Source: Oligoflexia bacterium (lineage in GTDB: Bacteria; Bdellovibrionota; UBA1018). From it: DNA of 64,000 bases. The notes beneath the pieces are model-generated. The model was not told the DNA's origin. It did not search any database and saw nothing but the letters and a program-made list of their open reading frames with translations. Below are positions 1-64,000 of this stretch, in pieces; positions within the stretch are counted from its first letter, which is position 1; every line of letters starts with the position of its first letter. The position numbers were made by a program, and so were the translations under genes. The stretch is taken from positions 288,001-352,000 of the forward strand of contig CAVWVI010000003.1 in the NCBI GenBank assembly GCA_963758495.1, in the 5' to 3' direction.

Positions 1-1
1 G

Positions 2-730
2 CTCAGTCTCTTTGCTTTCTGGGTAGCTCGTCGGCCTAGCACTCCTACTATGAGTTTTGGCTACCATCGCGCTGAAATTTTAGGCGCACTCATGAGCGGA
101 TTGCTGATTTGGCTGATTTCGGGCATTTTAATTTATGAAGCCTTGATGCGAATACAGGCTCCTCCTAAAGTAGAAGGACCGCTCGTTTTTGTAATTGCTA
201 CGATAGGATTGGCCGCCAATTTGGTGAGCATGTGGATGCTTCGATCGACGAAGGACGAAAATCTAAATACTCGTGCAGCCTATCTTCACCTGATCTCTGA
301 CTCCTTAGGGAGTGTCGGCGCAATCATCGCAGGTTTAGTCCTATGGTTTACGGATTGGCGCCCCATTGATCCCATTATCACCATTTTATTTGCAGCCTTA
401 ATGCTTTTTGGCTCTTGGAGTCTTGTTAAAGAAGCGGTGGGAGTTCTCATGGAATCGGCACCCTCCCATGTAGACCCCACGGAGGTAAAAAATAATCTCC
501 AAGCCATTAAAGGCGTTATAGAAGCCCATGATCTACATATCTGGACCGTGTCGAGTGGAAGATTAGCTTTGAGTGTTCACTTGATATCGGAAAATACCGA
601 ATCGGTCCTAATGATCGCTAATGACCTTCTAAAACAAAAACACGGGATTATCCATACAACGATCCAGGTGGAGCATCCTAATCGATTTCAATCAGAACGC
701 TGTTATGATTGTGTTCCTATTGAGGTGTAA
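2..730 (+). CDS. Cation diffusion facilitator (CzcD/ZitB-like) transporter, 5'-truncated by window edge
   Basis: FGYHRAEILGAL, AAYLHLISDSLGS, HDLHIW and HTTIQVE motifs; frame is open from base 2. Confidence 0.92.
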   Translation, partial: LSLFAFWVARRPSTPTMSFGYHRAEILGALMSGLLIWLISGILIYEALMRIQAPPKVEGPLVFVIATIGLAANLVSMWMLRSTKDENLNTRAAYLHLISDSLGSVGAIIAGLVLWFTDWRPIDPIITILFAALMLFGSWSLVKEAVGVLMESAPSHVDPTEVKNNLQAIKGVIEAHDLHIWTVSSGRLALSVHLISENTESVLMIANDLLKQKHGIIHTTIQVEHPNRFQSERCYDCVPIEV

Positions 731-822
731 GACTCCTTGCAGTTCTTGTCAACAACCCTAAAGGAACTGCTTACTTGAGATTAGAACAATTCAATGATAA
801 GGGTATCTTTATCAGTCGGTAT

Positions 823-899
823 GCACCCGTAGCTCAGTTGGATAGAGCATCTGGCTTCGGACCAGAGGGTCGGGCGTTCGAATCGCTCCGGGTGCACCA
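823..899 (+). tRNA. tRNA-Arg (anticodon TCG)
   Basis: gcacccg/cgggtgc acceptor stem with encoded CCA; anticodon arm tctgg-ctTCGga-ccaga; T-loop gttcgaatc. Confidence 0.95.
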
Positions 900-911
900 T
901 CTTAATCATTC

Positions 912-1074
912 ATTGTGCGCCTGCCACGAAGGATGAATTGCAAAAAACCATAAAGAATTCATATATTCATCAAGGTAAAGTGGCGATCTGAACCCACTCA
1001 TCATCAAGTTATCACAAAAGCGATGTCATCATGATGATTTAACTTAAACTCGTCCTTCGTGACAGGCGCACAAT
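912..1074. mobile_element. MITE-like element (163 bp) with 25-bp terminal inverted repeats
   Basis: attgtgcgcctgccacgaaggatga (912-936) versus reverse complement of 1050-1074, 2 mismatches; no ORF; ends resemble those of the IS at 62185-63551. Confidence 0.75.
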
Positions 1075-1187
1075 AAAAGATTTGAATAAGTAATTCCTTT
1101 AGGGGGTGACAAGAAGTGCAAGGAGTCTTATTGCGCCGTAAAGATTTGGATTCCCGGCGCAATAAGACTCCTTGCACTTCTTACAAA

Positions 1188-1670
1188 TTAATGGAGATAG
1201 ATTTTAGAATATTGGGTGTGAGTTTGCTCAAGCTCACGACTCGTTGCGCAACGAATCGAAGTAGCTTCAACCTCAAATATCAAATCTTGGCCGGCTAAAG
1301 GGTGATTTCCATCTAAAACCAGTGTTTTATCGAATACTTCAATGACTCGAAATGTTCGATATTCACCCTGTTTATCCTGCGTAATAACCTCATGACCTAT
1401 GTCAATTTGCTCACTAAAGGGTAAATCCCGGCGTAAAATTTTAATCATAAGTTCCGGCTCATAAAAGCCATAGGCCTGATCCGCTTTCACAACAATCTTT
1501 CGCTTTTCACCTTTTTTTAAATTCTGAAGCCCACGAATGAGAACGGCTAAAATGCCTGAATGTCCATCTGCAAAGGTCAATACCTCCTGATAATACGCTG
1601 AACTGATCAATTTCCCTGTATAACTTTTAAGCACACAATGAAATGAAACAACTTGAGCCTTCACGTGCAA
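1188..1670 (-). CDS. slyD: FKBP-type peptidyl-prolyl isomerase, SlyD-like
   Basis: AYG and LDGNHPLAGQDLIFEVE motifs. Confidence 0.88.
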   Translation of the reverse strand: MHVKAQVVSFHCVLKSYTGKLISSAYYQEVLTFADGHSGILAVLIRGLQNLKKGEKRKIVVKADQAYGFYEPELMIKILRRDLPFSEQIDIGHEVITQDKQGEYRTFRVIEVFDKTLVLDGNHPLAGQDLIFEVEATSIRCATSRELEQTHTQYSKIYLH

Positions 1671-1964
1671 ATCCTTTTAGGTCTTGACATAGCAACCACC
1701 CAATCTTTCTTTTCAAATTCAATCTATCATACTCTCAAGGTCACACACGTGAAGTTTGCAGAAAATTAAATCGCTTGATATTTAAAAACGAGGGCCTATT
1801 CAAAATTAGTGGACCAAATTATTTTTCACAGTCTGCCTAAATTAGTTTTCCATCTCTTATCGTATGTGTTATCATACAGGACGATAAATTGTTTAGTCGC
1901 CTCAGAGTCTGCGAGCACAGTGCTCATATCCTCTTTAGCGGCCCCCAAGCCTTAAGGAGGTTTC

Positions 1965-2318
1965 ATGGGTAAAAAATTATATGTTGGTAATCTTCCTTTT
2001 TCAGCAACCGACCAAGTTCTGGTAGATACATTCTCTCAGTGTGGCACAGTTGAATCAGCTAAAATCATTATTGATCGTGACACAGGTCGCAGTAAGGGTT
2101 TCGGCTTCGTAGAAATGGCATCTGATGCTGAAGCAGCTGATGCAATTAGCAAATTCAATGGCGCAGATTATGACGGCCGCGCAATGACTGTCAATGAAGC
2201 AAGACCTATGGCACCTCGTGAAAACAAAGGTGGCTTTGGTGGCGGCGGAAATCGTGGCGGCGGAAGCCGTGGTGGTTTCGGTGGCGGCGCTGGCGGCGGA
2301 CGCGGAAATCGTTATTAA
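1965..2318 (+). CDS. RRM RNA-binding protein with Gly-rich tail
   Basis: RNP2 LYVGNL, RNP1 KGFGFVEM; RBS aaggagg. Confidence 0.95.
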   Translation: MGKKLYVGNLPFSATDQVLVDTFSQCGTVESAKIIIDRDTGRSKGFGFVEMASDAEAADAISKFNGADYDGRAMTVNEARPMAPRENKGGFGGGGNRGGGSRGGFGGGAGGGRGNRY

Positions 2319-2467
2319 TCTTTATTTAACTTTTTCCGGCGAAATTCTCCATTCATAGCTCATTCAGAACTTGGATGGAGATGGAAGCCGTGCTACATTC
2401 CCGATTGAGATTAAGGGCATAGTCTATAAGTCGCAAGACTTTAGAAGCCCTCACTTCACAAGAGGGA

Positions 2468-2713
2468 GTGGTCACAGATAGGACGTTTCATTTGTCTAAA
2501 GAAGATCTAATTCGTATTGAAGGTAAAATTTCAGACGCAACGGGTGGTGGTATTTACCAAATTCTGCTTGAAAATGGACATACCATTTCCGCAAGACTTT
2601 CAGGAAAGATGAAGCGTTTTAAGATTCGGATCATTGTGGGGGACAAAGTCACTGTTGGCGTGTCCCCCTACGATCCTTCTCATGGAATTATTACTCATCG
2701 ACAGAAGATTTAG
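2468..2713 (+). CDS. infA: Translation initiation factor IF-1 (possibly a paralogue)
   Basis: LENGH..A.LSGKM...IRI.VGDKVTV.VSPYD...G.ITHR. Confidence 0.9.
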   Translation: MVTDRTFHLSKEDLIRIEGKISDATGGGIYQILLENGHTISARLSGKMKRFKIRIIVGDKVTVGVSPYDPSHGIITHRQKI

Positions 2714-2792
2714 ATGTTCTGAGCATCATCCTCCCATCTAATCTGTTACATTTGATCATAAGTTCTTATTTCAATTTAAAGAGGGGGACGAT

Positions 2793-2966
2793 ATGAAAGC
2801 TACCTATACTAAGCCCGGTAGAAATCAATTTAAATGTTATCATTGTGGCTTAATCTTTCAAAGTAAAGACGGCAATTGGTATAATTGGAACACTATGGAA
2901 GTACATCTTTGTTTTTCATGTGAAAAAATTACCAAAAATATGCCTGAACGATGCTTATCCCATTAG
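2793..2966 (+). CDS. Small 57-aa CxxC/CxxC zinc-ribbon protein (below the ORF-track cut-off)
   Basis: RBS gaggggg; MKATYTKPGRNQFKCYHCG...HLCFSCEK... Confidence 0.6.
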   Translation: MKATYTKPGRNQFKCYHCGLIFQSKDGNWYNWNTMEVHLCFSCEKITKNMPERCLSH

Positions 2967-3075
2967 TAAATATGATTTTTTAAGCTACAGTCGACATTTA
3001 CTTCGTTTAATATTAATTATTGCGTGAGTATTTTTACTTAGGAATCAAATTATTTATGCGATAAGGGGGCAGTGT

Positions 3076-4149
3076 ATGGCATTTTTAAACCGCGTCTTAG
3101 ACCCACCATCTTACGGATTTGAGAACAACGGTGTTTTTTATATCCCAAGCCACAAAGAGATTTTTCTAGAATTCCTTCGAAAAACTAATATTATTCGTTC
3201 AAAAAAAAACTGGCTATCCTTCTTTGGATGGGCAGCTGCACTTCTTCTCAGTATTCCTCTTTTTATTTTTATTTATAACTATTTCAGTTGGCCACTCTTA
3301 CTGATTGGTTTCGTTTACAGCATGGTGATTTTAGGTTCTCATGGAACTGTCTATCTTCACCGATACTCTACTCATCGTGCATTTATCTTTAAAAACTCAT
3401 TTGCTAAATTTATTTGTAAAAACTTGGTTATAAAAATTATCCCTGAAGAAACTTATGTCATTTCACACCATGTTCATCATTGGCTGTCGGAAAAACCAGG
3501 AGACCCTTATAATGTAAATGGTGGATGGCTTTATTGCTTTTTAGCCGATGTCACTCATCAAGGAATTGCTAAAGATCTCACTAAGAAAGACTACGAACAA
3601 CTTAAGAAACTCATGGCACATACGGGTGTGATATTAAATAGCTATGAAAGCTACCTCAAATGGGGTTCTCTTTGTCATCCCTTTTTTACGACCCTCAATT
3701 ATACTTTAAATTGGGCATTTTGGTATGGAGTATTCTATTTAATTGGAGGAAATGCCCTCGCAACAGCGATTTTTGGAATGTCGTTTATCTGGGCTATTGG
3801 AGTTCGAACGTTTAATTACCAAGGACATGGTAGTGGCAAAGATAGAAGACGTGATGGAATTGATTTCAATCGTGATGATCGATCCATTAATGAAGTTTGG
3901 CCTGGATACGTTGCTGGAGAATGGCACAATAACCATCATCTCTATCCGAACGGAGCTCGATCAGGCTTTTTACGTTATCAACTCGACTTACCTTGGATAT
4001 TTATCTGGTCTTATTCACAGATAGGTGGAATTTCCTCCTATCGTGATTATAAAGCCAACTTTTTGAAAGACTATTACCTTCCTTACCTTTCAAAAGAACT
4101 CGTATCCAAAAAAACTGTGATAGAGTCAGTAAAAGTTTTTCAAAATTAA
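3076..4149 (+). CDS. Membrane fatty acid desaturase (delta-9-like)
   Basis: His boxes HRYSTH, HHVHH and HNNHH; TM segments. Confidence 0.9.
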   Translation: MAFLNRVLDPPSYGFENNGVFYIPSHKEIFLEFLRKTNIIRSKKNWLSFFGWAAALLLSIPLFIFIYNYFSWPLLLIGFVYSMVILGSHGTVYLHRYSTHRAFIFKNSFAKFICKNLVIKIIPEETYVISHHVHHWLSEKPGDPYNVNGGWLYCFLADVTHQGIAKDLTKKDYEQLKKLMAHTGVILNSYESYLKWGSLCHPFFTTLNYTLNWAFWYGVFYLIGGNALATAIFGMSFIWAIGVRTFNYQGHGSGKDRRRDGIDFNRDDRSINEVWPGYVAGEWHNNHHLYPNGARSGFLRYQLDLPWIFIWSYSQIGGISSYRDYKANFLKDYYLPYLSKELVSKKTVIESVKVFQN

Positions 4150-4174
4150 TTCATCTAAAAAAAGGGAAGCAACC

Positions 4175-4417
4175 ATGGAACCCAATGATTATGAGTCAGA
4201 TATTACCTTTGGTCTTTGGTTAAAAGATCAACGTGTTCGAAATGGTTTCACTATTGAAGAAGCCTCAAAAAAGGCGGAAATCCCACTTCAAAGACTGAAA
4301 TCTCTTGAAATAGGCTATGCCGAAAAAGGAATCACATACGCCGAATCCAAGAAGCTCAGTGGGCTCTATAAAATCGTACTTGAAGATTTTATTCAAAGAG
4401 CATCTGAAGATAAATAA
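4175..4417 (+). CDS. XRE-family helix-turn-helix protein
   Basis: FGLWLKDQR..NGFTIEEASKKAEIP...LKSLEIG. Confidence 0.75.
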   Translation: MEPNDYESDITFGLWLKDQRVRNGFTIEEASKKAEIPLQRLKSLEIGYAEKGITYAESKKLSGLYKIVLEDFIQRASEDK

Positions 4418-4812
4418 ATAAAATCCAGAGGGACTTGAATATCTGGATGTAAACTTTTGTGCACTGGGCAAAGATGCGCTGCATTTTCTAATTTTTTTCT
4501 ATAATCTTCAGATATTTTGTCGGGTAACATAATTTTTACTTTAAGTGACCCAATTCTTCTGGGTTGAGTGATCATCTCTTTTTCAACTTCGAAGCGCGCC
4601 CCCCCTAACGAAACTCCATCTCTTTCCGCGACGATTGCCATAGTGGTGAGAATACAGCTCCCCAATGCAGCCCCGACTAAGTCCGTAGGAGAAAATCGCT
4701 CCCCCCTTCCTTGATTATCTTTAGGTGCATCCGTTTCAATTTTTGAATTCGACGGAATATGAATTAAATCACAATGTTTTTCACCCGTATAAGTTCCTGC
4801 CATTTTTACCAT
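4393..4812 (-). CDS. OsmC family protein
   Basis: TDAPKDNQG..FSPTDL...LGSC and CPVHKSL. Confidence 0.92.
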   Translation of the reverse strand: MVKMAGTYTGEKHCDLIHIPSNSKIETDAPKDNQGRGERFSPTDLVGAALGSCILTTMAIVAERDGVSLGGARFEVEKEMITQPRRIGSLKVKIMLPDKISEDYRKKLENAAHLCPVHKSLHPDIQVPLDFIYLSSDAL

Positions 4813-4933
4813 AACTAAGTACCCCTGAAGGATGGAGTGCCACTATTTAGGCAACAGATCAAATCTTTTTGTGAATTAACCTGTGACACTTGCTTGCCCT
4901 GTTCCATTTTGATACCTATTAAAGTCAACGTCT

Positions 4934-5758
4934 ATGACACAAACTTTTCAAACTCCTTTAGATGTGAGTCACTTAAGTAAACGTTATAGAACCTCAACCC
5001 AAAGGGCGTTCGAAGCTATTTCAAATGTATCATTTGAAGTTCAAGCAGGAGAGTGCTTTGGGCTTCTGGGGCCAAATGGAGCAGGTAAATCGACCACTAT
5101 TAATTGTATCTCTGGATTTTTTCCTGCTAGCTCGGGAAGCGTTTCCATTCTCGGTCATAATGTCTATACGGACCCCAAATCAGCACGTTATTTTCTAGGA
5201 GTCTGTACACAAGACGACACATTAGATACTGATTTCAACGTATTAGACCAGCTCATTCGGTATGCCACCTTCTTTAGAGTTCCCGTCATTGAAGGACGGA
5301 AAAGGGCGGAAAATTTATTAATACGTTTTGGGCTTGAACAAAAAGCAAATCACCCGATTGAAAGTCTTTCTGGGGGCATGAGACGTCGTCTGCAAGTTGC
5401 GCGAGCCTTAATCTCTTGTCCCAAAGTTCTCATACTGGATGAACCGACCACCGGACTTGACCCCGAAGCACGTCGGGTTCTCTGGGAAATTCTTATGGAA
5501 TGTCGAAGCGAGGGCATCGCTATTCTTCTTTCAACACACTATATGGAAGAAGCCGAGAGACTCTGCGATCGAGTAGCTATTATTTACCAAGGCAAAATCT
5601 TAGATATAGACTCTCCAAATAAGCTGATCCTAAAATACATTGATCAAACCATCATCGAAGAGGAAGTTCGACCTGGGGCCATTTGGAAACGTCCTCCTAA
5701 TTTAGAGGATGTTTATCTTAAACTCACGGGTAGTAGACTTGGAGTCAATGGATCATGA
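4934..5758 (+). CDS. ABC-2 exporter ATP-binding subunit (NodI-like)
   Basis: GPNGAGKST, LSGGM, ILDEPTTGLD. Confidence 0.93.
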   Translation: MTQTFQTPLDVSHLSKRYRTSTQRAFEAISNVSFEVQAGECFGLLGPNGAGKSTTINCISGFFPASSGSVSILGHNVYTDPKSARYFLGVCTQDDTLDTDFNVLDQLIRYATFFRVPVIEGRKRAENLLIRFGLEQKANHPIESLSGGMRRRLQVARALISCPKVLILDEPTTGLDPEARRVLWEILMECRSEGIAILLSTHYMEEAERLCDRVAIIYQGKILDIDSPNKLILKYIDQTIIEEEVRPGAIWKRPPNLEDVYLKLTGSRLGVNGS

Positions 5759-6531
5759 GAGTTCAAGTTTCACTTTGGGGTATCCGCTGTGTCTGGCTTC
5801 GTTATTTTGACGTCTTTAGAAAAAGTTTTATTTATTATTTAGTGACAACGTTTCTCGAACCTATACTTTATCTTCTTTCGTTTGGAATTGGACTAGGCAG
5901 TTTAGTAGAGCATCTTGAATATCATGGGATAGTTGTTAAATATCGCAGTTTTATTTTTTCTGGAATTATTGGCCAAGCAGTTCTTTTTCAGGGATTTTTT
6001 GAGGCTTCTTATGGTGGCTTTGTTCGAATGTATTATCAAAAAATTTTTCATGCAATGGCCGTCACTCCCATTACCTTATCAGAAGTCCTATGGGGCGAAC
6101 TTCTTTGGGATACGATGAAAGCAACGACTGCTGCGGAGGTGGTTGTTTTTATCGGTGTCATGACCGGTGATTTTTCACCCTGGTCGATGTTGCAGATTTT
6201 TCCGCTCTGCTTTGCCAGCTCTCTTCTTTTTTCTGCTTTGGGCTTAGCGGTTGCAGCTAATTCAAGCACTATTGATCAAATCTCGTATCCACAATTTCTT
6301 CTAGTTTTTCCCATGTTTCTTTTTAGTGGCGTATTTTATCCCATAGAAAACTTACCTATTATTCTTCAAGGGGTAGCTTGGGCACTTCCTTTAACTTCTG
6401 TCATTTCACTGGCTCGATCTTTTACGCTTGGATTTCCAATTGAAATAAAGGCTATCTTCATTCTCTTCTTTTGGCTCATTATTTTAGTTTGGATATCTAG
6501 AAAATCCATGACGCGCCGACTGGTTAAATAA
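5755..6531 (+). CDS. ABC-2 permease (NodJ-like)
   Basis: Multiple TM helices, FSGVFYPIENLP; ATGA overlap with the ATPase. Confidence 0.9.
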   Translation: MRVQVSLWGIRCVWLRYFDVFRKSFIYYLVTTFLEPILYLLSFGIGLGSLVEHLEYHGIVVKYRSFIFSGIIGQAVLFQGFFEASYGGFVRMYYQKIFHAMAVTPITLSEVLWGELLWDTMKATTAAEVVVFIGVMTGDFSPWSMLQIFPLCFASSLLFSALGLAVAANSSTIDQISYPQFLLVFPMFLFSGVFYPIENLPIILQGVAWALPLTSVISLARSFTLGFPIEIKAIFILFFWLIILVWISRKSMTRRLVK

Positions 6532-6622
6532 CTAATTTTTTTGCAAAATTTCTTCTAGTCTGCTCTACTTCGATATCTAAATCCGGTTGTTTTAAACTTT
6601 TTGAAAAACCAGGGGCACATCT

Positions 6623-7249
6623 ATGATTCACAAAAATTCAGGTAAATTCGTTTTAATCTGCAGCTTCATCATGATTTCGTCGGTCAATTGCGCATCTCCC
6701 GGCAAAAGCACGGGGATCGGTGCAGGAGCAGGCGCAGCTACAGGTGCCGCCATTGGAGGTGCTCTAGGCGGCTGGAAAGGTGCGGGAGTGGGTGCATTAT
6801 TGGGAACTGCCACTGGGGGATCAATTGGAAACTACCTAGACAAACAAGCCCAAGAATTGAAACAAGTGGCAAATACGAAACGAACCAAAGATGGCATCCT
6901 GGTTAAATTGAAAAATGACTTGTTATTTGGCACTGGTAGCGCGGTTCTCAAAGATACTGCCATTGACGACATTTCTAGTTTAGGGGATATTTTATCGAAA
7001 TATCCAGATGACCGCATCAAAATCGAAGGCTTCACAGATAACGTAGGAAAAGCGGATTATAATGAATCATTATCAATCCGACGAGCAGAGGCCGTCAGAC
7101 GTGTTCTGATAGGAAGAGGCGTCAAGGACAATCAAATGATTGTTTTAGGATTTGGTGAAACCAAACCTATTTCAGACAACGCAACCCGCCAAGGACGCGC
7201 TGCAAATCGAAGAGTGGAACTTCATATTGACGTGCCTCAAAAAACCTAA
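6623..7249 (+). CDS. OmpA-family lipoprotein with glycine zipper
   Basis: Lipobox-like Cys, Gly zipper, GFTD..G...N..LS.RRA..V, NRRVE. Confidence 0.92.
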   Translation: MIHKNSGKFVLICSFIMISSVNCASPGKSTGIGAGAGAATGAAIGGALGGWKGAGVGALLGTATGGSIGNYLDKQAQELKQVANTKRTKDGILVKLKNDLLFGTGSAVLKDTAIDDISSLGDILSKYPDDRIKIEGFTDNVGKADYNESLSIRRAEAVRRVLIGRGVKDNQMIVLGFGETKPISDNATRQGRAANRRVELHIDVPQKT

Positions 7250-7395
7250 GGGCATCGCTCAGTGTATGTGACCACTCTGGATTCAAAAAAATACAATCAT
7301 CAAGTAATTTACTTTAACAGCTTGTCTAAAAAAACTTAATGCTGACTCGCTTTTATTGATTGAAAAATCGCCGTATTGCAGGTAATCGTTTGTCC

Positions 7396-8925
7396 TCACT
7401 TGCTTGAGTCATATGCGTCCCCATCGTCTAGAGGCCTAGGACATCGCCCTTTCACGGCGGTAACCGGGGTTCGAATCCCCGTGGGGACGCCAAAAAAATT
7501 GCTTAAAGAAACGCTCAAGGTATTAATATCTTGAGCTTTTTTTTCGCCTTGTGGGTCAATTGAATTAATTAATACATCTCTCTTCAAGGGCCTGCGGGGC
7601 ATATGCGGGACAAGAGCCCCTTTTTCCAAAGTTATTGTCGCAGGAGCTGCAATCTTGTTGTTTGGTTCTGATCGTTGTTGCGAACTTCGATAGGAGGCAG
7701 CAGACCTATTTAGAGATAGGATTGCCTGAAGAGCTGCGGCCTTAACCTGCTCTTCTGAAGACTCCCCCAATTTTGATATGACTTCTTGAACAAGCTTTGC
7801 CATTTTTTGAACGTCCGTACTTTCATCTTTCTCCGAACTTTTAAGATTGTCAAAAGCAAAGTCATCGCAAAGCCTCAAATCACCGTCTAAAAGATGTGTA
7901 TAGACCCGCGACGTAATACTAATGTCAGAATGACCTAAGATCACCGATATCTTCTTAATTCCCCAACCTTGGCGGATTTTATTACTAGCGAAGCTATGTC
8001 TTAATGTGTGCAAGTCGATACGCTGTTCCAGCCCAGCTTCCTTTGCAGCCACCTTAAGAGGCTTGAGCAGATAACGATCATTGTAGCGTTTGCCATTCTT
8101 TTTCGTGAAAATGAATGTCGCTTTGCGGGTTAGTTCGTGAAGAGCTTCCCAAGCACCCTCATCGAGAGGCACTCTTCGCTCCCTTCCGTTTTTACTAGTA
8201 GCAATGTAGATAAAATCGCCGTTACCATCGATGTCGCTCCAACGGAGGTTGAGAGCCTCACCCCTTCTCAAGCCTGTATGTGCAAGAAACTTCACGAAAG
8301 GATAGAGAAGAGCGCAATTGGACTTCTTTGAGGCTGCAAAGAGCCTTTCCAATTCTTCAGGTATTAAAAAATTGATTTTGCGCGTTGGAGCCTGCCGGGG
8401 AAAATACTTTTTGAAGTCTCTCATCCGTCGAATTGGATTTTCTCCATTGGACTCGACCTCAGCATAACAATCACCCAGGGACGCCATCAGTGCATGATAC
8501 TTTTGCAGCGTTGCGTGAGAAATCTCTCGATCCTTCAATTCTAAGTAAAATTTAAATAAAGTTTCTCTTTTCAAATCCTTGAATTTTAGTTTTCCTAATT
8601 TAGGAACGACGTCCTTCCTTAGACGTCGCCGTGTTTCATTTTGCCAATGAGGTTTGGCAGTCAAGAACTTCACACTTTTTAAGAAGAGATGCGAAATCTC
8701 CTCTACGTTCCGATTGAGAGTTTTCTCAGGAGTCTTAGGCTGGGGATCTAGTCCCAAAGCCAAATCACGACGAACCTCTGCTTCAAGCAGTTTAGCTTCA
8801 TTCTCAGTTCTCCCTGCTGCACGCTTGATCCACTGCCCCGTCTTTGGGTCCTTCCAGCGTACGATCCAGGTGACGTTTCCACTCCGGTGCTTCTTAGCAA
8901 AGATATTGGTGAAAAGTTGATTCAT
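7396..8925 (-). CDS. int: Tyrosine integrase; reading frame runs through attL and antisense across the tRNA
   Basis: TGLRRGE, HTLRHSF, LGHS...T.RVY catalytic residues; probable start ATG 8925 after ggggt RBS (ORF track starts at 8952). Confidence 0.93.
   Translation of the reverse strand: MNQLFTNIFAKKHRSGNVTWIVRWKDPKTGQWIKRAAGRTENEAKLLEAEVRRDLALGLDPQPKTPEKTLNRNVEEISHLFLKSVKFLTAKPHWQNETRRRLRKDVVPKLGKLKFKDLKRETLFKFYLELKDREISHATLQKYHALMASLGDCYAEVESNGENPIRRMRDFKKYFPRQAPTRKINFLIPEELERLFAASKKSNCALLYPFVKFLAHTGLRRGEALNLRWSDIDGNGDFIYIATSKNGRERRVPLDEGAWEALHELTRKATFIFTKKNGKRYNDRYLLKPLKVAAKEAGLEQRIDLHTLRHSFASNKIRQGWGIKKISVILGHSDISITSRVYTHLLDGDLRLCDDFAFDNLKSSEKDESTDVQKMAKLVQEVISKLGESSEEQVKAAALQAILSLNRSAASYRSSQQRSEPNNKIAAPATITLEKGALVPHMPRRPLKRDVLINSIDPQGEKKAQDINTLSVSLSNFFGVPTGIRTPVTAVKGRCPRPLDDGDAYDSSK
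7417..7492 (+). tRNA. tRNA-Glu (anticodon TTC); integration site
   Basis: gtcccca/tggggac acceptor stem with CCA; anticodon arm tcgcc-ctTTCac-ggcgg. Confidence 0.97.
7445..7492 (+). repeat. attL core (48 bp)
   Basis: cgccctttcacggcggtaaccggggttcgaatccccgtggggacgcca, identical to 38920-38967. Confidence 0.95.
7513..7544 (+). terminator. Element-supplied intrinsic terminator for the restored tRNA-Glu
   Basis: gctcaag...cttgagc stem followed by T8. Confidence 0.7.
7592..7612. repeat. Putative integrase arm-type site (left copy)
   Basis: ctgcggggcatatgcgggaca, identical to 38769-38789. Confidence 0.7.
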
Positions 8926-8936
8926 TGCAATTACCC

Positions 8937-9176
8937 CTAAGCCGACGCCCACCCATTACTTTGTTCTTGAGCTAACCAACGAACAAACTCTTTCTTTGGA
9001 AATCGAACCTCACGACCCACTGCAATTCTTGGAGGTCGCCGTTTGGGTTCTGATCTCTTAGCCCAATTATAAACAGTCCGACGATCACACTCCAAGAAAT
9101 TACAGATCTCATCCAACGTAAGAAGGCCTTTTTCAGGATACAATCGATTCACTTCTTCTAGCAATGTTTCAAACAT
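8937..9176 (-). CDS. Excisionase-like (AlpA/HTH_17) protein
   Basis: LLTLDEICNFLECDRRTVYNW...GREVRF; immediately upstream of int. Confidence 0.82.
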   Translation of the reverse strand: MFETLLEEVNRLYPEKGLLTLDEICNFLECDRRTVYNWAKRSEPKRRPPRIAVGREVRFPKKEFVRWLAQEQSNGWASA

Positions 9177-9188
9177 ACTCAGCCCCCA

Positions 9189-10700
9189 TTATTCCATCAC
9201 GATTGTTTCAGATTTCATAAAATCGACGAATGTTCTTGCAGGTGTTTTCTCGGCAACACCTGGAAACGCAAATCGTGCTCGATACCACGTAGAGTCGGCA
9301 GATAGTTTCAGGACTACTGGTCCACTTGAGGTTCCGACAGTGACTGGTGTTGTGGACTTCGTCACCGACCAGAATTCTTTGTTTGGGTAATGCCAACCAT
9401 TTCCCGGTTCAGGACTGTGACAAAACCGTCGATCATCCCAAGGTGAAGTTCCATTGGATAGCTCCCATTCTGCACACTGATTCATTGCGTTTTCGTCGGG
9501 ATGAGGCTGCTCAGGAAGAATCCTGTAAACTCGAATACTGTTGCAGGCTCGAGATGCTCCTGGCCAGCCTTTCTGCTGCCAGTAGTTTGTAGCCTTACCT
9601 ATGCCGTCCCAATCGTACATGTCGGTTCTAGGATTGCCACAACGACTTCGACAGCCACTAACGGCATCCACAGTGCTAAAACGTTGAACCGCATGCCCCT
9701 CTTTCAACAGCGCCACGGCTTTGGGTCCGTATGCGTAGATGCCAATCATTTTTTGTTCTCCCGGCTCCAAAGTCACTCCCCAATTCCCGACAGCAAAAGC
9801 TTCATTGATTGAGTTTGAAAAGGTCCTCGGCGTGTCATCTGAAAGTGGAATTGCAACCAGTTCAGATGCAAACTCCTCCTCCCAGTCTTGTCGAGCAATT
9901 GAGTGCCCACAAAAGCTCTGAGTCAAATTAAGACGAGTCATTGAACTACTGAGGCGACCATTCATTCTCACTGGAATTTCTACCACCAGAGGCCATTGTG
10001 AATCGTTTCGAATTGGGACGAATTGCACCAAAGCAAGCTGAACACCTACAGAATTTAGGAACTTCAGCTTTTGGGCAGCAGGGCTAAACTTTTCATCAAA
10101 AGCAGATACAGCCTTTTGGTCTTTACTGACTTTTGAAGGTGGAGTCATGATATTCAAGCTCACTGTTTCTAAGGGTGTTTTGTCAGTTTCACCGAAAAAA
10201 TGAATTTGAACCAATGCAAGACTCTCGCCTGTAGTAGAAAGCAATTTCGAAAACCCAAATGCAGAAAACTGGATTGAGCCTCCATCGAGACTGTCGTTAC
10301 TTTCTTTTACTTCGAGGTTGTAGGGAATCCCGCTCTCAGGTCCTACCCACCCTTGAACCGTTACACGTTTGACGAGGTCTCGCTGAGTGGAAGGCCTGAT
10401 TTCAAAATGAACTTCATCAGGAGCAGAATGAGGAACAATAATGGGCCGATCCAATGCCAGACTAGATAATGTCCCAGCTGGCTCTACCGAAACCGGCTCG
10501 CTCATCGAATTGTCTTCGAGCTTCCATGACATTTTGAGACTGCTACGCTTCATCACTGCTGCTTTTGGTGGATTATTTGGGCCGGTCTGTTCGCTTAGGT
10601 CCGGAGTTGGAGCAGGCTGACCTCCTCCTTCCGGTGATCGAAAAGCGCATCCTGCGATGCTTAATGCTAAAACCATTGTTGTTACTGACTGATATTTCAT
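9189..10700 (-). CDS. Lipoprotein of unknown function with Cys/Trp-rich C-terminal part
   Basis: Lipobox IAGC; 503-aa ORF within the transfer operon. Confidence 0.7.
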   Translation of the reverse strand: MKYQSVTTMVLALSIAGCAFRSPEGGGQPAPTPDLSEQTGPNNPPKAAVMKRSSLKMSWKLEDNSMSEPVSVEPAGTLSSLALDRPIIVPHSAPDEVHFEIRPSTQRDLVKRVTVQGWVGPESGIPYNLEVKESNDSLDGGSIQFSAFGFSKLLSTTGESLALVQIHFFGETDKTPLETVSLNIMTPPSKVSKDQKAVSAFDEKFSPAAQKLKFLNSVGVQLALVQFVPIRNDSQWPLVVEIPVRMNGRLSSSMTRLNLTQSFCGHSIARQDWEEEFASELVAIPLSDDTPRTFSNSINEAFAVGNWGVTLEPGEQKMIGIYAYGPKAVALLKEGHAVQRFSTVDAVSGCRSRCGNPRTDMYDWDGIGKATNYWQQKGWPGASRACNSIRVYRILPEQPHPDENAMNQCAEWELSNGTSPWDDRRFCHSPEPGNGWHYPNKEFWSVTKSTTPVTVGTSSGPVVLKLSADSTWYRARFAFPGVAEKTPARTFVDFMKSETIVME

Positions 10701-10722
10701 ATTTCCCCCTGGATTACTTCTT

Positions 10723-12264
10723 TCAGGACCCAGAAATAGAGGTCCATTTGTCGCTGCTGTCGTTTACATTCAGATGTGATTTTTTTGGCTCTCCCTGAGC
10801 TTTGCCTGATTGCTCCCCTAAAAATGCCGGTGCAATTTCAGTTGGATTCAGAGGTTTCTCTTCTTTCCTGCCAATTCCCCTTTGCTCGGTCTTATGAGCA
10901 ACAGGCATCGAGTTCTTTTGGATTGGACGAGCTGTTTTGAAAGGAATTCGGAGTACACGTGTTTGTCCTTCAGTCTTCATACTGAAAACGCATTCGCCTA
11001 CCCTCAGAGACTTGATTCGATCGGGTGGAATAATAAATTCCTGCACCTCTCGATTCGATGAATCTCCCGTTCTAAACCCGTCGTGAGTACTGTAGGTTTG
11101 CTTCACGGTTTTTCGAGTGCCAATAAAGCGGGACCACCGTTCAGCATCATCGGGGTCATCCTGGCGAAAGATAAATCGTACATTGCAATTGCCTAAAATT
11201 TGGCCCGTAAATTCGGGACTCACCGTATTCAAATCAGAAAGAGTTTGGTGCGCCAGGTGAATCATGAATTCACTGGAACGCCCTTTATTTAGAAACGTTG
11301 AAAAACTTTCAGTAGCAAAAGCATCAAACTCATCAATATAAACGCTAAATGGACGATCACTCTTAAGAGAAGCATTCCGTTTTCTCATTCCTGAAATCAA
11401 AATGATCTCTTGAGTGAGAAGTCGACCGATACGACTACTCTGGACCTTCTTGCCCTCAGTAGGAAGGTCAACGAAGAGAATTTTATTTTGAGTGACGACA
11501 TCCAGTAGAGAGATCTCTCTGCTCGGGTCAATTTCATTCTTCTTCCCGCAAGCCAGAACCTTTTCCCATTCACCGTAAACCAGGTTATTTAGGTCAAAGA
11601 ATAGGCCTTTCAGTGTCTCATTCTTGTCATCTTCACTGATAGACTCGAGTTCTCGCAAAAGGTCACGAATGGTAAATCCATTTTGATTGGATGTAGTGAG
11701 GTGGCGAAATGCCTGAAGGAGTCCAAACTCACATGCTTTTGCATAGTGAGGTTCGCTATAGACAGCAGAGTTGAAAAACTTGGTTTGAAGTTCAGAGGCA
11801 TTCCCTAATCCACAGGGGTTCCAAATTGAACTCTCTTCAGGAAAGGTAGCCGAAAGAAGAAAGAGGTCCTGCTCCCTTCCAATGGATTGACAATAGGCCC
11901 GTACAGACTCGTAAAAACCACGTTCTCCCTTTGGATCAATGACGACGGCACCATATCCCCGTTCAAGATCTGCAAAGAGGAGCTTTTCGACAAGAACCGT
12001 TTTTCCAGTACCGGTTGCACCAACAATGTGAGTATGACGAAGACGTGCCGTGTCTCCAATCCATTCTGAGCCAATTCGAATTCCATATTTTGGTTTTCTT
12101 CTCAGGCGAAAACAGAACTTATCCCAGAACCAATTGATCACTTGTGGCTGGAGCAATGTTAAGAAGGTAACAGTAACTCCAACACTCCCCAATAGGAGCA
12201 GTTGCTCATGAGTGAATTGCTGAAAGAAACCTGACGAATGATGGAGCACCATTGTCTTTTTCAT
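10723..12264 (-). CDS. Type IV coupling protein (VirD4/TraD-like)
   Basis: N-terminal TM helix, Walker A GATGTGKT, IDPKG, Walker B YIDEF, AHQ..SDL, GNCN..FIFR..DPDDAE. Confidence 0.9.
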   Translation of the reverse strand: MKKTMVLHHSSGFFQQFTHEQLLLLGSVGVTVTFLTLLQPQVINWFWDKFCFRLRRKPKYGIRIGSEWIGDTARLRHTHIVGATGTGKTVLVEKLLFADLERGYGAVVIDPKGERGFYESVRAYCQSIGREQDLFLLSATFPEESSIWNPCGLGNASELQTKFFNSAVYSEPHYAKACEFGLLQAFRHLTTSNQNGFTIRDLLRELESISEDDKNETLKGLFFDLNNLVYGEWEKVLACGKKNEIDPSREISLLDVVTQNKILFVDLPTEGKKVQSSRIGRLLTQEIILISGMRKRNASLKSDRPFSVYIDEFDAFATESFSTFLNKGRSSEFMIHLAHQTLSDLNTVSPEFTGQILGNCNVRFIFRQDDPDDAERWSRFIGTRKTVKQTYSTHDGFRTGDSSNREVQEFIIPPDRIKSLRVGECVFSMKTEGQTRVLRIPFKTARPIQKNSMPVAHKTEQRGIGRKEEKPLNPTEIAPAFLGEQSGKAQGEPKKSHLNVNDSSDKWTSISGS

Positions 12265-12950
12265 TGATAGTCTCGGCGATCAAAGAGTCGAACTTCCCCT
12301 CGTTGAGTCCAAACTGGAGGGATTGACGATTTTAGACAGTTCCAATGAACAACACCCATAGGCTGTTCCTTTGGACCAGAAGGAAGATACTTCTTTATCG
12401 ATTCGAAAAGTGTGTCTTGCGTTGCAACGTAAAGGACAAAAATAATTCCTGGAATGTCCTTCCATCGATTCATAAGATGAATAAAACGCGATCGACCTTT
12501 GTCCGAGTTTTCTACTTCAATCGCAATGCCTTTTCCTGATTTGAAGAAAAACAATCCATCTGGAATCTGACGATACTCTTTACCCTTAATTGCACGCTCG
12601 CAAACGAAATGAGCATCCCAGCATTCCTCTAACCGTTGACGCACTGACGTCACAATTGAGTCATGAACTAAGGTTGCGAGTTGGAGATTTCTGACCGGTG
12701 TATGGGGAGTCGCTCCACTTTCAAGGGCAACTCCTGCTCCCGTTCGTGTGGTTCGATAAATGGGTTTTCGACCTAAAGTTGATGTAAGTTCTTCAAATAG
12801 AAAGTTCCCTTTAACCAACTCTTGCACCCTCATTCTACAAGCTCTGTAAGATGCATTTGGAAAAAACTTCTCAACATGCTCCGTCAAAAGAAATTGTTGT
12901 TCGTAACAGAGCTTCAGAATTCTCCTATCTCTGTCCTGAAGAATGATCAT
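12261..12950 (-). CDS. Replication-relaxation (Replic_Relax-like) wHTH/PD-(D/E)XK protein, candidate relaxase
   Basis: QDRDRRIL start, LVHD, IPDG and IAIEVENS motifs; ATGA-coupled to the coupling protein. Confidence 0.7.
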   Translation of the reverse strand: MIILQDRDRRILKLCYEQQFLLTEHVEKFFPNASYRACRMRVQELVKGNFLFEELTSTLGRKPIYRTTRTGAGVALESGATPHTPVRNLQLATLVHDSIVTSVRQRLEECWDAHFVCERAIKGKEYRQIPDGLFFFKSGKGIAIEVENSDKGRSRFIHLMNRWKDIPGIIFVLYVATQDTLFESIKKYLPSGPKEQPMGVVHWNCLKSSIPPVWTQRGEVRLFDRRDYQ

Positions 12951-13015
12951 GCTGGTCCCCTCTTTGTTTTTAGGTTTTTGTTTTTCTTTGTTTCCAGTCC
13001 CCTGTCTCCTCCCCC

Positions 13016-13187
13016 CATGAACTCCCGGCCCGCACTTTGGATCTTGGATCTAGACTTTGGATATCGCTTTGATTTGCCGACCCCGCTCACTCGTCGTTGA
13101 GTGGGTGGGGTCGGCAAATGCGCCAGCAAGAAGCGATTATCTAAAGACCTGGATCTAAAGAGGAAAGGTGCGGGCCGGGAGTTCATG
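13016..13187 (+). other. 172-nt nested hairpin, candidate oriT / single-strand origin / antisense RNA
   Basis: Perfect 20-bp outer stem (13016-13035/13168-13187), perfect 13-bp inner stem (13072-13084/13107-13119), further pairing between them. Confidence 0.7.
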
Positions 13188-13199
13188 CTGAAGTTCATC

Positions 13200-13715
13200 T
13201 CAATTCTTCGCATCATGAACCCCTGACTGAATTGGCTTTGCGAAGAGTTCGCCGGAACGTTTTACTCTGTATGCCTTGTGCGGTTCGTGAAGAGTGCCGT
13301 CTTCTGAGACAGAATCCTCTTCAATGAATTCCTCAATGACGAGGGGTTGAATTCGTTCCCTTACAAACTTCGGAAGTTGCTGGTTAGGCGTAACTTGGAA
13401 CTCACGCAGAGATCTATCGAGACTCTCTTGAGCTTTAAGATCGCCCTGGGATTTTGGAACCTCTGGTTTGGAGTCGGTAAGAAGTGCAGCAACACCTCCT
13501 AGTAGTGCACCGCTTAAACCGAACACCAAAGTATTCAACATCCTGCTTTCTTGGTTGGGAGAGAATACTGCCCCTCCTGCTGCACCCAACCCCGCTCCAA
13601 GTCCAGTCCCCAAGAGAAATCGTTTTCTTCCGGTGAGACTGGCACATCCTGAAGTCGATAGAACTGCCAAGAGACTCCACACGATATAGATGACGGTTTT
13701 GCGTCGGAATTTCAT
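13200..13715 (-). CDS. Lipoprotein with glycine zipper, T4SS-associated (TraV/VirB7-like position)
   Basis: Lipobox TSGC, Gly zipper; TGATG coupling to the upstream gene. Confidence 0.65.
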   Translation of the reverse strand: MKFRRKTVIYIVWSLLAVLSTSGCASLTGRKRFLLGTGLGAGLGAAGGAVFSPNQESRMLNTLVFGLSGALLGGVAALLTDSKPEVPKSQGDLKAQESLDRSLREFQVTPNQQLPKFVRERIQPLVIEEFIEEDSVSEDGTLHEPHKAYRVKRSGELFAKPIQSGVHDAKN

Positions 13716-14488
13716 CAGAAGCGAACCTCCTCTTGGACGAGCACAGTGAGAGCGGTCTGACTTTCAACAACAAGGATTGGCTTTTCAGCAGTTGCTTCCT
13801 CGATAAGTCTTTTGCCCTGATCTGCAGCCGTTTGTGCGACCCCCTGCAACAGAGCATTCCTTCCTGTAGGCTGCGGAGTGGAAAATCCAAGTGCATTTGT
13901 ATTTTGAGTTTGTTGAGAAGCAGCAAACCCAGAAATAAAACTAGACGCCATTGCTCCAGCAACAGCTACAGCCTTACCGCTAAATACTTGAGCCTCAAGT
14001 CCATAGGCTCCACTAGTGTCTAGGCCAGTGCTTTGAATACCTACTGCCTTGCCGGTCCTTAGAAGGAGTTTATTAAACTCTAAAGTGAGGCGTCCTTCGG
14101 TTCCAGCCTGACGCGCTAATCCCATGAGCTTAAGATCTGAAAGTGCTCCCTGGCCAGAATCCAATACGATCAAAATGGGAGAACCATCGGGACCCACGAC
14201 AAGACGAGTGAGAGTCTTTCCATAGAGAAGCTTTCCAGTAGGAATTTTCACTGTGCTAAAATCCGAGTGCACTTGGAATAAGGGTTTTTGGTTGGCCTCG
14301 CTGTTTTGAGTAGGTGAAAGGGAGGCCGGATTGCTGTCAGCAAATCCCACGTTAAGGCCAAACTTTCGCATCAGAACATCGGTTTCCTTTTGTTGATTTC
14401 GAAGACCGATAGTTCGTCGCTGGTACTCGGCATCAGTCATTGCCAGAGCAGGGATACTGAAAAAAAGAACAATCGCTGTCTTTCTCAT
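13715..14488 (-). CDS. VirB10/TrbI-like T4SS core protein
   Basis: Signal peptide, KIPTG.LL.G, R+.+.F..L, G..GL...V, PILVV....L.VL pattern. Confidence 0.72.
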   Translation of the reverse strand: MRKTAIVLFFSIPALAMTDAEYQRRTIGLRNQQKETDVLMRKFGLNVGFADSNPASLSPTQNSEANQKPLFQVHSDFSTVKIPTGKLLYGKTLTRLVVGPDGSPILIVLDSGQGALSDLKLMGLARQAGTEGRLTLEFNKLLLRTGKAVGIQSTGLDTSGAYGLEAQVFSGKAVAVAGAMASSFISGFAASQQTQNTNALGFSTPQPTGRNALLQGVAQTAADQGKRLIEEATAEKPILVVESQTALTVLVQEEVRF

Positions 14489-14823
14489 TCCAAATCTCCT
14501 TTTGCTCGGTATTCCAAGTCCGATGCTCTTGGTGATTCTGAAGAGGGAGCAATTGCAATCACTCGTCGAACCGTTCCGGTGCTTGTCTCCAAAATCAGGT
14601 TAGTCCTTGCAGATCCGGAAAGAGGTTTTAGTAAGACTCCGCATCCCAGCTCCTTGGGGAGAGACTCAAGGCGAACTAAAGCGTCATTTCCAATAGCAGA
14701 GACAAATAACCGGCCTTCGCAGCGAACCTTCGTGATGAAGCCGGGATAAAGCTTGAGAACCTCTTCTGCGCTGACAGAACTCGATATAAAAAGCGTGATT
14801 AGGCCCAAAACAAATCGTTTCAT
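14485..14823 (-). CDS. Small exported protein, VirB9/TraK N-domain-like
   Basis: Signal peptide, LYPGFITKV, LLKP...SARTNLILET. Confidence 0.55.
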   Translation of the reverse strand: MKRFVLGLITLFISSSVSAEEVLKLYPGFITKVRCEGRLFVSAIGNDALVRLESLPKELGCGVLLKPLSGSARTNLILETSTGTVRRVIAIAPSSESPRASDLEYRAKGDLE

Positions 14824-15611
14824 TCTGCTTGTACCGGACCTTTCTTGAAATTTAGGATTCGTCTGACACTTCGAAATAGACTCGCCTGAGAATCGAGGTC
14901 CCCTGAAAACGCTCCAGAGAGAAACTTATGAGTCATGGCTGGAATCATTAGAATGAGAATAATGGCAAGAAGTTCTACTGCAACGACGTACAGTCCCCAG
15001 CTTCCGGCCTTCAACATTTCTTTTCTGGCCACGAGAGCGGTCGTAACCTCCACTGCTGACAGCATTGGAAACCAAAGAGCTAATTCGATGGCATAAAGTG
15101 ACATGTGGTTAAACATTTGAGGAGCAACAGGATACACACCGCAGGCAATGGGAAATAAGAAGAGCAGTAATGTCCAAAATACATCTCTCGCGCTCTCCAG
15201 CAAGAAGGATGCGATTAGGAATACCCAGTCTACGACTGCGCACATCACCCCCCAAACGCCGGTTCTCCAGGCCTGTTCTAATACGGCAGGCAAATTGAAC
15301 GACGTGGAGGTTCCTGACGGTCCTGGTTCCCCAGAAGCCTTTTGAAACGCATTGAGAATGATTGCTCGCAGATCCTCCTGATGCCCAAGCCTAGAAATGA
15401 CAGTCGATAGTCCTTCTGAGAGAATCAATAGCTGAGAAGCCGCTGACTTGAAAAAAATCAGAGCAATACAACCGATTGCCATCCGCTCAAAAGAAAGATG
15501 CAAGTCAAACGAGCCTCGCATTGATCTGACTAAACAAAACCCAAACGACGCACCTAAAAGTAATCTGCCAGAAGGAATCAATATATCTGGCGTAACAGAT
15601 TCAGTGATCAT
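14820..15611 (-). CDS. Polytopic membrane protein, VirB6/TrbL-like
   Basis: About 5-6 TM helices; position in the operon. Confidence 0.6.
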   Translation of the reverse strand: MITESVTPDILIPSGRLLLGASFGFCLVRSMRGSFDLHLSFERMAIGCIALIFFKSAASQLLILSEGLSTVISRLGHQEDLRAIILNAFQKASGEPGPSGTSTSFNLPAVLEQAWRTGVWGVMCAVVDWVFLIASFLLESARDVFWTLLLFLFPIACGVYPVAPQMFNHMSLYAIELALWFPMLSAVEVTTALVARKEMLKAGSWGLYVVAVELLAIILILMIPAMTHKFLSGAFSGDLDSQASLFRSVRRILNFKKGPVQAE

Positions 15612-16318
15612 CGGTTGCTCCCCATTCGGCCTTTGCGAGAAGCAACCGTGAGTTGTCGCTCGTAGAGAACTCGACGCATTTTTGATTCTTGAAGGTCTTT
15701 CGAGACTTGGCTCTTTTGAAACTCCAAAGACATGGCTTGAAGTTGGACTAATTCCGACATGGTTTGGAGTTGTACGCCGGTGGCAAGCATTTGAGCCGAA
15801 GAGCTAGCTGCAGTAATTTGACTCGCTCTTCCAGGAGTTGCTGTTTTTGACTCCTCAGACAGCTTTGTGCCAGTTATCACCATTTCCTGTCCCATTTTGT
15901 AAGCAGTGTCCCCTTGTATAGCGCTACTGGTGATCGCTTGGTCAGCTAGTGACACTTTCACTGCCATCAGATCGTCAATCTGCTCTTTTGTTCGTTGGGC
16001 TCGAGAAATAAGATCGTTCAAGTCAGATAGACTTCGAATTGAAGTAGGATCGAGGCCCTGACTTCTCTCTATTATGGATTGAATATTATAGATTTGGTTA
16101 ACCGCTCGATCCACGCCCTCATTTAAGTCTTTCAATGTATTGATTTGATCCTTGGCAACCCCAATATTCTCCGTAAGTCTTTCGATCTCGGTGATTTGAC
16201 CCGACACCAGCTGAATAAGTGGGACCATTTCAGATCCAAAAAATGCATGGGCAGTTGGACAGGACAGTAAGGAACTAGAAAGGACCACAAAGGAAATCCC
16301 TAGGAAGGAGAAACGCAT
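15608..16318 (-). CDS. Exported helical protein, VirB5/TrbJ-like
   Basis: Signal peptide ending AHA; coiled-coil Q/L-rich body; position after VirB4. Confidence 0.55.
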   Translation of the reverse strand: MRFSFLGISFVVLSSSLLSCPTAHAFFGSEMVPLIQLVSGQITEIERLTENIGVAKDQINTLKDLNEGVDRAVNQIYNIQSIIERSQGLDPTSIRSLSDLNDLISRAQRTKEQIDDLMAVKVSLADQAITSSAIQGDTAYKMGQEMVITGTKLSEESKTATPGRASQITAASSSAQMLATGVQLQTMSELVQLQAMSLEFQKSQVSKDLQESKMRRVLYERQLTVASRKGRMGSNR

Positions 16319-18144
16319 CGTTGGCTCCTTTCCAAAAGCTGATTCTTTCGGATCTCGGCTATTAGCTCTTCTCGAAGATTGTCAGTCCTGAGCAAAGCAT
16401 GTTCTACGTCAGTAGGATAAAGCCTCCCAAAACGAGACAGGAATGGAGTCTTAATGAGACATTCCGAGAAGACTCCTTTTTTCTGACGAAGAGATCTAAC
16501 CTTAGTCAACTCTACTGAATTTAAGCCGAGAATTCCCTGATACTGTTCCAGATCCTCTCCCTGTCGAAGAAGGATTCGAATAGGTGCGTTTTGAAAAATA
16601 CTCTGTCCACTTTGGTCAGTGAGAAAATCAGATAAACTTTGTGTAACCGCGATCGCCGCTCCGTTCAATTTGCGAAATTCACGAAATGCTCTTTGAACTA
16701 AAAGCGGTTCATCTCTCATGAAATTCCAACACTCATCTAGGACAACATAGACAGGATGAGTGGAGTCTCGTGATCTTAAAAACGCTTCTAACTGGCCTAA
16801 AATCGTTTGGATACCCATCTTTTTATCGTTCTGATCAAGATCCGAAAGTTCAATTCCGGCCATTCCACCGACACTATTGAGATGACTGAAAACACAGGCA
16901 GTTGAAGCCTGGAGTTCATTTAATTTCTTAGGTTCTTCATATCCCTGCCCAAATGCACGAACTAGACGTCGAAAACTTCTATTATGATCAATGAAAAGAA
17001 CGCTCATCGGAACTCTGGCTTCGATCATTCTCTTCAGTACCAAACCAGTAAAGAAACTCTTTCCACTTCCAGAAGCGCCTACTACAAGCCAGTGGAGAGC
17101 CTCTAACCTCGAATCGTTGGGTGAAAAGTAGAGAGGCTTTTTACGGACGGTTGTCAGAATAGATGCACCTGGCTCGACTGGATCATTCAGATTTGGAATC
17201 AAATCACATGCAGTTACTGCACGAACCAGATGGGTACGATGAAGCCTGTGTCTCAAACCCAGCGTAGCGCAAACAGCCAAATCAGCTCGCTTCTCGTGAC
17301 AAAACATCGAATGGTCTAGGTCCAACTTCGAAGGTGAAATGAGGATAAGGGAGATTTCTACTAGCGTTTCATCTCCGCGAGATAGACCCTGAAGAACTGC
17401 GCTTGAATCTTCAAAAGCAACCTCTGCATCAATATCTGAGATGACAGAATCGCCTCTGGCATTGTTGCGTCGGGAAATTTCAATTTGACGTTTAACTGAC
17501 TGAAAGCTTACTCCTCGAACAGTTACGACTACTGTAACCGGCACATCAATTCTTTTTAGAATTGAAAAAAGAAACAGCGGGTCGGTTTGAACGGGGATCT
17601 GATAGAGAGAATAGACTTGTTCCTGACCTGTATAGATTCCTCGAGTTATTTCTGAAAAGTCGAGTTTTCCTGCAAGACTAAATCGCCCTGAGCAGCCAAT
17701 TTCATAGCCTTCTGCACCTTTATCGCTCATTTCGCAGACAATTGTGTAACGTTCATTTTCGTTGAGACTGACAATTCGTTCAAGGAGAGCTTCCTTGGAT
17801 GCAATCAATTCTCTCTCATCAAGAGTGTCTGGAGGTTGAATGTCGAACGGAGTTTCCAGGAACTCGGATCGACCATTTGGATTTTTAATCCTAACCCTTC
17901 GCTCGATTGGCCAAATAAGAGACTCTTCCCAACCTGTCTTTGCGAACTGGCTCGTCACCCTAAGAATGACGTAGCCTGATGCTCCCACTGCTAAGGAAAT
18001 AAGGTCTCCATAGCGAACTCCTCCGAGAGCTACTGACATCCCTAAAACTAGGCTTGCTAGTCCAATTAAACCAAAGAGTGGAACTCCGAATATCAGCGGC
18101 CTTCTTAAAAGATTCCTGGCTGTGGGCTCGCAGTAAACTCTCAT
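16300..18144 (-). CDS. Compact VirB3-VirB4-like fusion ATPase
   Basis: N-terminal L.RPLIFGVP plus two TM helices (VirB3-like); GASGSGKS, VVLDECW, REFRKLNG..IAVTQS. Confidence 0.82.
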   Translation of the reverse strand: MRVYCEPTARNLLRRPLIFGVPLFGLIGLASLVLGMSVALGGVRYGDLISLAVGASGYVILRVTSQFAKTGWEESLIWPIERRVRIKNPNGRSEFLETPFDIQPPDTLDERELIASKEALLERIVSLNENERYTIVCEMSDKGAEGYEIGCSGRFSLAGKLDFSEITRGIYTGQEQVYSLYQIPVQTDPLFLFSILKRIDVPVTVVVTVRGVSFQSVKRQIEISRRNNARGDSVISDIDAEVAFEDSSAVLQGLSRGDETLVEISLILISPSKLDLDHSMFCHEKRADLAVCATLGLRHRLHRTHLVRAVTACDLIPNLNDPVEPGASILTTVRKKPLYFSPNDSRLEALHWLVVGASGSGKSFFTGLVLKRMIEARVPMSVLFIDHNRSFRRLVRAFGQGYEEPKKLNELQASTACVFSHLNSVGGMAGIELSDLDQNDKKMGIQTILGQLEAFLRSRDSTHPVYVVLDECWNFMRDEPLLVQRAFREFRKLNGAAIAVTQSLSDFLTDQSGQSIFQNAPIRILLRQGEDLEQYQGILGLNSVELTKVRSLRQKKGVFSECLIKTPFLSRFGRLYPTDVEHALLRTDNLREELIAEIRKNQLLERSQRCVSPS

Positions 18145-18145
18145 G

Positions 18146-18469
18146 TTATCGCACCTGACTGGAAATGAAGTTCCAAACTCCGGTCAAACCAAGTAGACAA
18201 GCAATTGCGACAACAACTCGAACTGTCTCATTCTTTGCATTCGGATCGCCTTGAATATGTGCAAAGATATTCTTTCCGAGATATCCCACAGCTACGATTG
18301 GGAGAAGCCTGCCCGTAAAGGCTTTTACCAAGTTATTCAGAGTTCCTTCAAGGTCTGCCGCAAACGCAACCTCTGGCACTAGGAGACTTAAGAGCAAGAG
18401 AGGTTCATTCATTGCTCCAGCTTTCCGAACGAACCTACCTAAAGTTTTTTCTTTATGTGTTGCTTTCAA
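18146..18469 (-). CDS. VirB2/TrbC-like pilin
   Basis: Leader ending PEVAFA, then two hydrophobic helices; start is TTG 18469 (RBS aaggagg) or ATG 18412. Confidence 0.7.
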   Translation of the reverse strand: MKATHKEKTLGRFVRKAGAMNEPLLLLSLLVPEVAFAADLEGTLNNLVKAFTGRLLPIVAVGYLGKNIFAHIQGDPNAKNETVRVVVAIACLLGLTGVWNFISSQVR

Positions 18470-18554
18470 ACCGGCCTCCTTCCGATATGCATCCAAATTC
18501 TGCGACCGCAAGACATCTCTTTTTGCGACGCACTAACAAATCGCGGCGAGTATG

Positions 18555-18571
18555 AGCATGAAGAATGCCAG
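18555..18571 (-). promoter_or_regulatory. sigma54 -24/-12 promoter for the transfer/xis/int operon
   Basis: Minus strand cTGGCAttcttcaTGCt = GG-N10-GC; divergent from a sigma54 activator gene. Confidence 0.72.
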
Positions 18572-18677
18572 GTACACAAAACATCTAAGATGTTGAATTG
18601 GTTAAGTTTGAAGCATATGCGTTAATTTCAATTGGACTAAGCAGTCGCAAAAGTTGGATTTTTCTCTGGATTTTCAA

Positions 18678-18693
18678 GTCACATTTCTGAGAC
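18678..18693. promoter_or_regulatory. Candidate activator-binding palindrome (UAS)
   Basis: GTCaCAtttcTGaGAC about 110 bp upstream of the -24 element; IHF-like attcaacatctta (minus, 18586-18598) lies between them. Confidence 0.4.
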
Positions 18694-18718
18694 AAGACCT
18701 TTCAAGGGGGCGGCAATA

Positions 18719-20218
18719 GTGAAACAAGAATTCAAGATATTGTTAGTTGAGGATCAGGAGAGCTTTAGAGAGGCTGTCATTCAACTTCTTGGGGTGTACA
18801 ACGAAGTTCACGGAGTAAAGAACCTAGCTGAAGCAAGAGACATCCTACAAAAGCGATCCTTTGAGGTCGTTATCTTAGACAAGAATTTACCTGATGGAGA
18901 TGGATTTCACCTCATCTCTGAAATTAAAGAAGAAAATCCAAACTCCGTAGTGATTGTTCTTACGTCCAACAGCGATTTCAGTAACGTGAAAAAATGTATC
19001 GCACTGGGTGCAGATGACTATGTCGTAAAGAGTGGAAATATTATTCCAGAACTCCTGATTCGGATTCCAATTGCAGTCTCCAGAGCGGCAAATGACCGGC
19101 AGCTCACCCATTTGAACAATCAAATCAAAAAGGCCTTTAAATATGAGTTGGTTGGAAAATCAAAAGCTGCAACTGAACTTCGACTATCCATCCTAAGCCT
19201 TAAGGGCACACCTTCGACAGTTCTTATTACGGGGGAAAGTGGAACAGGAAAAGAAGTGATTGCTCGCCGATTGCATGCGATCGAAGATGACAGCAAGAAT
19301 CGTCCTTTTATTGCATTGAACTGTGGCTCTATCCCAGAGAACCTCATCGAGAGCGAACTCTTTGGGCATAAAAAAGGCTCATTTACTGGAGCACATGCTG
19401 ATCAAGTTGGAAAGTTTGAATTGGCTCACGGAGGAGATCTTTTTCTAGATGAAGTAGGAGAACTCTCCCTTACAGCACAGATTAAGCTTCTTAGAGTTCT
19501 TCAGGACCAACAGTTCTATCGAATTGGCGGAATCAAACCTATTCAAGTCTCATGTAGAGTCATCGCCGCGACCAATCAGGATCTAGAGGAATTAATTCGA
19601 CAGAAGAAGTTCCGATCCGACCTGTTTTATCGTCTCAACGTTTTGAAATTTCATGCTCCACCACTTAGGTCTCGGCAAGAGGATATTCCAGACCTTGTCC
19701 AATTTTTTCTACTTCAAATTGGCGCACCCTTCATGACTTTGACCGACAAAGCTTATAGCAAGCTGGCCGAACATGACTGGCCTGGAAACATCCGAGAGCT
19801 TGGGAACATAATAGAACGCGGAGTCATTTCAGCTAGAAAGAAGAAATCTAACCGTATTGATCATGAAGACCTCACTATCGATCGATCTCTTGAAGGGAGG
19901 GAAGCCGGAGGTCGTAGAATTGAAATGGCTCTTCCAAGTGACTTTGGAGACCTGTCTGAGCAGGGCTATAGAGAATACCTAGAGCTAGCTGAACGTGAGT
20001 ATCTCAAGAAGGCTTTGTCTATTCACAATGGAAATGTCGCAAATGCTGCATCTGCAATTGGAATGTCGAGAAGCAATCTTTTTCGGAAAATTTCCCAGCT
20101 TGGAATTTCAAAAAAGACTGAGGATGAGTCCCTGACTATAAATAACAGCAATACTTTACATCCCCTCACCTCCAAATATCGCCACGATCAACACTTGGAT
20201 ACAGCAGAGGCAAGATAA
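18719..20218 (+). CDS. NtrC-family sigma54-dependent response regulator
   Basis: Receiver domain, GESGTGKE, ESELFGH..GSFTGA, FLDEVGE, WPGNIREL, C-terminal Fis-type HTH. Confidence 0.96.
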   Translation: MKQEFKILLVEDQESFREAVIQLLGVYNEVHGVKNLAEARDILQKRSFEVVILDKNLPDGDGFHLISEIKEENPNSVVIVLTSNSDFSNVKKCIALGADDYVVKSGNIIPELLIRIPIAVSRAANDRQLTHLNNQIKKAFKYELVGKSKAATELRLSILSLKGTPSTVLITGESGTGKEVIARRLHAIEDDSKNRPFIALNCGSIPENLIESELFGHKKGSFTGAHADQVGKFELAHGGDLFLDEVGELSLTAQIKLLRVLQDQQFYRIGGIKPIQVSCRVIAATNQDLEELIRQKKFRSDLFYRLNVLKFHAPPLRSRQEDIPDLVQFFLLQIGAPFMTLTDKAYSKLAEHDWPGNIRELGNIIERGVISARKKKSNRIDHEDLTIDRSLEGREAGGRRIEMALPSDFGDLSEQGYREYLELAEREYLKKALSIHNGNVANAASAIGMSRSNLFRKISQLGISKKTEDESLTINNSNTLHPLTSKYRHDQHLDTAEAR

Positions 20219-20220
20219 CT

Positions 20221-20964
20221 ATGTCGAGCAATAATCAGAATCTCGTTGGAAAAGTAGCTCTCGTTACAGGAGCAAATAGAGGAATTGGACTTGAGGTGTG
20301 TAGACAGCTCGCTCAAAAAGGTGCCCGAGTTATCCTCACCAGTCGCGACGAAAGGAAAGGTCAGGAAGCAAAGACCTTGCTTACCAAATCAGGGCTAAAT
20401 GTTGATTTTTGGGTATTGGATGTCCAAAACGATGAGAGCGTTCGTCATGCAAGAGAGTACGTAGAGGGAGCTTTTGGAAGGCTGGATATTCTAATCAACA
20501 ACGCAGGTATTTTGCCTGATAACACAACACCAGGCATATTCTCTGATCGAAGTATTTTAGAAACAGACTTCGATGATATTCTTGCAGCGTTCCAGACCAA
20601 CTCTCTAGGCGTCGTCCGTGTTTGTCGTGAATTTGTACCTCTTATGAAAAAAGGTGGTTCAGGTCGGATCGTTAACGTTTCGAGCATGATCGCACAGCTT
20701 GCAACCATGGACAGCGGCAGCCCTGCATACCGGATTTCAAAAGTTGCACTGAACGCGATTACACGCATCCTCGCGGACGAACTCAAAGATCATCATATTC
20801 TATGTAACTGCGTTAGCCCTGGTTGGGTCAAGACTGATATGGGTGGTCCCAATGCCAATATTCCTGTGGACCAAGGAGCAGCTGGAATTGTAGACCTTGC
20901 ATGCCTACCCGACGGTGGAGCAACTGGGCAGTTCTTTCGAAATGGGCAGGTCATTGAATGGTGA
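20221..20964 (+). CDS. Short-chain dehydrogenase/reductase (carbonyl reductase-like)
   Basis: TGANRGIG, NNAG, YRISK, PGWVKTDMGG. Confidence 0.95.
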   Translation: MSSNNQNLVGKVALVTGANRGIGLEVCRQLAQKGARVILTSRDERKGQEAKTLLTKSGLNVDFWVLDVQNDESVRHAREYVEGAFGRLDILINNAGILPDNTTPGIFSDRSILETDFDDILAAFQTNSLGVVRVCREFVPLMKKGGSGRIVNVSSMIAQLATMDSGSPAYRISKVALNAITRILADELKDHHILCNCVSPGWVKTDMGGPNANIPVDQGAAGIVDLACLPDGGATGQFFRNGQVIEW

Positions 20965-22895
20965 CCATCAATTTTGTTCGAAACAGACAGCTTGGAAGTG
21001 TAATTCTATTTGGGATTTTTCTGGTTTCGGCCTTTATCATTCCCTTTTACGTCAATGACATTTGTCGCTGGATCAGTCTTTCCACTGATAGGTCTGGGTT
21101 TATCGTTGCCGTACATGAAGCCATTTGCTCGGCACTCTCATTTTCTTGGCTGTTATACATTCGAAAGAAATCTGAAAGGCAGCAGAGTTGGGAAAAATAT
21201 TTTCCTTTAGTATTCATCTGCCTTTCCTTTGCTGACCTTGCATATGGGGTTCACTATTACTTTCTAAATCACGTATTCAAGAACACACCAGGATTCTTGA
21301 TTCACCAGATCCCATATATTTTAGTAATGTACTTTCTCTCTCATGTCACGATCATGAGGAGCTTTGAAAACACGAAAAAAAAGAAGGAAAAATACCTCAT
21401 TGGTGGTGCAATTGCTGCTATAGCAGCCATCTATTTCGCCTGTTCCTACAAGATGGTTCTTAGCTATCATTTTCCTGCAGGGTACCAGCGTCCTACAGCC
21501 AATTTTATTACCTCCTACATATACGGCATCCTGCAGTCTATCTCGATGGGCGGGCTTGTAGTCGCAAGTCTTAGGACTCCTGGACTCGCAGAGTTTTTTC
21601 AATGGTTCCTTTTTGTAACCATGAATGGAAGCGATTTCGCCCTGAGATACCAGGACGTAGGTGCTCACAAGCTAGGTACCCCCATGTTTGAATATGGTTG
21701 GGAAATAGCTGTTGCCGGAATCAGCGCACTTATTCTCTTTCGAAGATTGGGTTTAGGTCAAACTGACAAGCTCATGAATGAAATGCCAACTCCAGTGAAT
21801 AGCATTCGAGTTCTAGCTCCACTTTCCACCCTATCGATACTCGCACTCTTTGTTGTTCTAAACTTGGTATCTGCTCCCTATTTTGAAATTGCCAATATTA
21901 ATACCATCAGTGGACATACACTGATTTTCGCCTTTGTGTGGCTAACGGCAAACGGAATGGGACTTTATCTTAGTCAGATTCTTTCCGATCGAATTAGAAA
22001 GCTTAATCTTCAAATTGAATCAGCTCAATCTTTGGAAGACTTGGATAAATTGCGCGGAAATCTCGTCGAAATGAACCCAGTGTTTCAGTCCCTTAAGCAG
22101 ATGAAAATTCAGTTGAGTCATTCAATGGAAGAGAATCTGAAAGCAAGATCCTTAGCCGCTGTTGCATCCACAGCGTCAAGAGTAGTGCATAATATTCGTT
22201 CTCCCCTTTCTGCCTTGGAGATGGGACTGAGTATTGTCCCCGATATGCCTGCTAATGCCGATTCGATTATTAGAAAGTCTCTTGGAGAAATCAAAAGCTT
22301 CGTTAAGGACTTGGAAGCTCAGTCGCGTAAATTCAAAATGGAGGATCATAACCTCGGAAACACCAAAGATATTCGGCCCAAGACAGTGGAGCAGATTTCT
22401 AAGCTGGTAGAACTCTCAGTTGCTCAAAAGAAGATTGAACTTCACCAAAGGTCCGAGATTCAGATAATTTTAGAGATTAATGAGAACGCACGCTCTCTTT
22501 ATTCCGAATTGGACTCCCTAGAATTTTCCACCATCATTTCTAATTTAGTCAACAACGCAGTCGATGAAATGCAGGCCGGCGGCCAAGTTAAAGTTCTTCT
22601 TTCGAGAGACGGCAATTTCGGCGTCTTACAAGTTGTCGACAACGGGAAAGGCATCGCTGCCGAACTCCTACCCAACCTTGGAACCCTAGGATTCACCCAT
22701 GGCAAAAAGCATGGAACTGGGCGAGGCCTTCATGATGCGAAGAAAGCCATAGAAGCTTGGGATGGGCGTATCTCCTTCCATTCAGAACTAGGTAAGGGGG
22801 TGTGCGTTTCAATCCAGTTGCCCGATTTAAACTACCACTTATGTAACCAACCAATGAGCCCATTTCTTAAACCCAACCCATATTGCAGGAATTAA
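20958..22895 (+). CDS. Multi-TM sensor histidine kinase
   Basis: Polytopic N-terminus; H-box VHNIRSPL, N-box NLVNNA, DNGKG, GTGRGL. Confidence 0.92.
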   Translation: MVTINFVRNRQLGSVILFGIFLVSAFIIPFYVNDICRWISLSTDRSGFIVAVHEAICSALSFSWLLYIRKKSERQQSWEKYFPLVFICLSFADLAYGVHYYFLNHVFKNTPGFLIHQIPYILVMYFLSHVTIMRSFENTKKKKEKYLIGGAIAAIAAIYFACSYKMVLSYHFPAGYQRPTANFITSYIYGILQSISMGGLVVASLRTPGLAEFFQWFLFVTMNGSDFALRYQDVGAHKLGTPMFEYGWEIAVAGISALILFRRLGLGQTDKLMNEMPTPVNSIRVLAPLSTLSILALFVVLNLVSAPYFEIANINTISGHTLIFAFVWLTANGMGLYLSQILSDRIRKLNLQIESAQSLEDLDKLRGNLVEMNPVFQSLKQMKIQLSHSMEENLKARSLAAVASTASRVVHNIRSPLSALEMGLSIVPDMPANADSIIRKSLGEIKSFVKDLEAQSRKFKMEDHNLGNTKDIRPKTVEQISKLVELSVAQKKIELHQRSEIQIILEINENARSLYSELDSLEFSTIISNLVNNAVDEMQAGGQVKVLLSRDGNFGVLQVVDNGKGIAAELLPNLGTLGFTHGKKHGTGRGLHDAKKAIEAWDGRISFHSELGKGVCVSIQLPDLNYHLCNQPMSPFLKPNPYCRN

Positions 22896-23414
22896 AATCA
22901 GAATAATTGCAAAAATTGACATTCTCGCTGGAAATAAGGGGTAACAATCTGGTCCCCAAATTTTCCGACCATAGTTTTGACAAAGTAAACCCAGTCCATT
23001 TATTTTTAAGATCATATTTGAATCTTCACTGTATGGAATTTCGAACCAATCATCAGGGTTAAGTTCACTCAATTTCATTGGCTCGGAGAGGCTTTTAGTG
23101 GGTTTCTTGCTCTCGTTATGCCGCGCATATGCACTGAAGTTGCATTTATCATCCGAAGACTCCGTAGGATCACCACTTCCTCCAGGATTTTTTCCTTGAG
23201 AAATTCGCATTTCTCTATCTGTCAGTTTACAGTATGGGCCTTCTTCTAACTTCTTCCAGGTTACTTTGATCTCATCAGGAAGCTCCGAGAAAACAACTAC
23301 ATCATGAAGAAATATGACCGACAAGCAGGCAAGCCCACCAATACTTATTGTAATTAGTATAATTTTAATAGTTAAGTATAACTTATTAATAATTCTATTT
23401 AATTTAATTTCCAC
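22839..23414 (-). CDS. Hypothetical two-TM membrane protein
   Basis: 191-aa ORF with N- and C-terminal TM helices. Confidence 0.55.
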   Translation of the reverse strand: MEIKLNRIINKLYLTIKIILITISIGGLACLSVIFLHDVVVFSELPDEIKVTWKKLEEGPYCKLTDREMRISQGKNPGGSGDPTESSDDKCNFSAYARHNESKKPTKSLSEPMKLSELNPDDWFEIPYSEDSNMILKINGLGLLCQNYGRKIWGPDCYPLFPARMSIFAIILILIPAIWVGFKKWAHWLVT

Positions 23415-23668
23415 TACACTATTGTCCTATATAAATAGAAGTGTGTGAACTACATTAGAAGTATTTTAAGACAGCACAAAAACCTAACAAATACTTACCT
23501 TTTATTTGGATTTGACTCAAATCAGGCTCAACTATACCGCGAGGTGTTTGTGACACTGCCAAAACAGTAACCTAGGAAACTGCCAATTAAAGAAATGTGT
23601 GGATCCAGGAGGCGGTTGGGTATTTGTAATCTAGTTCCGAAATATGCATCAAAAAATAACTTCAGTTA

Positions 23669-24364
23669 TTATCTTTTCGCTAAAATATAATAGTCTAGAT
23701 CTGGCTCGTTCCTCCATTGAATCCGATCATATACGCTATCTAGTAATGCAATTTCTTCATTATGGCCTTGACGGTAAATTCGGATTTCGAATCTGATGCT
23801 GTTAGCAATAATGTATGCGTGCAAATCCCTTAAAAAATACATAGTGTGTTTTCTGGCTATTTCCTGATGAGATTCGCTGCAATAGAAAGAATGGGCCGAA
23901 TGGATATTCGTTGTTGCATTAATATTGCTATTTAAAAGCACTTCTCCGTTTAAATATTTTGACCTACAGCATACTGGCTTCATTGCATTGGGCTTCACCT
24001 CGAATTGAAAGGTGTGAATCTGACTATCGAAGATTTCCAATTTGTTTAAGAGTCTTAGTCGATCAAACTCCTTCTTGCATGGATCTGGAAAGTTCGCCCT
24101 GGTATCATGAAGACAGGTATCATCATTGACCCAACTGAAGTAGACGGCGTTAATACTTGCAAGTACCTCGAAAAAAAGCTTGTACTGACCATTCGCAGCA
24201 GGAATCTTTTGCCTATAGGGAGCAAGCCCAGGCCGAATATAGTCGTGAAGATAGGGATCTTGGGCCACATGATCCACCGCGTGAAAGACCATATTTTGCA
24301 GATTTAGTTTCCAAGAGAAGACTCTTTCAAGGAAAAACCGTGAGTAGAGAACTCTATGTGCCAT
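23669..24364 (-). CDS. YhaV/RelE-like toxin domain with C-terminal extension
   Basis: QYKLFF...VYFSWVNDD..L......DP...F resembles the YhaV signature. Confidence 0.55.
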   Translation of the reverse strand: MAHRVLYSRFFLERVFSWKLNLQNMVFHAVDHVAQDPYLHDYIRPGLAPYRQKIPAANGQYKLFFEVLASINAVYFSWVNDDTCLHDTRANFPDPCKKEFDRLRLLNKLEIFDSQIHTFQFEVKPNAMKPVCCRSKYLNGEVLLNSNINATTNIHSAHSFYCSESHQEIARKHTMYFLRDLHAYIIANSIRFEIRIYRQGHNEEIALLDSVYDRIQWRNEPDLDYYILAKR

Positions 24365-24453
24365 TCGCTCATTTTAACCAATACAGTTAAATTTTCTACT
24401 TATAACATCTCAATATCTTTAAGTTATTTTTAACTTTAATAAAATATCAACTT

Positions 24454-24927
24454 TTGTTAAAGTGTCATCAAGACCTGGTCGATAAGCATAAAGAAGATGA
24501 GGAGGTATCAATGAAAAGCATTTTAACACGAGATGTCGTTGCCAACTTAAAAGACTTTTTGAAATGCCCCCAAAAGGTCCTTTGTGATTACCTTGGGATT
24601 TCTCAGGTAGCACTGTCTCAAAATATCGAAAGACCGTTTAAGTTAATTTTGGAAAATAAGGTTGGTAAACGATTAAATACCTTTCTGTTTTTAATTGATT
24701 GCATCAAAAAGGATAGCACCTTGGATGCAGCGACTATCCACCGAGTGTTGGCACTTCCTTCCTACGAAATGAAAGATGGATGGAAAATTGATGCAATTAC
24801 AGCTCTTCATGATGATTGTAATGAAGAAATATTAGTCGAAATCTTCAATATGTCTTTGATGGTTCTGCGCGCACGTTTTGACAAAAAACCCATTTACGAT
24901 GGAATGTACAAGACCATTCATCGCTAG
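24454..24927 (+). CDS. HTH protein, putative antitoxin/regulator
   Basis: QKVLCDYLGISQVALSQ HTH; likely start ATG 24511 after gaggagg; divergent from the toxin-like gene. Confidence 0.55.
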   Translation: MLKCHQDLVDKHKEDEEVSMKSILTRDVVANLKDFLKCPQKVLCDYLGISQVALSQNIERPFKLILENKVGKRLNTFLFLIDCIKKDSTLDAATIHRVLALPSYEMKDGWKIDAITALHDDCNEEILVEIFNMSLMVLRARFDKKPIYDGMYKTIHR

Positions 24928-25004
24928 TCTGACACCTGACCATAAATTCAGTCCCAAGTTTTCAGCAAGAGAGCCTTAATTTTTTTTAGACTTACCGCAA
25001 AAAT

Positions 25005-27452
25005 TCACGGTTTATTTCTCGTTTCAAGAATTTGACGAAGTCGCCTGGCCGCTGCAACTTTACAGACTCCCTCTTCATCTAATCTAATTGCTTCTTCAAG
25101 TTCAACCTGCGCCTTTTCCAAATCTCCCATCGCAATCAATACTAGCGAATAGTTATAGTGGGTTTCTGCCCAAGCGGTATCGAGATCGACTGCTTTTCTC
25201 ACCGCACCCAGAGCATCCTCAAGTCGCCCCAGCTTAACAAAACTATGCGATAGATTAGAATAGCTTACGCCCCTATTTTGAAGTGAAGCTTCCATTTCTA
25301 ATGCCGCATGCAAGTAAGGAATAGCTCCACTGTAGTCTCCCTTCATGTTTAGAGTGTAGCCTAAACTATTCAAGCCGAACCAGTCTTGCGCATCAAGCTC
25401 GACACAACGCCTGAAAGCATCTTCGCCGGATTGATAGTCCCCCAATCTCACTGCTGCAAAACCTAAATAGTACCAGTGTGCACTATCTTTGGGCGATTGA
25501 TGGACCAGTCTCTTGAATGTCGACATAGCTTGCTCATACGAACACATTTCAAGGAATGTCATGCCCAACGATGAAAGCAGATCCTCGTTCTCCGGGTCCT
25601 CTTTGAGCCCTTCCAACAGGAGTGCTCTAGATTCTACAAATTTCTTGTTCTTTCTTAAGGCATCTGAAAGAGAGTCTCTCGCCTGAATCCATTTTGGACA
25701 GTCTTTAACAACAGCCTCTAAATGCTCAATTGCAGAATCATACTTTTGTTGTTTTAAATTACAGATCCCTAACAAATAAAATGTAATTGGATGAAAGTCA
25801 GAACTCAAACCTTGGAGAACTGCTTCAGCCAATGAATATTGCTTCTGATTAAGATACATGCGGGCGAGTTCATTTGAAATCGGTCTACTATTCCTAAATC
25901 GTCCCAACCCATTTTTGGCGATTGAGATTGCTTCTGTGGGTTGATCGTCTTGAAAATAAGCTCTCGCCAATGTCTCGAATAGACTCTCGTCTCCCGCGTC
26001 TTTGAATCTCAACAGCACAGATATTATTCGCTTTGGAGCAATATTGTTCGCAAGCGCGTAACCACACATCTCAGACCAAAATGCAGGATAAGTAAAAATG
26101 GCTTTATGGCTCTGCTCCAGCCATTCAATCATCTTGTCAGGACTCCCATTCAAAAACGAAGCAAGAGACCCAAATATATAAGTCACGGCTTCATTGGGCT
26201 TGAGAATTAAAAGTTCCTCCGCAGTATTCTCAAGATCGCTATAAGCCCGTCTCCGAAGCTGTATTAATCCATTTATGCGAAGACCTAGATATTTTTCCTT
26301 CTTTTCTTTCAGTAAAGGACCAATTGCTTTCTCTGCGATTTCTAATTCATCGAGAGTTATAGCAAAACTTGCAACCTTATTCCTATTTCGGCTGTCTTTA
26401 AGGCTTTCAAGGTCAATATCCTTTAATGCTTTTACTGCGGATGTTTGTTGTTTTTTATCAAAGTATATTTCAGCCGTCTTTACTAGCAGGAGCGCCTTGC
26501 TATCTGGATCATTGGTGGTCTTCAAGTATCTTCCATAAAGATCCAAAGCCTCATCAAACTCTCCCTCAAGTCGAAGAATTTTGCCAAGCAACAATACCGA
26601 CGCGTTTTCTTCCAAAGTCCTGGCGATTAGGTATCGCCTTGCTAACTCGATTTCCTTCTTTTCCAGAAGAAATTCTGCAATTTGCCGGAGCTCCTTTTCG
26701 GTCATTTTGGAGTGCTCTAAAATTCTTTCGAAGATTTTTATAGCATTTTCCCTTTGACCAGCTAGATATGCGCGCTTAGCTCCAGCGAACAGGGCCGACT
26801 TAGGAGTGACAGAAAGTGCCCGCTTCTTAATTCTGTACGCAGCAAGTGAAGATACGAGTTCATTACTAATATTAGGGGCAGTTGTTTTCAAAGAATAGAA
26901 ATAGAAAGCTTTCTTCGAAGAGGGAGACACTTCCCTATCTGCCTGCAGCGCGGGATTCATTAAGTTGGATTTGGAGATCTCTTTCTTCCCCTCAGAACTG
27001 AGTGTTACATTCACACACTTTTCAATAAAGGCCCTTCCTTCAGAAGAAAGTAACCTAATTTTTGACAGAAGCATCAATTCCGCGCCTGAATATCCCTGGA
27101 TTTGGGGGATAAGGGTTTCTGAACCTTGAACGGTGGTCTGAGGCAGCTCCGATTTCAAGCTTAAAGTCAAACGCAAGAATTCCCTTGGCTCTTCCTGTAG
27201 GAAAGTTGCAAGTCTAGAGGCCATTTTCAAATTGGGAACATACTGCCCGCGCTCAATTTTGGAAATATAGGTAACATGTTTTTCTAATAGTTTCGCTAGA
27301 TTAGCTTGTGACAGGCCTAATTTTTCCCGTTTCGCGGCTATCATCCGCCCATAAACGCCAGGAGTAACTTCCCCTCGCACTGCTACTTTTTCCGATGATT
27401 CCGTCCATTCATTCATAGAATGATTATAGCATAGCATGATTATGCTACTCAA
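25005..27452 (-). CDS. XRE-HTH plus long TPR-array protein
   Basis: REKLGLSQANLAKLL....TYISKIERG HTH; many TPR units (WYYLGFA, YSNLSHS, HYNYSLV). Confidence 0.88.
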   Translation of the reverse strand: MSSIIMLCYNHSMNEWTESSEKVAVRGEVTPGVYGRMIAAKREKLGLSQANLAKLLEKHVTYISKIERGQYVPNLKMASRLATFLQEEPREFLRLTLSLKSELPQTTVQGSETLIPQIQGYSGAELMLLSKIRLLSSEGRAFIEKCVNVTLSSEGKKEISKSNLMNPALQADREVSPSSKKAFYFYSLKTTAPNISNELVSSLAAYRIKKRALSVTPKSALFAGAKRAYLAGQRENAIKIFERILEHSKMTEKELRQIAEFLLEKKEIELARRYLIARTLEENASVLLLGKILRLEGEFDEALDLYGRYLKTTNDPDSKALLLVKTAEIYFDKKQQTSAVKALKDIDLESLKDSRNRNKVASFAITLDELEIAEKAIGPLLKEKKEKYLGLRINGLIQLRRRAYSDLENTAEELLILKPNEAVTYIFGSLASFLNGSPDKMIEWLEQSHKAIFTYPAFWSEMCGYALANNIAPKRIISVLLRFKDAGDESLFETLARAYFQDDQPTEAISIAKNGLGRFRNSRPISNELARMYLNQKQYSLAEAVLQGLSSDFHPITFYLLGICNLKQQKYDSAIEHLEAVVKDCPKWIQARDSLSDALRKNKKFVESRALLLEGLKEDPENEDLLSSLGMTFLEMCSYEQAMSTFKRLVHQSPKDSAHWYYLGFAAVRLGDYQSGEDAFRRCVELDAQDWFGLNSLGYTLNMKGDYSGAIPYLHAALEMEASLQNRGVSYSNLSHSFVKLGRLEDALGAVRKAVDLDTAWAETHYNYSLVLIAMGDLEKAQVELEEAIRLDEEGVCKVAAARRLRQILETRNKP

Positions 27453-27473
27453 TGAAAAATTGGTATTTACTAT

Positions 27474-27502
27474 TTGACATCTAGCGAATAGCCATGTAGA
27501 AT
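27474..27502 (+). promoter_or_regulatory. Near-consensus sigma70 promoter divergent from the HTH-TPR gene
   Basis: TTGACA-17 nt-TAGAAT; palindrome tagcat-gatt-atgcta at 27432-27447. Confidence 0.6.
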
Positions 27503-27768
27503 ATTAGGTACAGATGTGGGTTCTTAAAATTTCGTAGATGGCTGCAGGTAGTCTGCAGGTTTTGAAAAAGAAAAAGAAGACAGCATTGTTTGCGCAAAGC
27601 TGCCTTCTCAAAAAAGTTGTCCGGAAAAACCGAGCAAGTTTTATTAGACCGGCAGTCATAATAATACCTATTCGACCATCCAAAGGACAGCAAAAACTAC
27701 CAGGAAAGGCCACAGCCTGAGGGGAAACTATTCCCTTAATACTGGGTGTCGTCCATGAGGTGTAATGA

Positions 27769-27975
27769 ATGTCGAATATAATCACTTATAAACCAGGTCA
27801 AATTGCAACGCAGTCAGGTATCTATAGAGTCCTTCATGATTTTTGCCACTCCAAGTATCATGAGGTGACAGTTGTGGCAGGAGATAGGTTTCCTCCCTGC
27901 CACGGTTGTTCAACCAATTTACGCTTTGCTCTAGTCCGCGCTGCCATCCACATCAACTACCTGAACCATAGATAG
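27769..27975 (+). CDS. YjzC-like small protein
   Basis: YKPGQ.A..SGIY...EVTVVAGDRFPPC; RBS gaggtg. Confidence 0.7.
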   Translation: MSNIITYKPGQIATQSGIYRVLHDFCHSKYHEVTVVAGDRFPPCHGCSTNLRFALVRAAIHINYLNHR

Positions 27976-27982
27976 GCAAACT

Positions 27983-28032
27983 GTCCAATAAAGAACACAT
28001 AGGTACCAATTCAAGTGTGTTCTTTATTGGAC
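27983..28032. terminator. Perfect 17-bp inverted repeat followed by T-rich tract
   Basis: gtccaataaagaacaca ... tgtgttctttattggac. Confidence 0.55.
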
Positions 28033-28093
28033 CTATTTTATACTTTTTTTATTTATTAAAAATAAAACAATCTATTTCCGACTTGGAGATTCT

Positions 28094-29761
28094 ATGAAAA
28101 ACAGCAAAAGTTTCGCAATTTCCGTATTTCTTTCAAAGAAGGGCATACATAAAGAAGATTGCATAAAAAAAGAGAAAATTGAAGAATTTAAGGCAGTGAA
28201 AATTCCTCTCAAATCTCAAATCAAAGGTGATTTGTATTTATATTGTCGAAAGTCTCCGATCCCACACTGGTTTGAGTACTTGTCACCAGTCATAAAGAAG
28301 GAGCATCCTCTTTCGAGCCCATTAAAACCCAGCTATTCCAACTCCGGATTGCTTGTTCTGGAATTGCAATCACTTTCGCGATGCGCTATTTTCTCTTTTG
28401 GCTATGGCAAGAGCCTCCTAAGATCAGACTTCATTGAGCCATACTTTGGGAGGAATGTTGTCTTGAACTCCGTTGACCCCTGCAAAATGTTAGCTGCCAA
28501 GAGTAGGTCATATGAGCGTCAGCCAAGGCACAAAGACAATCAAGTTTCAGCTTGCTCGAATTTACACGAGTTCGACCTAAATCTGGAAAATGAAATTCTT
28601 CAGAGAATGACTGGCCAGTATGATGATAGTTTTATTACAAAAGAAGGATTTAATAAGACCACTATTGGCCGGAAGGTATCAGGATATCATTCTTTTGGCT
28701 TCACGACTCGAATTCCAATAGATCGTATCGATCCCTTCCTTAAATGGCTCTTCAAAACTTTTGAAAGCACTAAATATAAAAAGATATTGCCGGACATTGA
28801 TTCGTTCCAGCCGATAATTTCTCAAAAACTCACTTTACAACTAAATCAACTACTATTAAATAAGATTAAAGATTCAAACTCCGACGGGCTCCACCTATCT
28901 ATCCCTAACATGCTAGATCCAATGGAATTTCTAAGAATATCAATCAAAGGGCCCAATGGTAGAGAACTAGGGCAGATAGACTCCAGCACCGTATCTTTGG
29001 ATCAAGTTCAAGAATTTCTATCAAAAGCTGAGAGTTGTAATTTCACTGACACTGAAAACTGGGAGAGGCGCTTCAGAATATTGTGTCATTCCGAGATTGA
29101 TCCGGTTAGGAATCAAAGCTTTAGCATATTTCGATGTATAACCGGGGAAATTGCTTACAATGGAACTACCTATGCTCTTATGGATGGCGATTGGTATGAA
29201 ATCAATAAGAATTTCCTCGATCGCATCATTAAATCCTTAAATAAGTATGTTAGGAAAGGTTTTGCGAGACTTTCAGCTTATGAGGACCTCGACACGACAG
29301 AATTTAATTATAACAAACGACAGGGTATGGAATCTGGATATGAGGTTTTTGACCAAAACGTGGTGAAGCTACGGGGCAAAGGAAGAGTAGAAGTTTGTGA
29401 CCTTCTATGTCAGTCGGGCAAGTTAATTCATGTCAAAAAATACACTGCTTCATCAACTCTGAGTCACCTTTTTTCTCAAGGATTTGTCTCAATCAAAGCT
29501 TTGGTAGAAGATGCTACATTTAGAAAAACATTCTTGGATAAAATTTCCGACCAAAAGTTAAGAAAGAAAATGGAATCCTCTTTAAAAAGAAGAACGGTTC
29601 CCGTTGTCTTTGCCATCCTAATTAAAGAGTCCTCTCATCACAAGGAAGAGAAAAAAATCGAGAATCTCCCTGCATTTAGCATTGTAAATCTCTTCAAATT
29701 TGCCAGGGACATTGAGACTCTAGGATTTAAGCCGGTCGTTCAGTTCGTTTTCCAATCTTAA
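28094..29761 (+). CDS. TIGR04141/DUF6119-like sporadically distributed protein
   Basis: FGYGKSLL...IE..FG..V.LN, DGDWY, E..YN, VEVCDLL..LIHVK...SSTLSHLFSQG. Confidence 0.78.
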   Translation: MKNSKSFAISVFLSKKGIHKEDCIKKEKIEEFKAVKIPLKSQIKGDLYLYCRKSPIPHWFEYLSPVIKKEHPLSSPLKPSYSNSGLLVLELQSLSRCAIFSFGYGKSLLRSDFIEPYFGRNVVLNSVDPCKMLAAKSRSYERQPRHKDNQVSACSNLHEFDLNLENEILQRMTGQYDDSFITKEGFNKTTIGRKVSGYHSFGFTTRIPIDRIDPFLKWLFKTFESTKYKKILPDIDSFQPIISQKLTLQLNQLLLNKIKDSNSDGLHLSIPNMLDPMEFLRISIKGPNGRELGQIDSSTVSLDQVQEFLSKAESCNFTDTENWERRFRILCHSEIDPVRNQSFSIFRCITGEIAYNGTTYALMDGDWYEINKNFLDRIIKSLNKYVRKGFARLSAYEDLDTTEFNYNKRQGMESGYEVFDQNVVKLRGKGRVEVCDLLCQSGKLIHVKKYTASSTLSHLFSQGFVSIKALVEDATFRKTFLDKISDQKLRKKMESSLKRRTVPVVFAILIKESSHHKEEKKIENLPAFSIVNLFKFARDIETLGFKPVVQFVFQS

Positions 29762-30022
29762 GATCCTAGTGAGAGTATCTCAATCACTCAAGAGGTACTC
29801 TCACAATTTCGTAATTGTAGTCTTGCCAAACCACAACACTTGTTCTTTCAGGGTATCAAAGTCTCATAACTTCTTTCCCATTCAACGATGAATCGTATGT
29901 TCTTAAACGCTTAGATTCTAGTAAACATTCATTTTACTTATCAGGACTGTTAAATGTGTCCTAAATGACATTTTTTATTTATTACATCAAGTTCACACCT
30001 GATTTACCCGACTTTAATGTAG

Positions 30023-31042
30023 GTGAAGATCATATTCTTCTTATTAGTGCTCTTTCCCACTATTGCTTATAGTGCTGACTGGTTTTGTAAAGAAGGTGGG
30101 TCATCCTGGAACGAAAACATGCTTACGGTATGTGGAATCGGTGAGGCTAAGACCGAGGAAGATGCCAAGATTGCAGCGCTAAGAAATGCCGCTCAAGAAT
30201 TTAAGGAACTATGTTTGCAGTCAGCAGATTGCCGTAATCATGATTCAAGAATTGACCCTAAACGCACTGATTGCGAACGAATAAATGGGACATACAAATG
30301 CTATCGTGCATTTAGGTACGAAATCATCGATAAAATTTCACCTACCGCTTTTGATGAGTACCAAAAAAAACTCCTGGATGAGGAGATAGACCTAAGTGAA
30401 AAAAAATTACAGGAAATGCGTGCTATCAAGGAACGCGAGCAAAAACTTGCGGACCTAAATAAAAAGATAAATAGCGGTAATGTCAGTGAGGACAAGACAA
30501 TTGACTCATCTGACCAAACGCCCTTCAGGGGTATCTCAAGCGGGTTTGATATAGGATTTGATTTTCTGAGCATTAGTTCAGCGGCATTTAGTGGTGAAGG
30601 AGTGTTCTTTTCTGCAGGTTTGAGCTTACAATACCGGGTTGAAGGCTATGGTGATGTTGAGATTGGAGGAAATCTTGACATAGCTTTCCCAACTTCAAGT
30701 AGTTCAACTGGTTCCCCATTTTCATTTGCCACACCTAGTTCAATTGTTACAACTGGCTCTGATTATTATCTTATGATTCCAATGTACTTAAGGGTTTACA
30801 ATAGCTCTGACAATGCGGACAATTCAGCTTTTTTTGTTGCTCCAGAAGTGAGAACTTATCAATATCAAGGATTGTCACGGACTGGTGTTGGGGCATCATT
30901 TGGATGGAAAACTGTTGGAAAAAGATCTAAGGGGGTAGCAGATGCTGTTTCTTTTCGAATTGGAGCTTCCAATCTTATCGACCCATCTGGTCTGCCGCCA
31001 GTTTTTTCCGTCTTTTTAACATGGCCTATAATACCTCTATGA
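30023..31042 (+). CDS. Exported protein: Cys-rich N-domain, coiled coil, beta-strand-rich C-domain
   Basis: Signal peptide AYSA; GIGEAKTEEDAKIAALRNA. Confidence 0.6.
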   Translation: MKIIFFLLVLFPTIAYSADWFCKEGGSSWNENMLTVCGIGEAKTEEDAKIAALRNAAQEFKELCLQSADCRNHDSRIDPKRTDCERINGTYKCYRAFRYEIIDKISPTAFDEYQKKLLDEEIDLSEKKLQEMRAIKEREQKLADLNKKINSGNVSEDKTIDSSDQTPFRGISSGFDIGFDFLSISSAAFSGEGVFFSAGLSLQYRVEGYGDVEIGGNLDIAFPTSSSSTGSPFSFATPSSIVTTGSDYYLMIPMYLRVYNSSDNADNSAFFVAPEVRTYQYQGLSRTGVGASFGWKTVGKRSKGVADAVSFRIGASNLIDPSGLPPVFSVFLTWPIIPL

Positions 31043-31977
31043 AAATCTACCGGCGCGTGATTGTTTTATCTCGTCATTTTTTCTGTATTCTACTCCTTCT
31101 GCTTTCAACTGCTTGTAACACCGTTAGGGTTAGTCAAAAGATATCTTACTATTTGAAACCTTTAAAAGCCCCATGTATAGAAGGACCGTTGAAAATTGAT
31201 TATCGACATCAGAATAGTATTTGGTCTGATGCATCATTTATAGTGATTCAAAATACTTCATCTGAAACAGTCAGACTCGATTTGGAAACCTTATCCATCT
31301 TTCAGGATGGGGTATTGATTCCGAATATTGACTTTGAAAATAACCCAAACACAACTAAGACATTAAAAATTTCGAATTCTATCGCGGATACTAGTACCCA
31401 TATGGAAGATATATCAGGCTACTATTTGCAAAACTCATTTGGAAATAACTTCTCCGCTCAAAATAGCACTGAATTCAAAAATCGACGCTTCCTCTTTATT
31501 ATCCCAGATGGGACTGTGTTTCTTCGCATAGCCGACATTCCAAATCAGAACTACAATAGAGTGCTGAACAATTTCAAAGCAACCTACGAGAACATGAAAG
31601 ATGATACTGAGTCTACGCCTGAAGAGCCTGTTGAAATGATAAGACAGAAAAAAGAACACGAAGAGTCTCAAGATGGGCCGAAGGTTACTCCATTCAATAA
31701 AAAGGCTTCTCTTTTTAAGAGCTTTCTCTCCCTTCTTACGTCGAAGAAAGTAGAAATTCAGATGGATCTGCTGATTACCTACAAAAAGTTAAACTCAGAA
31801 CAGACTGAACTATCGTGTTCCAAATTTCAGATTAGAAATGCCGAAGAAATCCTACTTGAAGAGAATGATACCAGCTATTCTATTAAGAAGCATAAGTATC
31901 CTGACTCCAGATTGCTCGGCATTTCGAGCCAAGACCGTACTATTTTTGAAAAAGTACTCACTACTCTCTTGAAATGA
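31021..31977 (+). CDS. Hypothetical lipoprotein
   Basis: Lipobox STAC; 318-aa ORF. Confidence 0.55.
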   Translation: MAYNTSMKIYRRVIVLSRHFFCILLLLLSTACNTVRVSQKISYYLKPLKAPCIEGPLKIDYRHQNSIWSDASFIVIQNTSSETVRLDLETLSIFQDGVLIPNIDFENNPNTTKTLKISNSIADTSTHMEDISGYYLQNSFGNNFSAQNSTEFKNRRFLFIIPDGTVFLRIADIPNQNYNRVLNNFKATYENMKDDTESTPEEPVEMIRQKKEHEESQDGPKVTPFNKKASLFKSFLSLLTSKKVEIQMDLLITYKKLNSEQTELSCSKFQIRNAEEILLEENDTSYSIKKHKYPDSRLLGISSQDRTIFEKVLTTLLK

Positions 31978-31993
31978 CCGTTTTAAACCTGAT

Positions 31994-34207
31994 TTAGGAT
32001 TTAGATCTTGCGGCACATCCACATGATGTTCGTGACCTGCTGGCCAGCTTAGACGCAAGTACCTTAGTTTCTTGTCCACAGTCACATAGACACCGCCAAA
32101 TGTAACCTTTTGATGTTTTGCCAATTATCTTAACTGCCACTAATCTCCCGAATCTGACGCCGGCCAAGCGTAAAGATCTATCCCCTCTAGGAAATTGATT
32201 GGAATATTCTTTCGCAAATTCCGCTCTATATTGTTTTTTCTTGGGGCTTAAATAGGTCGTTAATACTATTGCTAGACGGGATTCATCCAAGTTTTCGCTG
32301 TTATGTCGTGGACGCCGCCCATATTTCTTAGAGAAATACCAAATACTTCTTATGTTCTCTTCTACTGTATTCTTCCCATGTCCTACTTTTCTTACCCATT
32401 TTGCGAATTTTGGATCAAACATGGGACTTTTCGCGTTTGAATATCGCGAAACCGCCTCTGCAAGTTTCTTTTCGGAATTGGGAATTCTTTTTGGAAGCCT
32501 ATGGTGAATTCTGTAGAAGTCTCGAATTTCTCGCTTAGCTCGTCTTGGATCTGGTTTAGGACAACAAACCGGACATGGCTTGTGGGGTTCTCGAGAATTT
32601 GGGCTAGCATAGAACTCATGACTAAGTTTACATATCCACCAATATTTCTTTCCGGAGCTTGGCAGGACATCTGTAGGCAGAACATCCTTATTCTTCTTGT
32701 AATGCCACTCTTCGGCTATTTTGGGATGAATAATTTTCAAATTGTATTCAGTACTAGGTCGGCGCTTCTCACAAAATGGACAGTTGTGGCTTTTTGACCT
32801 TGAGTTGGGACTCTGCTGCCACTCATGACCCTTAACGCATTTCCACCAATATTTTTTGCCCGTGCTCGGAAAAACATCTGCCGGATTTAACCTCCCGTTT
32901 TTCTCAGAATGCCATTGTTTAGCCAATTTTGGAAAAACTGCTGCCAAAGAGTATGCCTCAGTAATTCGCCGTCTTGAGCAAAAAGGACACTTTGGATTTC
33001 TAACTCTTTGGTTGGGGCTTGAAAACCAAATATGATCTTTGTTTTCACTACACTTCCACCAAAACTTTTTATTTGACCGCGCGACAACTTGATCTGGTGT
33101 AACAGCGCAATTCCTAATTTGATACCATTCCTCCGATAAATTCGGAGCCAGTACTTTCAGATTGTTTTGTGGAGAAGGTCGCTTCCCAGCACAATACGGG
33201 CACCCGTTAACTCTTCTTTCTGAAGGTGATGCCTCCCACTCGTGGCCAATTTTGCACTGCCACCACACGCCCACGTTAGATCCAACACTCAATTGATTTG
33301 GAGTAAGAGGTAAATTTTTGTCAATAACCCATTCTTTGACAAGATTTGGGGCTGCCTCCTTTAGACTTCTGCCCAAAGTCGGATTCGAAATATTCTGAAC
33401 TAAATCAAGGAATCTCTTGGGACTTTGGAACTCAGAGTAGGTGAAATAGGCTTTGATCTTGGAGCTTGGAGCAATTTTTGAAACTGCACGCAAGGTCCTT
33501 TTGACCAAGTCAATATCTGGCTTGGTCTCTTGACGTTTGGTCATTAGCACGTCATGTCTTCCAATAGCTTTAAGCCCCTGCCCCCGAATACGAAGCAACT
33601 TAATGCAGAGTTTTTCCAACATTGAATTTTTTGAGCTATCTTGGTCATATCTGTCTCGATGGAAAAAATTTCCATCGATTTCGATTCCAAGGTTTATTTC
33701 TGGAATAAACAGATCACACTCAATATTTCCAAATCGTTTCCGGTGTTCGACTTTATCAAAGACCGTCTCCAGTTCAGCCAATAGTCTTAGTTCTACTATG
33801 GAAGTTTGGTTTCTACATACCGGGCATCCTCTCCCCACAGTGCGATCAGCAATCCTTGCTCTATAAGAGTGCCCCTTAGGACAATTCCACCATACAGCTC
33901 GTCCGCTTCGTTTCGTCACAGCTCCCGGTATCAATCCTTCGTTTTTTCTTTGGTCCCATTCTTTAGCCAACTCAGGAAAATTGATTTCAAACGAGTTTTC
34001 TTGGGTAACATCTTTTCCGGCACATCCAGCACACCAATATCCGCTGAAGAGATTATTAGCATTCATCGCAAAATGGTGCCCGTATTCACACCTGAATGAC
34101 AATTTAATATGCGCGTTTTGGTAGGTTTCGCTCAAACAGCGACCACCTTTTTTTTCGGATTCCGTCCTGATCACATCAAGCCATTTTTCTTTCGAATACC
34201 TTCTCAT
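31994..34207 (-). CDS. Multi zinc-ribbon (DUF4379-like) protein with DUF559/Vsr-like nuclease domain
   Basis: Five P.LAKEW...KN...WW.C..GH.W.....R....CP.C units; ECDLFIPEINLGIEIDGNFFH; C-terminal FGRL...WRCLCDCG...SCGC. Confidence 0.8.
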   Translation of the reverse strand: MRRYSKEKWLDVIRTESEKKGGRCLSETYQNAHIKLSFRCEYGHHFAMNANNLFSGYWCAGCAGKDVTQENSFEINFPELAKEWDQRKNEGLIPGAVTKRSGRAVWWNCPKGHSYRARIADRTVGRGCPVCRNQTSIVELRLLAELETVFDKVEHRKRFGNIECDLFIPEINLGIEIDGNFFHRDRYDQDSSKNSMLEKLCIKLLRIRGQGLKAIGRHDVLMTKRQETKPDIDLVKRTLRAVSKIAPSSKIKAYFTYSEFQSPKRFLDLVQNISNPTLGRSLKEAAPNLVKEWVIDKNLPLTPNQLSVGSNVGVWWQCKIGHEWEASPSERRVNGCPYCAGKRPSPQNNLKVLAPNLSEEWYQIRNCAVTPDQVVARSNKKFWWKCSENKDHIWFSSPNQRVRNPKCPFCSRRRITEAYSLAAVFPKLAKQWHSEKNGRLNPADVFPSTGKKYWWKCVKGHEWQQSPNSRSKSHNCPFCEKRRPSTEYNLKIIHPKIAEEWHYKKNKDVLPTDVLPSSGKKYWWICKLSHEFYASPNSREPHKPCPVCCPKPDPRRAKREIRDFYRIHHRLPKRIPNSEKKLAEAVSRYSNAKSPMFDPKFAKWVRKVGHGKNTVEENIRSIWYFSKKYGRRPRHNSENLDESRLAIVLTTYLSPKKKQYRAEFAKEYSNQFPRGDRSLRLAGVRFGRLVAVKIIGKTSKGYIWRCLCDCGQETKVLASKLASRSRTSCGCAARSKS

Positions 34208-34283
34208 CCGCCGTCCGCCTAATTAAATAGAAGTCTATCACCTTCAATATCACGAAGCTAAGGTCTGCGATGTTACATAAACT

Positions 34284-35207
34284 CTAATTAGAAACTTGTT
34301 CCCATTTGCCATTTACACATCGACCGATATGATATCCAATTTTTGCAATAGGGGGCATACCGCAGTTAAGAACTTCACTCCCACTCGGCATCTGCAAAGT
34401 AGGCTGTGAAAACATGGGGGTCACATCGACATGACCGGCTGGTTCCCGTCGAACATTGAATGCTCCTTGGAATTTTTCTCCAGCCTTTTGCATTTGTGAA
34501 AGAAACTTCTCATTAGCTTCCCCTTGAGCTCTTTGGAGATCTCGAAAGCGATCATATTCAACTTGTTCTCTTTGCAATCTTAGCTGCTGCTCTCCGTAAT
34601 CACGTTCTGCCTTTGCTGTTTTAATGGTCTCCTCATAGACAATGTCTTCACGAATTCTGCGCATGAGTGAGCAAGCATTCTGATTATCGAGATCACAACC
34701 GTGCCTTGCAAGTTGTTCACCTACTACCTTATCTGACGTCATCCTAGCAGCCTTAATACATCCGTTAGAAATCCCTTTATCGCAAGCTACAGAATATGCA
34801 TTTAAAACTCGAACATCAGCCCTATCTGTCGCAAAAAGCGATTCAGCAAACGAATAGCAGTCTTTTCCAACACCCTTTATACATCCAAGTTCAGCTTTTT
34901 CCATTTTTCCTGGTCGACCGTAACGTTGGCAAGCAATCAAGTCGCCGGTTTTGCAGGCAGACCAGATTTCAGCTTTGGACAGCTTTGAAGCACAGGAATC
35001 ATCAGCCATGCACTTTGTCTGTGATAAGGCACCAATCTCTCTGTCTTTTCTGAGCCGCTCCAAATCTGCGCAAGCAGCCTTCTCTCCCCTTTCGCACCTG
35101 CTCATTAGGTTGACTTCAGCGTCGATACTAAAAGAAGCCGGCATAGCCTCGTGCGAACCTGCCAAAACAAATAGAAAGGCACTTAGCAAGAACTTATAAT
35201 TGCTCAT
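34284..35207 (-). CDS. Exported Sel1/Hcp-like Cys-rich repeat protein
   Basis: Signal peptide; repeated C..G...(A/G)C units. Confidence 0.65.
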   Translation of the reverse strand: MSNYKFLLSAFLFVLAGSHEAMPASFSIDAEVNLMSRCERGEKAACADLERLRKDREIGALSQTKCMADDSCASKLSKAEIWSACKTGDLIACQRYGRPGKMEKAELGCIKGVGKDCYSFAESLFATDRADVRVLNAYSVACDKGISNGCIKAARMTSDKVVGEQLARHGCDLDNQNACSLMRRIREDIVYEETIKTAKAERDYGEQQLRLQREQVEYDRFRDLQRAQGEANEKFLSQMQKAGEKFQGAFNVRREPAGHVDVTPMFSQPTLQMPSGSEVLNCGMPPIAKIGYHIGRCVNGKWEQVSN

Positions 35208-35370
35208 TAAATTAAGTATATTATACGGAAACTAGCGCAATAATGTGTCAGGAAAAACATAGCTTGAGATTTAACCAGAACACCCTGTCCTAACTGTTAT
35301 TACTCAAATTGACAAAATCCGGAATGTACCAATTTTCAGACACACTCCGGATTTTTTCAGACCCTATTTT

Positions 35371-36150
35371 TCAAATAACTCGCCCTTTCAGACGGAACCT
35401 CCTACCCAAATCCTGCAAGAAAAGTAGATTCGAAACCATGACCAGTACCCGAAAGACAACCAAAGTAAAAAGAGTATTCCAAATTACTGAAACACTCGGA
35501 GACTGACCTAACACATCGCGCGATCGTTCCAACTTCTGTCTGAAATCACTCAGACTCTGATCGACTTTCATACCAAGAGTAATTCGATTCACACTAAGGT
35601 AGGTATCTCGAACGTCAGTTTTTTTAGAAATCTCATCTTCAAGTTCTGAAACAATTTTTCTATTTTGCTCAAACTGCATTCTTTGGTGCAGGGCCTTCTG
35701 AATCACACCCCCAGAAACAACCCATATACTATAGGAATAGATTAGGACTACCATGAGTCGGTACAGGAACCGACTCATGGCTGTGTGACCTTTCAACAAA
35801 GAAAACGCTAGAACAGCTCCTTCCAAGATAAACGCCTTGAGATAAGCCGATCCAGAGCTGCCATCAAATTCGGAATAAAACCTAGCAGTCTCTGAAAACA
35901 GAAATCCTGTAATAAGGCCAACTAACAACAACAAGGGAGCTAAACTCCAGGGAATCATCCACTTCCTACGTTTCTCTCTATTTTGCTTTGGCGGCAATTT
36001 ACTACCCGCGTCTGTAGTTTCGAACAGAGAAATAACATTCATTGCAGCCTTGCCCTTAGCTCTATACCTAGTCTTCGCCTTGCTCAAAATCACTTCCTTG
36101 TTCTTCAAATAGTGTTCCCTATTGTATTTTTTCTTTTCAAGATCAGTCAT
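35371..36150 (-). CDS. Membrane protein with basic N-terminus and coiled coil
   Basis: Four TM helices; downstream of parA and the rep-like gene. Confidence 0.6.
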   Translation of the reverse strand: MTDLEKKKYNREHYLKNKEVILSKAKTRYRAKGKAAMNVISLFETTDAGSKLPPKQNREKRRKWMIPWSLAPLLLLVGLITGFLFSETARFYSEFDGSSGSAYLKAFILEGAVLAFSLLKGHTAMSRFLYRLMVVLIYSYSIWVVSGGVIQKALHQRMQFEQNRKIVSELEDEISKKTDVRDTYLSVNRITLGMKVDQSLSDFRQKLERSRDVLGQSPSVSVIWNTLFTLVVFRVLVMVSNLLFLQDLGRRFRLKGRVI

Positions 36151-36164
36151 GACCTACCCCCTTT

Positions 36165-37664
36165 CTACGCAATCTCTTCCGTGACTTGCCGCTGTACTCC
36201 CGACACTCTTTCGCCAGATACCACCTTGCGAAAATGCGAGATCACACAGCTTCTAACAATTGGGCTATTCCACCCAGATTTACGCCAGAATCCACGGACG
36301 TAGTCATTCCCGTCCACTTCCACGGCCTCTTCAACAAAGGCATTGATCTCAGCCTCAGAAGTATAGAAAGCCAGAAACCGATCAGCATCCGCATTCATGT
36401 CGTTTTGCCACTGAGCTTCTTCCTGTTCTTGCTGAATCCTCGCCTTTTCCTTCTGTGCCTGGTCAGCCTTAGCCTTTGCCTCCTTCTCAACCTTCTGTGC
36501 ATGAGCTTCATTCAGGGCTATCTCCTTGGCTTTCCAATTTTGATAGCGGGTAATATTCAGCTTCCAGTGGTTCCGAATCCACACCATCGGGCTATGAATC
36601 TTCCCCTCCTCCCCTTCTTTTCCTGATCCATGCTTTTCAAGGAACTCAACGACGCCACCGCAATTCTCGAACACCTCTGCTCCATGAAATAAAAAAAGTT
36701 CTTCAAAAATCTCTCTCTCGTTTTTTGCCTTTGACCCATATCCAGCTTTTTCAAAGCTCACCCATCTCTGCACTAAATCCTCTGGAAAACTTCCGCTGCC
36801 GAGAGAAGATTCTTTCTTAGATTCTTGAAGAAGATTCTTGGCAGCTGAAATTCCTTTAGGATTTTCAGCACTTTGACCAGATTGCCCCCGGGTCGTTTGC
36901 CCTCCACTTTCTCCGGGTAAATTACCCTGTTTAACACCAGGCGCATTACCAGCAGGATAGTTACCTCCCGGTAAATTGCCCGGAGGTTGTTCCCCTCGTC
37001 CTTTCAAAGAAAAGTAATGAGGATTCAACGCCCAGAAATTAATCAGTCCTGTCTTAATTTTTAGTAGTGCGCCTCTATTCACCAAAGCGTTGAGAGCAAG
37101 CCTAATATTGGATTCGTCCATTCCTGTATCAGTCCTGAAATCTTCAGCTGAGATAGGAGCGAAGGCGACAGGGTTCACTAGTGCGATTGTACGATCAAAG
37201 ACCGTCATGATGAGAGCAACGTCAACCAACTTCAGTCCGTGACGCCCAGGAGACTTCAGCTGCCTGGTAATTCCGTGAGCTTGCTTGCCCCATCCATCCG
37301 CAAGATGGAGCTTGAGCAATGTCTCTTGAACTGCTGAAGACAAACTATGGTTCCCGTCCAATGCAGCTTGAACCATTCTTTCTCGCTTCTTTTTACCCTT
37401 CGCACCGTATACGCGTTCTGGCGCAGAGCTACTTTGTAAATCACCCTCATATAAATTACCCGCAGGCTCTTTACCTCCGGGTTGTGAACTCATGGGTTCC
37501 ATACCCGTAGGTATTTGTCCCCCTGGTTCATTACCTCCGGGCAAATTACCCGGAGGTTGTTCTCCTTCTAGCAATGGTGAGTAGTTTTGAAATTTCTGAA
37601 CTGATCTTGGCTTGCTCGGTTCAATTGCGCCAATCGCGGTTTGAAGGAATGACTTCTTACTCAT
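36165..37664 (-). CDS. Putative replication initiator / ParA partner with winged helix and internal DNA repeats
   Basis: ISAEDF...TGMDESNIRLALNALV.RG.L wHTH; GNLPGG repeats; overlaps the parA stop. Confidence 0.55.
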   Translation of the reverse strand: MSKKSFLQTAIGAIEPSKPRSVQKFQNYSPLLEGEQPPGNLPGGNEPGGQIPTGMEPMSSQPGGKEPAGNLYEGDLQSSSAPERVYGAKGKKKRERMVQAALDGNHSLSSAVQETLLKLHLADGWGKQAHGITRQLKSPGRHGLKLVDVALIMTVFDRTIALVNPVAFAPISAEDFRTDTGMDESNIRLALNALVNRGALLKIKTGLINFWALNPHYFSLKGRGEQPPGNLPGGNYPAGNAPGVKQGNLPGESGGQTTRGQSGQSAENPKGISAAKNLLQESKKESSLGSGSFPEDLVQRWVSFEKAGYGSKAKNEREIFEELFLFHGAEVFENCGGVVEFLEKHGSGKEGEEGKIHSPMVWIRNHWKLNITRYQNWKAKEIALNEAHAQKVEKEAKAKADQAQKEKARIQQEQEEAQWQNDMNADADRFLAFYTSEAEINAFVEEAVEVDGNDYVRGFWRKSGWNSPIVRSCVISHFRKVVSGERVSGVQRQVTEEIA

Positions 37665-38505
37665 GACTCACCCCCTGAGAAGCGCCTTTATTCCCAGAAG
37701 AAAGGGTATGAACTTCTGCCAAGGGCGACTTCATGTTCAAACGCTGTAAAACCTCATCAGCAAGCCTGAGATAGTCTTCTGCACCAGAACTCTGTGGAGC
37801 GTGATGAAAGATCGTACGACCTAATGCAGGGGCCTCTCGGAGCTTTACAGAGCGACGAATCTTAGTCTCAAAGACCTGATCTCCGAAATTCTCAACTAAG
37901 TTATCCAGAATATCGCTGCTAATCCGAGTCGAATCGCAGAGAGTCAGAAGATAGCCCAGGATTTGTAATTTCGGATTCGTAGCGTTCCGAATTTCTTCAA
38001 TTTCTCCAAGGAGTGACTTAATTCCCTGCAGTGCGAAGACGCCTGAATCCACAGGGATAATCAGGTAATCAGCTGCATTAAGAACAGAATTGAGGAGCGG
38101 TCCAAAGGTTGGAGCCGTGTCTATTAAGATCAACCCATACTTTTCTTTGAGTCGTTCTATTCTTTGAGCGAACCTCATCTCGCTATTAGTCATTCCGATC
38201 ATTTCTCGTTCAACCTGAGCCAGCAAGGGTGTTGCCGGAATGATATCGATGCCATCCTCGCCGCAATAGGTTGCAAGATCTACCTGTAAGCCGCGGTTGC
38301 GAATCAGGTCACCGACCGAATACTTCACTGCATCCACATTGATTGCTGACGCTTGAGTGGTGTTTGCTTGGGGGTCAAAATCAATCGTCAGGTGCCGAAA
38401 GTTTCGGCTACCCCTCATCCGCAATGCCTGAGCAAGATTAACTGTCGTTGTGGTTTTTCCTACGCCGCCTTTTTGATTCGCAATTGCGATCACTGGACAT
38501 TTCAT
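37657..38505 (-). CDS. parA: ParA/Soj ATPase
   Basis: NQKGGVGKTTT, DFDPQAN, IDTAP, IRRSVKLREAP. Confidence 0.95.
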   Translation of the reverse strand: MKCPVIAIANQKGGVGKTTTTVNLAQALRMRGSRNFRHLTIDFDPQANTTQASAINVDAVKYSVGDLIRNRGLQVDLATYCGEDGIDIIPATPLLAQVEREMIGMTNSEMRFAQRIERLKEKYGLILIDTAPTFGPLLNSVLNAADYLIIPVDSGVFALQGIKSLLGEIEEIRNATNPKLQILGYLLTLCDSTRISSDILDNLVENFGDQVFETKIRRSVKLREAPALGRTIFHHAPQSSGAEDYLRLADEVLQRLNMKSPLAEVHTLSSGNKGASQGVSHE

Positions 38506-38666
38506 TTTTATTCCTCAAAGTAGGTTGACAGCACCGGGTCTCTTACCTAACAATGAGAAAAGAGAACGGCGGTGCAGGCACTCAAAGTTAAGTGCCGCTG
38601 GTTTTCGGTTAGAAATCAGTGACGGTGATCTGAAATTTCTGCCACTGATCCAGGGATCAAAAGATT

Positions 38667-38696
38667 AAAGCTCGAGGCGCCTACCTCGGGCTTTTT
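38667..38696 (+). terminator. Intrinsic terminator hairpin, possibly bidirectional
   Basis: aaagctcgagg-cgccta-cctcgggcttttt. Confidence 0.7.
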
Positions 38697-38768
38697 CATT
38701 TATGGAGGGTCCATGTCATCCCCCCTAAGAATGTCCGCTTGATGAGTTGTTTCGTTACTCAAATTAGT

Positions 38769-38789
38769 CTGCGGGGCATATGCGGGACA
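38769..38789. repeat. Putative integrase arm-type site (right copy)
   Basis: Identical to 7592-7612. Confidence 0.7.
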
Positions 38790-38919
38790 TGCTGCCGCGA
38801 CAATGTCCAAAATCATTTGGAAATTTGTAGCCAGTTTCGACAAGATTGAAGGTAGAAGATTGGGGTCGATTTGGGTGAAAAGTGAGTAATTACAAGAAGT
38901 TAATACTAACTCAGGCAAC

Positions 38920-38967
38920 CGCCCTTTCACGGCGGTAACCGGGGTTCGAATCCCCGTGGGGACGCCA
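38920..38967 (+). repeat. attR core (displaced tRNA-Glu 3' part)
   Basis: 48-bp identity to 7445-7492; no tRNA 5' half upstream. Confidence 0.95.
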
Positions 38968-39003
38968 TTTTATAATGATGATTGTTTAAGTTTTGAAACT
39001 GAT

Positions 39004-39030
39004 AACCCCGCGATAATAAGCGGGGTTTTT
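39004..39030 (+). terminator. Intrinsic terminator, probably the pre-integration tRNA-Glu terminator
   Basis: aaccccgc-gataataa-gcggggttttt. Confidence 0.75.
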
Positions 39031-39097
39031 CATTTGTGGGAACGCAAGTTCAGCTTGCGTTTGGAAAGCAGGAGTTTCGTTTGGGATAGGAGAAAGA

Positions 39098-39463
39098 TTA
39101 GAGTTTTGAGGAATTTTCGGACTGGTAATGCTGACGTGGGAGCCAGGTATAGTGGAACGAAAATGAGGGTGACCAACCGAGCTGGCTAAGGATCGACGCA
39201 TCGTCGCCACGGACATGAATATGACCGCAAGTTTGTTTGAGCACTCGAGATGGGATTGATTTACCGGTAGCAGCTTGGGTAGCTAATTTTACGAGCTTAC
39301 GGATATATTCAGAACTCAGATTACGATTGTGCTCACATTGGGGATCTAGGAATAGCGGTGTTTTTGGGAAGCTCGCTTTGGGCTGGATTTTTGTATATCG
39401 ACTTTGCCAGTGCTCAATAAACCGCCTGTAAGAAAGCAAGCGATTTTTGATACACATCTCCAA
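39098..39463 (-). pseudogene. Degenerate tyrosine recombinase-like C-terminal fragment
   Basis: PLF....LSSEYIRKLVK..SRVLKQT...LGWS.....Y echoes box II with catalytic residues lost; no good start. Confidence 0.35.
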
Positions 39464-39879
39464 TCACCTTTGTTGATATTTTAATGATCAACGCTGGCAT
39501 CCCTGGACTCCGCACTAGCTCAGAATCTGATCCGTAAGTGAAATCGACGCAAATACGATCTTCAATAGAGGGACCACTTTTTTATGATTGCTTTTCAATT
39601 GTCTAAATAGAAAGTCCGTTTAAACACGCCTTCATTCGCCTGTTTGGGCCTCATTGCTGAACCGCGGATAGTATTGTTCGGCTTCAGGTCCAGAGTAACG
39701 GTTTTTAGGGCACCCTTAAAAGTGCCCCGTTACTCTGGACTCGTCGCCTGTGAAAAAATCGTCGACCGAACAATACGTATTTTTGAATACAGCCCGTGCC
39801 ACGTAGGTAGGTGGGACATCTTGCGACGCCCACCCCCATTAGAACTGTGCATGCTCTATTAAAGCACACAGCTCCCTCA

Positions 39880-41178
39880 CTAACACCGGACGGACTCCGG
39901 TTGTATCCTCGAGCTAAAGAACAGATTTCGCATACGAGGGTTTTCGGGAAATCGCACTTTTTCTAAGACTTTAGAGAATCTTACCCAATCAAAACTCCGT
40001 TTCTGACTTCGTCGATTTAGGTATTTGAAAAGCAATTTCTTCACTTCATGAATGAACTGATTGACTCGCTTCTCATTATCATTGATCGCAAAGTAGTTGA
40101 TGTACCCTTCTGTCACCGATTTCATTCGAGGAAGAAGGTTCTTATCGTGACGGTGATTTTGAATATGGCTTTTGAGTTCTCCTATTTTCTTGCGAAAACG
40201 CTTGGGACACGTGCGCCGTTTCACACGCCAGAACCTCTTGCTATCCTTCTTCCTAATTGAGATACCCCAAACATGAAGAAATCCCAAAAAGGTGAAGGTT
40301 GGCATTTCGGAACCTTTCAGAGCATAGCTGGCTGCGGTTCTTTGTCCGCATGCCACAATTTTAGTCTTCTCCTCATTGAGACTAATTCCAAATTTATTTA
40401 ACCTTTCTGTGAGTGATTTGAGAAATGTCTCTGCATCCACGAGGCTTTCGAAGGTGAAAACCGCATCGTCCGCGTAACGCACTATGCGTACTGTTCCTCG
40501 GTAAGACTTCTCGTTGATCCAGCAGAACCACATATCTATCACATAATGAAGGTATAAATTTGAGACCAGAGGTGAAAGAATTGAGCCCTGTGGAGAGCCT
40601 AATTCATTTCGCACTGGTATTCCTTTCTCATTCAAGGTGGGAGCTTTGAGTAGTTTCATAACTAATCTCAAGAACCTTTCGTCCGTTATCTTCATTTTGA
40701 GAAAACGAAGTAGTGGTTCGTGAGGGATTGTGTTGAAGTATTTTCGCAAATCAATGTCCAGTGCTGCAGCACATTTCCATCGCATCAGGTGCTCATTTAA
40801 GGCAATTAATGCCGTGTCACATCCCCTCTTGGGTCTGAATCCGTGGGAGCAATTCAGGAACCATGGTTCATATATTCTCTCAAGAATTCTTCGTACAGCT
40901 TCTTGCACAATTTTGTCTTCAAAACAAGCTATGGCAAGAGGTCTGGTACTCCCGTCAGCTTTCGGAATCTCTCGAATCCTAGAGGCTTGAGGATGATAAC
41001 TCCCTCTGCGAATTTTAGTTAGAAGACCTGTCAAATTCCCATTGAGATTCTTTCCGTATTCCTCCTTTGTTATTCCATCTATTCCCACAGCTTTGTTTCC
41101 ATCAAGGCTGTGATAACATTCGCGTAGGACTTCAAGATTAATAATATGTCCAAGGTTATTGAACACCGCCTTTCTATC
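39880..41178 (-). CDS. Group II intron reverse transcriptase/maturase, main part (first 25 codons displaced to 42735-42809)
   Basis: GIDG, IPKADG.TRPL, GSPQGSILSPL, YADD, FTFLGF; no endonuclease domain. Confidence 0.92.
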   Translation of the reverse strand, partial: DRKAVFNNLGHIINLEVLRECYHSLDGNKAVGIDGITKEEYGKNLNGNLTGLLTKIRRGSYHPQASRIREIPKADGSTRPLAIACFEDKIVQEAVRRILERIYEPWFLNCSHGFRPKRGCDTALIALNEHLMRWKCAAALDIDLRKYFNTIPHEPLLRFLKMKITDERFLRLVMKLLKAPTLNEKGIPVRNELGSPQGSILSPLVSNLYLHYVIDMWFCWINEKSYRGTVRIVRYADDAVFTFESLVDAETFLKSLTERLNKFGISLNEEKTKIVACGQRTAASYALKGSEMPTFTFLGFLHVWGISIRKKDSKRFWRVKRRTCPKRFRKKIGELKSHIQNHRHDKNLLPRMKSVTEGYINYFAINDNEKRVNQFIHEVKKLLFKYLNRRSQKRSFDWVRFSKVLEKVRFPENPRMRNLFFSSRIQPESVRC

Positions 41179-42724
41179 CTTTCTTTTACCCATTTATACC
41201 TATGTGTCATAGTACCAAAAATTGCTAAATAATCCTTCGAGTTAGCCCTTTCGAAGGAGGGAGCAATGGAAAAAAATTGGATTGCAGAAGAGCTGGCCGA
41301 AGTAGATTTTGGGGATGCTCGTCTCACCGCAAGATGCTTGCAAGTTGGCACAGATTTTCTGAGTTGTCCCACCGCTTCAACAAATAAGGCAAGTGGAAGC
41401 TGGGCTGGAGCAAAGGGGGCATATCGCTTTTTCGACAATGAAAAGGTAATGTGCGCCGAGATGTTGGAGATTCATGCCAAAAAGACAGCAGACAGAATTT
41501 CTCAACTCCATAAGCACCGACCTGTATTGGTTATTCAAGATACTACTGTTTTAAACTATGCAGCCTTTCAAAGTTTAGAAGGGGTGGGAACTTACGCGGC
41601 AAAAGTAAGGAAAACAAAAAAATCGAGTTATATAAAAGCTCTCATGATGCATTCGAGTTTTGCTATTCGGGAAGATGGGTTTCCTTTAGGGTTGCTTGAT
41701 CAAAAGCTCTACAATCAAAAAAGAAGAAGGAAGAAAAATATTCAACATCATCTTCCAATTCAAAAGAAGGATAGTTTCCGTTGGCTGGAATCAGCTCAAC
41801 ATATTTCTAAGTTCATAGATAGGGATCGTGCTTTAATACATGTCTGCGATCGTGAGGCGGATATTTTTGAATTTTTCGATGAAGTGAAAAAGTATAATCA
41901 TTTTTTCTTAGTAAGAGCTGCATCTGACAGAGTTATAGGTGAAAAGTATTGGAAAGCAGACGGACATCTTTGGGAAACAATGGGTGAGCAAGAATTGCAA
42001 GGATTAATCGAAGTAGATATTCCTGCAAAGAAGAAAGATCCGGCAAGAAAAGCAAGCTGTGAAGTTCGCTTTGAAACTGTTATATTTCCCCCTCCTTTCC
42101 GATCCGCAAACGTTAACGCAAAAAAGCTTGAAAAAGTAGCAGTACAAGCGATCTGGGTTAAAGAAGTAGGTGCTCCTCGGGGAGTAGAGCCATTGGAATG
42201 GATGCTCTTAACGAATATGCCGATATCTTCTTTCGAAGAAGCGTTAGAAAAAATAAACTACTATTCATTAAGATTTCAAATTGAGACCTATCATAAAATT
42301 CTCAAGTCTGGATGTCGCATTGAAGAGAATCGATTTGAAAAATCCGAGAATTTAAAAAAATGTCTAACGCTTAAAAGTATAGTCGCAATTCGTCTTTTTC
42401 AACTGACCTGGGAAGGTCGAGTAAACCCAGACAAACCATGCTCAGAAGTGCTTTCCGAATCTGAATGGAAGGCACTCTATTGCTATATTCACAAAGTAAC
42501 CGAAGCACCTAATACACCTCCCTCTACTCAAGAAGCTATCTTAGAAATTGCAAAGCTTGGGGGATTTCTTGCCAGGAAGCATGATGGCGAACCCGGACCA
42601 ATAGTGATTTGGAGAGGGTGGGAGGAATTAATGAGAATCAAACGCATGTATGAAATTTTTCATCACCTATTGCCATTAGATAATGGCCCCAAATGGAGCG
42701 GGGCGATATATGGGTAAAAGAAAG
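41179..42724 (+). mobile_element. IS4-family (IS50/Tn5-like) insertion sequence, 1546 bp
   Basis: 15-bp TIR ctttcttttacccat; 10-bp target duplication cctttctatc at 41169-41178 and 42725-42734. Confidence 0.95.
41266..42717 (+). CDS. IS4-family transposase
   Basis: W..EEL....FGD.RL, QDTT, DREAD, Y..RFQIE..HK.LKSGC (YREK), LGGFL.RK.DG.PG. Confidence 0.95.
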   Translation: MEKNWIAEELAEVDFGDARLTARCLQVGTDFLSCPTASTNKASGSWAGAKGAYRFFDNEKVMCAEMLEIHAKKTADRISQLHKHRPVLVIQDTTVLNYAAFQSLEGVGTYAAKVRKTKKSSYIKALMMHSSFAIREDGFPLGLLDQKLYNQKRRRKKNIQHHLPIQKKDSFRWLESAQHISKFIDRDRALIHVCDREADIFEFFDEVKKYNHFFLVRAASDRVIGEKYWKADGHLWETMGEQELQGLIEVDIPAKKKDPARKASCEVRFETVIFPPPFRSANVNAKKLEKVAVQAIWVKEVGAPRGVEPLEWMLLTNMPISSFEEALEKINYYSLRFQIETYHKILKSGCRIEENRFEKSENLKKCLTLKSIVAIRLFQLTWEGRVNPDKPCSEVLSESEWKALYCYIHKVTEAPNTPPSTQEAILEIAKLGGFLARKHDGEPGPIVIWRGWEELMRIKRMYEIFHHLLPLDNGPKWSGAIYG

Positions 42725-42734
42725 CCTTTCTATC

Positions 42735-42809
42735 CCCTCGCGATCTTTGCTCTACTCGGTCTAGTTTTGTTGGCAGGTCTAAGTGGGCCCTATGCTGAGT
42801 GGCTCGCAT
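42735..42809 (-). pseudogene. Displaced N-terminal 25 codons of the intron RT
   Basis: MRATQHRAHLDLPTKLDRVEQRSRG joins in frame to DRKAVFNNL once the IS and one target duplication are removed. Confidence 0.8.
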
Positions 42810-43514
42810 CCTGTTTCTCTTTTCCGATTGTTAGTTACTGGGGCCCTTCCCTCCACGGTCATTACTCGCTTCCCAGGTACTACAACCCCTCGGTCATCCC
42901 AAAGCTCATCACACCTCACTTAGGTTGCATCCGTTGTAAGGCATTACAGTATCCTACTGAAGTTTGGGACTTCCCAAGTTGACTCACTGGTCTCTCCACA
43001 CATGCCAGGCTCTTTGACTCCGCTGGGTCCCGAGAGTCTCGCTTTAACGACTGCCAGGATTTAGGCTTCCATCTTGTCAACGACGTCGCCCATTTCAGAA
43101 ATTCATCAAATTGTCGGAGCTCTTTCACTTCACGCTTTCGCATTCCGGCCTATGTGGTTCGCTCCATACGCTTGGTGCGCCCCGTTGCCGGGGCTGGTCA
43201 CCCAATGTTCGCTATGACATAGAGTAGCTACCTCCTTTGTCAGCAGGACTCACACCTGCTAGACCAGTGGCCCTTCGCTTGGCGCACTGACAATTTTGGA
43301 TATAATACGGGGGCGTGCCAGTCGCTACCTTTGGGCCTGTCTTATCGTTAGACGACCACGCTTCCTAATGGGCCTCATCCCCCATCCCAAGCAATCAGTA
43401 TCCCTTCCAGAGATCTTCCACTGACCTTCAGTTTGAACGTCCTACAAGGAGGAACAAATTCGGTCTTCAGGATACGCCTATTTTCCATGCGTAATCAGAT
43501 TACTTGAAATGTTT

Positions 43515-44558
43515 TCAAACGTCTTTATTTAGCATTTTACGAAATTGAGCTTTCTCCTCTTGTTGCTTTTCATAGTCATCTTGATAAGTTCCATTATTCT
43601 TAAGAAGGGCTATACTGAGTGCCGCAATTTTTCTAGCTAGAGCCCTTTTAGCGTCCTGATAAGGAATCTCTTTTCTTTGTTCTTCGTAATAATTTCGTAA
43701 GAACCCTTCACTTCTCATTGCACTTTCGGCTGCTCCTAAAAAAACTTCTTTTAGATCTGCCCTTCCATGAATTTTTTTATTTCCATAGATTTTTCCATCA
43801 CTCATTTGGATATGTCTTGCCAACATACAATAAGCCCAGAATTGGTGTTTATTCTTAAAACGGTGCGGTGTGCAAACTACAGCTGTGATAATACTTGCTC
43901 GAACCGTACTAATCCCGGGAATAGTCATGAGATTTTTAATAGGTTTATATTTTTTAGAATTACGCTGAAGAACCTCACGGTATTCTCGTTTTCTTTTCTC
44001 TAAACCATCAATCTGCCAATAAAGATTCTCAGCAACAAACCGTGCACTCTCATGAGACAGTTCTTTTAATCGGTCTCTCGTTTTTTCATAAAAATCTGTT
44101 TGTGATGTATCGATCGCCTCGGATCTAAATACTGCCTTCAGTCTATTCTTAGTTCGAATGATTTCTTCTACTAAGGCCAAATAGCCGTACACTAGAACCC
44201 TCAGCTGGATCCAGTGACTTTCATCATGATAAACGGCAACCAAATGCCCCGTTCTAAGTTCCTGAGCTAAATGTAGAGCATCTCTAAAGTCTGTTTTTGT
44301 TCCCTGTTTTTCAGCTACATAAACAGGATTACAAACTACCAGGTGATCTACCTCTTTTTTTAGTATGATATACAACCACTGAGCCAGATGCATTTCTTCA
44401 AATGTCAGGAACTTCTTCCCCTTAATCTTTCTTATGAATCCAAGTAAATTTGCCTCTGTAGTGGCAAAATTTTGGCGATCAATATTTTTCCCTTTTTCAT
44501 CCACGACTGCGACGGTTGTTGTTGCTGCATGTGCATCCATTCCAATATAATAGTTCAT
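43515..44558 (-). CDS. IS110-family recombinase/transposase
   Basis: YIGMDAH, KTDFRDA (RuvC-like DEDD domain), LMTIPGI, FWAYC......SDG; RBS aaggaggg. Confidence 0.92.
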   Translation of the reverse strand: MNYYIGMDAHAATTTVAVVDEKGKNIDRQNFATTEANLLGFIRKIKGKKFLTFEEMHLAQWLYIILKKEVDHLVVCNPVYVAEKQGTKTDFRDALHLAQELRTGHLVAVYHDESHWIQLRVLVYGYLALVEEIIRTKNRLKAVFRSEAIDTSQTDFYEKTRDRLKELSHESARFVAENLYWQIDGLEKRKREYREVLQRNSKKYKPIKNLMTIPGISTVRASIITAVVCTPHRFKNKHQFWAYCMLARHIQMSDGKIYGNKKIHGRADLKEVFLGAAESAMRSEGFLRNYYEEQRKEIPYQDAKRALARKIAALSIALLKNNGTYQDDYEKQQEEKAQFRKMLNKDV

Positions 44559-44713
44559 AACAACGTTCCCTCCTTGGCACGCTGGTTAGACTGGTTGAAA
44601 CTACTTTACGAAGCAGTTTCTATTATACCACTCCCCAGATTGAGGCCCATTGAGCGATTAGCCCACAAAGCTTACGGTCTTAGTACCGCAGCTCTGAGGG
44701 GACGTTGCTTTCT

Positions 44714-45190
44714 TACATTGTCGCTAGTGATGGTTGGACAGTACAGCTTATAGCTAGATATAAAGCGACAAATACATTTGAATCGGCGACAACGATTTCC
44801 ATCTAGAGTAGCCGCTGCAGCTCTTCAGTAGTTAAATTAAGAAGTTTTAAAGCCTCGATTTTACCAATTACTTTGCGTCTAAGGGCTTTAATAACAGTCT
44901 CTTCTAAAATTTTATCAAGAGGAACTGACTTTGGACTATATTCTTCGGGTCGATACCCTAATTCATCAGACTCATCCATTAAGCGATTTTTTCAAAAATC
45001 AGAAAATTCATTGAACTTGGGTTCTGAAATCTTGTTCAGATCTCGAAGACTGAAACAAATCATTAGAAAACTAACTTTAAACCGTTTACTCAGTCGAACT
45101 ACATCTCTCGAAGTAACATCTCCAGACAGAGATAGCCCCATTTCGTCGAAAGTTTTTCGCAAAAGATCTACCGCCCACCTAAGACATTTG
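44714..45190 (-). pseudogene. Remnants of an ImmA/IrrE-type C-terminus (internal stop at 44992) and the start of a PIN-like gene
   Basis: VVRLSKRFKVSF...FSLRDLNKIS, then in frame ...VIKALRRKVIGKIEALKLLNL to TAG 44803; adjacent ATG 44802 gives MEIVVADSNVF. Confidence 0.45.
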
Positions 45191-45214
45191 CTACGCTCTT
45201 TCATGATGAAGATC

Positions 45215-45637
45215 ATGAATACTTGGCAGTTTTTTGCCTTTGGCTCCGCGTTCTTTGCGGCGTTGACTGCTATTTTTGGCAAAATGGGTGTGAGCGGCAT
45301 CAACTCCGATCTCGCAACCCTAATCCGAACAGTGGTGATCGTCTTCGTGACTGCTTTTGTAGTGAGCCTTCGGTCTGAATGGCAGCGATTGGATTCAATT
45401 TCACCTAAGACCATCCTATTTTTGGTTCTCTCGGCAATCGCAACTGGGCTTTCGTGGTTATGTTACTATCGGGCTCTTCAGATGGGCCCTGCCTCGCGGG
45501 TTGCCCCAGTGGATAAACTCAGTGTCGTCATGGTGATGCTATTGGCTTTTATTTTTCTAAAAGAAACAGTGGGCTTGAAGGAAGTGATTGGCGGCTGTCT
45601 GATTACAGCGGGGGCAATCATCATCGCATTAGCTTAA
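45215..45637 (+). CDS. EamA/DMT small transporter
   Basis: FAALTAIFGK.G, ATGLSWLCYYRAL, VAPVDKLSVV; the longer ORF-track start looks spurious. Confidence 0.9.
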   Translation: MNTWQFFAFGSAFFAALTAIFGKMGVSGINSDLATLIRTVVIVFVTAFVVSLRSEWQRLDSISPKTILFLVLSAIATGLSWLCYYRALQMGPASRVAPVDKLSVVMVMLLAFIFLKETVGLKEVIGGCLITAGAIIIALA

Positions 45638-45687
45638 TGGTCTCTATAGGAATTGGGCGAGACAAAATATGATGAGGGGGGAAGTAA

Positions 45688-46758
45688 ATGAAATATTTAT
45701 TTCAAAAATTAATTAACGTCGGCTCTGTTGCCGTGTATGCATTTTCTCTTTGGGCAGTTTGGGGGACAGTTTGGGGGACAGTTTCGGCACACGCGCAGCT
45801 GGAATCAGAAAAGAAGATTTCATACCGATCCGATACTGAAATTCCTTTCGGCGGAAATGGTGGCTGGGATGATTTGAGTATTGATCCCGAATCTCATCGA
45901 CTTTTTCTCAGTCATTCTGATCGCGTTGTTGTGATCGACACTACAACAAACAAAGTGATCAAAGAAATTACTGATACCCCCGGTATACATGGAATTGCGC
46001 TTGCGCCACGTCTAAAGAAGGCTTTTTCCAGTAATGGGAAAGAAGGAAAAGTAAGCGTGATTGACTTGAACGCTCTTACAACGAAATCGAAAATAGCCGT
46101 TGGTGAAAACCCGGACGCGATTCTATTCGAGCCAAAGCATGAGGAGGTGTATGCGTTCAACGGTAAAAGTCACTCGGTTTCAATTATCGACGCAAAATCA
46201 GAAAGGGTCGTGGCAACGGTTTCGTTACCAGGAAAACCCGAATTTGCTGCGGTTGATCCTGATTCAAACCGCGTCTTTGTAAATATCGAAGACAAAAATT
46301 CGATCGTCGCTCTGGATACGACAACGCATACCGTTCAGGCGGTCTGGACCCTTGATGGCTGTGAAAGTCCTTCTGGCATTGCGATTGATCGAAAGAACCA
46401 TCGGCTGTTCAGTGTTTGCGAAAATGAAAAGATGGTCATGATCGATTCCGTAATGGGGAGAACTATCGCCTCAGTTCCGACTGGTCAGGGTACCGACGGG
46501 GCTGGTTTTGATCCCGCTCTTATGCTGGCGTTTAGTTCAAACGGAAAAAGTGGTACTGTTACCGTCGCTCGAGAACAGGAGCTGGAGAAACTGGTAGTGG
46601 TTCAAACGATTAAAACCCAGCTCGGTACTCGGACGATGACACTCAATCCAAAAGATCATCGCCTCTATCTTCCGACCGCTGAATTCCAACCCAATAAAAA
46701 GGGTGAAAGACCTAAACCCCTAGATGGTTCTCAAAAGGTTCTGGTATTTAAGCCATGA
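45688..46758 (+). CDS. YncE/YVTN beta-propeller protein
   Basis: GGWD.L.ID...RLF; repeated VSVID...I.VG..P blades. Confidence 0.88.
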   Translation: MKYLFQKLINVGSVAVYAFSLWAVWGTVWGTVSAHAQLESEKKISYRSDTEIPFGGNGGWDDLSIDPESHRLFLSHSDRVVVIDTTTNKVIKEITDTPGIHGIALAPRLKKAFSSNGKEGKVSVIDLNALTTKSKIAVGENPDAILFEPKHEEVYAFNGKSHSVSIIDAKSERVVATVSLPGKPEFAAVDPDSNRVFVNIEDKNSIVALDTTTHTVQAVWTLDGCESPSGIAIDRKNHRLFSVCENEKMVMIDSVMGRTIASVPTGQGTDGAGFDPALMLAFSSNGKSGTVTVAREQELEKLVVVQTIKTQLGTRTMTLNPKDHRLYLPTAEFQPNKKGERPKPLDGSQKVLVFKP

Positions 46759-47522
46759 GTTCAGTTCAGGACGCCAAAGAACAATCGGATTTCATCAATA
46801 AATTACCTCAGATCACTGCGGCTTTTTGGATCATGAAGATCGCGGCGACTACGCTGGGTGAGACAGGTGGCGATTGGCTCTCGATGACCATGAACGTGGG
46901 TTATCTGGTAAGCACTCTCATCTTTTTTGGCCTTTTTGTCATTGCGTTGGGAGCTCAGCTTTTTTCTAAACGACATCACCCTTACCTTTATTGGACGGTA
47001 ATTATAGCGACCAGCACTGCTGGAACTACGATGTCGGATTATATGGATCGAAGCTTAGAACTTGGATACGCCAAGGGTGCAGCGATTCTTGTAACTCTGT
47101 TGATGATTTCCATTTCCGTCTGGCGGTTGACAGTAGGCAACGTATCAGTTGACCCTATCCGCACCCGAAAAGCAGAGGTCTTTTACTGGGCCACTATTCT
47201 TATCTCAAATACATTGGGAACTGCTCTCGGAGATTTTCTTTCCGATGATTCCGGACTTGGATTTTTTGGAAGTTGGTGCCTGATCACAGCTATTCTGGCT
47301 ATTATTCTGCTAGCTCACTGCTTCACTCAATTACCGAAAATCTTATTGTTCTGGCTAGCCTTCATTTTGACTCGTCCTTTTGGTGCAACCTTGGGTGACG
47401 TTTTGACAAAAACCCATGACAAGGGTGGGCTTGATTTTGGTAGGGGCTATTCCTCTCTGATCCTTTTAGGTATTCTTATCATTATGATTCAATGCTCATA
47501 CAAGAACAGCTGTAGCGGTTAA
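46755..47522 (+). CDS. COG4705-like membrane protein
   Basis: FWIMKIAATTLGETGGD, NTLGTALGD, LTRPFGATLGD repeats. Confidence 0.85.
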   Translation: MSSVQDAKEQSDFINKLPQITAAFWIMKIAATTLGETGGDWLSMTMNVGYLVSTLIFFGLFVIALGAQLFSKRHHPYLYWTVIIATSTAGTTMSDYMDRSLELGYAKGAAILVTLLMISISVWRLTVGNVSVDPIRTRKAEVFYWATILISNTLGTALGDFLSDDSGLGFFGSWCLITAILAIILLAHCFTQLPKILLFWLAFILTRPFGATLGDVLTKTHDKGGLDFGRGYSSLILLGILIIMIQCSYKNSCSG

Positions 47523-47541
47523 AAAATAAATCTATTAAAAA

Positions 47542-48654
47542 CTAAAGCTCTACGCGAAAATTCCACGCTCCATACCAAGAGGCTCCGAGGTCTACGCTGC
47601 CGTTATCCTTATTTCCAAACCGAGTTCCCTCGTAGACTGAGCGATCAAAGGAATAGCCCACTGAAAGCTCACTCTTGAGTTCCTTTGTTACAGGAAACCT
47701 CACTCCGATCGGAGCATGCATCTCATTGTAGTACATGCGATCCCCGGGATCAGGACGATTCTCACGGATGTAGGATTGTTGAGCCCACCTGTATCCAGTG
47801 AAGACTTGGATTTTCTGTGGATTCCCATACGCGATTTCAGCGTTGAGGGTGGGTCCAAAAATCCCTAGAGTAAACATCCAAGGCTGTCTGGGCATCCAAA
47901 TGATGGAGGTGAAAGGAAATCCAAACATCCCGATGAGGGTTTCTGTTTGATAAAGATAAATAAAGCCCGGAATCGGAACATAATTGCTAATTGGATTATT
48001 ATTTGAAAAGAACACCGTCAGCATCCAACGACTTCGCTCTGAGCTGCTCCAACTGTAAAAGGCACTCGCTCCAATTGTTGCCACGCCAAAATCTGCAAAA
48101 GGATGATCGCTTGCGGAACCTACACTGATTCTTCCGCCAATGAGCTTATCGTCTTCAAGTTTTCGGGAGTAAGAGCCTCCCAACTCTACTTTCCAAAGGT
48201 CCTGTGGCACCTCGATACCCGTACCCGAAAGGTTTTGTTCTTCTCCAAAATGAAGAGAGGTGCCGCCCAATGAGAGCGACACGCTATTTTTATCATCGAC
48301 ATAAACTGGCGTTTGAATCGTAAGGTGGTGCTGGTCCACATCACCTGGCACTTGCTCAGGCGTAATCCAACCTCCGTAAACAAGGGTTGGCCTTGATACA
48401 GGGAGAAGACCTAACCCACCGAACACGGCAAAACCCGGTACGGCCTTAGGAGGAAGTTTCGGTAAACTTTCTTTTGCTTCGATTTTTACTTGATCCCGAC
48501 AGTTCGGGGAAAGATCCGCTTCATGTTTTTGAAGACACCACAGAAGTAGTGGCCGAACATCGCTCCCCTGCGCGAACGCCGGATAAAGTAAAAAAAATAA
48601 TCCGAATGATCCAAATCCAAGAACCAATTGAGCTCGACTTGCTTTTATTTTCAA
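47542..48654 (-). CDS. Putative outer-membrane beta-barrel protein
   Basis: Signal peptide; amphipathic aromatic beta strands. Confidence 0.55.
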   Translation of the reverse strand: MKIKASRAQLVLGFGSFGLFFLLYPAFAQGSDVRPLLLWCLQKHEADLSPNCRDQVKIEAKESLPKLPPKAVPGFAVFGGLGLLPVSRPTLVYGGWITPEQVPGDVDQHHLTIQTPVYVDDKNSVSLSLGGTSLHFGEEQNLSGTGIEVPQDLWKVELGGSYSRKLEDDKLIGGRISVGSASDHPFADFGVATIGASAFYSWSSSERSRWMLTVFFSNNNPISNYVPIPGFIYLYQTETLIGMFGFPFTSIIWMPRQPWMFTLGIFGPTLNAEIAYGNPQKIQVFTGYRWAQQSYIRENRPDPGDRMYYNEMHAPIGVRFPVTKELKSELSVGYSFDRSVYEGTRFGNKDNGSVDLGASWYGAWNFRVEL

Positions 48655-49877
48655 GCCTCACTCTCCTCTGGAATCCTGGTGAATGCGATCCTCAACGGCG
48701 CACAATCCCCACTTTCATGAACGGCTCCTAAGTGAACTGCGTCTTTCCCAAACCTCAGATTCACTTGATCCAGAGCCTGAGTCAGTTTCTCCCGCCTTGG
48801 GTCTTCAAATAAAGACGGGGAATGCAAGGTCTCGGGCACCAGTCCAGTCAGCACAACACCCACGGCATAAATCGAACCTGCGGGTAGCCCCTTCCATAGC
48901 GTTCGGATGGCTTGGATCAATGCGATGGTGTCTTGGGTTTCCATCAGACCACAATGAGCCTTCCACGAGTCCTGCCCCTGGAACCGCACAAAGATTTGAA
49001 TTTTTGAAGCGTACAATCCCTCCTTGCGTAATCTCAATGCAGCCTTAGTGGTGAGCTTCTTCAAAACCTGCAAAGCACCTGGCTCATGACGAAGTTCAGG
49101 TGGGAGTACATGGGAATGGCCAATGCTCTTTTGCTCAGAAACGATTTCTATTCGATCCTCTCCACGAAGAAGATGCCACATCTGCTCTCCAACAATACTG
49201 CCCCAGGCATTTTTCATTTCAACAGCGGTAAGTGAGCAAAGGCGCTCCATATTGTAGATCTGCTTCGCATTCAATCTGGCTTCCATTTGAGCACCCACGC
49301 CCGTTAAATCTCGGAGCAACAGACCGTGTAAAATATGGGGCAGATCGTGCAACTGGATGACCGTAAATCCGTCAGGCTTGTGCATATCTGCGGCGATTTT
49401 GGCAAGATAACGATTGGGGCCGATACCAATGGAGCATTTTAACGAAGAGCCTACTTGATCCCGAATTGCTTTCTTAATTTTTACGGACAGTGCTTCTGCG
49501 ACCTTCACTTCCTGTTGTGTGCCGGTAAGACGACAAGCCATTTCATCAATTGAGCAAACGGCTTCAATGGGTATACAGGACTCTACCGTCTCCACAATTC
49601 GGTTATGGTATTTGATGTAGTTGCCGTGATCTCCCTCGATAAAGATCATCTTCGGACAAAGTCGTTTAGCTTCGCCGACCATCGTGCCAGTTTTGATACC
49701 GAACTTCTTGCCCTCGTAGCTTACGGCAATGCAGCAGGTCGTATCGGCAAGCAAGGGCACGACGGCGATGGGTTTCCCACGCAAAAAGGGGTTCATCTCC
49801 TGCTCAACAGAAGCAAAAAATGAGTTCATATCCAGGTAAAGCCACCGGACGAGTTGGGAAGGGTCTTTGGATTCCAT
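48651..49877 (-). CDS. dinB: Y-family DNA polymerase (DinB/Pol IV-like)
   Basis: LDMNSFFASVE, SYE....GIKTG, SIDE, AKIAADMHKPDG; probable start 49877. Confidence 0.9.
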   Translation of the reverse strand: MESKDPSQLVRWLYLDMNSFFASVEQEMNPFLRGKPIAVVPLLADTTCCIAVSYEGKKFGIKTGTMVGEAKRLCPKMIFIEGDHGNYIKYHNRIVETVESCIPIEAVCSIDEMACRLTGTQQEVKVAEALSVKIKKAIRDQVGSSLKCSIGIGPNRYLAKIAADMHKPDGFTVIQLHDLPHILHGLLLRDLTGVGAQMEARLNAKQIYNMERLCSLTAVEMKNAWGSIVGEQMWHLLRGEDRIEIVSEQKSIGHSHVLPPELRHEPGALQVLKKLTTKAALRLRKEGLYASKIQIFVRFQGQDSWKAHCGLMETQDTIALIQAIRTLWKGLPAGSIYAVGVVLTGLVPETLHSPSLFEDPRREKLTQALDQVNLRFGKDAVHLGAVHESGDCAPLRIAFTRIPEESEA

Positions 49878-49894
49878 GTGGACATCCCACTTTT

Positions 49895-51241
49895 TTATTG
49901 CGTGGGCAATCCCCTCTCGGACCATTTCACGGTGCCTCCATTCATGCTTCGCACATTTCTGTAGCCGAGAGATTTCAATAGAAGCATTCCAGAGAGTGAC
50001 ATGTTCCCACGATTGCATACCGTAACAATAGGAGTATTACGATCTTCAGGAAGTTCTCGAGCCCGTGCAACGATTCTTTCCAGGGGTACATTGATGGCTC
50101 CCAAAACGTGGGCCTCTTGATAAATCTCCGGATCACGCACATCGACGATCAGAGGTCTTTTTTCGTTCTGCAAAAGTTTGCTCACTTCCTCAATTTCGAC
50201 AGTATCAAAAGGGTTACGGGAATTATCAATCAGTGTTTTCAGCATAGAATCCGTTGGCACGGAAGCCACGGGTTCCTTTTTAAGATGGGCGAAGAGTTCG
50301 GGGAAGTGACGCACAAATGATGAGGCATATTTGAAGATGTTATCGGGAAAAATCACGACAACAATGGCGTCTGGTTGATCCTGGATTACTTTTAACGCAC
50401 CTGCCAGGGCCATTCCTGAACTAGGACCAGCAATGATACTTTCTTCGCGGTTGAGGCGAAGGCACATTGCGTAGGCTTCGTCATTTTGAACCTCAACCAA
50501 TTGGTTATATTCCTTCGGATTGAAAAATCGAGTCTGCTTCAACTGCTTGATTGAGCGAACTCCCGGAATATCGTGACCTTCGTTTGGATGAACGCCGATG
50601 ATCTGCACCTTTGAGTTTTTCTCTTTTAGAAAGCGCCCCGTTCCAGTAATCGTCCCGCACGTACCGAGCGCTGCAATGAGGTGGGTTACTTCCCCTTTTG
50701 TCTGTCTCCAAATTTCTGGACCCGTCGTCCGGTAATGTGCATTGGGATTCGCTTCGTTCTCATATTGATTCAGCATCTCAAATTCCGGATTTTTTTTTGC
50801 GGTATCCATCGCTAATGCGATTGCCCCCTCGGGAGCTCCCGGTGCTGGACAAAGGGTATCATCAAGCTCTATAACGTCGCATCCAATAAAACGGAGAAGC
50901 GCTCGCTTTTCCAGCGGGATGGCTGAGGAAAGAGGAGAACGCAATGGATAACCCTTTGCATTACCGACCATAGTTAGGCCGAGTCCTGTATTGCCTGAGG
51001 TAGGCTCAACCAATTTCTTCCCCGGCCCAATTCGACCGGACTCTTCAGCAGCTTTGATTAAATTTGCCGCAATTCTGTCCTTCACCGCACCAAAAGGGTT
51101 ATACCATTCAAGCTTAGCAAATAATTTCGCCTCCTTAAAGGAAACGACTCGATTCAAGCGAACCAAGGGCGTGGGGTTTTCCTCACTGGAAAGCATCTCT
51201 AAGACTGAATCAAATACTCGAACAGAAAGATCACTCTTCAT
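49895..51241 (-). CDS. Cysteine synthase (CysK/M-type PLP enzyme) fused to a rhodanese domain
   Basis: KLEWYNPFGAVKDR, EPTSGNTG, GTCGT, GPSSG; DVR....HVLGA, CNRGNMS; RBS ggaggt before 51241. Confidence 0.92.
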   Translation of the reverse strand: MKSDLSVRVFDSVLEMLSSEENPTPLVRLNRVVSFKEAKLFAKLEWYNPFGAVKDRIAANLIKAAEESGRIGPGKKLVEPTSGNTGLGLTMVGNAKGYPLRSPLSSAIPLEKRALLRFIGCDVIELDDTLCPAPGAPEGAIALAMDTAKKNPEFEMLNQYENEANPNAHYRTTGPEIWRQTKGEVTHLIAALGTCGTITGTGRFLKEKNSKVQIIGVHPNEGHDIPGVRSIKQLKQTRFFNPKEYNQLVEVQNDEAYAMCLRLNREESIIAGPSSGMALAGALKVIQDQPDAIVVVIFPDNIFKYASSFVRHFPELFAHLKKEPVASVPTDSMLKTLIDNSRNPFDTVEIEEVSKLLQNEKRPLIVDVRDPEIYQEAHVLGAINVPLERIVARARELPEDRNTPIVTVCNRGNMSLSGMLLLKSLGYRNVRSMNGGTVKWSERGLPTQ

Positions 51242-51342
51242 TTTATTTTGACCTCCATTGATCAAGCTCCAGTCACTCCACGCATAACCCGGTATGCCAC
51301 CATACCCGGCTTTAAAGGCTTTCCGCAATAAAGATTAGCAAA

Positions 51343-51690
51343 TCACGGCGAAGAGTGGTGTCGGGTGTTGTCTTCCTCTTGGCCTGAGTTGTTTGCCCTT
51401 AGCTCAAGAGGAAGCTCGACAATGAAATTCGATCCTTTCCCAACTTCGCTCTCTACCCAAATTTTTCCACCATGAGCTTCAGCAAGCTCCCTTGCGATGT
51501 ATAACCCCAGTCCCAACCCTCCATAAAAACGTGAATCAACCGCTCGCTCAAATCGTTCAAAAATTCTTGTTTGATCCTGTCTTGAAATTCCTGGACCATA
51601 GTCACGGACAGAAAGAATCGAATTCTCGAACATCAGCGCGCCGAAAGGCTCGTCACGTAAAATCAAAGGAAGAGCAATGAGAGATTTCAC
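51343..51690 (-). pseudogene. Deleted histidine kinase remnant (GAF end joined to partial HATPase)
   Basis: D.GPGI..FERF..GGLGLGL..HGG present; H-box and N-box absent. Confidence 0.7.
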
Positions 51691-51735
51691 TCCTAGGGCA
51701 CGAAAAACCTCAAGATACTTCGGGTCTTTCTATAC

Positions 51736-53265
51736 CTATTGCTCTCTTAAATTAATTGGACAGACACAAAGAGCATCCGCCCTGGCATCGGTTATCTCTT
51801 GGCCCAGGTCTCTCTTTGCTCGTCGAGCATCCACAAGATCTTGATAATCCATTTGGATTTGAGGAGCATAAAGAGGGGTCATATTGAATGGATTGAGTCC
51901 CTGAGCTAATAGCCCTCCGGAAGTCGGCAAGAAACAACTGAGTAAAGGAGCTAATCTTCGGGTTTTATTCCGCGATGGTTGCTCAACAATAGACTTCATT
52001 AAAACATGAAAAGCTTCACCCATCTTCTCCGCTTTCATGAGTTCTACGATGTGTTTTTCCGCTCCTTCCCCGCTTTCTCCTTCTGGAGCTTCTACAGCAG
52101 ACTTCAAGCCTTTGAGAAGCCACAGGTTAACAGTTTCACAAAAGCGCTCCCATCGAAAATCCACGTCTCGTTCGGCACCCATTTCAACGTTTGCATGCAC
52201 AAAAAAGATGTAAAAACGCCAAAAATCCGCAGGTAGAGTCGCTAATGCTTCCTCAAGCCAGATGCCCGTGCCCGTTGACTTTGAGCAAATTCCGCCTTCA
52301 TAGATAAAAACCTCGTTGGGTAACAGTTTCCAATTTTCAACTGAATACCCTCTGTTACTCGCCAAAAGAAGGGCGGGAAAAAGAGCCCCATAAAATGGAG
52401 TGCCATCCATTCCTAGAAAAAAATGATGTCGAGTATCAGGACTCTTCCAGTAACGATCTTCCATGTTAGAACCTTGTTTCGCCAACATCGAAACTTTCGC
52501 CAAAAGAGAATCGACCCAGGAGTACACCGTTTTACCCGGTAGGCTAGCCAAAGGAATTCCCCATTGAGTATCTCGAGTGATGCAAACATTGGGATTTTCA
52601 ACAAGGGTACGCCGAACTCTCTCTGATACCTCAGCTTGGTCCTTAGCTGGAGCTTGAGCGTGATTCACAATCTTGTCTTTGAAAAGATCCATTCTAAAGA
52701 AAAGATGAGGCTCTTCTCGCCACTCGACGCTCCCTGCACATACGGCACATCGACCCTCTATTACTTTGTCAGATTCAACTAAACGAGCACAGTCTTTCTT
52801 ATTGTTACACTGATTACCGTAGGTTCTCCCTCTACAGTAAGGGCAAGTCCCTTCCAAAAACCGATCAGGCAAGTGATGCTGACAGCGAGTGCACCAAGCT
52901 ATTTTCTGAGTCCCAGAAGTAACCACTTCGCGATCGACAAGGTCTTGGATGAGTTCTTGAACAAATTGAGCATGAAAAGGATCTTGAGTTCTTCCAAAGT
53001 GATCAAATGAAAGCTCTAACTTATTTAAGAGTGGAAGTGTTGCTTCATACTTCGAATCAAGCAATTGTTTGGGAGTTATACCATACCCGTGAGCAACATA
53101 CTCACTTCTTGCTCCATGCTCATCGGCACCACAAAGAAAAAAGACTTCTTCTCCACTCATGCGATGAAACCGTGCACAAACATCCGCGAAAAGCATCGGG
53201 ACACAATTGTGGAGTCCAGGAATATCGTACAAATAAGGCCAGCCTGCACTCACAAAGTGAATCAT
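51736..53265 (-). CDS. Methionyl-tRNA synthetase paralogue with altered HIGH/KMSKS motifs and shortened C-terminus
   Basis: ADV.ARF.R, G.DEHG, F.RT, Zn knuckles, ITRD..WGIP, VYSW.D; HIGH position reads GLHN, KMSKS reads ICSKS. Confidence 0.82.
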   Translation of the reverse strand: MIHFVSAGWPYLYDIPGLHNCVPMLFADVCARFHRMSGEEVFFLCGADEHGARSEYVAHGYGITPKQLLDSKYEATLPLLNKLELSFDHFGRTQDPFHAQFVQELIQDLVDREVVTSGTQKIAWCTRCQHHLPDRFLEGTCPYCRGRTYGNQCNNKKDCARLVESDKVIEGRCAVCAGSVEWREEPHLFFRMDLFKDKIVNHAQAPAKDQAEVSERVRRTLVENPNVCITRDTQWGIPLASLPGKTVYSWVDSLLAKVSMLAKQGSNMEDRYWKSPDTRHHFFLGMDGTPFYGALFPALLLASNRGYSVENWKLLPNEVFIYEGGICSKSTGTGIWLEEALATLPADFWRFYIFFVHANVEMGAERDVDFRWERFCETVNLWLLKGLKSAVEAPEGESGEGAEKHIVELMKAEKMGEAFHVLMKSIVEQPSRNKTRRLAPLLSCFLPTSGGLLAQGLNPFNMTPLYAPQIQMDYQDLVDARRAKRDLGQEITDARADALCVCPINLREQ

Positions 53266-54446
53266 TGTTCATCTCTCCTATAATTTCCAGGTCTGCTATA
53301 AACAGCTTTTGCGATTTCTTTTACTGCATTTACGGCCATTTCAACATCTTGATGAGTACTCGACCAGCCCAAGCTGAATCGAACTGTTCCTTGATCTTGA
53401 GTGCCCAAGTTCTGATGAATGAGCGGCGAACAGTGGATACCAGTACGCACCATAATTCCAAATTTTTTGCCCAGCATCTGTCCCACCTCAGCGGTATCCA
53501 GTGCCTTCAGACTCATGGATGTAATGGCTACTTTAGCTTCGGCTTCGGGCCCATGAATAGTAACTCCATCAATACCTTGAAGCTGCTCCATTAAGAGTCG
53601 GTTGAGTTTTACCTCATGCTCACGAAATACTTCGACCCCTGTTGTTAAAATATGCTCCACTCCAGCCAATAGTCCTGCAAGTCCAACCATATTGGGAGTG
53701 CCAGACTCATATCGCTCGGGTCGGGTGAGGGGTTGCTCTAAGCTTTCTGAATGCGAACCGTTTCCTCCTTCACGGAGGGGTTCCAAATCAAGTCCTGAAC
53801 GAAGGAATAATCCTCCCGTTCCAGGAAGACCCAAAAGACTTTTGTGCCCAGTAAAAGCAAACATGTCAATTCCCAGCTCCTCCACATTCACTGGAAATGC
53901 TCCTGCAGTTTGCGCCCCATCTACAAGAAGAGGAATTCCCAATTCTCGAGTTTTACGGGAAATCTCCTGAATGGGTTGGAGAGTGCCCAAAACATTGGAT
54001 GCATGAACACACGCAATCAATCGGGTTCGAGGATTCACTGCCTTGACTAAGTCGTCAGGAGAAACCTCACCTCGGGAATTACTTTTTACAATGGTAACAT
54101 CAATCTCACGGGTTCTGCGTAAACTCCAAAGTGGGCGTAGCAAAGCATTATGTTCGAGATCCGTCACAACAACGTGATCCCCCTTGCGGAGGTAACCTTT
54201 CAACGCCAAATTCAAGGCGTCTGTAGAATTCGCAGTAAAGATTAAATTTGACGGATCCTTAATCCCAAGAAGCTGCGACAATTTAGAACGCAACCTGACA
54301 AGAATACGTTCCGACTCTTGTGCCTTAACGTAACTGCCCCGAGCTGGACTCGCTCCCCCATGGCGCATGAATTTCTCTACAGCTTGATAAACACTCTCAG
54401 GCTTGGGAAAACTCGTAGCTGCATTATCTAGATAGACCTCACTCAT
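53262..54446 (-). CDS. Group II cysteine desulfurase / selenocysteine lyase-like class V aminotransferase
   Basis: YLDNAATSFPKP, EHNA, DGAQ, TGHK, RTGIHC; ATGA overlap with the MetRS paralogue. Confidence 0.92.
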   Translation of the reverse strand: MSEVYLDNAATSFPKPESVYQAVEKFMRHGGASPARGSYVKAQESERILVRLRSKLSQLLGIKDPSNLIFTANSTDALNLALKGYLRKGDHVVVTDLEHNALLRPLWSLRRTREIDVTIVKSNSRGEVSPDDLVKAVNPRTRLIACVHASNVLGTLQPIQEISRKTRELGIPLLVDGAQTAGAFPVNVEELGIDMFAFTGHKSLLGLPGTGGLFLRSGLDLEPLREGGNGSHSESLEQPLTRPERYESGTPNMVGLAGLLAGVEHILTTGVEVFREHEVKLNRLLMEQLQGIDGVTIHGPEAEAKVAITSMSLKALDTAEVGQMLGKKFGIMVRTGIHCSPLIHQNLGTQDQGTVRFSLGWSSTHQDVEMAVNAVKEIAKAVYSRPGNYRRDEQ

Positions 54447-54571
54447 TTTTTCCCCTTTACTCGCAGAACTCTTATTAAAAAGAGTTACGCCGCACGTTAT
54501 AAATGGATTACTGCCTTGTGACAAGTCTTATATCAGAATTTTCAAATTTCAAAAATCAGTTGCTCGTCCTC

Positions 54572-54631
54572 TTCATGAACACCTTATTCATGAACACCTT
54601 ATTCATGAACACCTTATTCATGAACGCCTTA
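54572..54631. repeat. Tandem repeat, 4 x 15 bp
   Basis: ttcatgaacacctta x3 plus ttcatgaacgcctta. Confidence 0.92.
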
Positions 54632-54658
54632 GATGAACTCGTCTACAAAACTTATCCC

Positions 54659-56392
54659 CTAGTGTGATCTTTTTTTTGACGGAGAATCTCCGAGGATTTG
54701 ACTAAAATCATTCGAGAAAACTCCGTGAGGATCAAAGTTATGAACTACGTTCATAAAGCGCCTCAAATGATCTTCATAGTTTCCCAATTTAATTTCAAGC
54801 GGAAAGACCCAGTCTTGATTTTTTCCAAAGTGAGCACGTCCATGATACTTTTCAATCAGTAGTTTCGCCATCTTTTTATAGGATTTCAAATAATCAGTAG
54901 CTAAACTTCTTGGAAATCCGAGAGGACGAAAGTATGGAAATTCGATCATTACGGCTGGCTCATGAAGATGAAATTCACCTCCAGCACTGGTATGTGCCAT
55001 CAAGGTAGTATCTTCCGCTGGAGCAAATCGAATAAAGATTCCCGTCAAAGGAAATGAGGCTCCAGATTGCAAAAACAACTGCTGGAGATCCACCAAAGCA
55101 TCCTGAGCATACGAAAGTGGAACCGCAATTTCCCAATCGGAAACATACATACTTTGTTTGTCCTGATTATAGAGGCTCGACATCATTCGATGAGAAGGCC
55201 CAATTACATTTGTAGAAGGCGTAGAGTTATGAAAAAAGTTATTTTTTTCAAACGGAGGTAAGATCTTAAGACTTAAATATCTAAGATCTTCTAAAAGAAT
55301 ATTCAGATTCTGATGACATGCTCCATACTGAAGAACTAGAGGAAACGGTTTGACTATGAAACTGGGAATTGGCGGACTGAGCAACGTATTATTCGCATTT
55401 TTGTCAGGCAACTCATAGGTTTTATTACCGCACGTCTTTACATATTTCTTTGCGTGCGGAAACCAATGAATCTGACCATAGTCACAATTTCTAATTGCGG
55501 ACAAAACACCGTTACCTCGAATCATCTCTTTATCTTGCCCATAGGTGACATGAACGTGAAGATTGAATTGTGGAAAAATTCGTAGCCTAATTCGCACCAC
55601 TGCACCGAGCATTCCTAAATTTGCTCTGAGCGCTTTGAATGTATCTGGGTCTGTATTATTCGCCGAGAGTTCTGCGAGCGTGCCGTCTGCCTTGACCAGA
55701 GTGATAGACTCAACAAGCGATGAGAGGACTGCTGTATGATGAGGTGAGCTTCCATGAGCTCCCGTGGCAATAGCACCTGCGATAGATACGCCGCGATAAC
55801 CAATAATTGCATAACCTAACGACTGATTGCGCTGATGTAGCCATTCTGTTAGCTCGTCCAGTGTCGCACCAGGCTCTACCACTACAGTGTCTTTGCCATC
55901 ATATTTTTCTATTCCGATAATATGACGGAGTTTTTCCGTCGTAATGATGATCCCGTCTGAGCATATTTGATGATTCGTGGTATGAGCATTTCCAATCACT
56001 CGAATATGTGCACCTACGCTCACAGCCCGCTTCACTATGCTTTGGACTTCTTCTGCCGTTTCTGGATGATCCACCTCCTGCACCTTGTCGCAGAATGTCT
56101 CTGAGTTATATGATTTAACGGGCGCTTTCAAGCAATCCTCAGGGCATGTCACTTCATTTTCACCTGATTCTGGTTCGCATTTACCGTTACCACACGTCAG
56201 TATTAGGCCCGCACCTGGGCAAGACGCCGCAAGATCATTTTCTGACATTTCTTCGTTTATTTGGTCTAGTACTTTTTGGTAATTTTTTTTATCTTGAATT
56301 TGATTAGAATACGAATAACGAATCGATGAAATGAAAACGACTGAAACGATCAGAACAAGAGTATTTACATGATTAGTCATTAAAGAATCCAT
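54659..56392 (-). CDS. Secreted FAD-linked sugar-lactone oxidase (GULO/ALO family) with Cys-rich N-motif
   Basis: P.T.EEV, G.AH, GAIATGAHGS, LGMLG, RAHFGKN, DP.GVFSN; CGNGKCE...E...TCPEDC. Confidence 0.85.
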   Translation of the reverse strand: MDSLMTNHVNTLVLIVSVVFISSIRYSYSNQIQDKKNYQKVLDQINEEMSENDLAASCPGAGLILTCGNGKCEPESGENEVTCPEDCLKAPVKSYNSETFCDKVQEVDHPETAEEVQSIVKRAVSVGAHIRVIGNAHTTNHQICSDGIIITTEKLRHIIGIEKYDGKDTVVVEPGATLDELTEWLHQRNQSLGYAIIGYRGVSIAGAIATGAHGSSPHHTAVLSSLVESITLVKADGTLAELSANNTDPDTFKALRANLGMLGAVVRIRLRIFPQFNLHVHVTYGQDKEMIRGNGVLSAIRNCDYGQIHWFPHAKKYVKTCGNKTYELPDKNANNTLLSPPIPSFIVKPFPLVLQYGACHQNLNILLEDLRYLSLKILPPFEKNNFFHNSTPSTNVIGPSHRMMSSLYNQDKQSMYVSDWEIAVPLSYAQDALVDLQQLFLQSGASFPLTGIFIRFAPAEDTTLMAHTSAGGEFHLHEPAVMIEFPYFRPLGFPRSLATDYLKSYKKMAKLLIEKYHGRAHFGKNQDWVFPLEIKLGNYEDHLRRFMNVVHNFDPHGVFSNDFSQILGDSPSKKRSH

Positions 56393-56769
56393 CCTCTACT
56401 TTGATTATGTAAACCGGTCCGGACCCTACATGACTGGAAGTTTATTTCCAATATAATTTTCAGAAATATCCCAGGATTTGACAAAGCTATTTCACAATGC
56501 ACAATACAATGCGTAATTTTGACGCTATATTGCGTCTGACCATTAAAAGACTGAGGTACAGTCCTTCAGGTAGGCAATATTTTTCCAAAAGCGTTTCCCG
56601 CCGGAGGCAGTTCAGCCCAATGAACGTTAACCTCCGCAGTATTTTTAGATTAATCCAACGTATCCGCCCTTCAAAACCGATTTTTACTTCCTATACATGA
56701 ATCATTAGCTATGATTTAATAATTGAGTAGACAACTCTAAACCCTATGCTTCAGGAAAAAGGCGATCCC

Positions 56770-58588
56770 ATGAAACTTCTCGCCGCAGGTATTTTGTTAT
56801 TTACGTCCATAGCACTAGCTGGAGATGGACCACTTTCTCTATCACCCGATCAATTTAATCAATATTTACAAAATATAGTGCAAAGGGAACAGCGAGAAAT
56901 AATTGAACTAGAAGCAAAACTGGCCACATTACTTTCGAAGCCCCCCAAAGAAAAAACCAACCTTCAAACGCAAATTGGAAGATTCAGACCTAGCCCCTCA
57001 TCACGGATGCCCATCCAAACCTCCTCTTCCAAAACCACTACTCCCACACCCAGCGAAAACGACAACGACGAATTGAAGCAAGCATTAATTGAGAGCCTAA
57101 GTAATGATATTGACGCGAAAAAATCAAACATTGAGTCCATCTACAAACTCTCTACAGACGAAACACATAATACCGAATTTCAATGCAGCATTTAGCAAGT
57201 TTTATGAAAACGATCAGGGCTTAAAGTCCAGAGTTGATCAACATCAAAACAACATCGATAACTTCAAGAAATGTGTGGAACAGTTAGGACTCTCCCAAAA
57301 TAAATCCTGCTCCGAGTGTGCAAATTCGGCAAAATGTCAGGTGGAAATAAACAAAATACTGCTCACCAGCATTGAACATTTCCAATCACTGACGCGCGAT
57401 CTTTGCTCTATGACTCTCAGATTAGCACAATTAGACGATGCAGATAATAAAGACCTGGCGGATAAACTCCAGGGACCTGCAAGGGATTTTTATTATGAGG
57501 GTAACCGTGACTTTCAAAACGTCATTATGACCTACCTCTCAATAAGTAGTGGAAAAGTAGATCATGGTCAAACTGAGACCGACAAGGCAATAGCCATTCT
57601 GAACTCCATGATAGGGTTGGGTGCCTTAGCAGGTGGACCCGTCGCTCCCGTCGTAACTGGCCTACTGGGAGTGATCGCCCAACCTATCGCGCAGAATACA
57701 CTGGGTGGTGGCTCCAAAGATCATCCGGCCCGCATTGCAGAAACGGTAGGTCTGGAGTCTCTGTCTACTGTGACCCGAGCTTTATTTCTGAATCTCATCG
57801 AAGGACTTTCAATAAATAATAGTGAAGCGACCTCAGATCAGTCTTGGGGGGAACTCGGAAAAAACTTAAGTTACATTGCCCGTCATTATTTGGCCGATGG
57901 AAGACTGATCGAATTCACAAAACAAATCAATTCCAACAGTCAACTCAAGAAAGATCAAAAAATTGGAATATACCTTTCCGCCCTTGTCTTGAAGTATCTA
58001 ACAGACTCCAAGGAACGAGAAACCCTATCCACCGACTTGAGCAAATCTGACCCGCTGAAAAATGCTCTCAAAACCATAAAGGAAAAAAAACTTGAGATTA
58101 AGGACATACCTACGGTAGTGAATCTAAAAACTGTTAAGTCAATTCAGGAGAGCATCCATAAAAACCCTTACTTTTATGTGCAAGCGAATACAGATACATT
58201 AGGCTTTCTTGCTCCATTTAAACCTTCAAAAGATCAAGCACTTGCCAGACTCTATCTCAAGCCGTACTTTTTGAAATTTGAAGAAATACCAGGAACAGAT
58301 CATGAGTTCTTCATTCGGGATTCAGATGGACATTACCTGACTGCAATAGACCATTCACATTTACGTTTCACGACTGAGCAGAATTATAGCATAAAATTTA
58401 TAGAATCCGAGGATTCTAAATTCAACATACTGGTTTTAAAAAATTCAAAACCGATGGGATTACTTTCTGAAAAAGCGGAGTATTGGGGTATTTACCATCT
58501 TAAATTAATTTCCCAAGGAGAAGCCGAGAAGAACAAAAAGAAGTTGCTTAAATTTACTGTTCAAACGCTAAGTGAAGAAATGCGCTAG
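56770..58588 (+). pseudogene. Probable single exported protein split by a frameshift near 57178
   Basis: ORF 56746-57195 has a signal peptide and overlaps ORF 57104-58588; deleting one T in gaatttcaat fuses them. Confidence 0.5.
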
Positions 58589-58810
58589 CTTTAAGGTGAA
58601 ATCGATTCCGAATTAATCATAACTCATTGGGCACTCTTCGTCGTCAGATATGTATAGAAATTGCAATTTCTGTTTAAGCACCTTTTTTTGATCGGAAGGG
58701 ACTTGTGCTTTCCACAAGCGAAGTTCCTCTAATTGATTTAAATTGAACACCCCAGAAATATCAGTGATCTGAGAATTATCAACATCGAGGTAAATAAGAC
58801 TTTCCAGTCC
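58575..58810. repeat. Diverged duplicate of 59573-59811 (LRR gene 3' end and its downstream flank)
   Basis: Long colinear near-identity, e.g. gaaattgcaatttctgtttaagcacc and ccagaaatatcagtgatctgagaattat. Confidence 0.88.
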
Positions 58811-58975
58811 ATACATATAAAGGAGAAAGACGGAAGTTCCCTTAAGTTTTCCGTGCATACTCTCAATAGTGAATTGCTTTGACTTCATCAGGAAAATAAA
58901 GTTTGACGCCAAAGCCGCCTAGCTATACTCAACTCATACTAATTTTCTGAAAAACAGCCATACTTAGGAGATCAA

Positions 58976-59569
58976 ATGAAAAAATTTATAAATAAAGTAT
59001 CAAACTACAAGACATCATCTAAGTGGATCACTATTTTTTCTATTTTTCTGATTATTGTAGCAGTTAGCAGTCTTCCCACTCCCAGTTGGGCCGACGAAAA
59101 TTTAAATTCAACGCAAAGAATATGTGACGTGCTTACTATCGCAAGGAACGAATCCGAGCAAAAATTCAAGAAATTAATTGAAACAAAATATAATCGTTCG
59201 GACATGAGATATTGGAACGATCTGGTTCAAGACATACTTACAAAAGAATTCAAAGACTTTCGTGATTTCGTAAGTATTGAGTTACTAGAGACCATCGAAT
59301 CCTTTTTGGAGGATGAAAAATTGGAATTTCGTACCGTTCTTCGAGAGTTTGCCGCTTTAATGGCAAAGGAAGAGCATTCACGTGTATCTGAAATTATCTT
59401 ATCGAGTCTAGAAAACCCGCAAACTGAAATTATTCTAGGTGATAGAGAAAAGACCGCACTAGCTTGGCTGAATTCCACTTACTCAAAAATATTTGATGCT
59501 GAAGCTATTTTAAAACAAATCGAGGAATCTTATATACCAGGCACTTTTGCGCTCAAACGATGGTATTAA
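58976..59569 (+). CDS. Hypothetical exported helical protein
   Basis: RBS aggag; signal/TM segment. Confidence 0.65.
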   Translation: MKKFINKVSNYKTSSKWITIFSIFLIIVAVSSLPTPSWADENLNSTQRICDVLTIARNESEQKFKKLIETKYNRSDMRYWNDLVQDILTKEFKDFRDFVSIELLETIESFLEDEKLEFRTVLREFAALMAKEEHSRVSEIILSSLENPQTEIILGDREKTALAWLNSTYSKIFDAEAILKQIEESYIPGTFALKRWY

Positions 59570-59628
59570 ATTAAGAAATGCGCTAGCTTCAAGGTGAAAT
59601 CGATTTCGAGTCAATCCTATAGCTTACG

Positions 59629-61221
59629 CTACCACCTTTCGTCGTCGGATATGTGTAGAAATTGCAATTTCTGTTTAAGCACCTTTTTTTGATCGGAAGG
59701 GACTGGTGCTTTCAGCACGCGAAGTTCTTCTAATTGATTTAAATTGAATAATCCAGAAATATCAGTGATCTGAGAATTATTAACATCGAGGTAAATAAGA
59801 TTTTCCAGTCCCATAAGAGCAGAGAGGTCACCCTTTAAATCAAGGTTATTGCGAGCATGAAGGTACTCTAATTCTTTTAGTCCCGCTAATGGAGAAAAAT
59901 CAACAATACCAGTCTCGTCAACGTTCAAGTAATTAAGATGACCCAAGTGAGCAAGAAAAGAGAAATCTCGAACCTTAGCGCCAACAAGATCCAGCGATTT
60001 TAACCCCTTAAGTCCTGATAGGTGTGAAATATCAGTCACTTTACTACCGGAAAGATCCAGCGATTTTAACCCTTTAAGTCCTGACAAGTGTGAAACGTCA
60101 CTTACTTTACTATAGGACAGATCCAAAACTCGCAACGAGGCGAGCTGAGAAAGCGAACTGACATGATCGATCTTGGTACCACTTAAAGCGAGTATTTCCA
60201 AACTCCTCAGCCCGCCAAGAGGAGGAAGCTCAGTAAACTTTCCTCTTGAAAGATTCAGATATCTTAGATTCCCAAGATCCGAGAGAGGTGTAAGATCAGT
60301 CACAGGGGTATCTTCAAGCCTAAGCCGTTTCAGATTTCTAAGGTGAGAAAGCCCAGAGATGTCAGACACCTGGGTGTCAGCCATATCAATCTCTTCCAGA
60401 TGAACCAGCTCAGAAAGCGCAGAGACATCACGAATCTTGGACCCTCTGATATTCAGGGCTTTCAAGTCTTTAAGACTAGATACAAAAGAAAAACCGTCAG
60501 GATTCGTCAATCCCATATAGAGTGTATTTAGATTTTTGAGCTTAGGTAAAAACGAAAGGTCCACCTGTGACAAGAGATAAATACGAAGATCCCTGAGATT
60601 TTCGTGTTCAGATAACACCCACAGATCATTTTCTCCTAGCTCTCTGAGCCGATTCAAATTCAGGCACTTGAGCTGAGTCAGCCTTCCTAAAACATAAATA
60701 TCCGTTACTTGAGTTCCGGAGAGATTCAAATTTTCCAAGCTCTTGATTTCGGCAAGAGGAGTTAAGTCTCTGACTCGGGTGGCTTCCAAATTTAGACTTT
60801 TTAATTCTTTCAACCCAGCAAGGGCAGAGATGTCTGAAATTCGTGCGCCTTCTATATTCAAATAGGTCAATTTCTTTAAACCGGAAAGTGCAGAAATGTC
60901 GTCCAACCCCGTCGAGGGAATATTGAGCACACGGAGATTATTAAATCGACTGAACTCATAAAGAACGTGAGAGTTTTTGATTATGCCCTTGATGGTAATT
61001 GCTTGAATATCACTTGGCAGAGTCCTGATGTATTTTGCATTCAGCTGAGACCCTCGGATCACTACTCCCTCTTGGATCTCTTTCTTCGTCAAGTCATCTA
61101 GAAAGTCATCGGTAAATTCATAGAACCCGAACCCATGCGCTGACCCAATGAATTGGATGACTATCCCCACAACTATTACCATCTGAGTGATCATCTTCAT
61201 ATTGCAGCGCACCAGTAACAT
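59629..61221 (-). CDS. Secreted internalin-like leucine-rich repeat protein
   Basis: Signal peptide; many 22-aa LxxLxxLxLxxTxVxDISxL units. Confidence 0.92.
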   Translation of the reverse strand: MLLVRCNMKMITQMVIVVGIVIQFIGSAHGFGFYEFTDDFLDDLTKKEIQEGVVIRGSQLNAKYIRTLPSDIQAITIKGIIKNSHVLYEFSRFNNLRVLNIPSTGLDDISALSGLKKLTYLNIEGARISDISALAGLKELKSLNLEATRVRDLTPLAEIKSLENLNLSGTQVTDIYVLGRLTQLKCLNLNRLRELGENDLWVLSEHENLRDLRIYLLSQVDLSFLPKLKNLNTLYMGLTNPDGFSFVSSLKDLKALNIRGSKIRDVSALSELVHLEEIDMADTQVSDISGLSHLRNLKRLRLEDTPVTDLTPLSDLGNLRYLNLSRGKFTELPPLGGLRSLEILALSGTKIDHVSSLSQLASLRVLDLSYSKVSDVSHLSGLKGLKSLDLSGSKVTDISHLSGLKGLKSLDLVGAKVRDFSFLAHLGHLNYLNVDETGIVDFSPLAGLKELEYLHARNNLDLKGDLSALMGLENLIYLDVNNSQITDISGLFNLNQLEELRVLKAPVPSDQKKVLKQKLQFLHISDDERW

Positions 61222-61344
61222 GCTGTCCGATCAATGTCCACGACCCAGTTGCAGTAGGAAAGATAAAACATATTTTCTTCGGAATTGTTTTGCATACATC
61301 GTGTGATTGCGATTTTCTGACAAAAAAAGTATCTGAATAAAACT

Positions 61345-62178
61345 ATGAATAAAACTGATGAAAATTTGATCGCTGCGCCCCTCGGAAAAAAGTCTGCCTA
61401 TGAGAACAAGTATAATCCTCGCCTGCTTTTTCCAATTCCAAGGAAAACAAAACGGGATGAAATCAGCATCCCAACCCGATTGCCTTTCACCGGCTTTGAC
61501 ATCTGGACCGCTTTTGAAATGTCCTGGCTAAACCCAAAAGGCAAACCCATGGTTGCCCTAGGCGAGTTTCGAATTCCTTGTGAATCCCCCAATATCATTG
61601 AGTCTAAGTCTCTCAAACTCTATTTGAACTCTTTCAATAATAGCCATTTTGAGTCATTTGAGAAGGTTAAGGCGACGATTCAGAGTGACCTCTCTCATGC
61701 AGCCGGGATGAGCGTGCAAGTGGAAGTTAGACCACTCAATCAGGCCGGTCGAACCATCAGTGATCTTGAAGGAAAGTGTTTGGATCATTTGGATATTGAA
61801 TGCACCGAATATCAACCTAATACCTCCTTCCTCAAAACTGATTCAAGTCTGGTGAATGAAGTTTTGTACTCTGATCTTTTGAAGTCTAATTGCCTAGTTA
61901 CAGGGCAGCCTGACTGGGGCTCGATTGAGATTCGATACAGCGGCAATAGAATCAATCACGAAGGACTTTTAAAATACATCGTCTCCCTCCGAGATCATAA
62001 TGAGTTTCACGAGCAATGCGTGGAAAGGATTTTCAGCGATATCCTAAGGAACTGCTCTCCAATGGAACTGACGGTTTACGCGAGGTATACGCGGAGAGGT
62101 GGATTGGATATTAATCCGTTTAGAACCAATTCAAAATCGGTTTCCAATCTAACCAACCACCGGCTTTTGAGGCAGTAA
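61345..62178 (+). CDS. queF: NADPH-dependent 7-cyano-7-deazaguanine reductase (type II)
   Basis: ESKSLKLYLNSF, SNCLVTGQPDW, EFHEQCVE, YTRRGGLDINP. Confidence 0.96.
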   Translation: MNKTDENLIAAPLGKKSAYENKYNPRLLFPIPRKTKRDEISIPTRLPFTGFDIWTAFEMSWLNPKGKPMVALGEFRIPCESPNIIESKSLKLYLNSFNNSHFESFEKVKATIQSDLSHAAGMSVQVEVRPLNQAGRTISDLEGKCLDHLDIECTEYQPNTSFLKTDSSLVNEVLYSDLLKSNCLVTGQPDWGSIEIRYSGNRINHEGLLKYIVSLRDHNEFHEQCVERIFSDILRNCSPMELTVYARYTRRGGLDINPFRTNSKSVSNLTNHRLLRQ

Positions 62179-62184
62179 TCAGTA

Positions 62185-63551
62185 ATTGTGCGCCGTCCAC
62201 ACAGGATGATTTCCTCCTATTACGTCGATGCTCCAGCTAAGGACCGAGGATAAAATACTTGATCTTCATGAAACAAGGTCCACTCTCGATTCAGGTGGAT
62301 TTGTGCTAAAGTCCTTTTGACGTCAAAAAATTCATAAAACTCCAGGGCCCTCTTGGTTAAGCCCAGTCTCATAGCTGGAGTGTTATGGTTAGACTTTGGA
62401 TCTTTCTTATGAGGCTTTACAAATTGAGGCCGAAAGAAATTTTTCCACACCATGAAGAGGACGTACTTTCCAACCATTCGAGCGTGGTTTTTTGCAAAGC
62501 AGATGGTTTCCCGACTGAACGCTCCCATATGCTGACGAATTAAGAGATCCGCGTGATTTACACTGAATAGACAGTTTTGATAATTCCGCGTCTGCTTAGA
62601 AGATACCGTGACTTGATGGATTTTAAGATCCTTCAAATCGCGTTCAACAGCTCTACGATATTGAAAATGTTCGTCCGAATAAATCACCAAGGGCTGAGCT
62701 AGATCCGCTCTTCTTTCATAGAGGCGAGAGAAGATCTCCACCGTGCTAATTCGAATGGCTTTTGGCGGGTAACGCCCCTCTTTTTCTTCCGTCAACCGTC
62801 GGACTTGCTTTTGCCTTGGAGACATCCTTCCTTTTCGATTAAGTGGCGCGAAGTTAAAGTCATAAATAAACAAAGACTCCTTGCCGATAGCTTGTTGGAT
62901 TTGATTCGGATCATACTGACTTTTAGCAAACGCTTCGAGGCCATCATAAACGAGGGGCTCGCTGATCTTCAACGCCTGGGTGCGCTCTGTTTGTTTTATC
63001 AGCGCCCACTGAACCAATTTTCTCACTCTGAGGCGGATGAGATGTTCGGAAGTCTCCAGCCTTCTTGCGATTTCTCGATTGGACACTCCACACGTCATAT
63101 AACTGAAAATCTTGCAGTTTAAGCCAGGTTTTTTCTCGCGAAAATCGAGCTTAAAATAAGTATACCGAAAATTTCTATTACAGGAACGACATCGAAATTG
63201 GCGAACCCGGTAAGGATAGCAACGAGTTTTAGCCCAACCATTTGACCAAAAAAAAGAATTGAAATCCTTCTCATTGGAGGGAAGATGAAACTTGCACATT
63301 TCATTTGGGCAATAGGGTGGCTGGAAACACTTTTGTCTCAGAATAAAAGGATCTTCTTGCATAGAAAGCACTGAATGCAGATCTTCAGCCTTTGCCCGAC
63401 CCTAAGCAGTCACAAATTCGTATTTAAATTCAATCCCTTCGACCTCACCCTAACAGAAGCAACCGATCCGAATATCTTGCACAGCGCTCGAAATCTGGAC
63501 CGAACCCCCTCAAGGAGGGCTCGATCTTTTCCTTTGTGTGCGGCGCACAAT
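62185..63551 (-). mobile_element. IS1/IS1595-like insertion sequence with imperfect TIRs
   Basis: Ends attgtgcgccgtccacacagga / reverse complement attgtgcgccgcacacaaagga flank a single transposase. Confidence 0.75.
62220..63371 (-). CDS. Transposase: zinc finger, HTH and DDE-like domain
   Basis: CPN..C..H / C..C zinc finger, SNREIARRL HTH, YDGLE, SDEH..Y, TPAMRLGL. Confidence 0.8.
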   Translation of the reverse strand: MLSMQEDPFILRQKCFQPPYCPNEMCKFHLPSNEKDFNSFFWSNGWAKTRCYPYRVRQFRCRSCNRNFRYTYFKLDFREKKPGLNCKIFSYMTCGVSNREIARRLETSEHLIRLRVRKLVQWALIKQTERTQALKISEPLVYDGLEAFAKSQYDPNQIQQAIGKESLFIYDFNFAPLNRKGRMSPRQKQVRRLTEEKEGRYPPKAIRISTVEIFSRLYERRADLAQPLVIYSDEHFQYRRAVERDLKDLKIHQVTVSSKQTRNYQNCLFSVNHADLLIRQHMGAFSRETICFAKNHARMVGKYVLFMVWKNFFRPQFVKPHKKDPKSNHNTPAMRLGLTKRALEFYEFFDVKRTLAQIHLNREWTLFHEDQVFYPRSLAGAST

Positions 63552-63639
63552 CACAAACCACACTGAAAACGCCCTGTCATGGTCGGAAAAATGCAGCATT
63601 TTACTCTAAAAGAATAACCAAAATAACCGAGGCTAAAAA

Positions 63640-64000
63640 ATGAAGGAACGGGCTTTCTCTTTTATTCCTATGAATCATAGACCACCCAAACCAAGAACGA
63701 AAGGTATGACTGAAATTCGGGGTCCCTACTACTCCGTCATGGGAAAACGCTACCTTTCTGATATTCTTGAAACCCTCGGAGACTCAATAGATGGTCTCAA
63801 ATTCGCGGGCGGGTCATTTGCCCTACTTCCTCGAGACCAATTAAGCGCACTGATTGAGATTGCCCATCAAAATAATGTTTACGTATCTACAGGCGGCTGG
63901 ATTGAACGTGTCCTATGCTTTGGTTCAGAAACTACCGATAAATATATCGCAGAGGTTCAAAATCTCGGATTCGATGTCGTTGAACTTTCCACAGGTTTCG
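63640..64000 (+). CDS. comA: Phosphosulfolactate synthase, 3'-truncated by window edge
   Basis: RPPKPRTKGMTEIRGPYY, DGLKFAGGS, VSTGGWIE, GFDVVELSTGF. Confidence 0.88.
   Translation, partial: MKERAFSFIPMNHRPPKPRTKGMTEIRGPYYSVMGKRYLSDILETLGDSIDGLKFAGGSFALLPRDQLSALIEIAHQNNVYVSTGGWIERVLCFGSETTDKYIAEVQNLGFDVVELSTGF

Follow-up and report, generated by a model that had tools for sequence, protein, structure and literature searches.

Control of an ICE (integrative and conjugative element) by an element-borne two-component system is not without precedent. In CTnDOT, the ICE-borne kinase RteA, whose signal is unknown, and the response regulator RteB gate excision and transfer (PMC3809561); for the CTnDOT-like element CTn214, RteB is annotated with the domains Response_reg and Sigma54_activat (PMC10865816, supplementary table). 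RteB exerts its effect by way of RteC and then Xis2c and Xis2d on separate operons, with tetracycline attenuation as the switch (PMC5812530); the passages considered here do not state that the rteC promoter depends on sigma54. The Bdellovibrionota element analyzed here, which lies within a 64,000-nucleotide stretch of DNA (the window), resembles CTnDOT in carrying a two-component system with a sigma54-activator domain. However, its activator stands directly opposite the structural operon, which ends in xis and int, whereas RteB relays its output via RteC. No match to the TetQ or RteC family was found among the 55 scanned window ORFs of at least 100 amino acids, and the tetQ-rteA-rteB plus RteC arrangement of CTnDOT is absent. 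In view of CTnDOT and CTn214, the original prediction went too far in stating that known ICE switches work otherwise.

A sigma54 promoter stays off until engaged by an ATPase activator, a property that fits a step as costly and risky as conjugation. In synthase-plus-kinase quorum circuits, such as Vibrio CqsA/CqsS or LuxM/LuxN, which lead to the sigma54 activator LuxO, and Legionella LqsA/LqsS, the gene for a small enzyme neighbors that for a multi-helix membrane kinase, which in turn signals to a response regulator. The element shares this gene layout, but its enzyme is a short-chain dehydrogenase/reductase (SDR) rather than a known autoinducer synthase, its sensor matches no Pfam family, and the module resides on a mobile element. 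VirG is an OmpR-type, sigma70 activator that responds to plant signals. Together with VirA, it provides element-borne two-component control of transfer genes on the Ti plasmid (PMC1976400). The NtrC-type mechanism at sigma54 promoters has been described (PMC7057263). Like NtrC at glnAp2, the element combines an activator of REC-AAA+-Fis type with candidate tandem sites upstream and a -24/-12 element; the predicted target here is a conjugation and excision operon, however, and the activator, which scores below the TIGR01818 cut-off, is not NtrC itself. The centers of the candidate sites, near -141 and -107, resemble the glnAp2 layout.

The element is 31.5 kb in length (7445-38967) and is flanked by a direct repeat of tRNA-Glu (Table 1); these ends were absent from the original prediction. 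It has att repeats at a chromosomal site, integrase and excisionase genes, and the combination of VirB4, coupling protein and relaxase, although the relaxase match falls below curated cut-offs (NF041423, E 1.4e-7; PF13814 was matched in 6 of 16 homologs). The 21-bp repeats near both ends are likely integrase arm sites. In the mating pore, VirB4 and VirB10 alone have family matches and several VirB parts were assigned by position: the pilin-like protein, which starts at a TTG codon with a strong ribosome-binding site, matched no family, and the membrane protein among the five conserved transfer genes (Gly-zipper lipoprotein, VirB10/TrbI, 112-amino-acid protein, membrane protein and 236-amino-acid protein) appears VirB6-like. 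Rfam matches were confined to the tRNA. MOBC relaxases are of the restriction-endonuclease kind (PMC11104534). The element resembles MOBC ICEs with tyrosine integrases in relaxase kind, coupling protein, VirB4 and tRNA integration, but its system is compact, with a short VirB4, and its family was found in one Bdellovibrionota class (25 of 127 genomes), with no close plasmid relative and no VirB4 relative in viral contigs.

Table 1 Features of the element and their positions in the window.
Feature	Position	Strand	Remarks
Tyrosine integrase (int), 509 aa	7396..8925	-	PF00589
attL	7445..7492	+	48-bp core within tRNA-Glu(TTC) 7417-7492
21-bp repeat	7592..7612	+	second copy 38769-38789
Excisionase-family HTH protein (xis)	8937..9176	-	PF12728; TIGR01764 above cut-off
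Predicted lipoprotein, no family	9189..10700	-	position conserved, 20-30% identity
Type IV coupling protein	10723..12264	-	PF10412, PF12696, PF02534
MOBC-like / Replic_Relax relaxase	12261..12950	-	winged helix and nuclease motif
89-codon ORF	12947..13216	-	overlaps both neighbors, bridges gap; contains oriT-like nested hairpin 13016-13187
Five conserved transfer genes	13200..16318	-	PF03743; synteny
Short VirB4-like ATPase, 614 aa	16300..18144	-	PF19044; TraC/VirB4 models below cut-off
Pilin-like protein	18146..18469	-	VirB2 by position and hydrophobic pattern
Enhancer-like motif, two copies	18491..18529		+15 and +38, downstream of predicted start
Sigma54 -24/-12 element (candidate), GG-N10-GC	18555..18571	-	predicted start 18544
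IHF-like site, weak	18586..18598	-	1 mismatch to consensus
Enhancer-like site 2	18644..18659		center ~-107; inverted twin of 18491-18506
Enhancer-like palindrome 1 (6-4-6)	18678..18693		center -141
Sigma54 activator, REC-AAA+-Fis	18719..20218	+	REC D54, Walker A/B, GSFTGA loop, Fis HTH
Classical SDR	20221..20964	+	catalytic motifs intact
Histidine kinase (H411)	20958..22895	+	multi-helix membrane sensor; 7TM-like model
Cargo and maintenance genes	22839..38505		HTH-TPR protein, DUF6119, DUF4379, ParA, unknowns
attR	38920..38967	+	48-bp direct repeat

As predicted, a GG-N10-GC motif, here in a TGGCA context, heads the mobility run on the minus strand and a palindrome lies upstream. The motif alone occurs at chance level in the window (6 matches versus 6.64 expected). 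Under a matrix derived from 46 host sites, its score is 14.9, a value attained by 3.7% of 540 host upstream regions, and it is the only intergenic one of three sites scoring at least 11 within the element. The 3.66-Mb host genome carries rpoN, with the RpoN box present, and its intergenic regions contain 20 GG-N10-GC matches versus 0-4 for other spacers; no element-borne sigma54 was found among 86 neighboring proteins. The IHF-like site that had been noted is present but weak, and similar sites occur in 69 of 316 host intergenic 110-bp stretches. Candidate activator sites within 80-150 bp upstream are rare: palindrome 1 occurs four times in the host genome at no more than one mismatch, and site 2 and its inverted twin are the sole two of their kind. 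These two enhancer-like sites, the divergent activator and kinase, both of them intact, and the rpoN gene of the host support assignment of the motif as a putative sigma54 promoter. Alternatively, the motif could be a chance or decayed site, as its count would allow. Transcription of the operon could then start at a sigma70-type promoter and be held down by a repressor bound to the bracketing inverted repeats; site 2 and its twin flank the promoter like looping operators, and the element encodes an HTH-TPR protein. We regard this explanation as highly improbable, given the correct position and spacing of the motif, its coupling to the activator across the family, and the recurrence of the same layout ahead of other conjugation operons (see below).

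The genes from pilin to int are packed as tightly as the original prediction held, with intergene distances of 1, -19, -4, -4, -4 and -1 bp, a 249-bp gap, and -4, 22, 12 and 11 bp. The gap (12951-13199), the sole one in the run, contains the nested inverted repeats of an oriT-like hairpin (21-nt arms, 13072-13119; 30-nt arms, 13016-13187) and is spanned by an 89-codon ORF that had been missed. Across the oriT gap, 13 of 19 elements have an open sense frame and 5 of 19 an open antisense frame, compared with 2.4 expected from shuffles. By eye, a small excisionase-like ORF fills the gap preceding the integrase gene in 9 of 10 elements, including those with differing integrase types. The packing of the genes and the ORF that bridges the oriT gap support one transcript reaching through xis and int, as had been proposed, although internal promoters may exist. 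Sigma54 might instead drive only the mating-pore front, with relaxase, coupling protein, xis and int having their own promoter or being cut off at the hairpin gap. The run extends 9.5 kb to the int start, the hairpins inside the gap are strong, in six of the 19 relatives no frame stays fully open over the gap, and ICEs are established to need Int in the recipient. Such a split is nevertheless unlikely: genes overlap throughout the run, the ORF bridges the gap here and in most relatives, and the minus-strand sites listed by a sigma70-type consensus scan include none between 8925 and 18720, though overall the scan performed at chance level (17 found, 19.6 expected), as did the terminator scan.

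The divergent operon encodes the NtrC-type activator, SDR and multi-TM kinase that had been recognized, all with intact catalytic motifs. The activator has the hallmarks of a group I bacterial enhancer-binding protein (D54, GESGTGKE, GSFTGA and FLDE); its GSFTGA variant is also found in three of seven host activators examined. Neither a Pfam family nor an atlas match was obtained for the kinase sensor, and no Foldseek match reached E 0.001. Its model aligns with the GPCR-like 7TM fold at a best Z of 11.2 (rmsd 4.3-4.5 over 182-187 aligned residues), which is below the caution level of ~13 for helical bundles. A small enzyme gene adjoins the kinase homolog at 9 of 10 loci, and the top SDR homolog adjoins the top kinase homolog. 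The kinase family lies beside an activator in just two of 10 other loci and beside VirB4 in none of the stretches fetched. No secreted peptide precursor in the window element passed our filters. It is tempting, though speculative, to propose that the SDR produces or modifies a signal that the 7TM-like kinase detects; that signal may trigger or block transfer.

Comparison of 32 related elements, 10 with and 22 without the activator, provided the test of conservation. A sigma54-like site precedes the pilin gene in 9 of 10 activator-bearing elements versus 0 of 22 others, classes having been assigned by gene content after the sequences had been viewed. Canonical sites scoring at least 14 account for five of the nine and short-spacer sites scoring at least 16 for four more, whereas activator-less elements have no site of at least 13 at any spacer (best 12.0). 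Conservation thus extends to elements that retain the activator, while 22 of 32 lack both features; this does not refute the prediction, because both were lost together and another module is in place. In most activator-less elements, that module comprises an HTH regulator, an MFS permease and a secreted Gly-rich peptide; an initial assignment of these divergent genes as ParA/ParB was rejected in favor of HTH regulators and MFS permeases. On a quick VirB4 tree, the activator-bearing elements fall at scattered positions (eight changes, at least five forced). The motif tracks the activator in four of five independent pairs and never the reverse (p 0.125, five pairs being too few to reach significance), or in two to three of five when canonical sites alone are counted. 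Upstream 6-4-6 palindromes occur in 6 of 10 activator elements; the counts for control windows and host windows are 8 of 48 and 37 of 255, respectively. In two elements (L046 and L068), the activator lies ~5 kb from the promoter. The activator module is best explained as one of several exchangeable control cassettes at this position.

The short-spacer sites of these relatives would bear on the rule of fixed sigma54 spacing. An altered sigma54 in their hosts was considered and rejected: N10 is the commonest spacer in all five genomes tested (N10, 20-29 matches per genome; N9, 10-16; N8, 9-20). Two short-spacer matches in G338:C110 fall in coding sequence.

Activator homologs elsewhere also appear to head unrelated conjugation operons. 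A divergent canonical sigma54 site is present at 6 of 19 homolog loci analyzed, and four of these six sites lead into VirB4-type genes, three of other conjugation types. Activators in two plasmid regions proved unrelated to transfer genes.

Taken together, we assign a probability of roughly 70% to the view that the two-component system of the element controls transfer and excision directly through sigma54, a reading of gene order, motifs and comparative data that upholds the original proposal in part, through the family comparison if not through the motif by itself. Here, the whole mobility run of a tRNA-Glu ICE would be silent behind the sigma54 promoter until the membrane kinase phosphorylates the activator, which would bind the sites near -141 and -107 and loop to host sigma54 polymerase at the promoter. 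One transcript would then open from pilin through relaxase and coupling protein to xis and int, so pilus assembly, nicking and excision would begin in concert. Both downstream copies of the site may limit or tune activation. Were the element's sensor coupled this directly to pilus, relaxase, xis and int, the switch would be simpler than the repressor and relay cascades of model ICEs, and it would supply a candidate trigger for gene transfer in predatory-type bacteria, whose mobile elements have barely been studied.

The host encodes 16 further activator-like loci, seven of which were included in a weakly supported activator tree. These loci could serve the promoter, which together with the chance-level motif count is a point against the main reading. 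The promoter may thus be real but driven by a host activator tied to host physiology, with the activator-SDR-kinase operon as cargo that has another target; an SDR-kinase pair without adjacent activator or transfer genes (G080) and the 13 of 19 activator homologs without a divergent site fit this possibility. We consider it improbable nonetheless, since the motif should then persist without the element's activator, yet all 22 such elements lack it; moreover, the host genome has few copies of the enhancer-like sites, and the scan of the element yielded no second intergenic sigma54 site as an alternative target.

Extending the model of control by the element's own system, one could imagine, with considerable doubt, that Bdellovibrionota conjugative elements run private, diversified cell-to-cell signaling through sigma54, each equipped with an activator, a small enzyme and a receptor kinase as one cassette. 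In the element studied here, the SDR would make or modify a membrane-soluble signal for the GPCR-like 7TM kinase, whose output would open the single pilus-nicking-excision transcript. In sister elements, another enzyme would take the SDR's place (methyltransferase, papain-like, GNAT, glyoxalase or hydrolase), or a peptide-permease-HTH module would stand in for the entire cassette. The sigma54-like promoter used by one activator clade would fall short of the host's by one or two bases, possibly insulating it from host activators. Exchangeable cassettes of this kind hint at unexplored small-molecule signals and receptors.

Production of Int is required in the recipient as well, and another promoter may be needed for this. 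The integrase tail reads through attL, across the antisense tRNA, and the predicted length of Int in the excised circle is 566 amino acids.

A 48-bp repeat, corresponding to the 3′ half of tRNA-Glu, flanks the 31.5-kb ICE. The repeats enclose the activator operon, which is therefore part of the element. Catalytic motifs of the predicted NtrC-type activator and divergent kinase are intact (D54, both Walker motifs and the GSFTGA loop; H411 and the ATP-binding boxes), and the 3.66-Mb host genome contains rpoN with an intact RpoN box. Judging from sequence, we put at about 0.7 the probability that the element's own activator directly controls the transfer/excision run via sigma54.

The predicted GG-N10-GC motif is present at the head of this run. 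Although the pattern occurs at a chance-like frequency (6 found in the window vs 6.64 expected), the site scores 14.9 with a matrix from 46 host sites, a value matched or exceeded by 3.7% of the 540 host upstream regions examined. Host intergenic matches favor N10 (20, vs 0–4 at each of eight other spacers). The proposed upstream features fared unequally. A 6-4-6 palindrome centered at -141 from the predicted start is rare in the host (four occurrences at ≤1 mismatch); a related enhancer-like site lies at about -107, with two further copies of the motif at +15 and +38, and the -107 type occurs twice in the host genome, both times in this promoter region. The IHF-like site is weak evidence, as 69 of 316 control host intergenic stretches also have one.

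Homologs of the window lie within Bdellovibrionota, many in Bacteriovoracaceae, and 25 of 127 genomes in the class carry elements with a similar short VirB4 and the gene order kept. In 32 such elements we scanned the stretch upstream of the pilin, as far as 700 bp; one more lacks a pilin call. An activator lies upstream in 10, of which five have a canonical site scoring at least 14, four a site of at least 16 whose spacer is 9 or 8 bases long; the tenth scores 9.3. In the 22 activator-less elements the score stays below 13 whatever the spacer. For four of these the upstream sequence was shorter than 700 bp, the set includes two pairs of near-copies, and two elements rescanned at the true operon head gave a best score of 5.9. 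Fisher tests on 26 elements of known context, in which kin are not independent, gave p = 0.004 for canonical sites and 3e-6 when any spacer was allowed. On a quick VirB4 tree, activator-bearing elements require eight changes, at least five of them forced; four of five independent pairs are as predicted and none contrary (p = 0.125). A sigma54-like site, canonical in five cases and short-spaced in four, thus heads nine of ten activator-bearing elements, but is not found across the family. This association favors sigma54 control by the element's own activator; the original interpretation as a whole is borne out in part.

In most activator-less elements an MFS permease and a divergent 240–310-aa gene (HTH match in four of the genes scanned) take its place. 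They come with a small secreted Gly-rich ORF, in many cases bearing GGHGG-like repeats, and with a hairpin leader whose conserved form is present in 12 of 21 activator-less vs 0 of 10 activator-bearing elements. Control cassettes at this position are therefore exchangeable, and the alternative set looks like a peptide-signaling switch.

Junctions from pilin to int range from -19 to +22 bp save a single 249-bp gap, confirming the tight packing. VirB4, VirB10, coupling protein, excisionase and tyrosine integrase were each assigned by family match. The gap lies directly upstream of a 229-aa gene that precedes the coupling-protein gene; this 229-aa product weakly matches a MobC-family model, and its homologs match Replic_Relax in 6 of 16 cases. 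The hairpin in the gap, which we read as oriT, is conserved in 15 of the 19 elements that could be scored (of 21 tried, two were dropped without anchor). In 13 of 19 elements the sense frame across the gap is open to at least 95%, vs 5 of 19 in antisense (shuffles expect 2.4); this suggests that translation has been kept unbroken by selection, in keeping with a single transcript. xis and int come directly next in seven elements with the window's integrase type; in 9 of 10 others that position is taken by an excisionase-like ORF, judged by eye. The integrase is 509 aa when integrated vs 566 codons over the excised junction, and it overlaps the tRNA in 5 of 7 elements having a tRNA neighbor. Elsewhere in the element, the YhaV-like and 157-aa ORFs may form a toxin–antitoxin pair.

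The closest activator homologs define 27 loci, of which 19 were analyzed and 8 dropped by a motif filter. A divergent canonical site is present at six and absent at 13; four of the six lead into VirB4-type genes, three being other conjugation types (VirB4 725–755 aa). The activator clade of short-spacer elements has an N9 site of at least 15 directly downstream at 5 of 22 analyzed loci and an N10 site of at least 14 there at none; at a sixth locus an N9 site heads the transfer operon, and four of the newly added loci contain a VirB4 gene. As a rule sigma54 promoters have a fixed spacer, from which the short-spacer sites depart; the site in the window itself is canonical. The short-spacer sites are tied to one tandem kinase-activator clade, and tested hosts use N10 most.

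Known ICE switches were said to work otherwise. An ICE-borne sigma54-type regulator is already known, RteB of CTn214, with a Sigma54_activat domain (PMC10865816); CTnDOT RteA/RteB likewise form an element-borne two-component system required for transfer, but act via RteC (PMC5812530, PMC1976400, PMC3809561). Among titles and abstract openings in the accessible literature, none described a conjugation and excision operon headed directly by a sigma54 promoter. One ICE review mentions RpoN once, within a reference on NifA; the accessible part of a cross-phylum sigma54 survey (PMC12316311) contains neither "conjuga" nor "Bdellovibrio".

Among 401 genomes of the phylum, nine contain homologs of the kinase membrane domain. 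A structural model of the sensor (pLDDT 76.5, built on 11 sequences) resembles GPCR-like seven-helix folds (Z 11.2, rmsd 4.3–4.5), under the caution level for helical bundles. Its helices contain conserved polar residues, and we infer a small-molecule ligand. Self-made signaling through an SDR-kinase module is possible but less likely than not. Next to 9 of 10 other kinase loci stands the gene of a small enzyme (SDR, papain-like, DTW, SET or GFO oxidoreductase), and the class's best SDR homolog (61%) adjoins the best kinase homolog (40%); against the idea, an activator adjoins only 2 of the 10 loci, and none showed transfer genes. Near activator homologs, the cassettes frequently include an exporter or periplasmic binding protein as well.

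Features of the window and of homologous loci or elements (L handles)
Locus	Coordinates	Strand	Feature
Window	7396–8925	-	Integrase frame, continuing through attL over antisense tRNA
Window	7445–7492; 38920–38967		48-bp repeats
Window	18555–18571	-	sigma54 site
Window	18719–20218	+	Activator
Window	20221–20964	+	SDR
Window	20958–22895	+	Histidine kinase
Window	23669–24927		YhaV-like toxin ORF (weak match, E 0.0007, under cut-off) next to divergent 157-aa ORF
Window	25005–27452		815-aa HTH + TPR protein, possible second regulator
Window	39880–44558		Immediately beyond attR: group II intron-type reverse transcriptase, Tn5-like and IS110 transposases
L046	2993–7301		Diversity-generating retroelement (reverse transcriptase, bAvd, FGE-sulfatase-domain gene) between activator and transfer promoter
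L066	5911–9722		Three additional genes, including ssb, between leader and pilin
L067			As L066
L053, L055, L058, L060, L065, L071, L074, L080, L082, L085, L088			Activator-less; mostly regulator, permease, Gly-rich ORF and leader upstream of pilin
L057, L081, L164, L165, L167, L184, L217			N9 sigma54-like site heading conjugation operon
L050, L059			N8 sigma54-like site heading conjugation operon
L221–L225, L215–L217			Activator cassettes with diverse enzymes, exporters, binding proteins (e.g. IMPDH-like + EamA + deaminase + binding protein; methyltransferase + DMT exporter)
L138	2568–7960		Integrase related to the window's, then activator, same-sensor-family kinase, oxidoreductase; no transfer genes on contig

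Follow-up and report, generated by a model that had tools for sequence, protein, structure and literature searches.

A cysteine desulfurase co-inherited with a motif-altered methionyl-tRNA synthetase paralogue: a candidate sulfur-inserting pair

Why a cysteine desulfurase gene should overlap one encoding a methionyl-tRNA synthetase (MetRS) paralogue with altered catalytic motifs is the question raised by a locus within the window analysed here, a 64,000-nucleotide stretch of an Oligoflexia bacterium contig. An earlier note had read the two genes, together with a downstream cysteine synthase-rhodanese fusion, as a sulfur or selenium transfer or ligation pathway, and the features it listed (an ATGA overlap, zinc knuckles, GLHN, ICSKS, an altered pocket and a terminal CVCP) are all present in the sequence. 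The genes and their probable promoter are as follows:

53262..54446, minus strand: class II cysteine desulfurase of the TIGR01977 family, core gene 1 (394 aa; ATG 54446 to TGA 53262)
51736..53265, minus strand: MetRS-derived protein (the paralogue), core gene 2 (509 aa; start ATG 53265; PF09334, 280 bits)
51343..51690, minus strand: HATPase_c remnant, outside the module (PF02518 over residues 24-96 only)
49895..51241, minus strand: cysteine synthase-rhodanese fusion, a local neighbour and not core (448 aa; PALP and Rhodanese domains)
54496..54524, minus strand: probable sigma-70 promoter, TTGTCA-17-TATAAC (identified by eye from an alignment with locus L014, which has the same boxes and spacing; absent from the scanner listing)

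The desulfurase and the paralogue, joined here by the ATGA overlap between the end of the former (53262) and the start of the latter (53265), are a conserved, co-inherited two-gene unit. As the earlier note had proposed, conservation of the neighbourhood was checked: the desulfurase lies directly upstream of the paralogue in 26 of 26 distinct loci with upstream DNA, from several phyla (28 of 28 when all such loci are counted). For 24 of the 26 loci measured, the gap between them falls between -4 and +33 nt. Trees of the two proteins, built from 22 pairs, agree on 18 of 19 splits, and a single clade holds all 17 locus-verified paired desulfurases. The genes flanking the pair are unrelated between loci; neither SufE, SufU or TusA genes nor any indicating a substrate or product were found among 99 neighbours scanned, and there are no Rfam elements near the pair. 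TusA was likewise not found in this genome, which is 92% complete. Occasionally, cysteine or methionine genes adjoin the pair: in L022 a CysK piece and a CysE-like gene, in L023 a Cys/Met PLP enzyme. In L003, genes for IscS and IscA lie back to back with it. A role for the pair as a stand-in for methionine synthesis was rejected, as MetH matches occur in 10 of 14 carrier genomes and MetE is present in this one.

The cysteine synthase-rhodanese fusion, confirmed on the same strand, most likely begins at ATG 51241, which has a ribosome-binding site upstream, and not at TTG 51328. A single three-gene pathway in which the fusion is an obligatory member of the relay is very unlikely. The genes are close together on one strand, and cysteine or methionine genes adjoin the pair in two other distinct loci (L022 and L023), but no orthologue of the fusion was found in 30 loci (several of which end early downstream), and in 13 other carrier genomes no match was full-length or extended into the rhodanese half. 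The fusion also falls in its own Atlas clusters, has a third-codon-position GC of 0.46 compared with 0.38-0.39 for the pair, and is separated from it by the kinase remnant the earlier note had seen, confirmed as the HATPase_c remnant at 51690-51343; no matching gene occurs at the same position in other loci. As the third gene is not conserved, a rhodanese relay lies outside the core. Of the original three-gene proposal, the desulfurase-paralogue core therefore stands while the rhodanese fusion drops out, as the note's own caveat had allowed, and selenium is left as a weaker option.

The residues on which the case for the paralogue turns are these:

53206..53217, minus strand: GLHN where MetRS has HIGH, residues 17-20 (His19 at the glycine position in 70/70 covered members; ungapped register)
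52495..52497, minus strand: Lys257 of the side-chain pocket, in place of MetRS Tyr260 (Lys in 78/78 of the family, Tyr in 35/36 other matches; register from the E. coli MetRS alignment)
52276..52290, minus strand: ICSKS where MetRS has KMSKS, residues 326-330 (Cys327 in 78/78, Ser330 in 78/78, Lys329 in 77/78)
51757..51768, minus strand: C-terminal CVCP, residues 500-503, a predicted persulfide-carrying tail (Cys502 in 73/73, Cys500 in 73/74)

These altered motifs mark a family, not decay. Wherever they are covered, His19, Lys257, Cys327 and the tail residue Cys502 show no variation across 78 homologues. Of 352 aligned proteins, 77 have both His19 and Cys327, 274 have neither and just one has a single one of them, while a cysteine lies within the last 25 residues of 70/70 full-length members and 7/7 sister proteins, against 29/278 others. 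In the tree, the family is nested among archaeal-type MetRS, and deeper sister groups share the His and Cys changes, although carrying Asp, Asn or Arg at the Lys257 position; since the pattern has one origin, in one clade, its co-occurrence does not count as repeated evidence. Four sister proteins have a single tail Cys, and one family member lacks Cys500. Searches of plasmids, phages and viral contigs, of 40 relatives and of a sample of 400 other genomes of the phylum yielded no members; the eight other strong matches in that sample were canonical MetRS. High-scoring fused forms were absent from the best 150 representatives, and a search with the sister alignment yielded one extra member only (P0391).

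It is an extremely remote possibility that the paralogue is a second methionine-tRNA ligase, perhaps one that resists an inhibitor, or that it is a copy in decay. Its database name is methionyl-tRNA synthetase, divergent resistant MetRS paralogues are known (as described in passages of PMC5388404), and both a degenerate member (P0250) and a frameshifted copy (L006/L020) occur. Against this, selection on the paralogue is purifying in both pairs compared, pN being 0.121 and pS 0.797 between the window and L014, and 0.016 and 0.291 between L002 and L016. It also misses the metG cut-offs (260 vs 336 for TIGR00398; 260 vs 587 for PRK00133), Tyr260, His301, the HIGH glycine, Asn391 and Trp461 of MetRS are all replaced or deleted, and a canonical metG was found elsewhere in this genome, a check suggested beforehand. 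As metG is present elsewhere and the anticodon residues are missing, the paralogue is not a tRNA-Met ligase. Both outcomes named in advance as fatal to the proposal, decay of a unique copy and plain tRNA-Met charging, are hence contradicted, and a repurposed MetRS paralogue with its own desulfurase is borne out by motifs that are family-wide and a pairing seen in 26/26 distinct loci.

How far the synthetase has been rebuilt can be judged from comparison with archaeal/eukaryotic-type MetRS (PF09334; 1RQG, 5GL7, 1QQT), with which it shares the Rossmann core, two zinc knuckles and pocket residues. All eight zinc-knuckle cysteines are retained, as are equivalents of MetRS Asp52, Arg233, Trp253 and Asp296. 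Unlike MetRS, it has GLHN, xCSKS, a new Cys tail and a fixed desulfurase partner. The MetRS methionine pocket is formed by Tyr260 and His301 in the account given in parts of PMC10535265; Lys257 replaces the first, and Tyr292, within residues 285-297 (GMDGTPFYGALFP), occupies the position of the second in 78/78 family members. The pocket was rightly described as altered, but its Trp9 is no alteration, being inherited from archaeal-type MetRS. The shortening of the anticodon region is also upheld: 81/81 members have a gap at the Trp461 column, the segment around it being deleted, and Asn391 is replaced, while Arg occurs in 18/81 at the Arg395 column, where the alignment is uncertain. In the predicted structure (pLDDT 90-93), the MetRS fold match spans residues 1-479, with a Z of 32 against E. 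coli MetRS and 31-32 across MetRS structures, whereas residues 503-509 fall below a pLDDT of 50; with a deeper alignment, the CSKS loop was predicted with more confidence, the tail was not.

The register of GLHN on HIGH was set by ungapped alignment with the nearest canonical MetRS, P0079 (PHFGN vs PGLHN). Another, in which His19 would be the final HIGH histidine, was rejected on the basis of this alignment and of a helix starting at residue 18. At the level of sequence, ordinary adenylation is disfavoured by the histidine that takes the place of the HIGH glycine and by the absence of the first HIGH histidine. Contacts to ribose and adenine are kept while HIGH is remodelled, a mixed signal regarding ATP-dependent adenylation. 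Because an invariant His replaces the HIGH glycine, the ligation earlier suggested is a proposal only.

The geometry of the altered centre may be gauged from PyrN, a hydrazine synthetase, in which HLGH, KFSTG and the main chain of Phe459 make up the adenosine pocket (bioRxiv 2025.08.22.671884); as the two motifs share one pocket, His19 and Cys327 would, by homology, do the same. The PyrN adenosine contacts Ser138, Gly418, Asp420 and Asn449 correspond to conserved Ser6, Gly285, Asp287 and Asn317 of the paralogue. PyrN binds the glutamate side chain through Arg390 (bioRxiv 2025.08.22.671884), which in the alignment sits one residue ahead of the Lys257 position.

We consider it an even chance that a dedicated class II desulfurase gives a persulfide to the tail Cys of the paralogue, and that the sulfur is then inserted into a small substrate resembling an amino acid by a His/Cys centre that occupies what used to be the adenine pocket. 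The persulfide would form on Cys339 of the desulfurase and be handed to Cys502 on the predicted mobile tail, the putative counterpart of the SufE, SufU or CsdE serving other class II desulfurases, which rely on a specific acceptor according to excerpts of PMC8300815. The tail could then swing into the remodelled adenine pocket, in which His19 and Cys327 may, together with Cys500, constitute a thiol or metal centre, and the sulfur would be put onto an alpha-amino-acid-type substrate gripped by Asp48, Arg231 and Trp250, its acidic side chain probably facing Lys257. Retained activation of the adenylate type is slightly preferred over ATP-independent transfer, and would yield a thiocarboxylate-like product as in LarE. 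Small-molecule sulfur insertion, not tRNA charging, is the function predicted for the paralogue.

Alternatively, the paralogue might act on tRNA or aminoacyl-tRNA through its CP1-zinc-knuckle domain, thiolating a nucleotide, or modifying or removing the tRNA-bound amino acid by means of its own thiol or persulfide. CP1 and both knuckles are conserved within a retained MetRS fold, tRNA is available in every host, as suits a stand-alone cassette, and a blocked adenine pocket would suit a pre-activated aminoacyl-tRNA. Such a role is nonetheless unlikely given the gapped Trp461 column and the lost Asn391, and since PyrN has two zinc knuckles yet uses no tRNA (bioRxiv 2025.08.22.671884). Nor is the pair an MnmA replacement, as MnmA matches are present in 12 of 14 carriers, this genome included.

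A second alternative, rather unlikely, is that the desulfurase builds an iron-sulfur cluster ligated by His19, Cys327, Cys500 and Cys502, making the paralogue a cluster-dependent sensor or scaffold that inserts no sulfur. Three conserved cysteines and a histidine would be available, Thermotoga LarE has a desulfurase-fed tri-cysteine cluster (as reported in portions of PMC9283937), and the IscS and IscA genes adjoining the pair in L003 would fit. However, the sister proteins with one tail Cys and the member without Cys500 speak against it, as does the strict conservation of the amino-acid pocket, implying that a substrate binds there. A cluster would, moreover, also fit the sulfur relay to a small substrate.

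Whether sulfur is the element moved depends on the desulfurase, in which two codons are of particular importance:

53430..53432, minus strand: Cys339, the persulfide-forming Cys in the class II signature RTGIHCS (invariant in 26 paired copies; aligns with the SufS catalytic-Cys motif)
53841..53843, minus strand: Lys202, the PLP-binding Lys (invariant in 26 paired copies)

Both the RxGxHC catalytic Cys and the PLP Lys that define class II membership are thus present, and H99, D176, Q179, K202, R334, C339 and R356 are invariant in the alignment of 26 paired desulfurases. The protein exceeds the TIGR01977 cut-off (433.5 bits vs 377) and falls under those for SufS and CsdA. The TIGR01977 family includes a selenocysteine-specific lyase, a point against the sulfur reading. 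That the PLP enzyme is a selenocysteine lyase, with the paralogue capturing or inserting selenium, is nevertheless distinctly improbable. For 26/26 paired enzymes the best model is TIGR01977 and the next best SclA, an enzyme that favours selenocysteine according to sections of bioRxiv 2020.02.07.939272, and SelD scores above cut-off in 7/14 carriers. Conversely, the desulfurase reaches 350.7 bits against the SclA cut-off of 525 (NF040779), carries Asn at the position of SclA His100 (a weak marker), and has the cysteine or methionine genes described above as occasional neighbours; SelD was not found in this genome (92% complete) or in six other carriers.

Sulfur insertion into a small substrate has several precedents in its parts. 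Desulfurases feed a Rossmann-like enzyme with conserved cysteines in the cases of LarE, MnmA/StuJ with StuS, ThiI, TtuA, and DndC/SspD with DndA/SspA (excerpts of PMC9283937 and PMC5518548). The pair is proposed, by analogy, to work like such insertases of the LarE/TtuA/MnmA type. LarE, MnmA/StuJ, ThiI, TtuA and DndC/SspD are PP-loop enzymes and do not descend from a synthetase. Among the scanned neighbours there were no THUMP, Dnd or Ssp partners, the paralogue has no PADLOC match, and the desulfurase matches SspA and DndA merely as a general homologue. SufS-SufE/SufU, CsdA-CsdE and SclA (EF2568; TIGR01977) are likewise class II desulfurases with a dedicated acceptor (passages of PMC8300815), but the partner here is a 509-aa synthetase derivative whereas SufE, SufU and CsdE are small carriers. 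MshC and GluQ are also duplicated class I synthetases without anticodon reading, used outside translation (parts of PMC9437257). Unlike the paralogue, they derive from CysRS and GluRS and have no desulfurase partner. Both retain canonical ATP motifs.

A further parallel is the MetRS-like domain of the hydrazine synthetases (PyrN, Spb40; 9L8V), a Foldseek match that is also MetRS-derived and tRNA-independent, with zinc knuckles and a re-tuned amino-acid pocket. PyrN keeps HLGH and KFSTG, motifs that the paralogue lacks, and requires a cupin and an N-hydroxylase; neither was found in the paralogue or among the 99 scanned neighbours, whereas the controls L037 and L051 show them. Two hydrazine-synthetase-like proteins fall in a separate clade from the paralogue family. 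While hydrazine synthetases keep the ATP motifs and transfer amino acids, the paralogue family swaps the most invariant class I residue for a fixed His, and has travelled across phyla with one desulfurase lineage. If the proposed mechanism is true, a synthetase scaffold has been turned into a sulfur-handling enzyme, class II desulfurases have a kind of acceptor not described for them before, and a sulfur metabolite that has escaped recognition is hinted at. A bolder version, less likely than not, is that an archaeal-type MetRS has been rebuilt as a new class of sulfur-inserting enzyme, with a His/Cys centre for an adenine pocket, a swinging Cys tail, a private desulfurase, a thio-amino-acid metabolite as product and sister clades tuned to other side chains.

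No published account of the pairing was found in the literature searched, which consisted mostly of open texts. The cassette is rare, and its second gene is mis-annotated as methionyl-tRNA synthetase in databases, while the Atlas names are generic.

The earlier note's three genes, and every motif that it quoted, are present in the window sequence, where an ATGA overlap joins the 3' end of the desulfurase gene to the start of the MetRS-like paralogue (53265 against 53262), as the note had it.

Features at the locus
54524-54496, (-): probable promoter TTGTCA-17-TATAAC, read by eye and not listed by the promoter scanner
54446-53262, (-): cysteine desulfurase, read in the window sequence
53265-51736, (-): MetRS-like paralogue, 509 aa, read in the window sequence
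51690-51343, (-): HATPase_c remnant, downstream of the paralogue
51241-49895, (-): PALP-rhodanese fusion, downstream of the remnant

The TTGTCA-17-TATAAC sequence, probably a promoter, is also present by eye at another locus of the pair (L014). Upstream of it lies a four-copy 15 bp tandem repeat (54572-54631) found in none of the other loci. A DinB/UmuC-like polymerase gene (48651-50018) directly follows the cysteine synthase-rhodanese gene on the same strand; further away (39880-44558), a Tn5/IS4-type transposase splits a group II intron reverse transcriptase from the intron RNA domain (43008-43252), with an IS110 transposase adjoining.

Two scans returned 13 and 17 loci, 27 of them distinct once three duplicates were removed. 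Two begin within the paralogue; in all the remaining 28 (26 distinct), which include upstream DNA, the gene immediately upstream, in the same orientation, is the desulfurase, and of 26 measured gaps 24 lie between -4 and +33 nt. Conservation of the neighbourhood was a check that the note had proposed. Genes flanking the pair are unrelated between loci (Pfam scan of 99 of 151 candidate neighbours); the core of the module is the desulfurase and the paralogue. The desulfurase and paralogue trees have 18 of 19 splits in common (Mantel r 0.87; 22 pairs, omitting duplicates, a frameshifted copy and five partial loci), which shows co-inheritance of the genes rather than binding of the proteins. All 17 locus-verified desulfurases fall within one 86-member clade (support 0.70), inside a parent clade of 88 (support 0.998), in a 136-sequence tree. 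The pair is a rare cassette that has spread horizontally: searches of 40 relatives and of 400 other genomes of the phylum did not find it. Titles of carrier records include Myxococcales, Gammaproteobacteria, Deltaproteobacteria, Planctomycetota and Melainabacteria. One carrier genome (G043, locus L003) is titled an archaeon, yet its F-type ATP synthase, PriA, MnmA and E. coli-type MetRS are bacterial-type, and the label is probably wrong; at this locus IscS and IscA adjoin the pair in back-to-back orientation.

The cysteine synthase-rhodanese gene is not part of this core, in keeping with the note's caveat that it could be unrelated. Although all three genes are present on one strand, no orthologue of the third was found in 30 loci, several of them short downstream, and in the 13 other carrier genomes no match extends into the rhodanese half, making an obligatory three-gene pathway very improbable. 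A wholly chance neighbourhood is argued against by CysE-like and CysK-like genes downstream of the pair at L022 and a Cys/Met PLP gene upstream at L023; their presence may reflect a supply of cysteine. At L022 (11620-13336) the pair is immediately followed by a small heavy-metal-binding protein, the CysE-like gene and the C-terminal part of a CysK.

A homologue search, the collection suggested by the note, returned 114 proteins, 78 of which form a family sharing 40-100% identity, the rest falling to 36% or below. Among members with a residue at the given column, His19 is conserved in 70/70, Asp48 and Arg53 each in 74/74, Trp250, Lys257, Asp287, Tyr292, Asn317, Cys327 and Ser330 each in 78/78, and the tail cysteines Cys502 and Cys500 in 73/73 and 73/74; Gly17 (60/70) and Asn20 (66/70) of GLHN vary. 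Such family-wide motifs, with pN far under pS in each of the six pairs compared, counter a decaying MetRS copy; judged from sequence, the altered motifs mark a family, not the decay of a single copy that the note had allowed for, and a second MetRS or decaying copy is scarcely credible. One member (P0250) is degenerate, and one copy (L006:7234-7237, also L020) is frameshifted by a base in an A run, either genuinely or through assembly error.

Seven sister proteins in two deeper groups (P0081, P0248, P0249, P0391, P0281, P0289 and P0317) emerged from a profile search against 1.84 billion representatives and from a further search; they bear G[IL]HN, CSKS and a tail cysteine. Their pocket residue differs from the family's and the second zinc knuckle is altered in three; where the family has Lys257 they have Asp, Asn or Arg, suggesting common chemistry on different side chains. 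In a 76-sequence tree family and sisters form one clade (support 0.999) nested in archaeal-type MetRS, with hydrazine-synthetase-like proteins lying apart. Of 352 proteins, 77 have both His19 and Cys327, 274 have neither and 1 has just one of the two, a co-occurrence that reflects one origin rather than repeated events. A hydrazine-synthetase-like cluster (L051, G048:C70:17500-22500), its MetRS-like gene between lysine/ornithine monooxygenase and PLP decarboxylase genes, shares a genome with locus L008. A same-family relative encodes a PyrN-like cupin-MetRS fusion (L037:1096-2958) flanked by PLP decarboxylase-like and FAD oxidoreductase-like genes.

By its sequence features the paralogue is not a tRNA-Met ligase, the simple charging role that the note had set against its own reading, because it scores under both metG cut-offs of curated models, has lost anticodon residues, and a canonical metG, for which the note had advised looking, lies elsewhere in the source genome (C3:130918-132549). 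The column of E. coli Trp461 is a gap in 81/81 members, against Trp in 261/285 other MetRS-type proteins, and Asn391 has been substituted; both of these E. coli residues read the anticodon, and the methionine pocket is lined by Tyr260 and His301 (excerpts of PMC10535265). All 14 carrier genomes have a further PF09334 gene; the G042 copy is fragmented, and those of G043 and G050 are truncated at contig ends. That the paralogue works on tRNA or aminoacyl-tRNA is judged unlikely. The source genome's canonical metG (L031:1419-3050) has HVGW at HIGH, with Trp in the last position. Several relatives carry as an extra copy a 650-aa MetRS-like protein (L052:2113-4080, L053:1635-3587) with HIGH and KMSKS intact, a ~60-aa insertion and an altered pocket segment.

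Models of the paralogue have pLDDT of 90 and 93 (under 50 for residues 503-509), and residues 1-479 superpose on E. coli MetRS 5-547 (Z 32), so that the cysteine tail extends the C-terminal peptide, which presumably packs back onto the catalytic domain. A side chain at the HIGH glycine position would crowd adenine. Although histidine replaces that glycine, the paralogue is predicted to retain its nucleotide contacts, since those of PyrN with adenosine align to Ser6 or neighbours, Gly285, Asp287, Asn317 and Cys327. In PyrN, adenosine lies between HLGH and KFSTG, contacting Ser138, Gly418, Asp420, Asn449 and the Phe459 main chain, and Arg390 and Arg425 hold the glutamate side chain (available text of bioRxiv 2025.08.22.671884); Arg390 aligns one residue ahead of Lys257. 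Both HIGH and KMSKS contact adenine or phosphates (excerpts of PMC5919687, PMC6957218).

The desulfurase is class II with a full set of catalytic residues, and such enzymes need a specific acceptor (PMC8300815); its sole constant partner is the paralogue, with an invariant cysteine on a tail predicted to be mobile. We put at about even the chance that persulfide would pass from desulfurase Cys339 to paralogue Cys502 and on to a His19/Cys327 centre, where sulfur would be inserted into an amino-acid-like, probably acidic, substrate. Precedents are LarE for desulfurase-fed sulfur insertion (excerpts of PMC9283937) and StuS with StuJ for the same relay logic (excerpts of PMC5518548). A cluster-holding protein without insertion chemistry is distinctly unlikely. 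The note had left sulfur or selenium transfer or ligation open; the sulfur relay is favoured, and movement of selenium appears improbable, SelD being found in 7 of 14 carrier genomes but not in the source genome. By the features tested the desulfurase also lies outside SclA, taken as the selenium comparison (available text of bioRxiv 2020.02.07.939272), as do the pair outside Dnd/Ssp and the paralogue outside MetG and hydrazine synthetase (as far as given in excerpts of PMC8664883 and PMC12376268). Literature searches, and excerpts from the main text of reviews of synthetase paralogues (PMC5388404, PMC9437257), yielded no description of the pair; desulfurase and MetRS-derived paralogue are a real two-gene module for which no published description was found.
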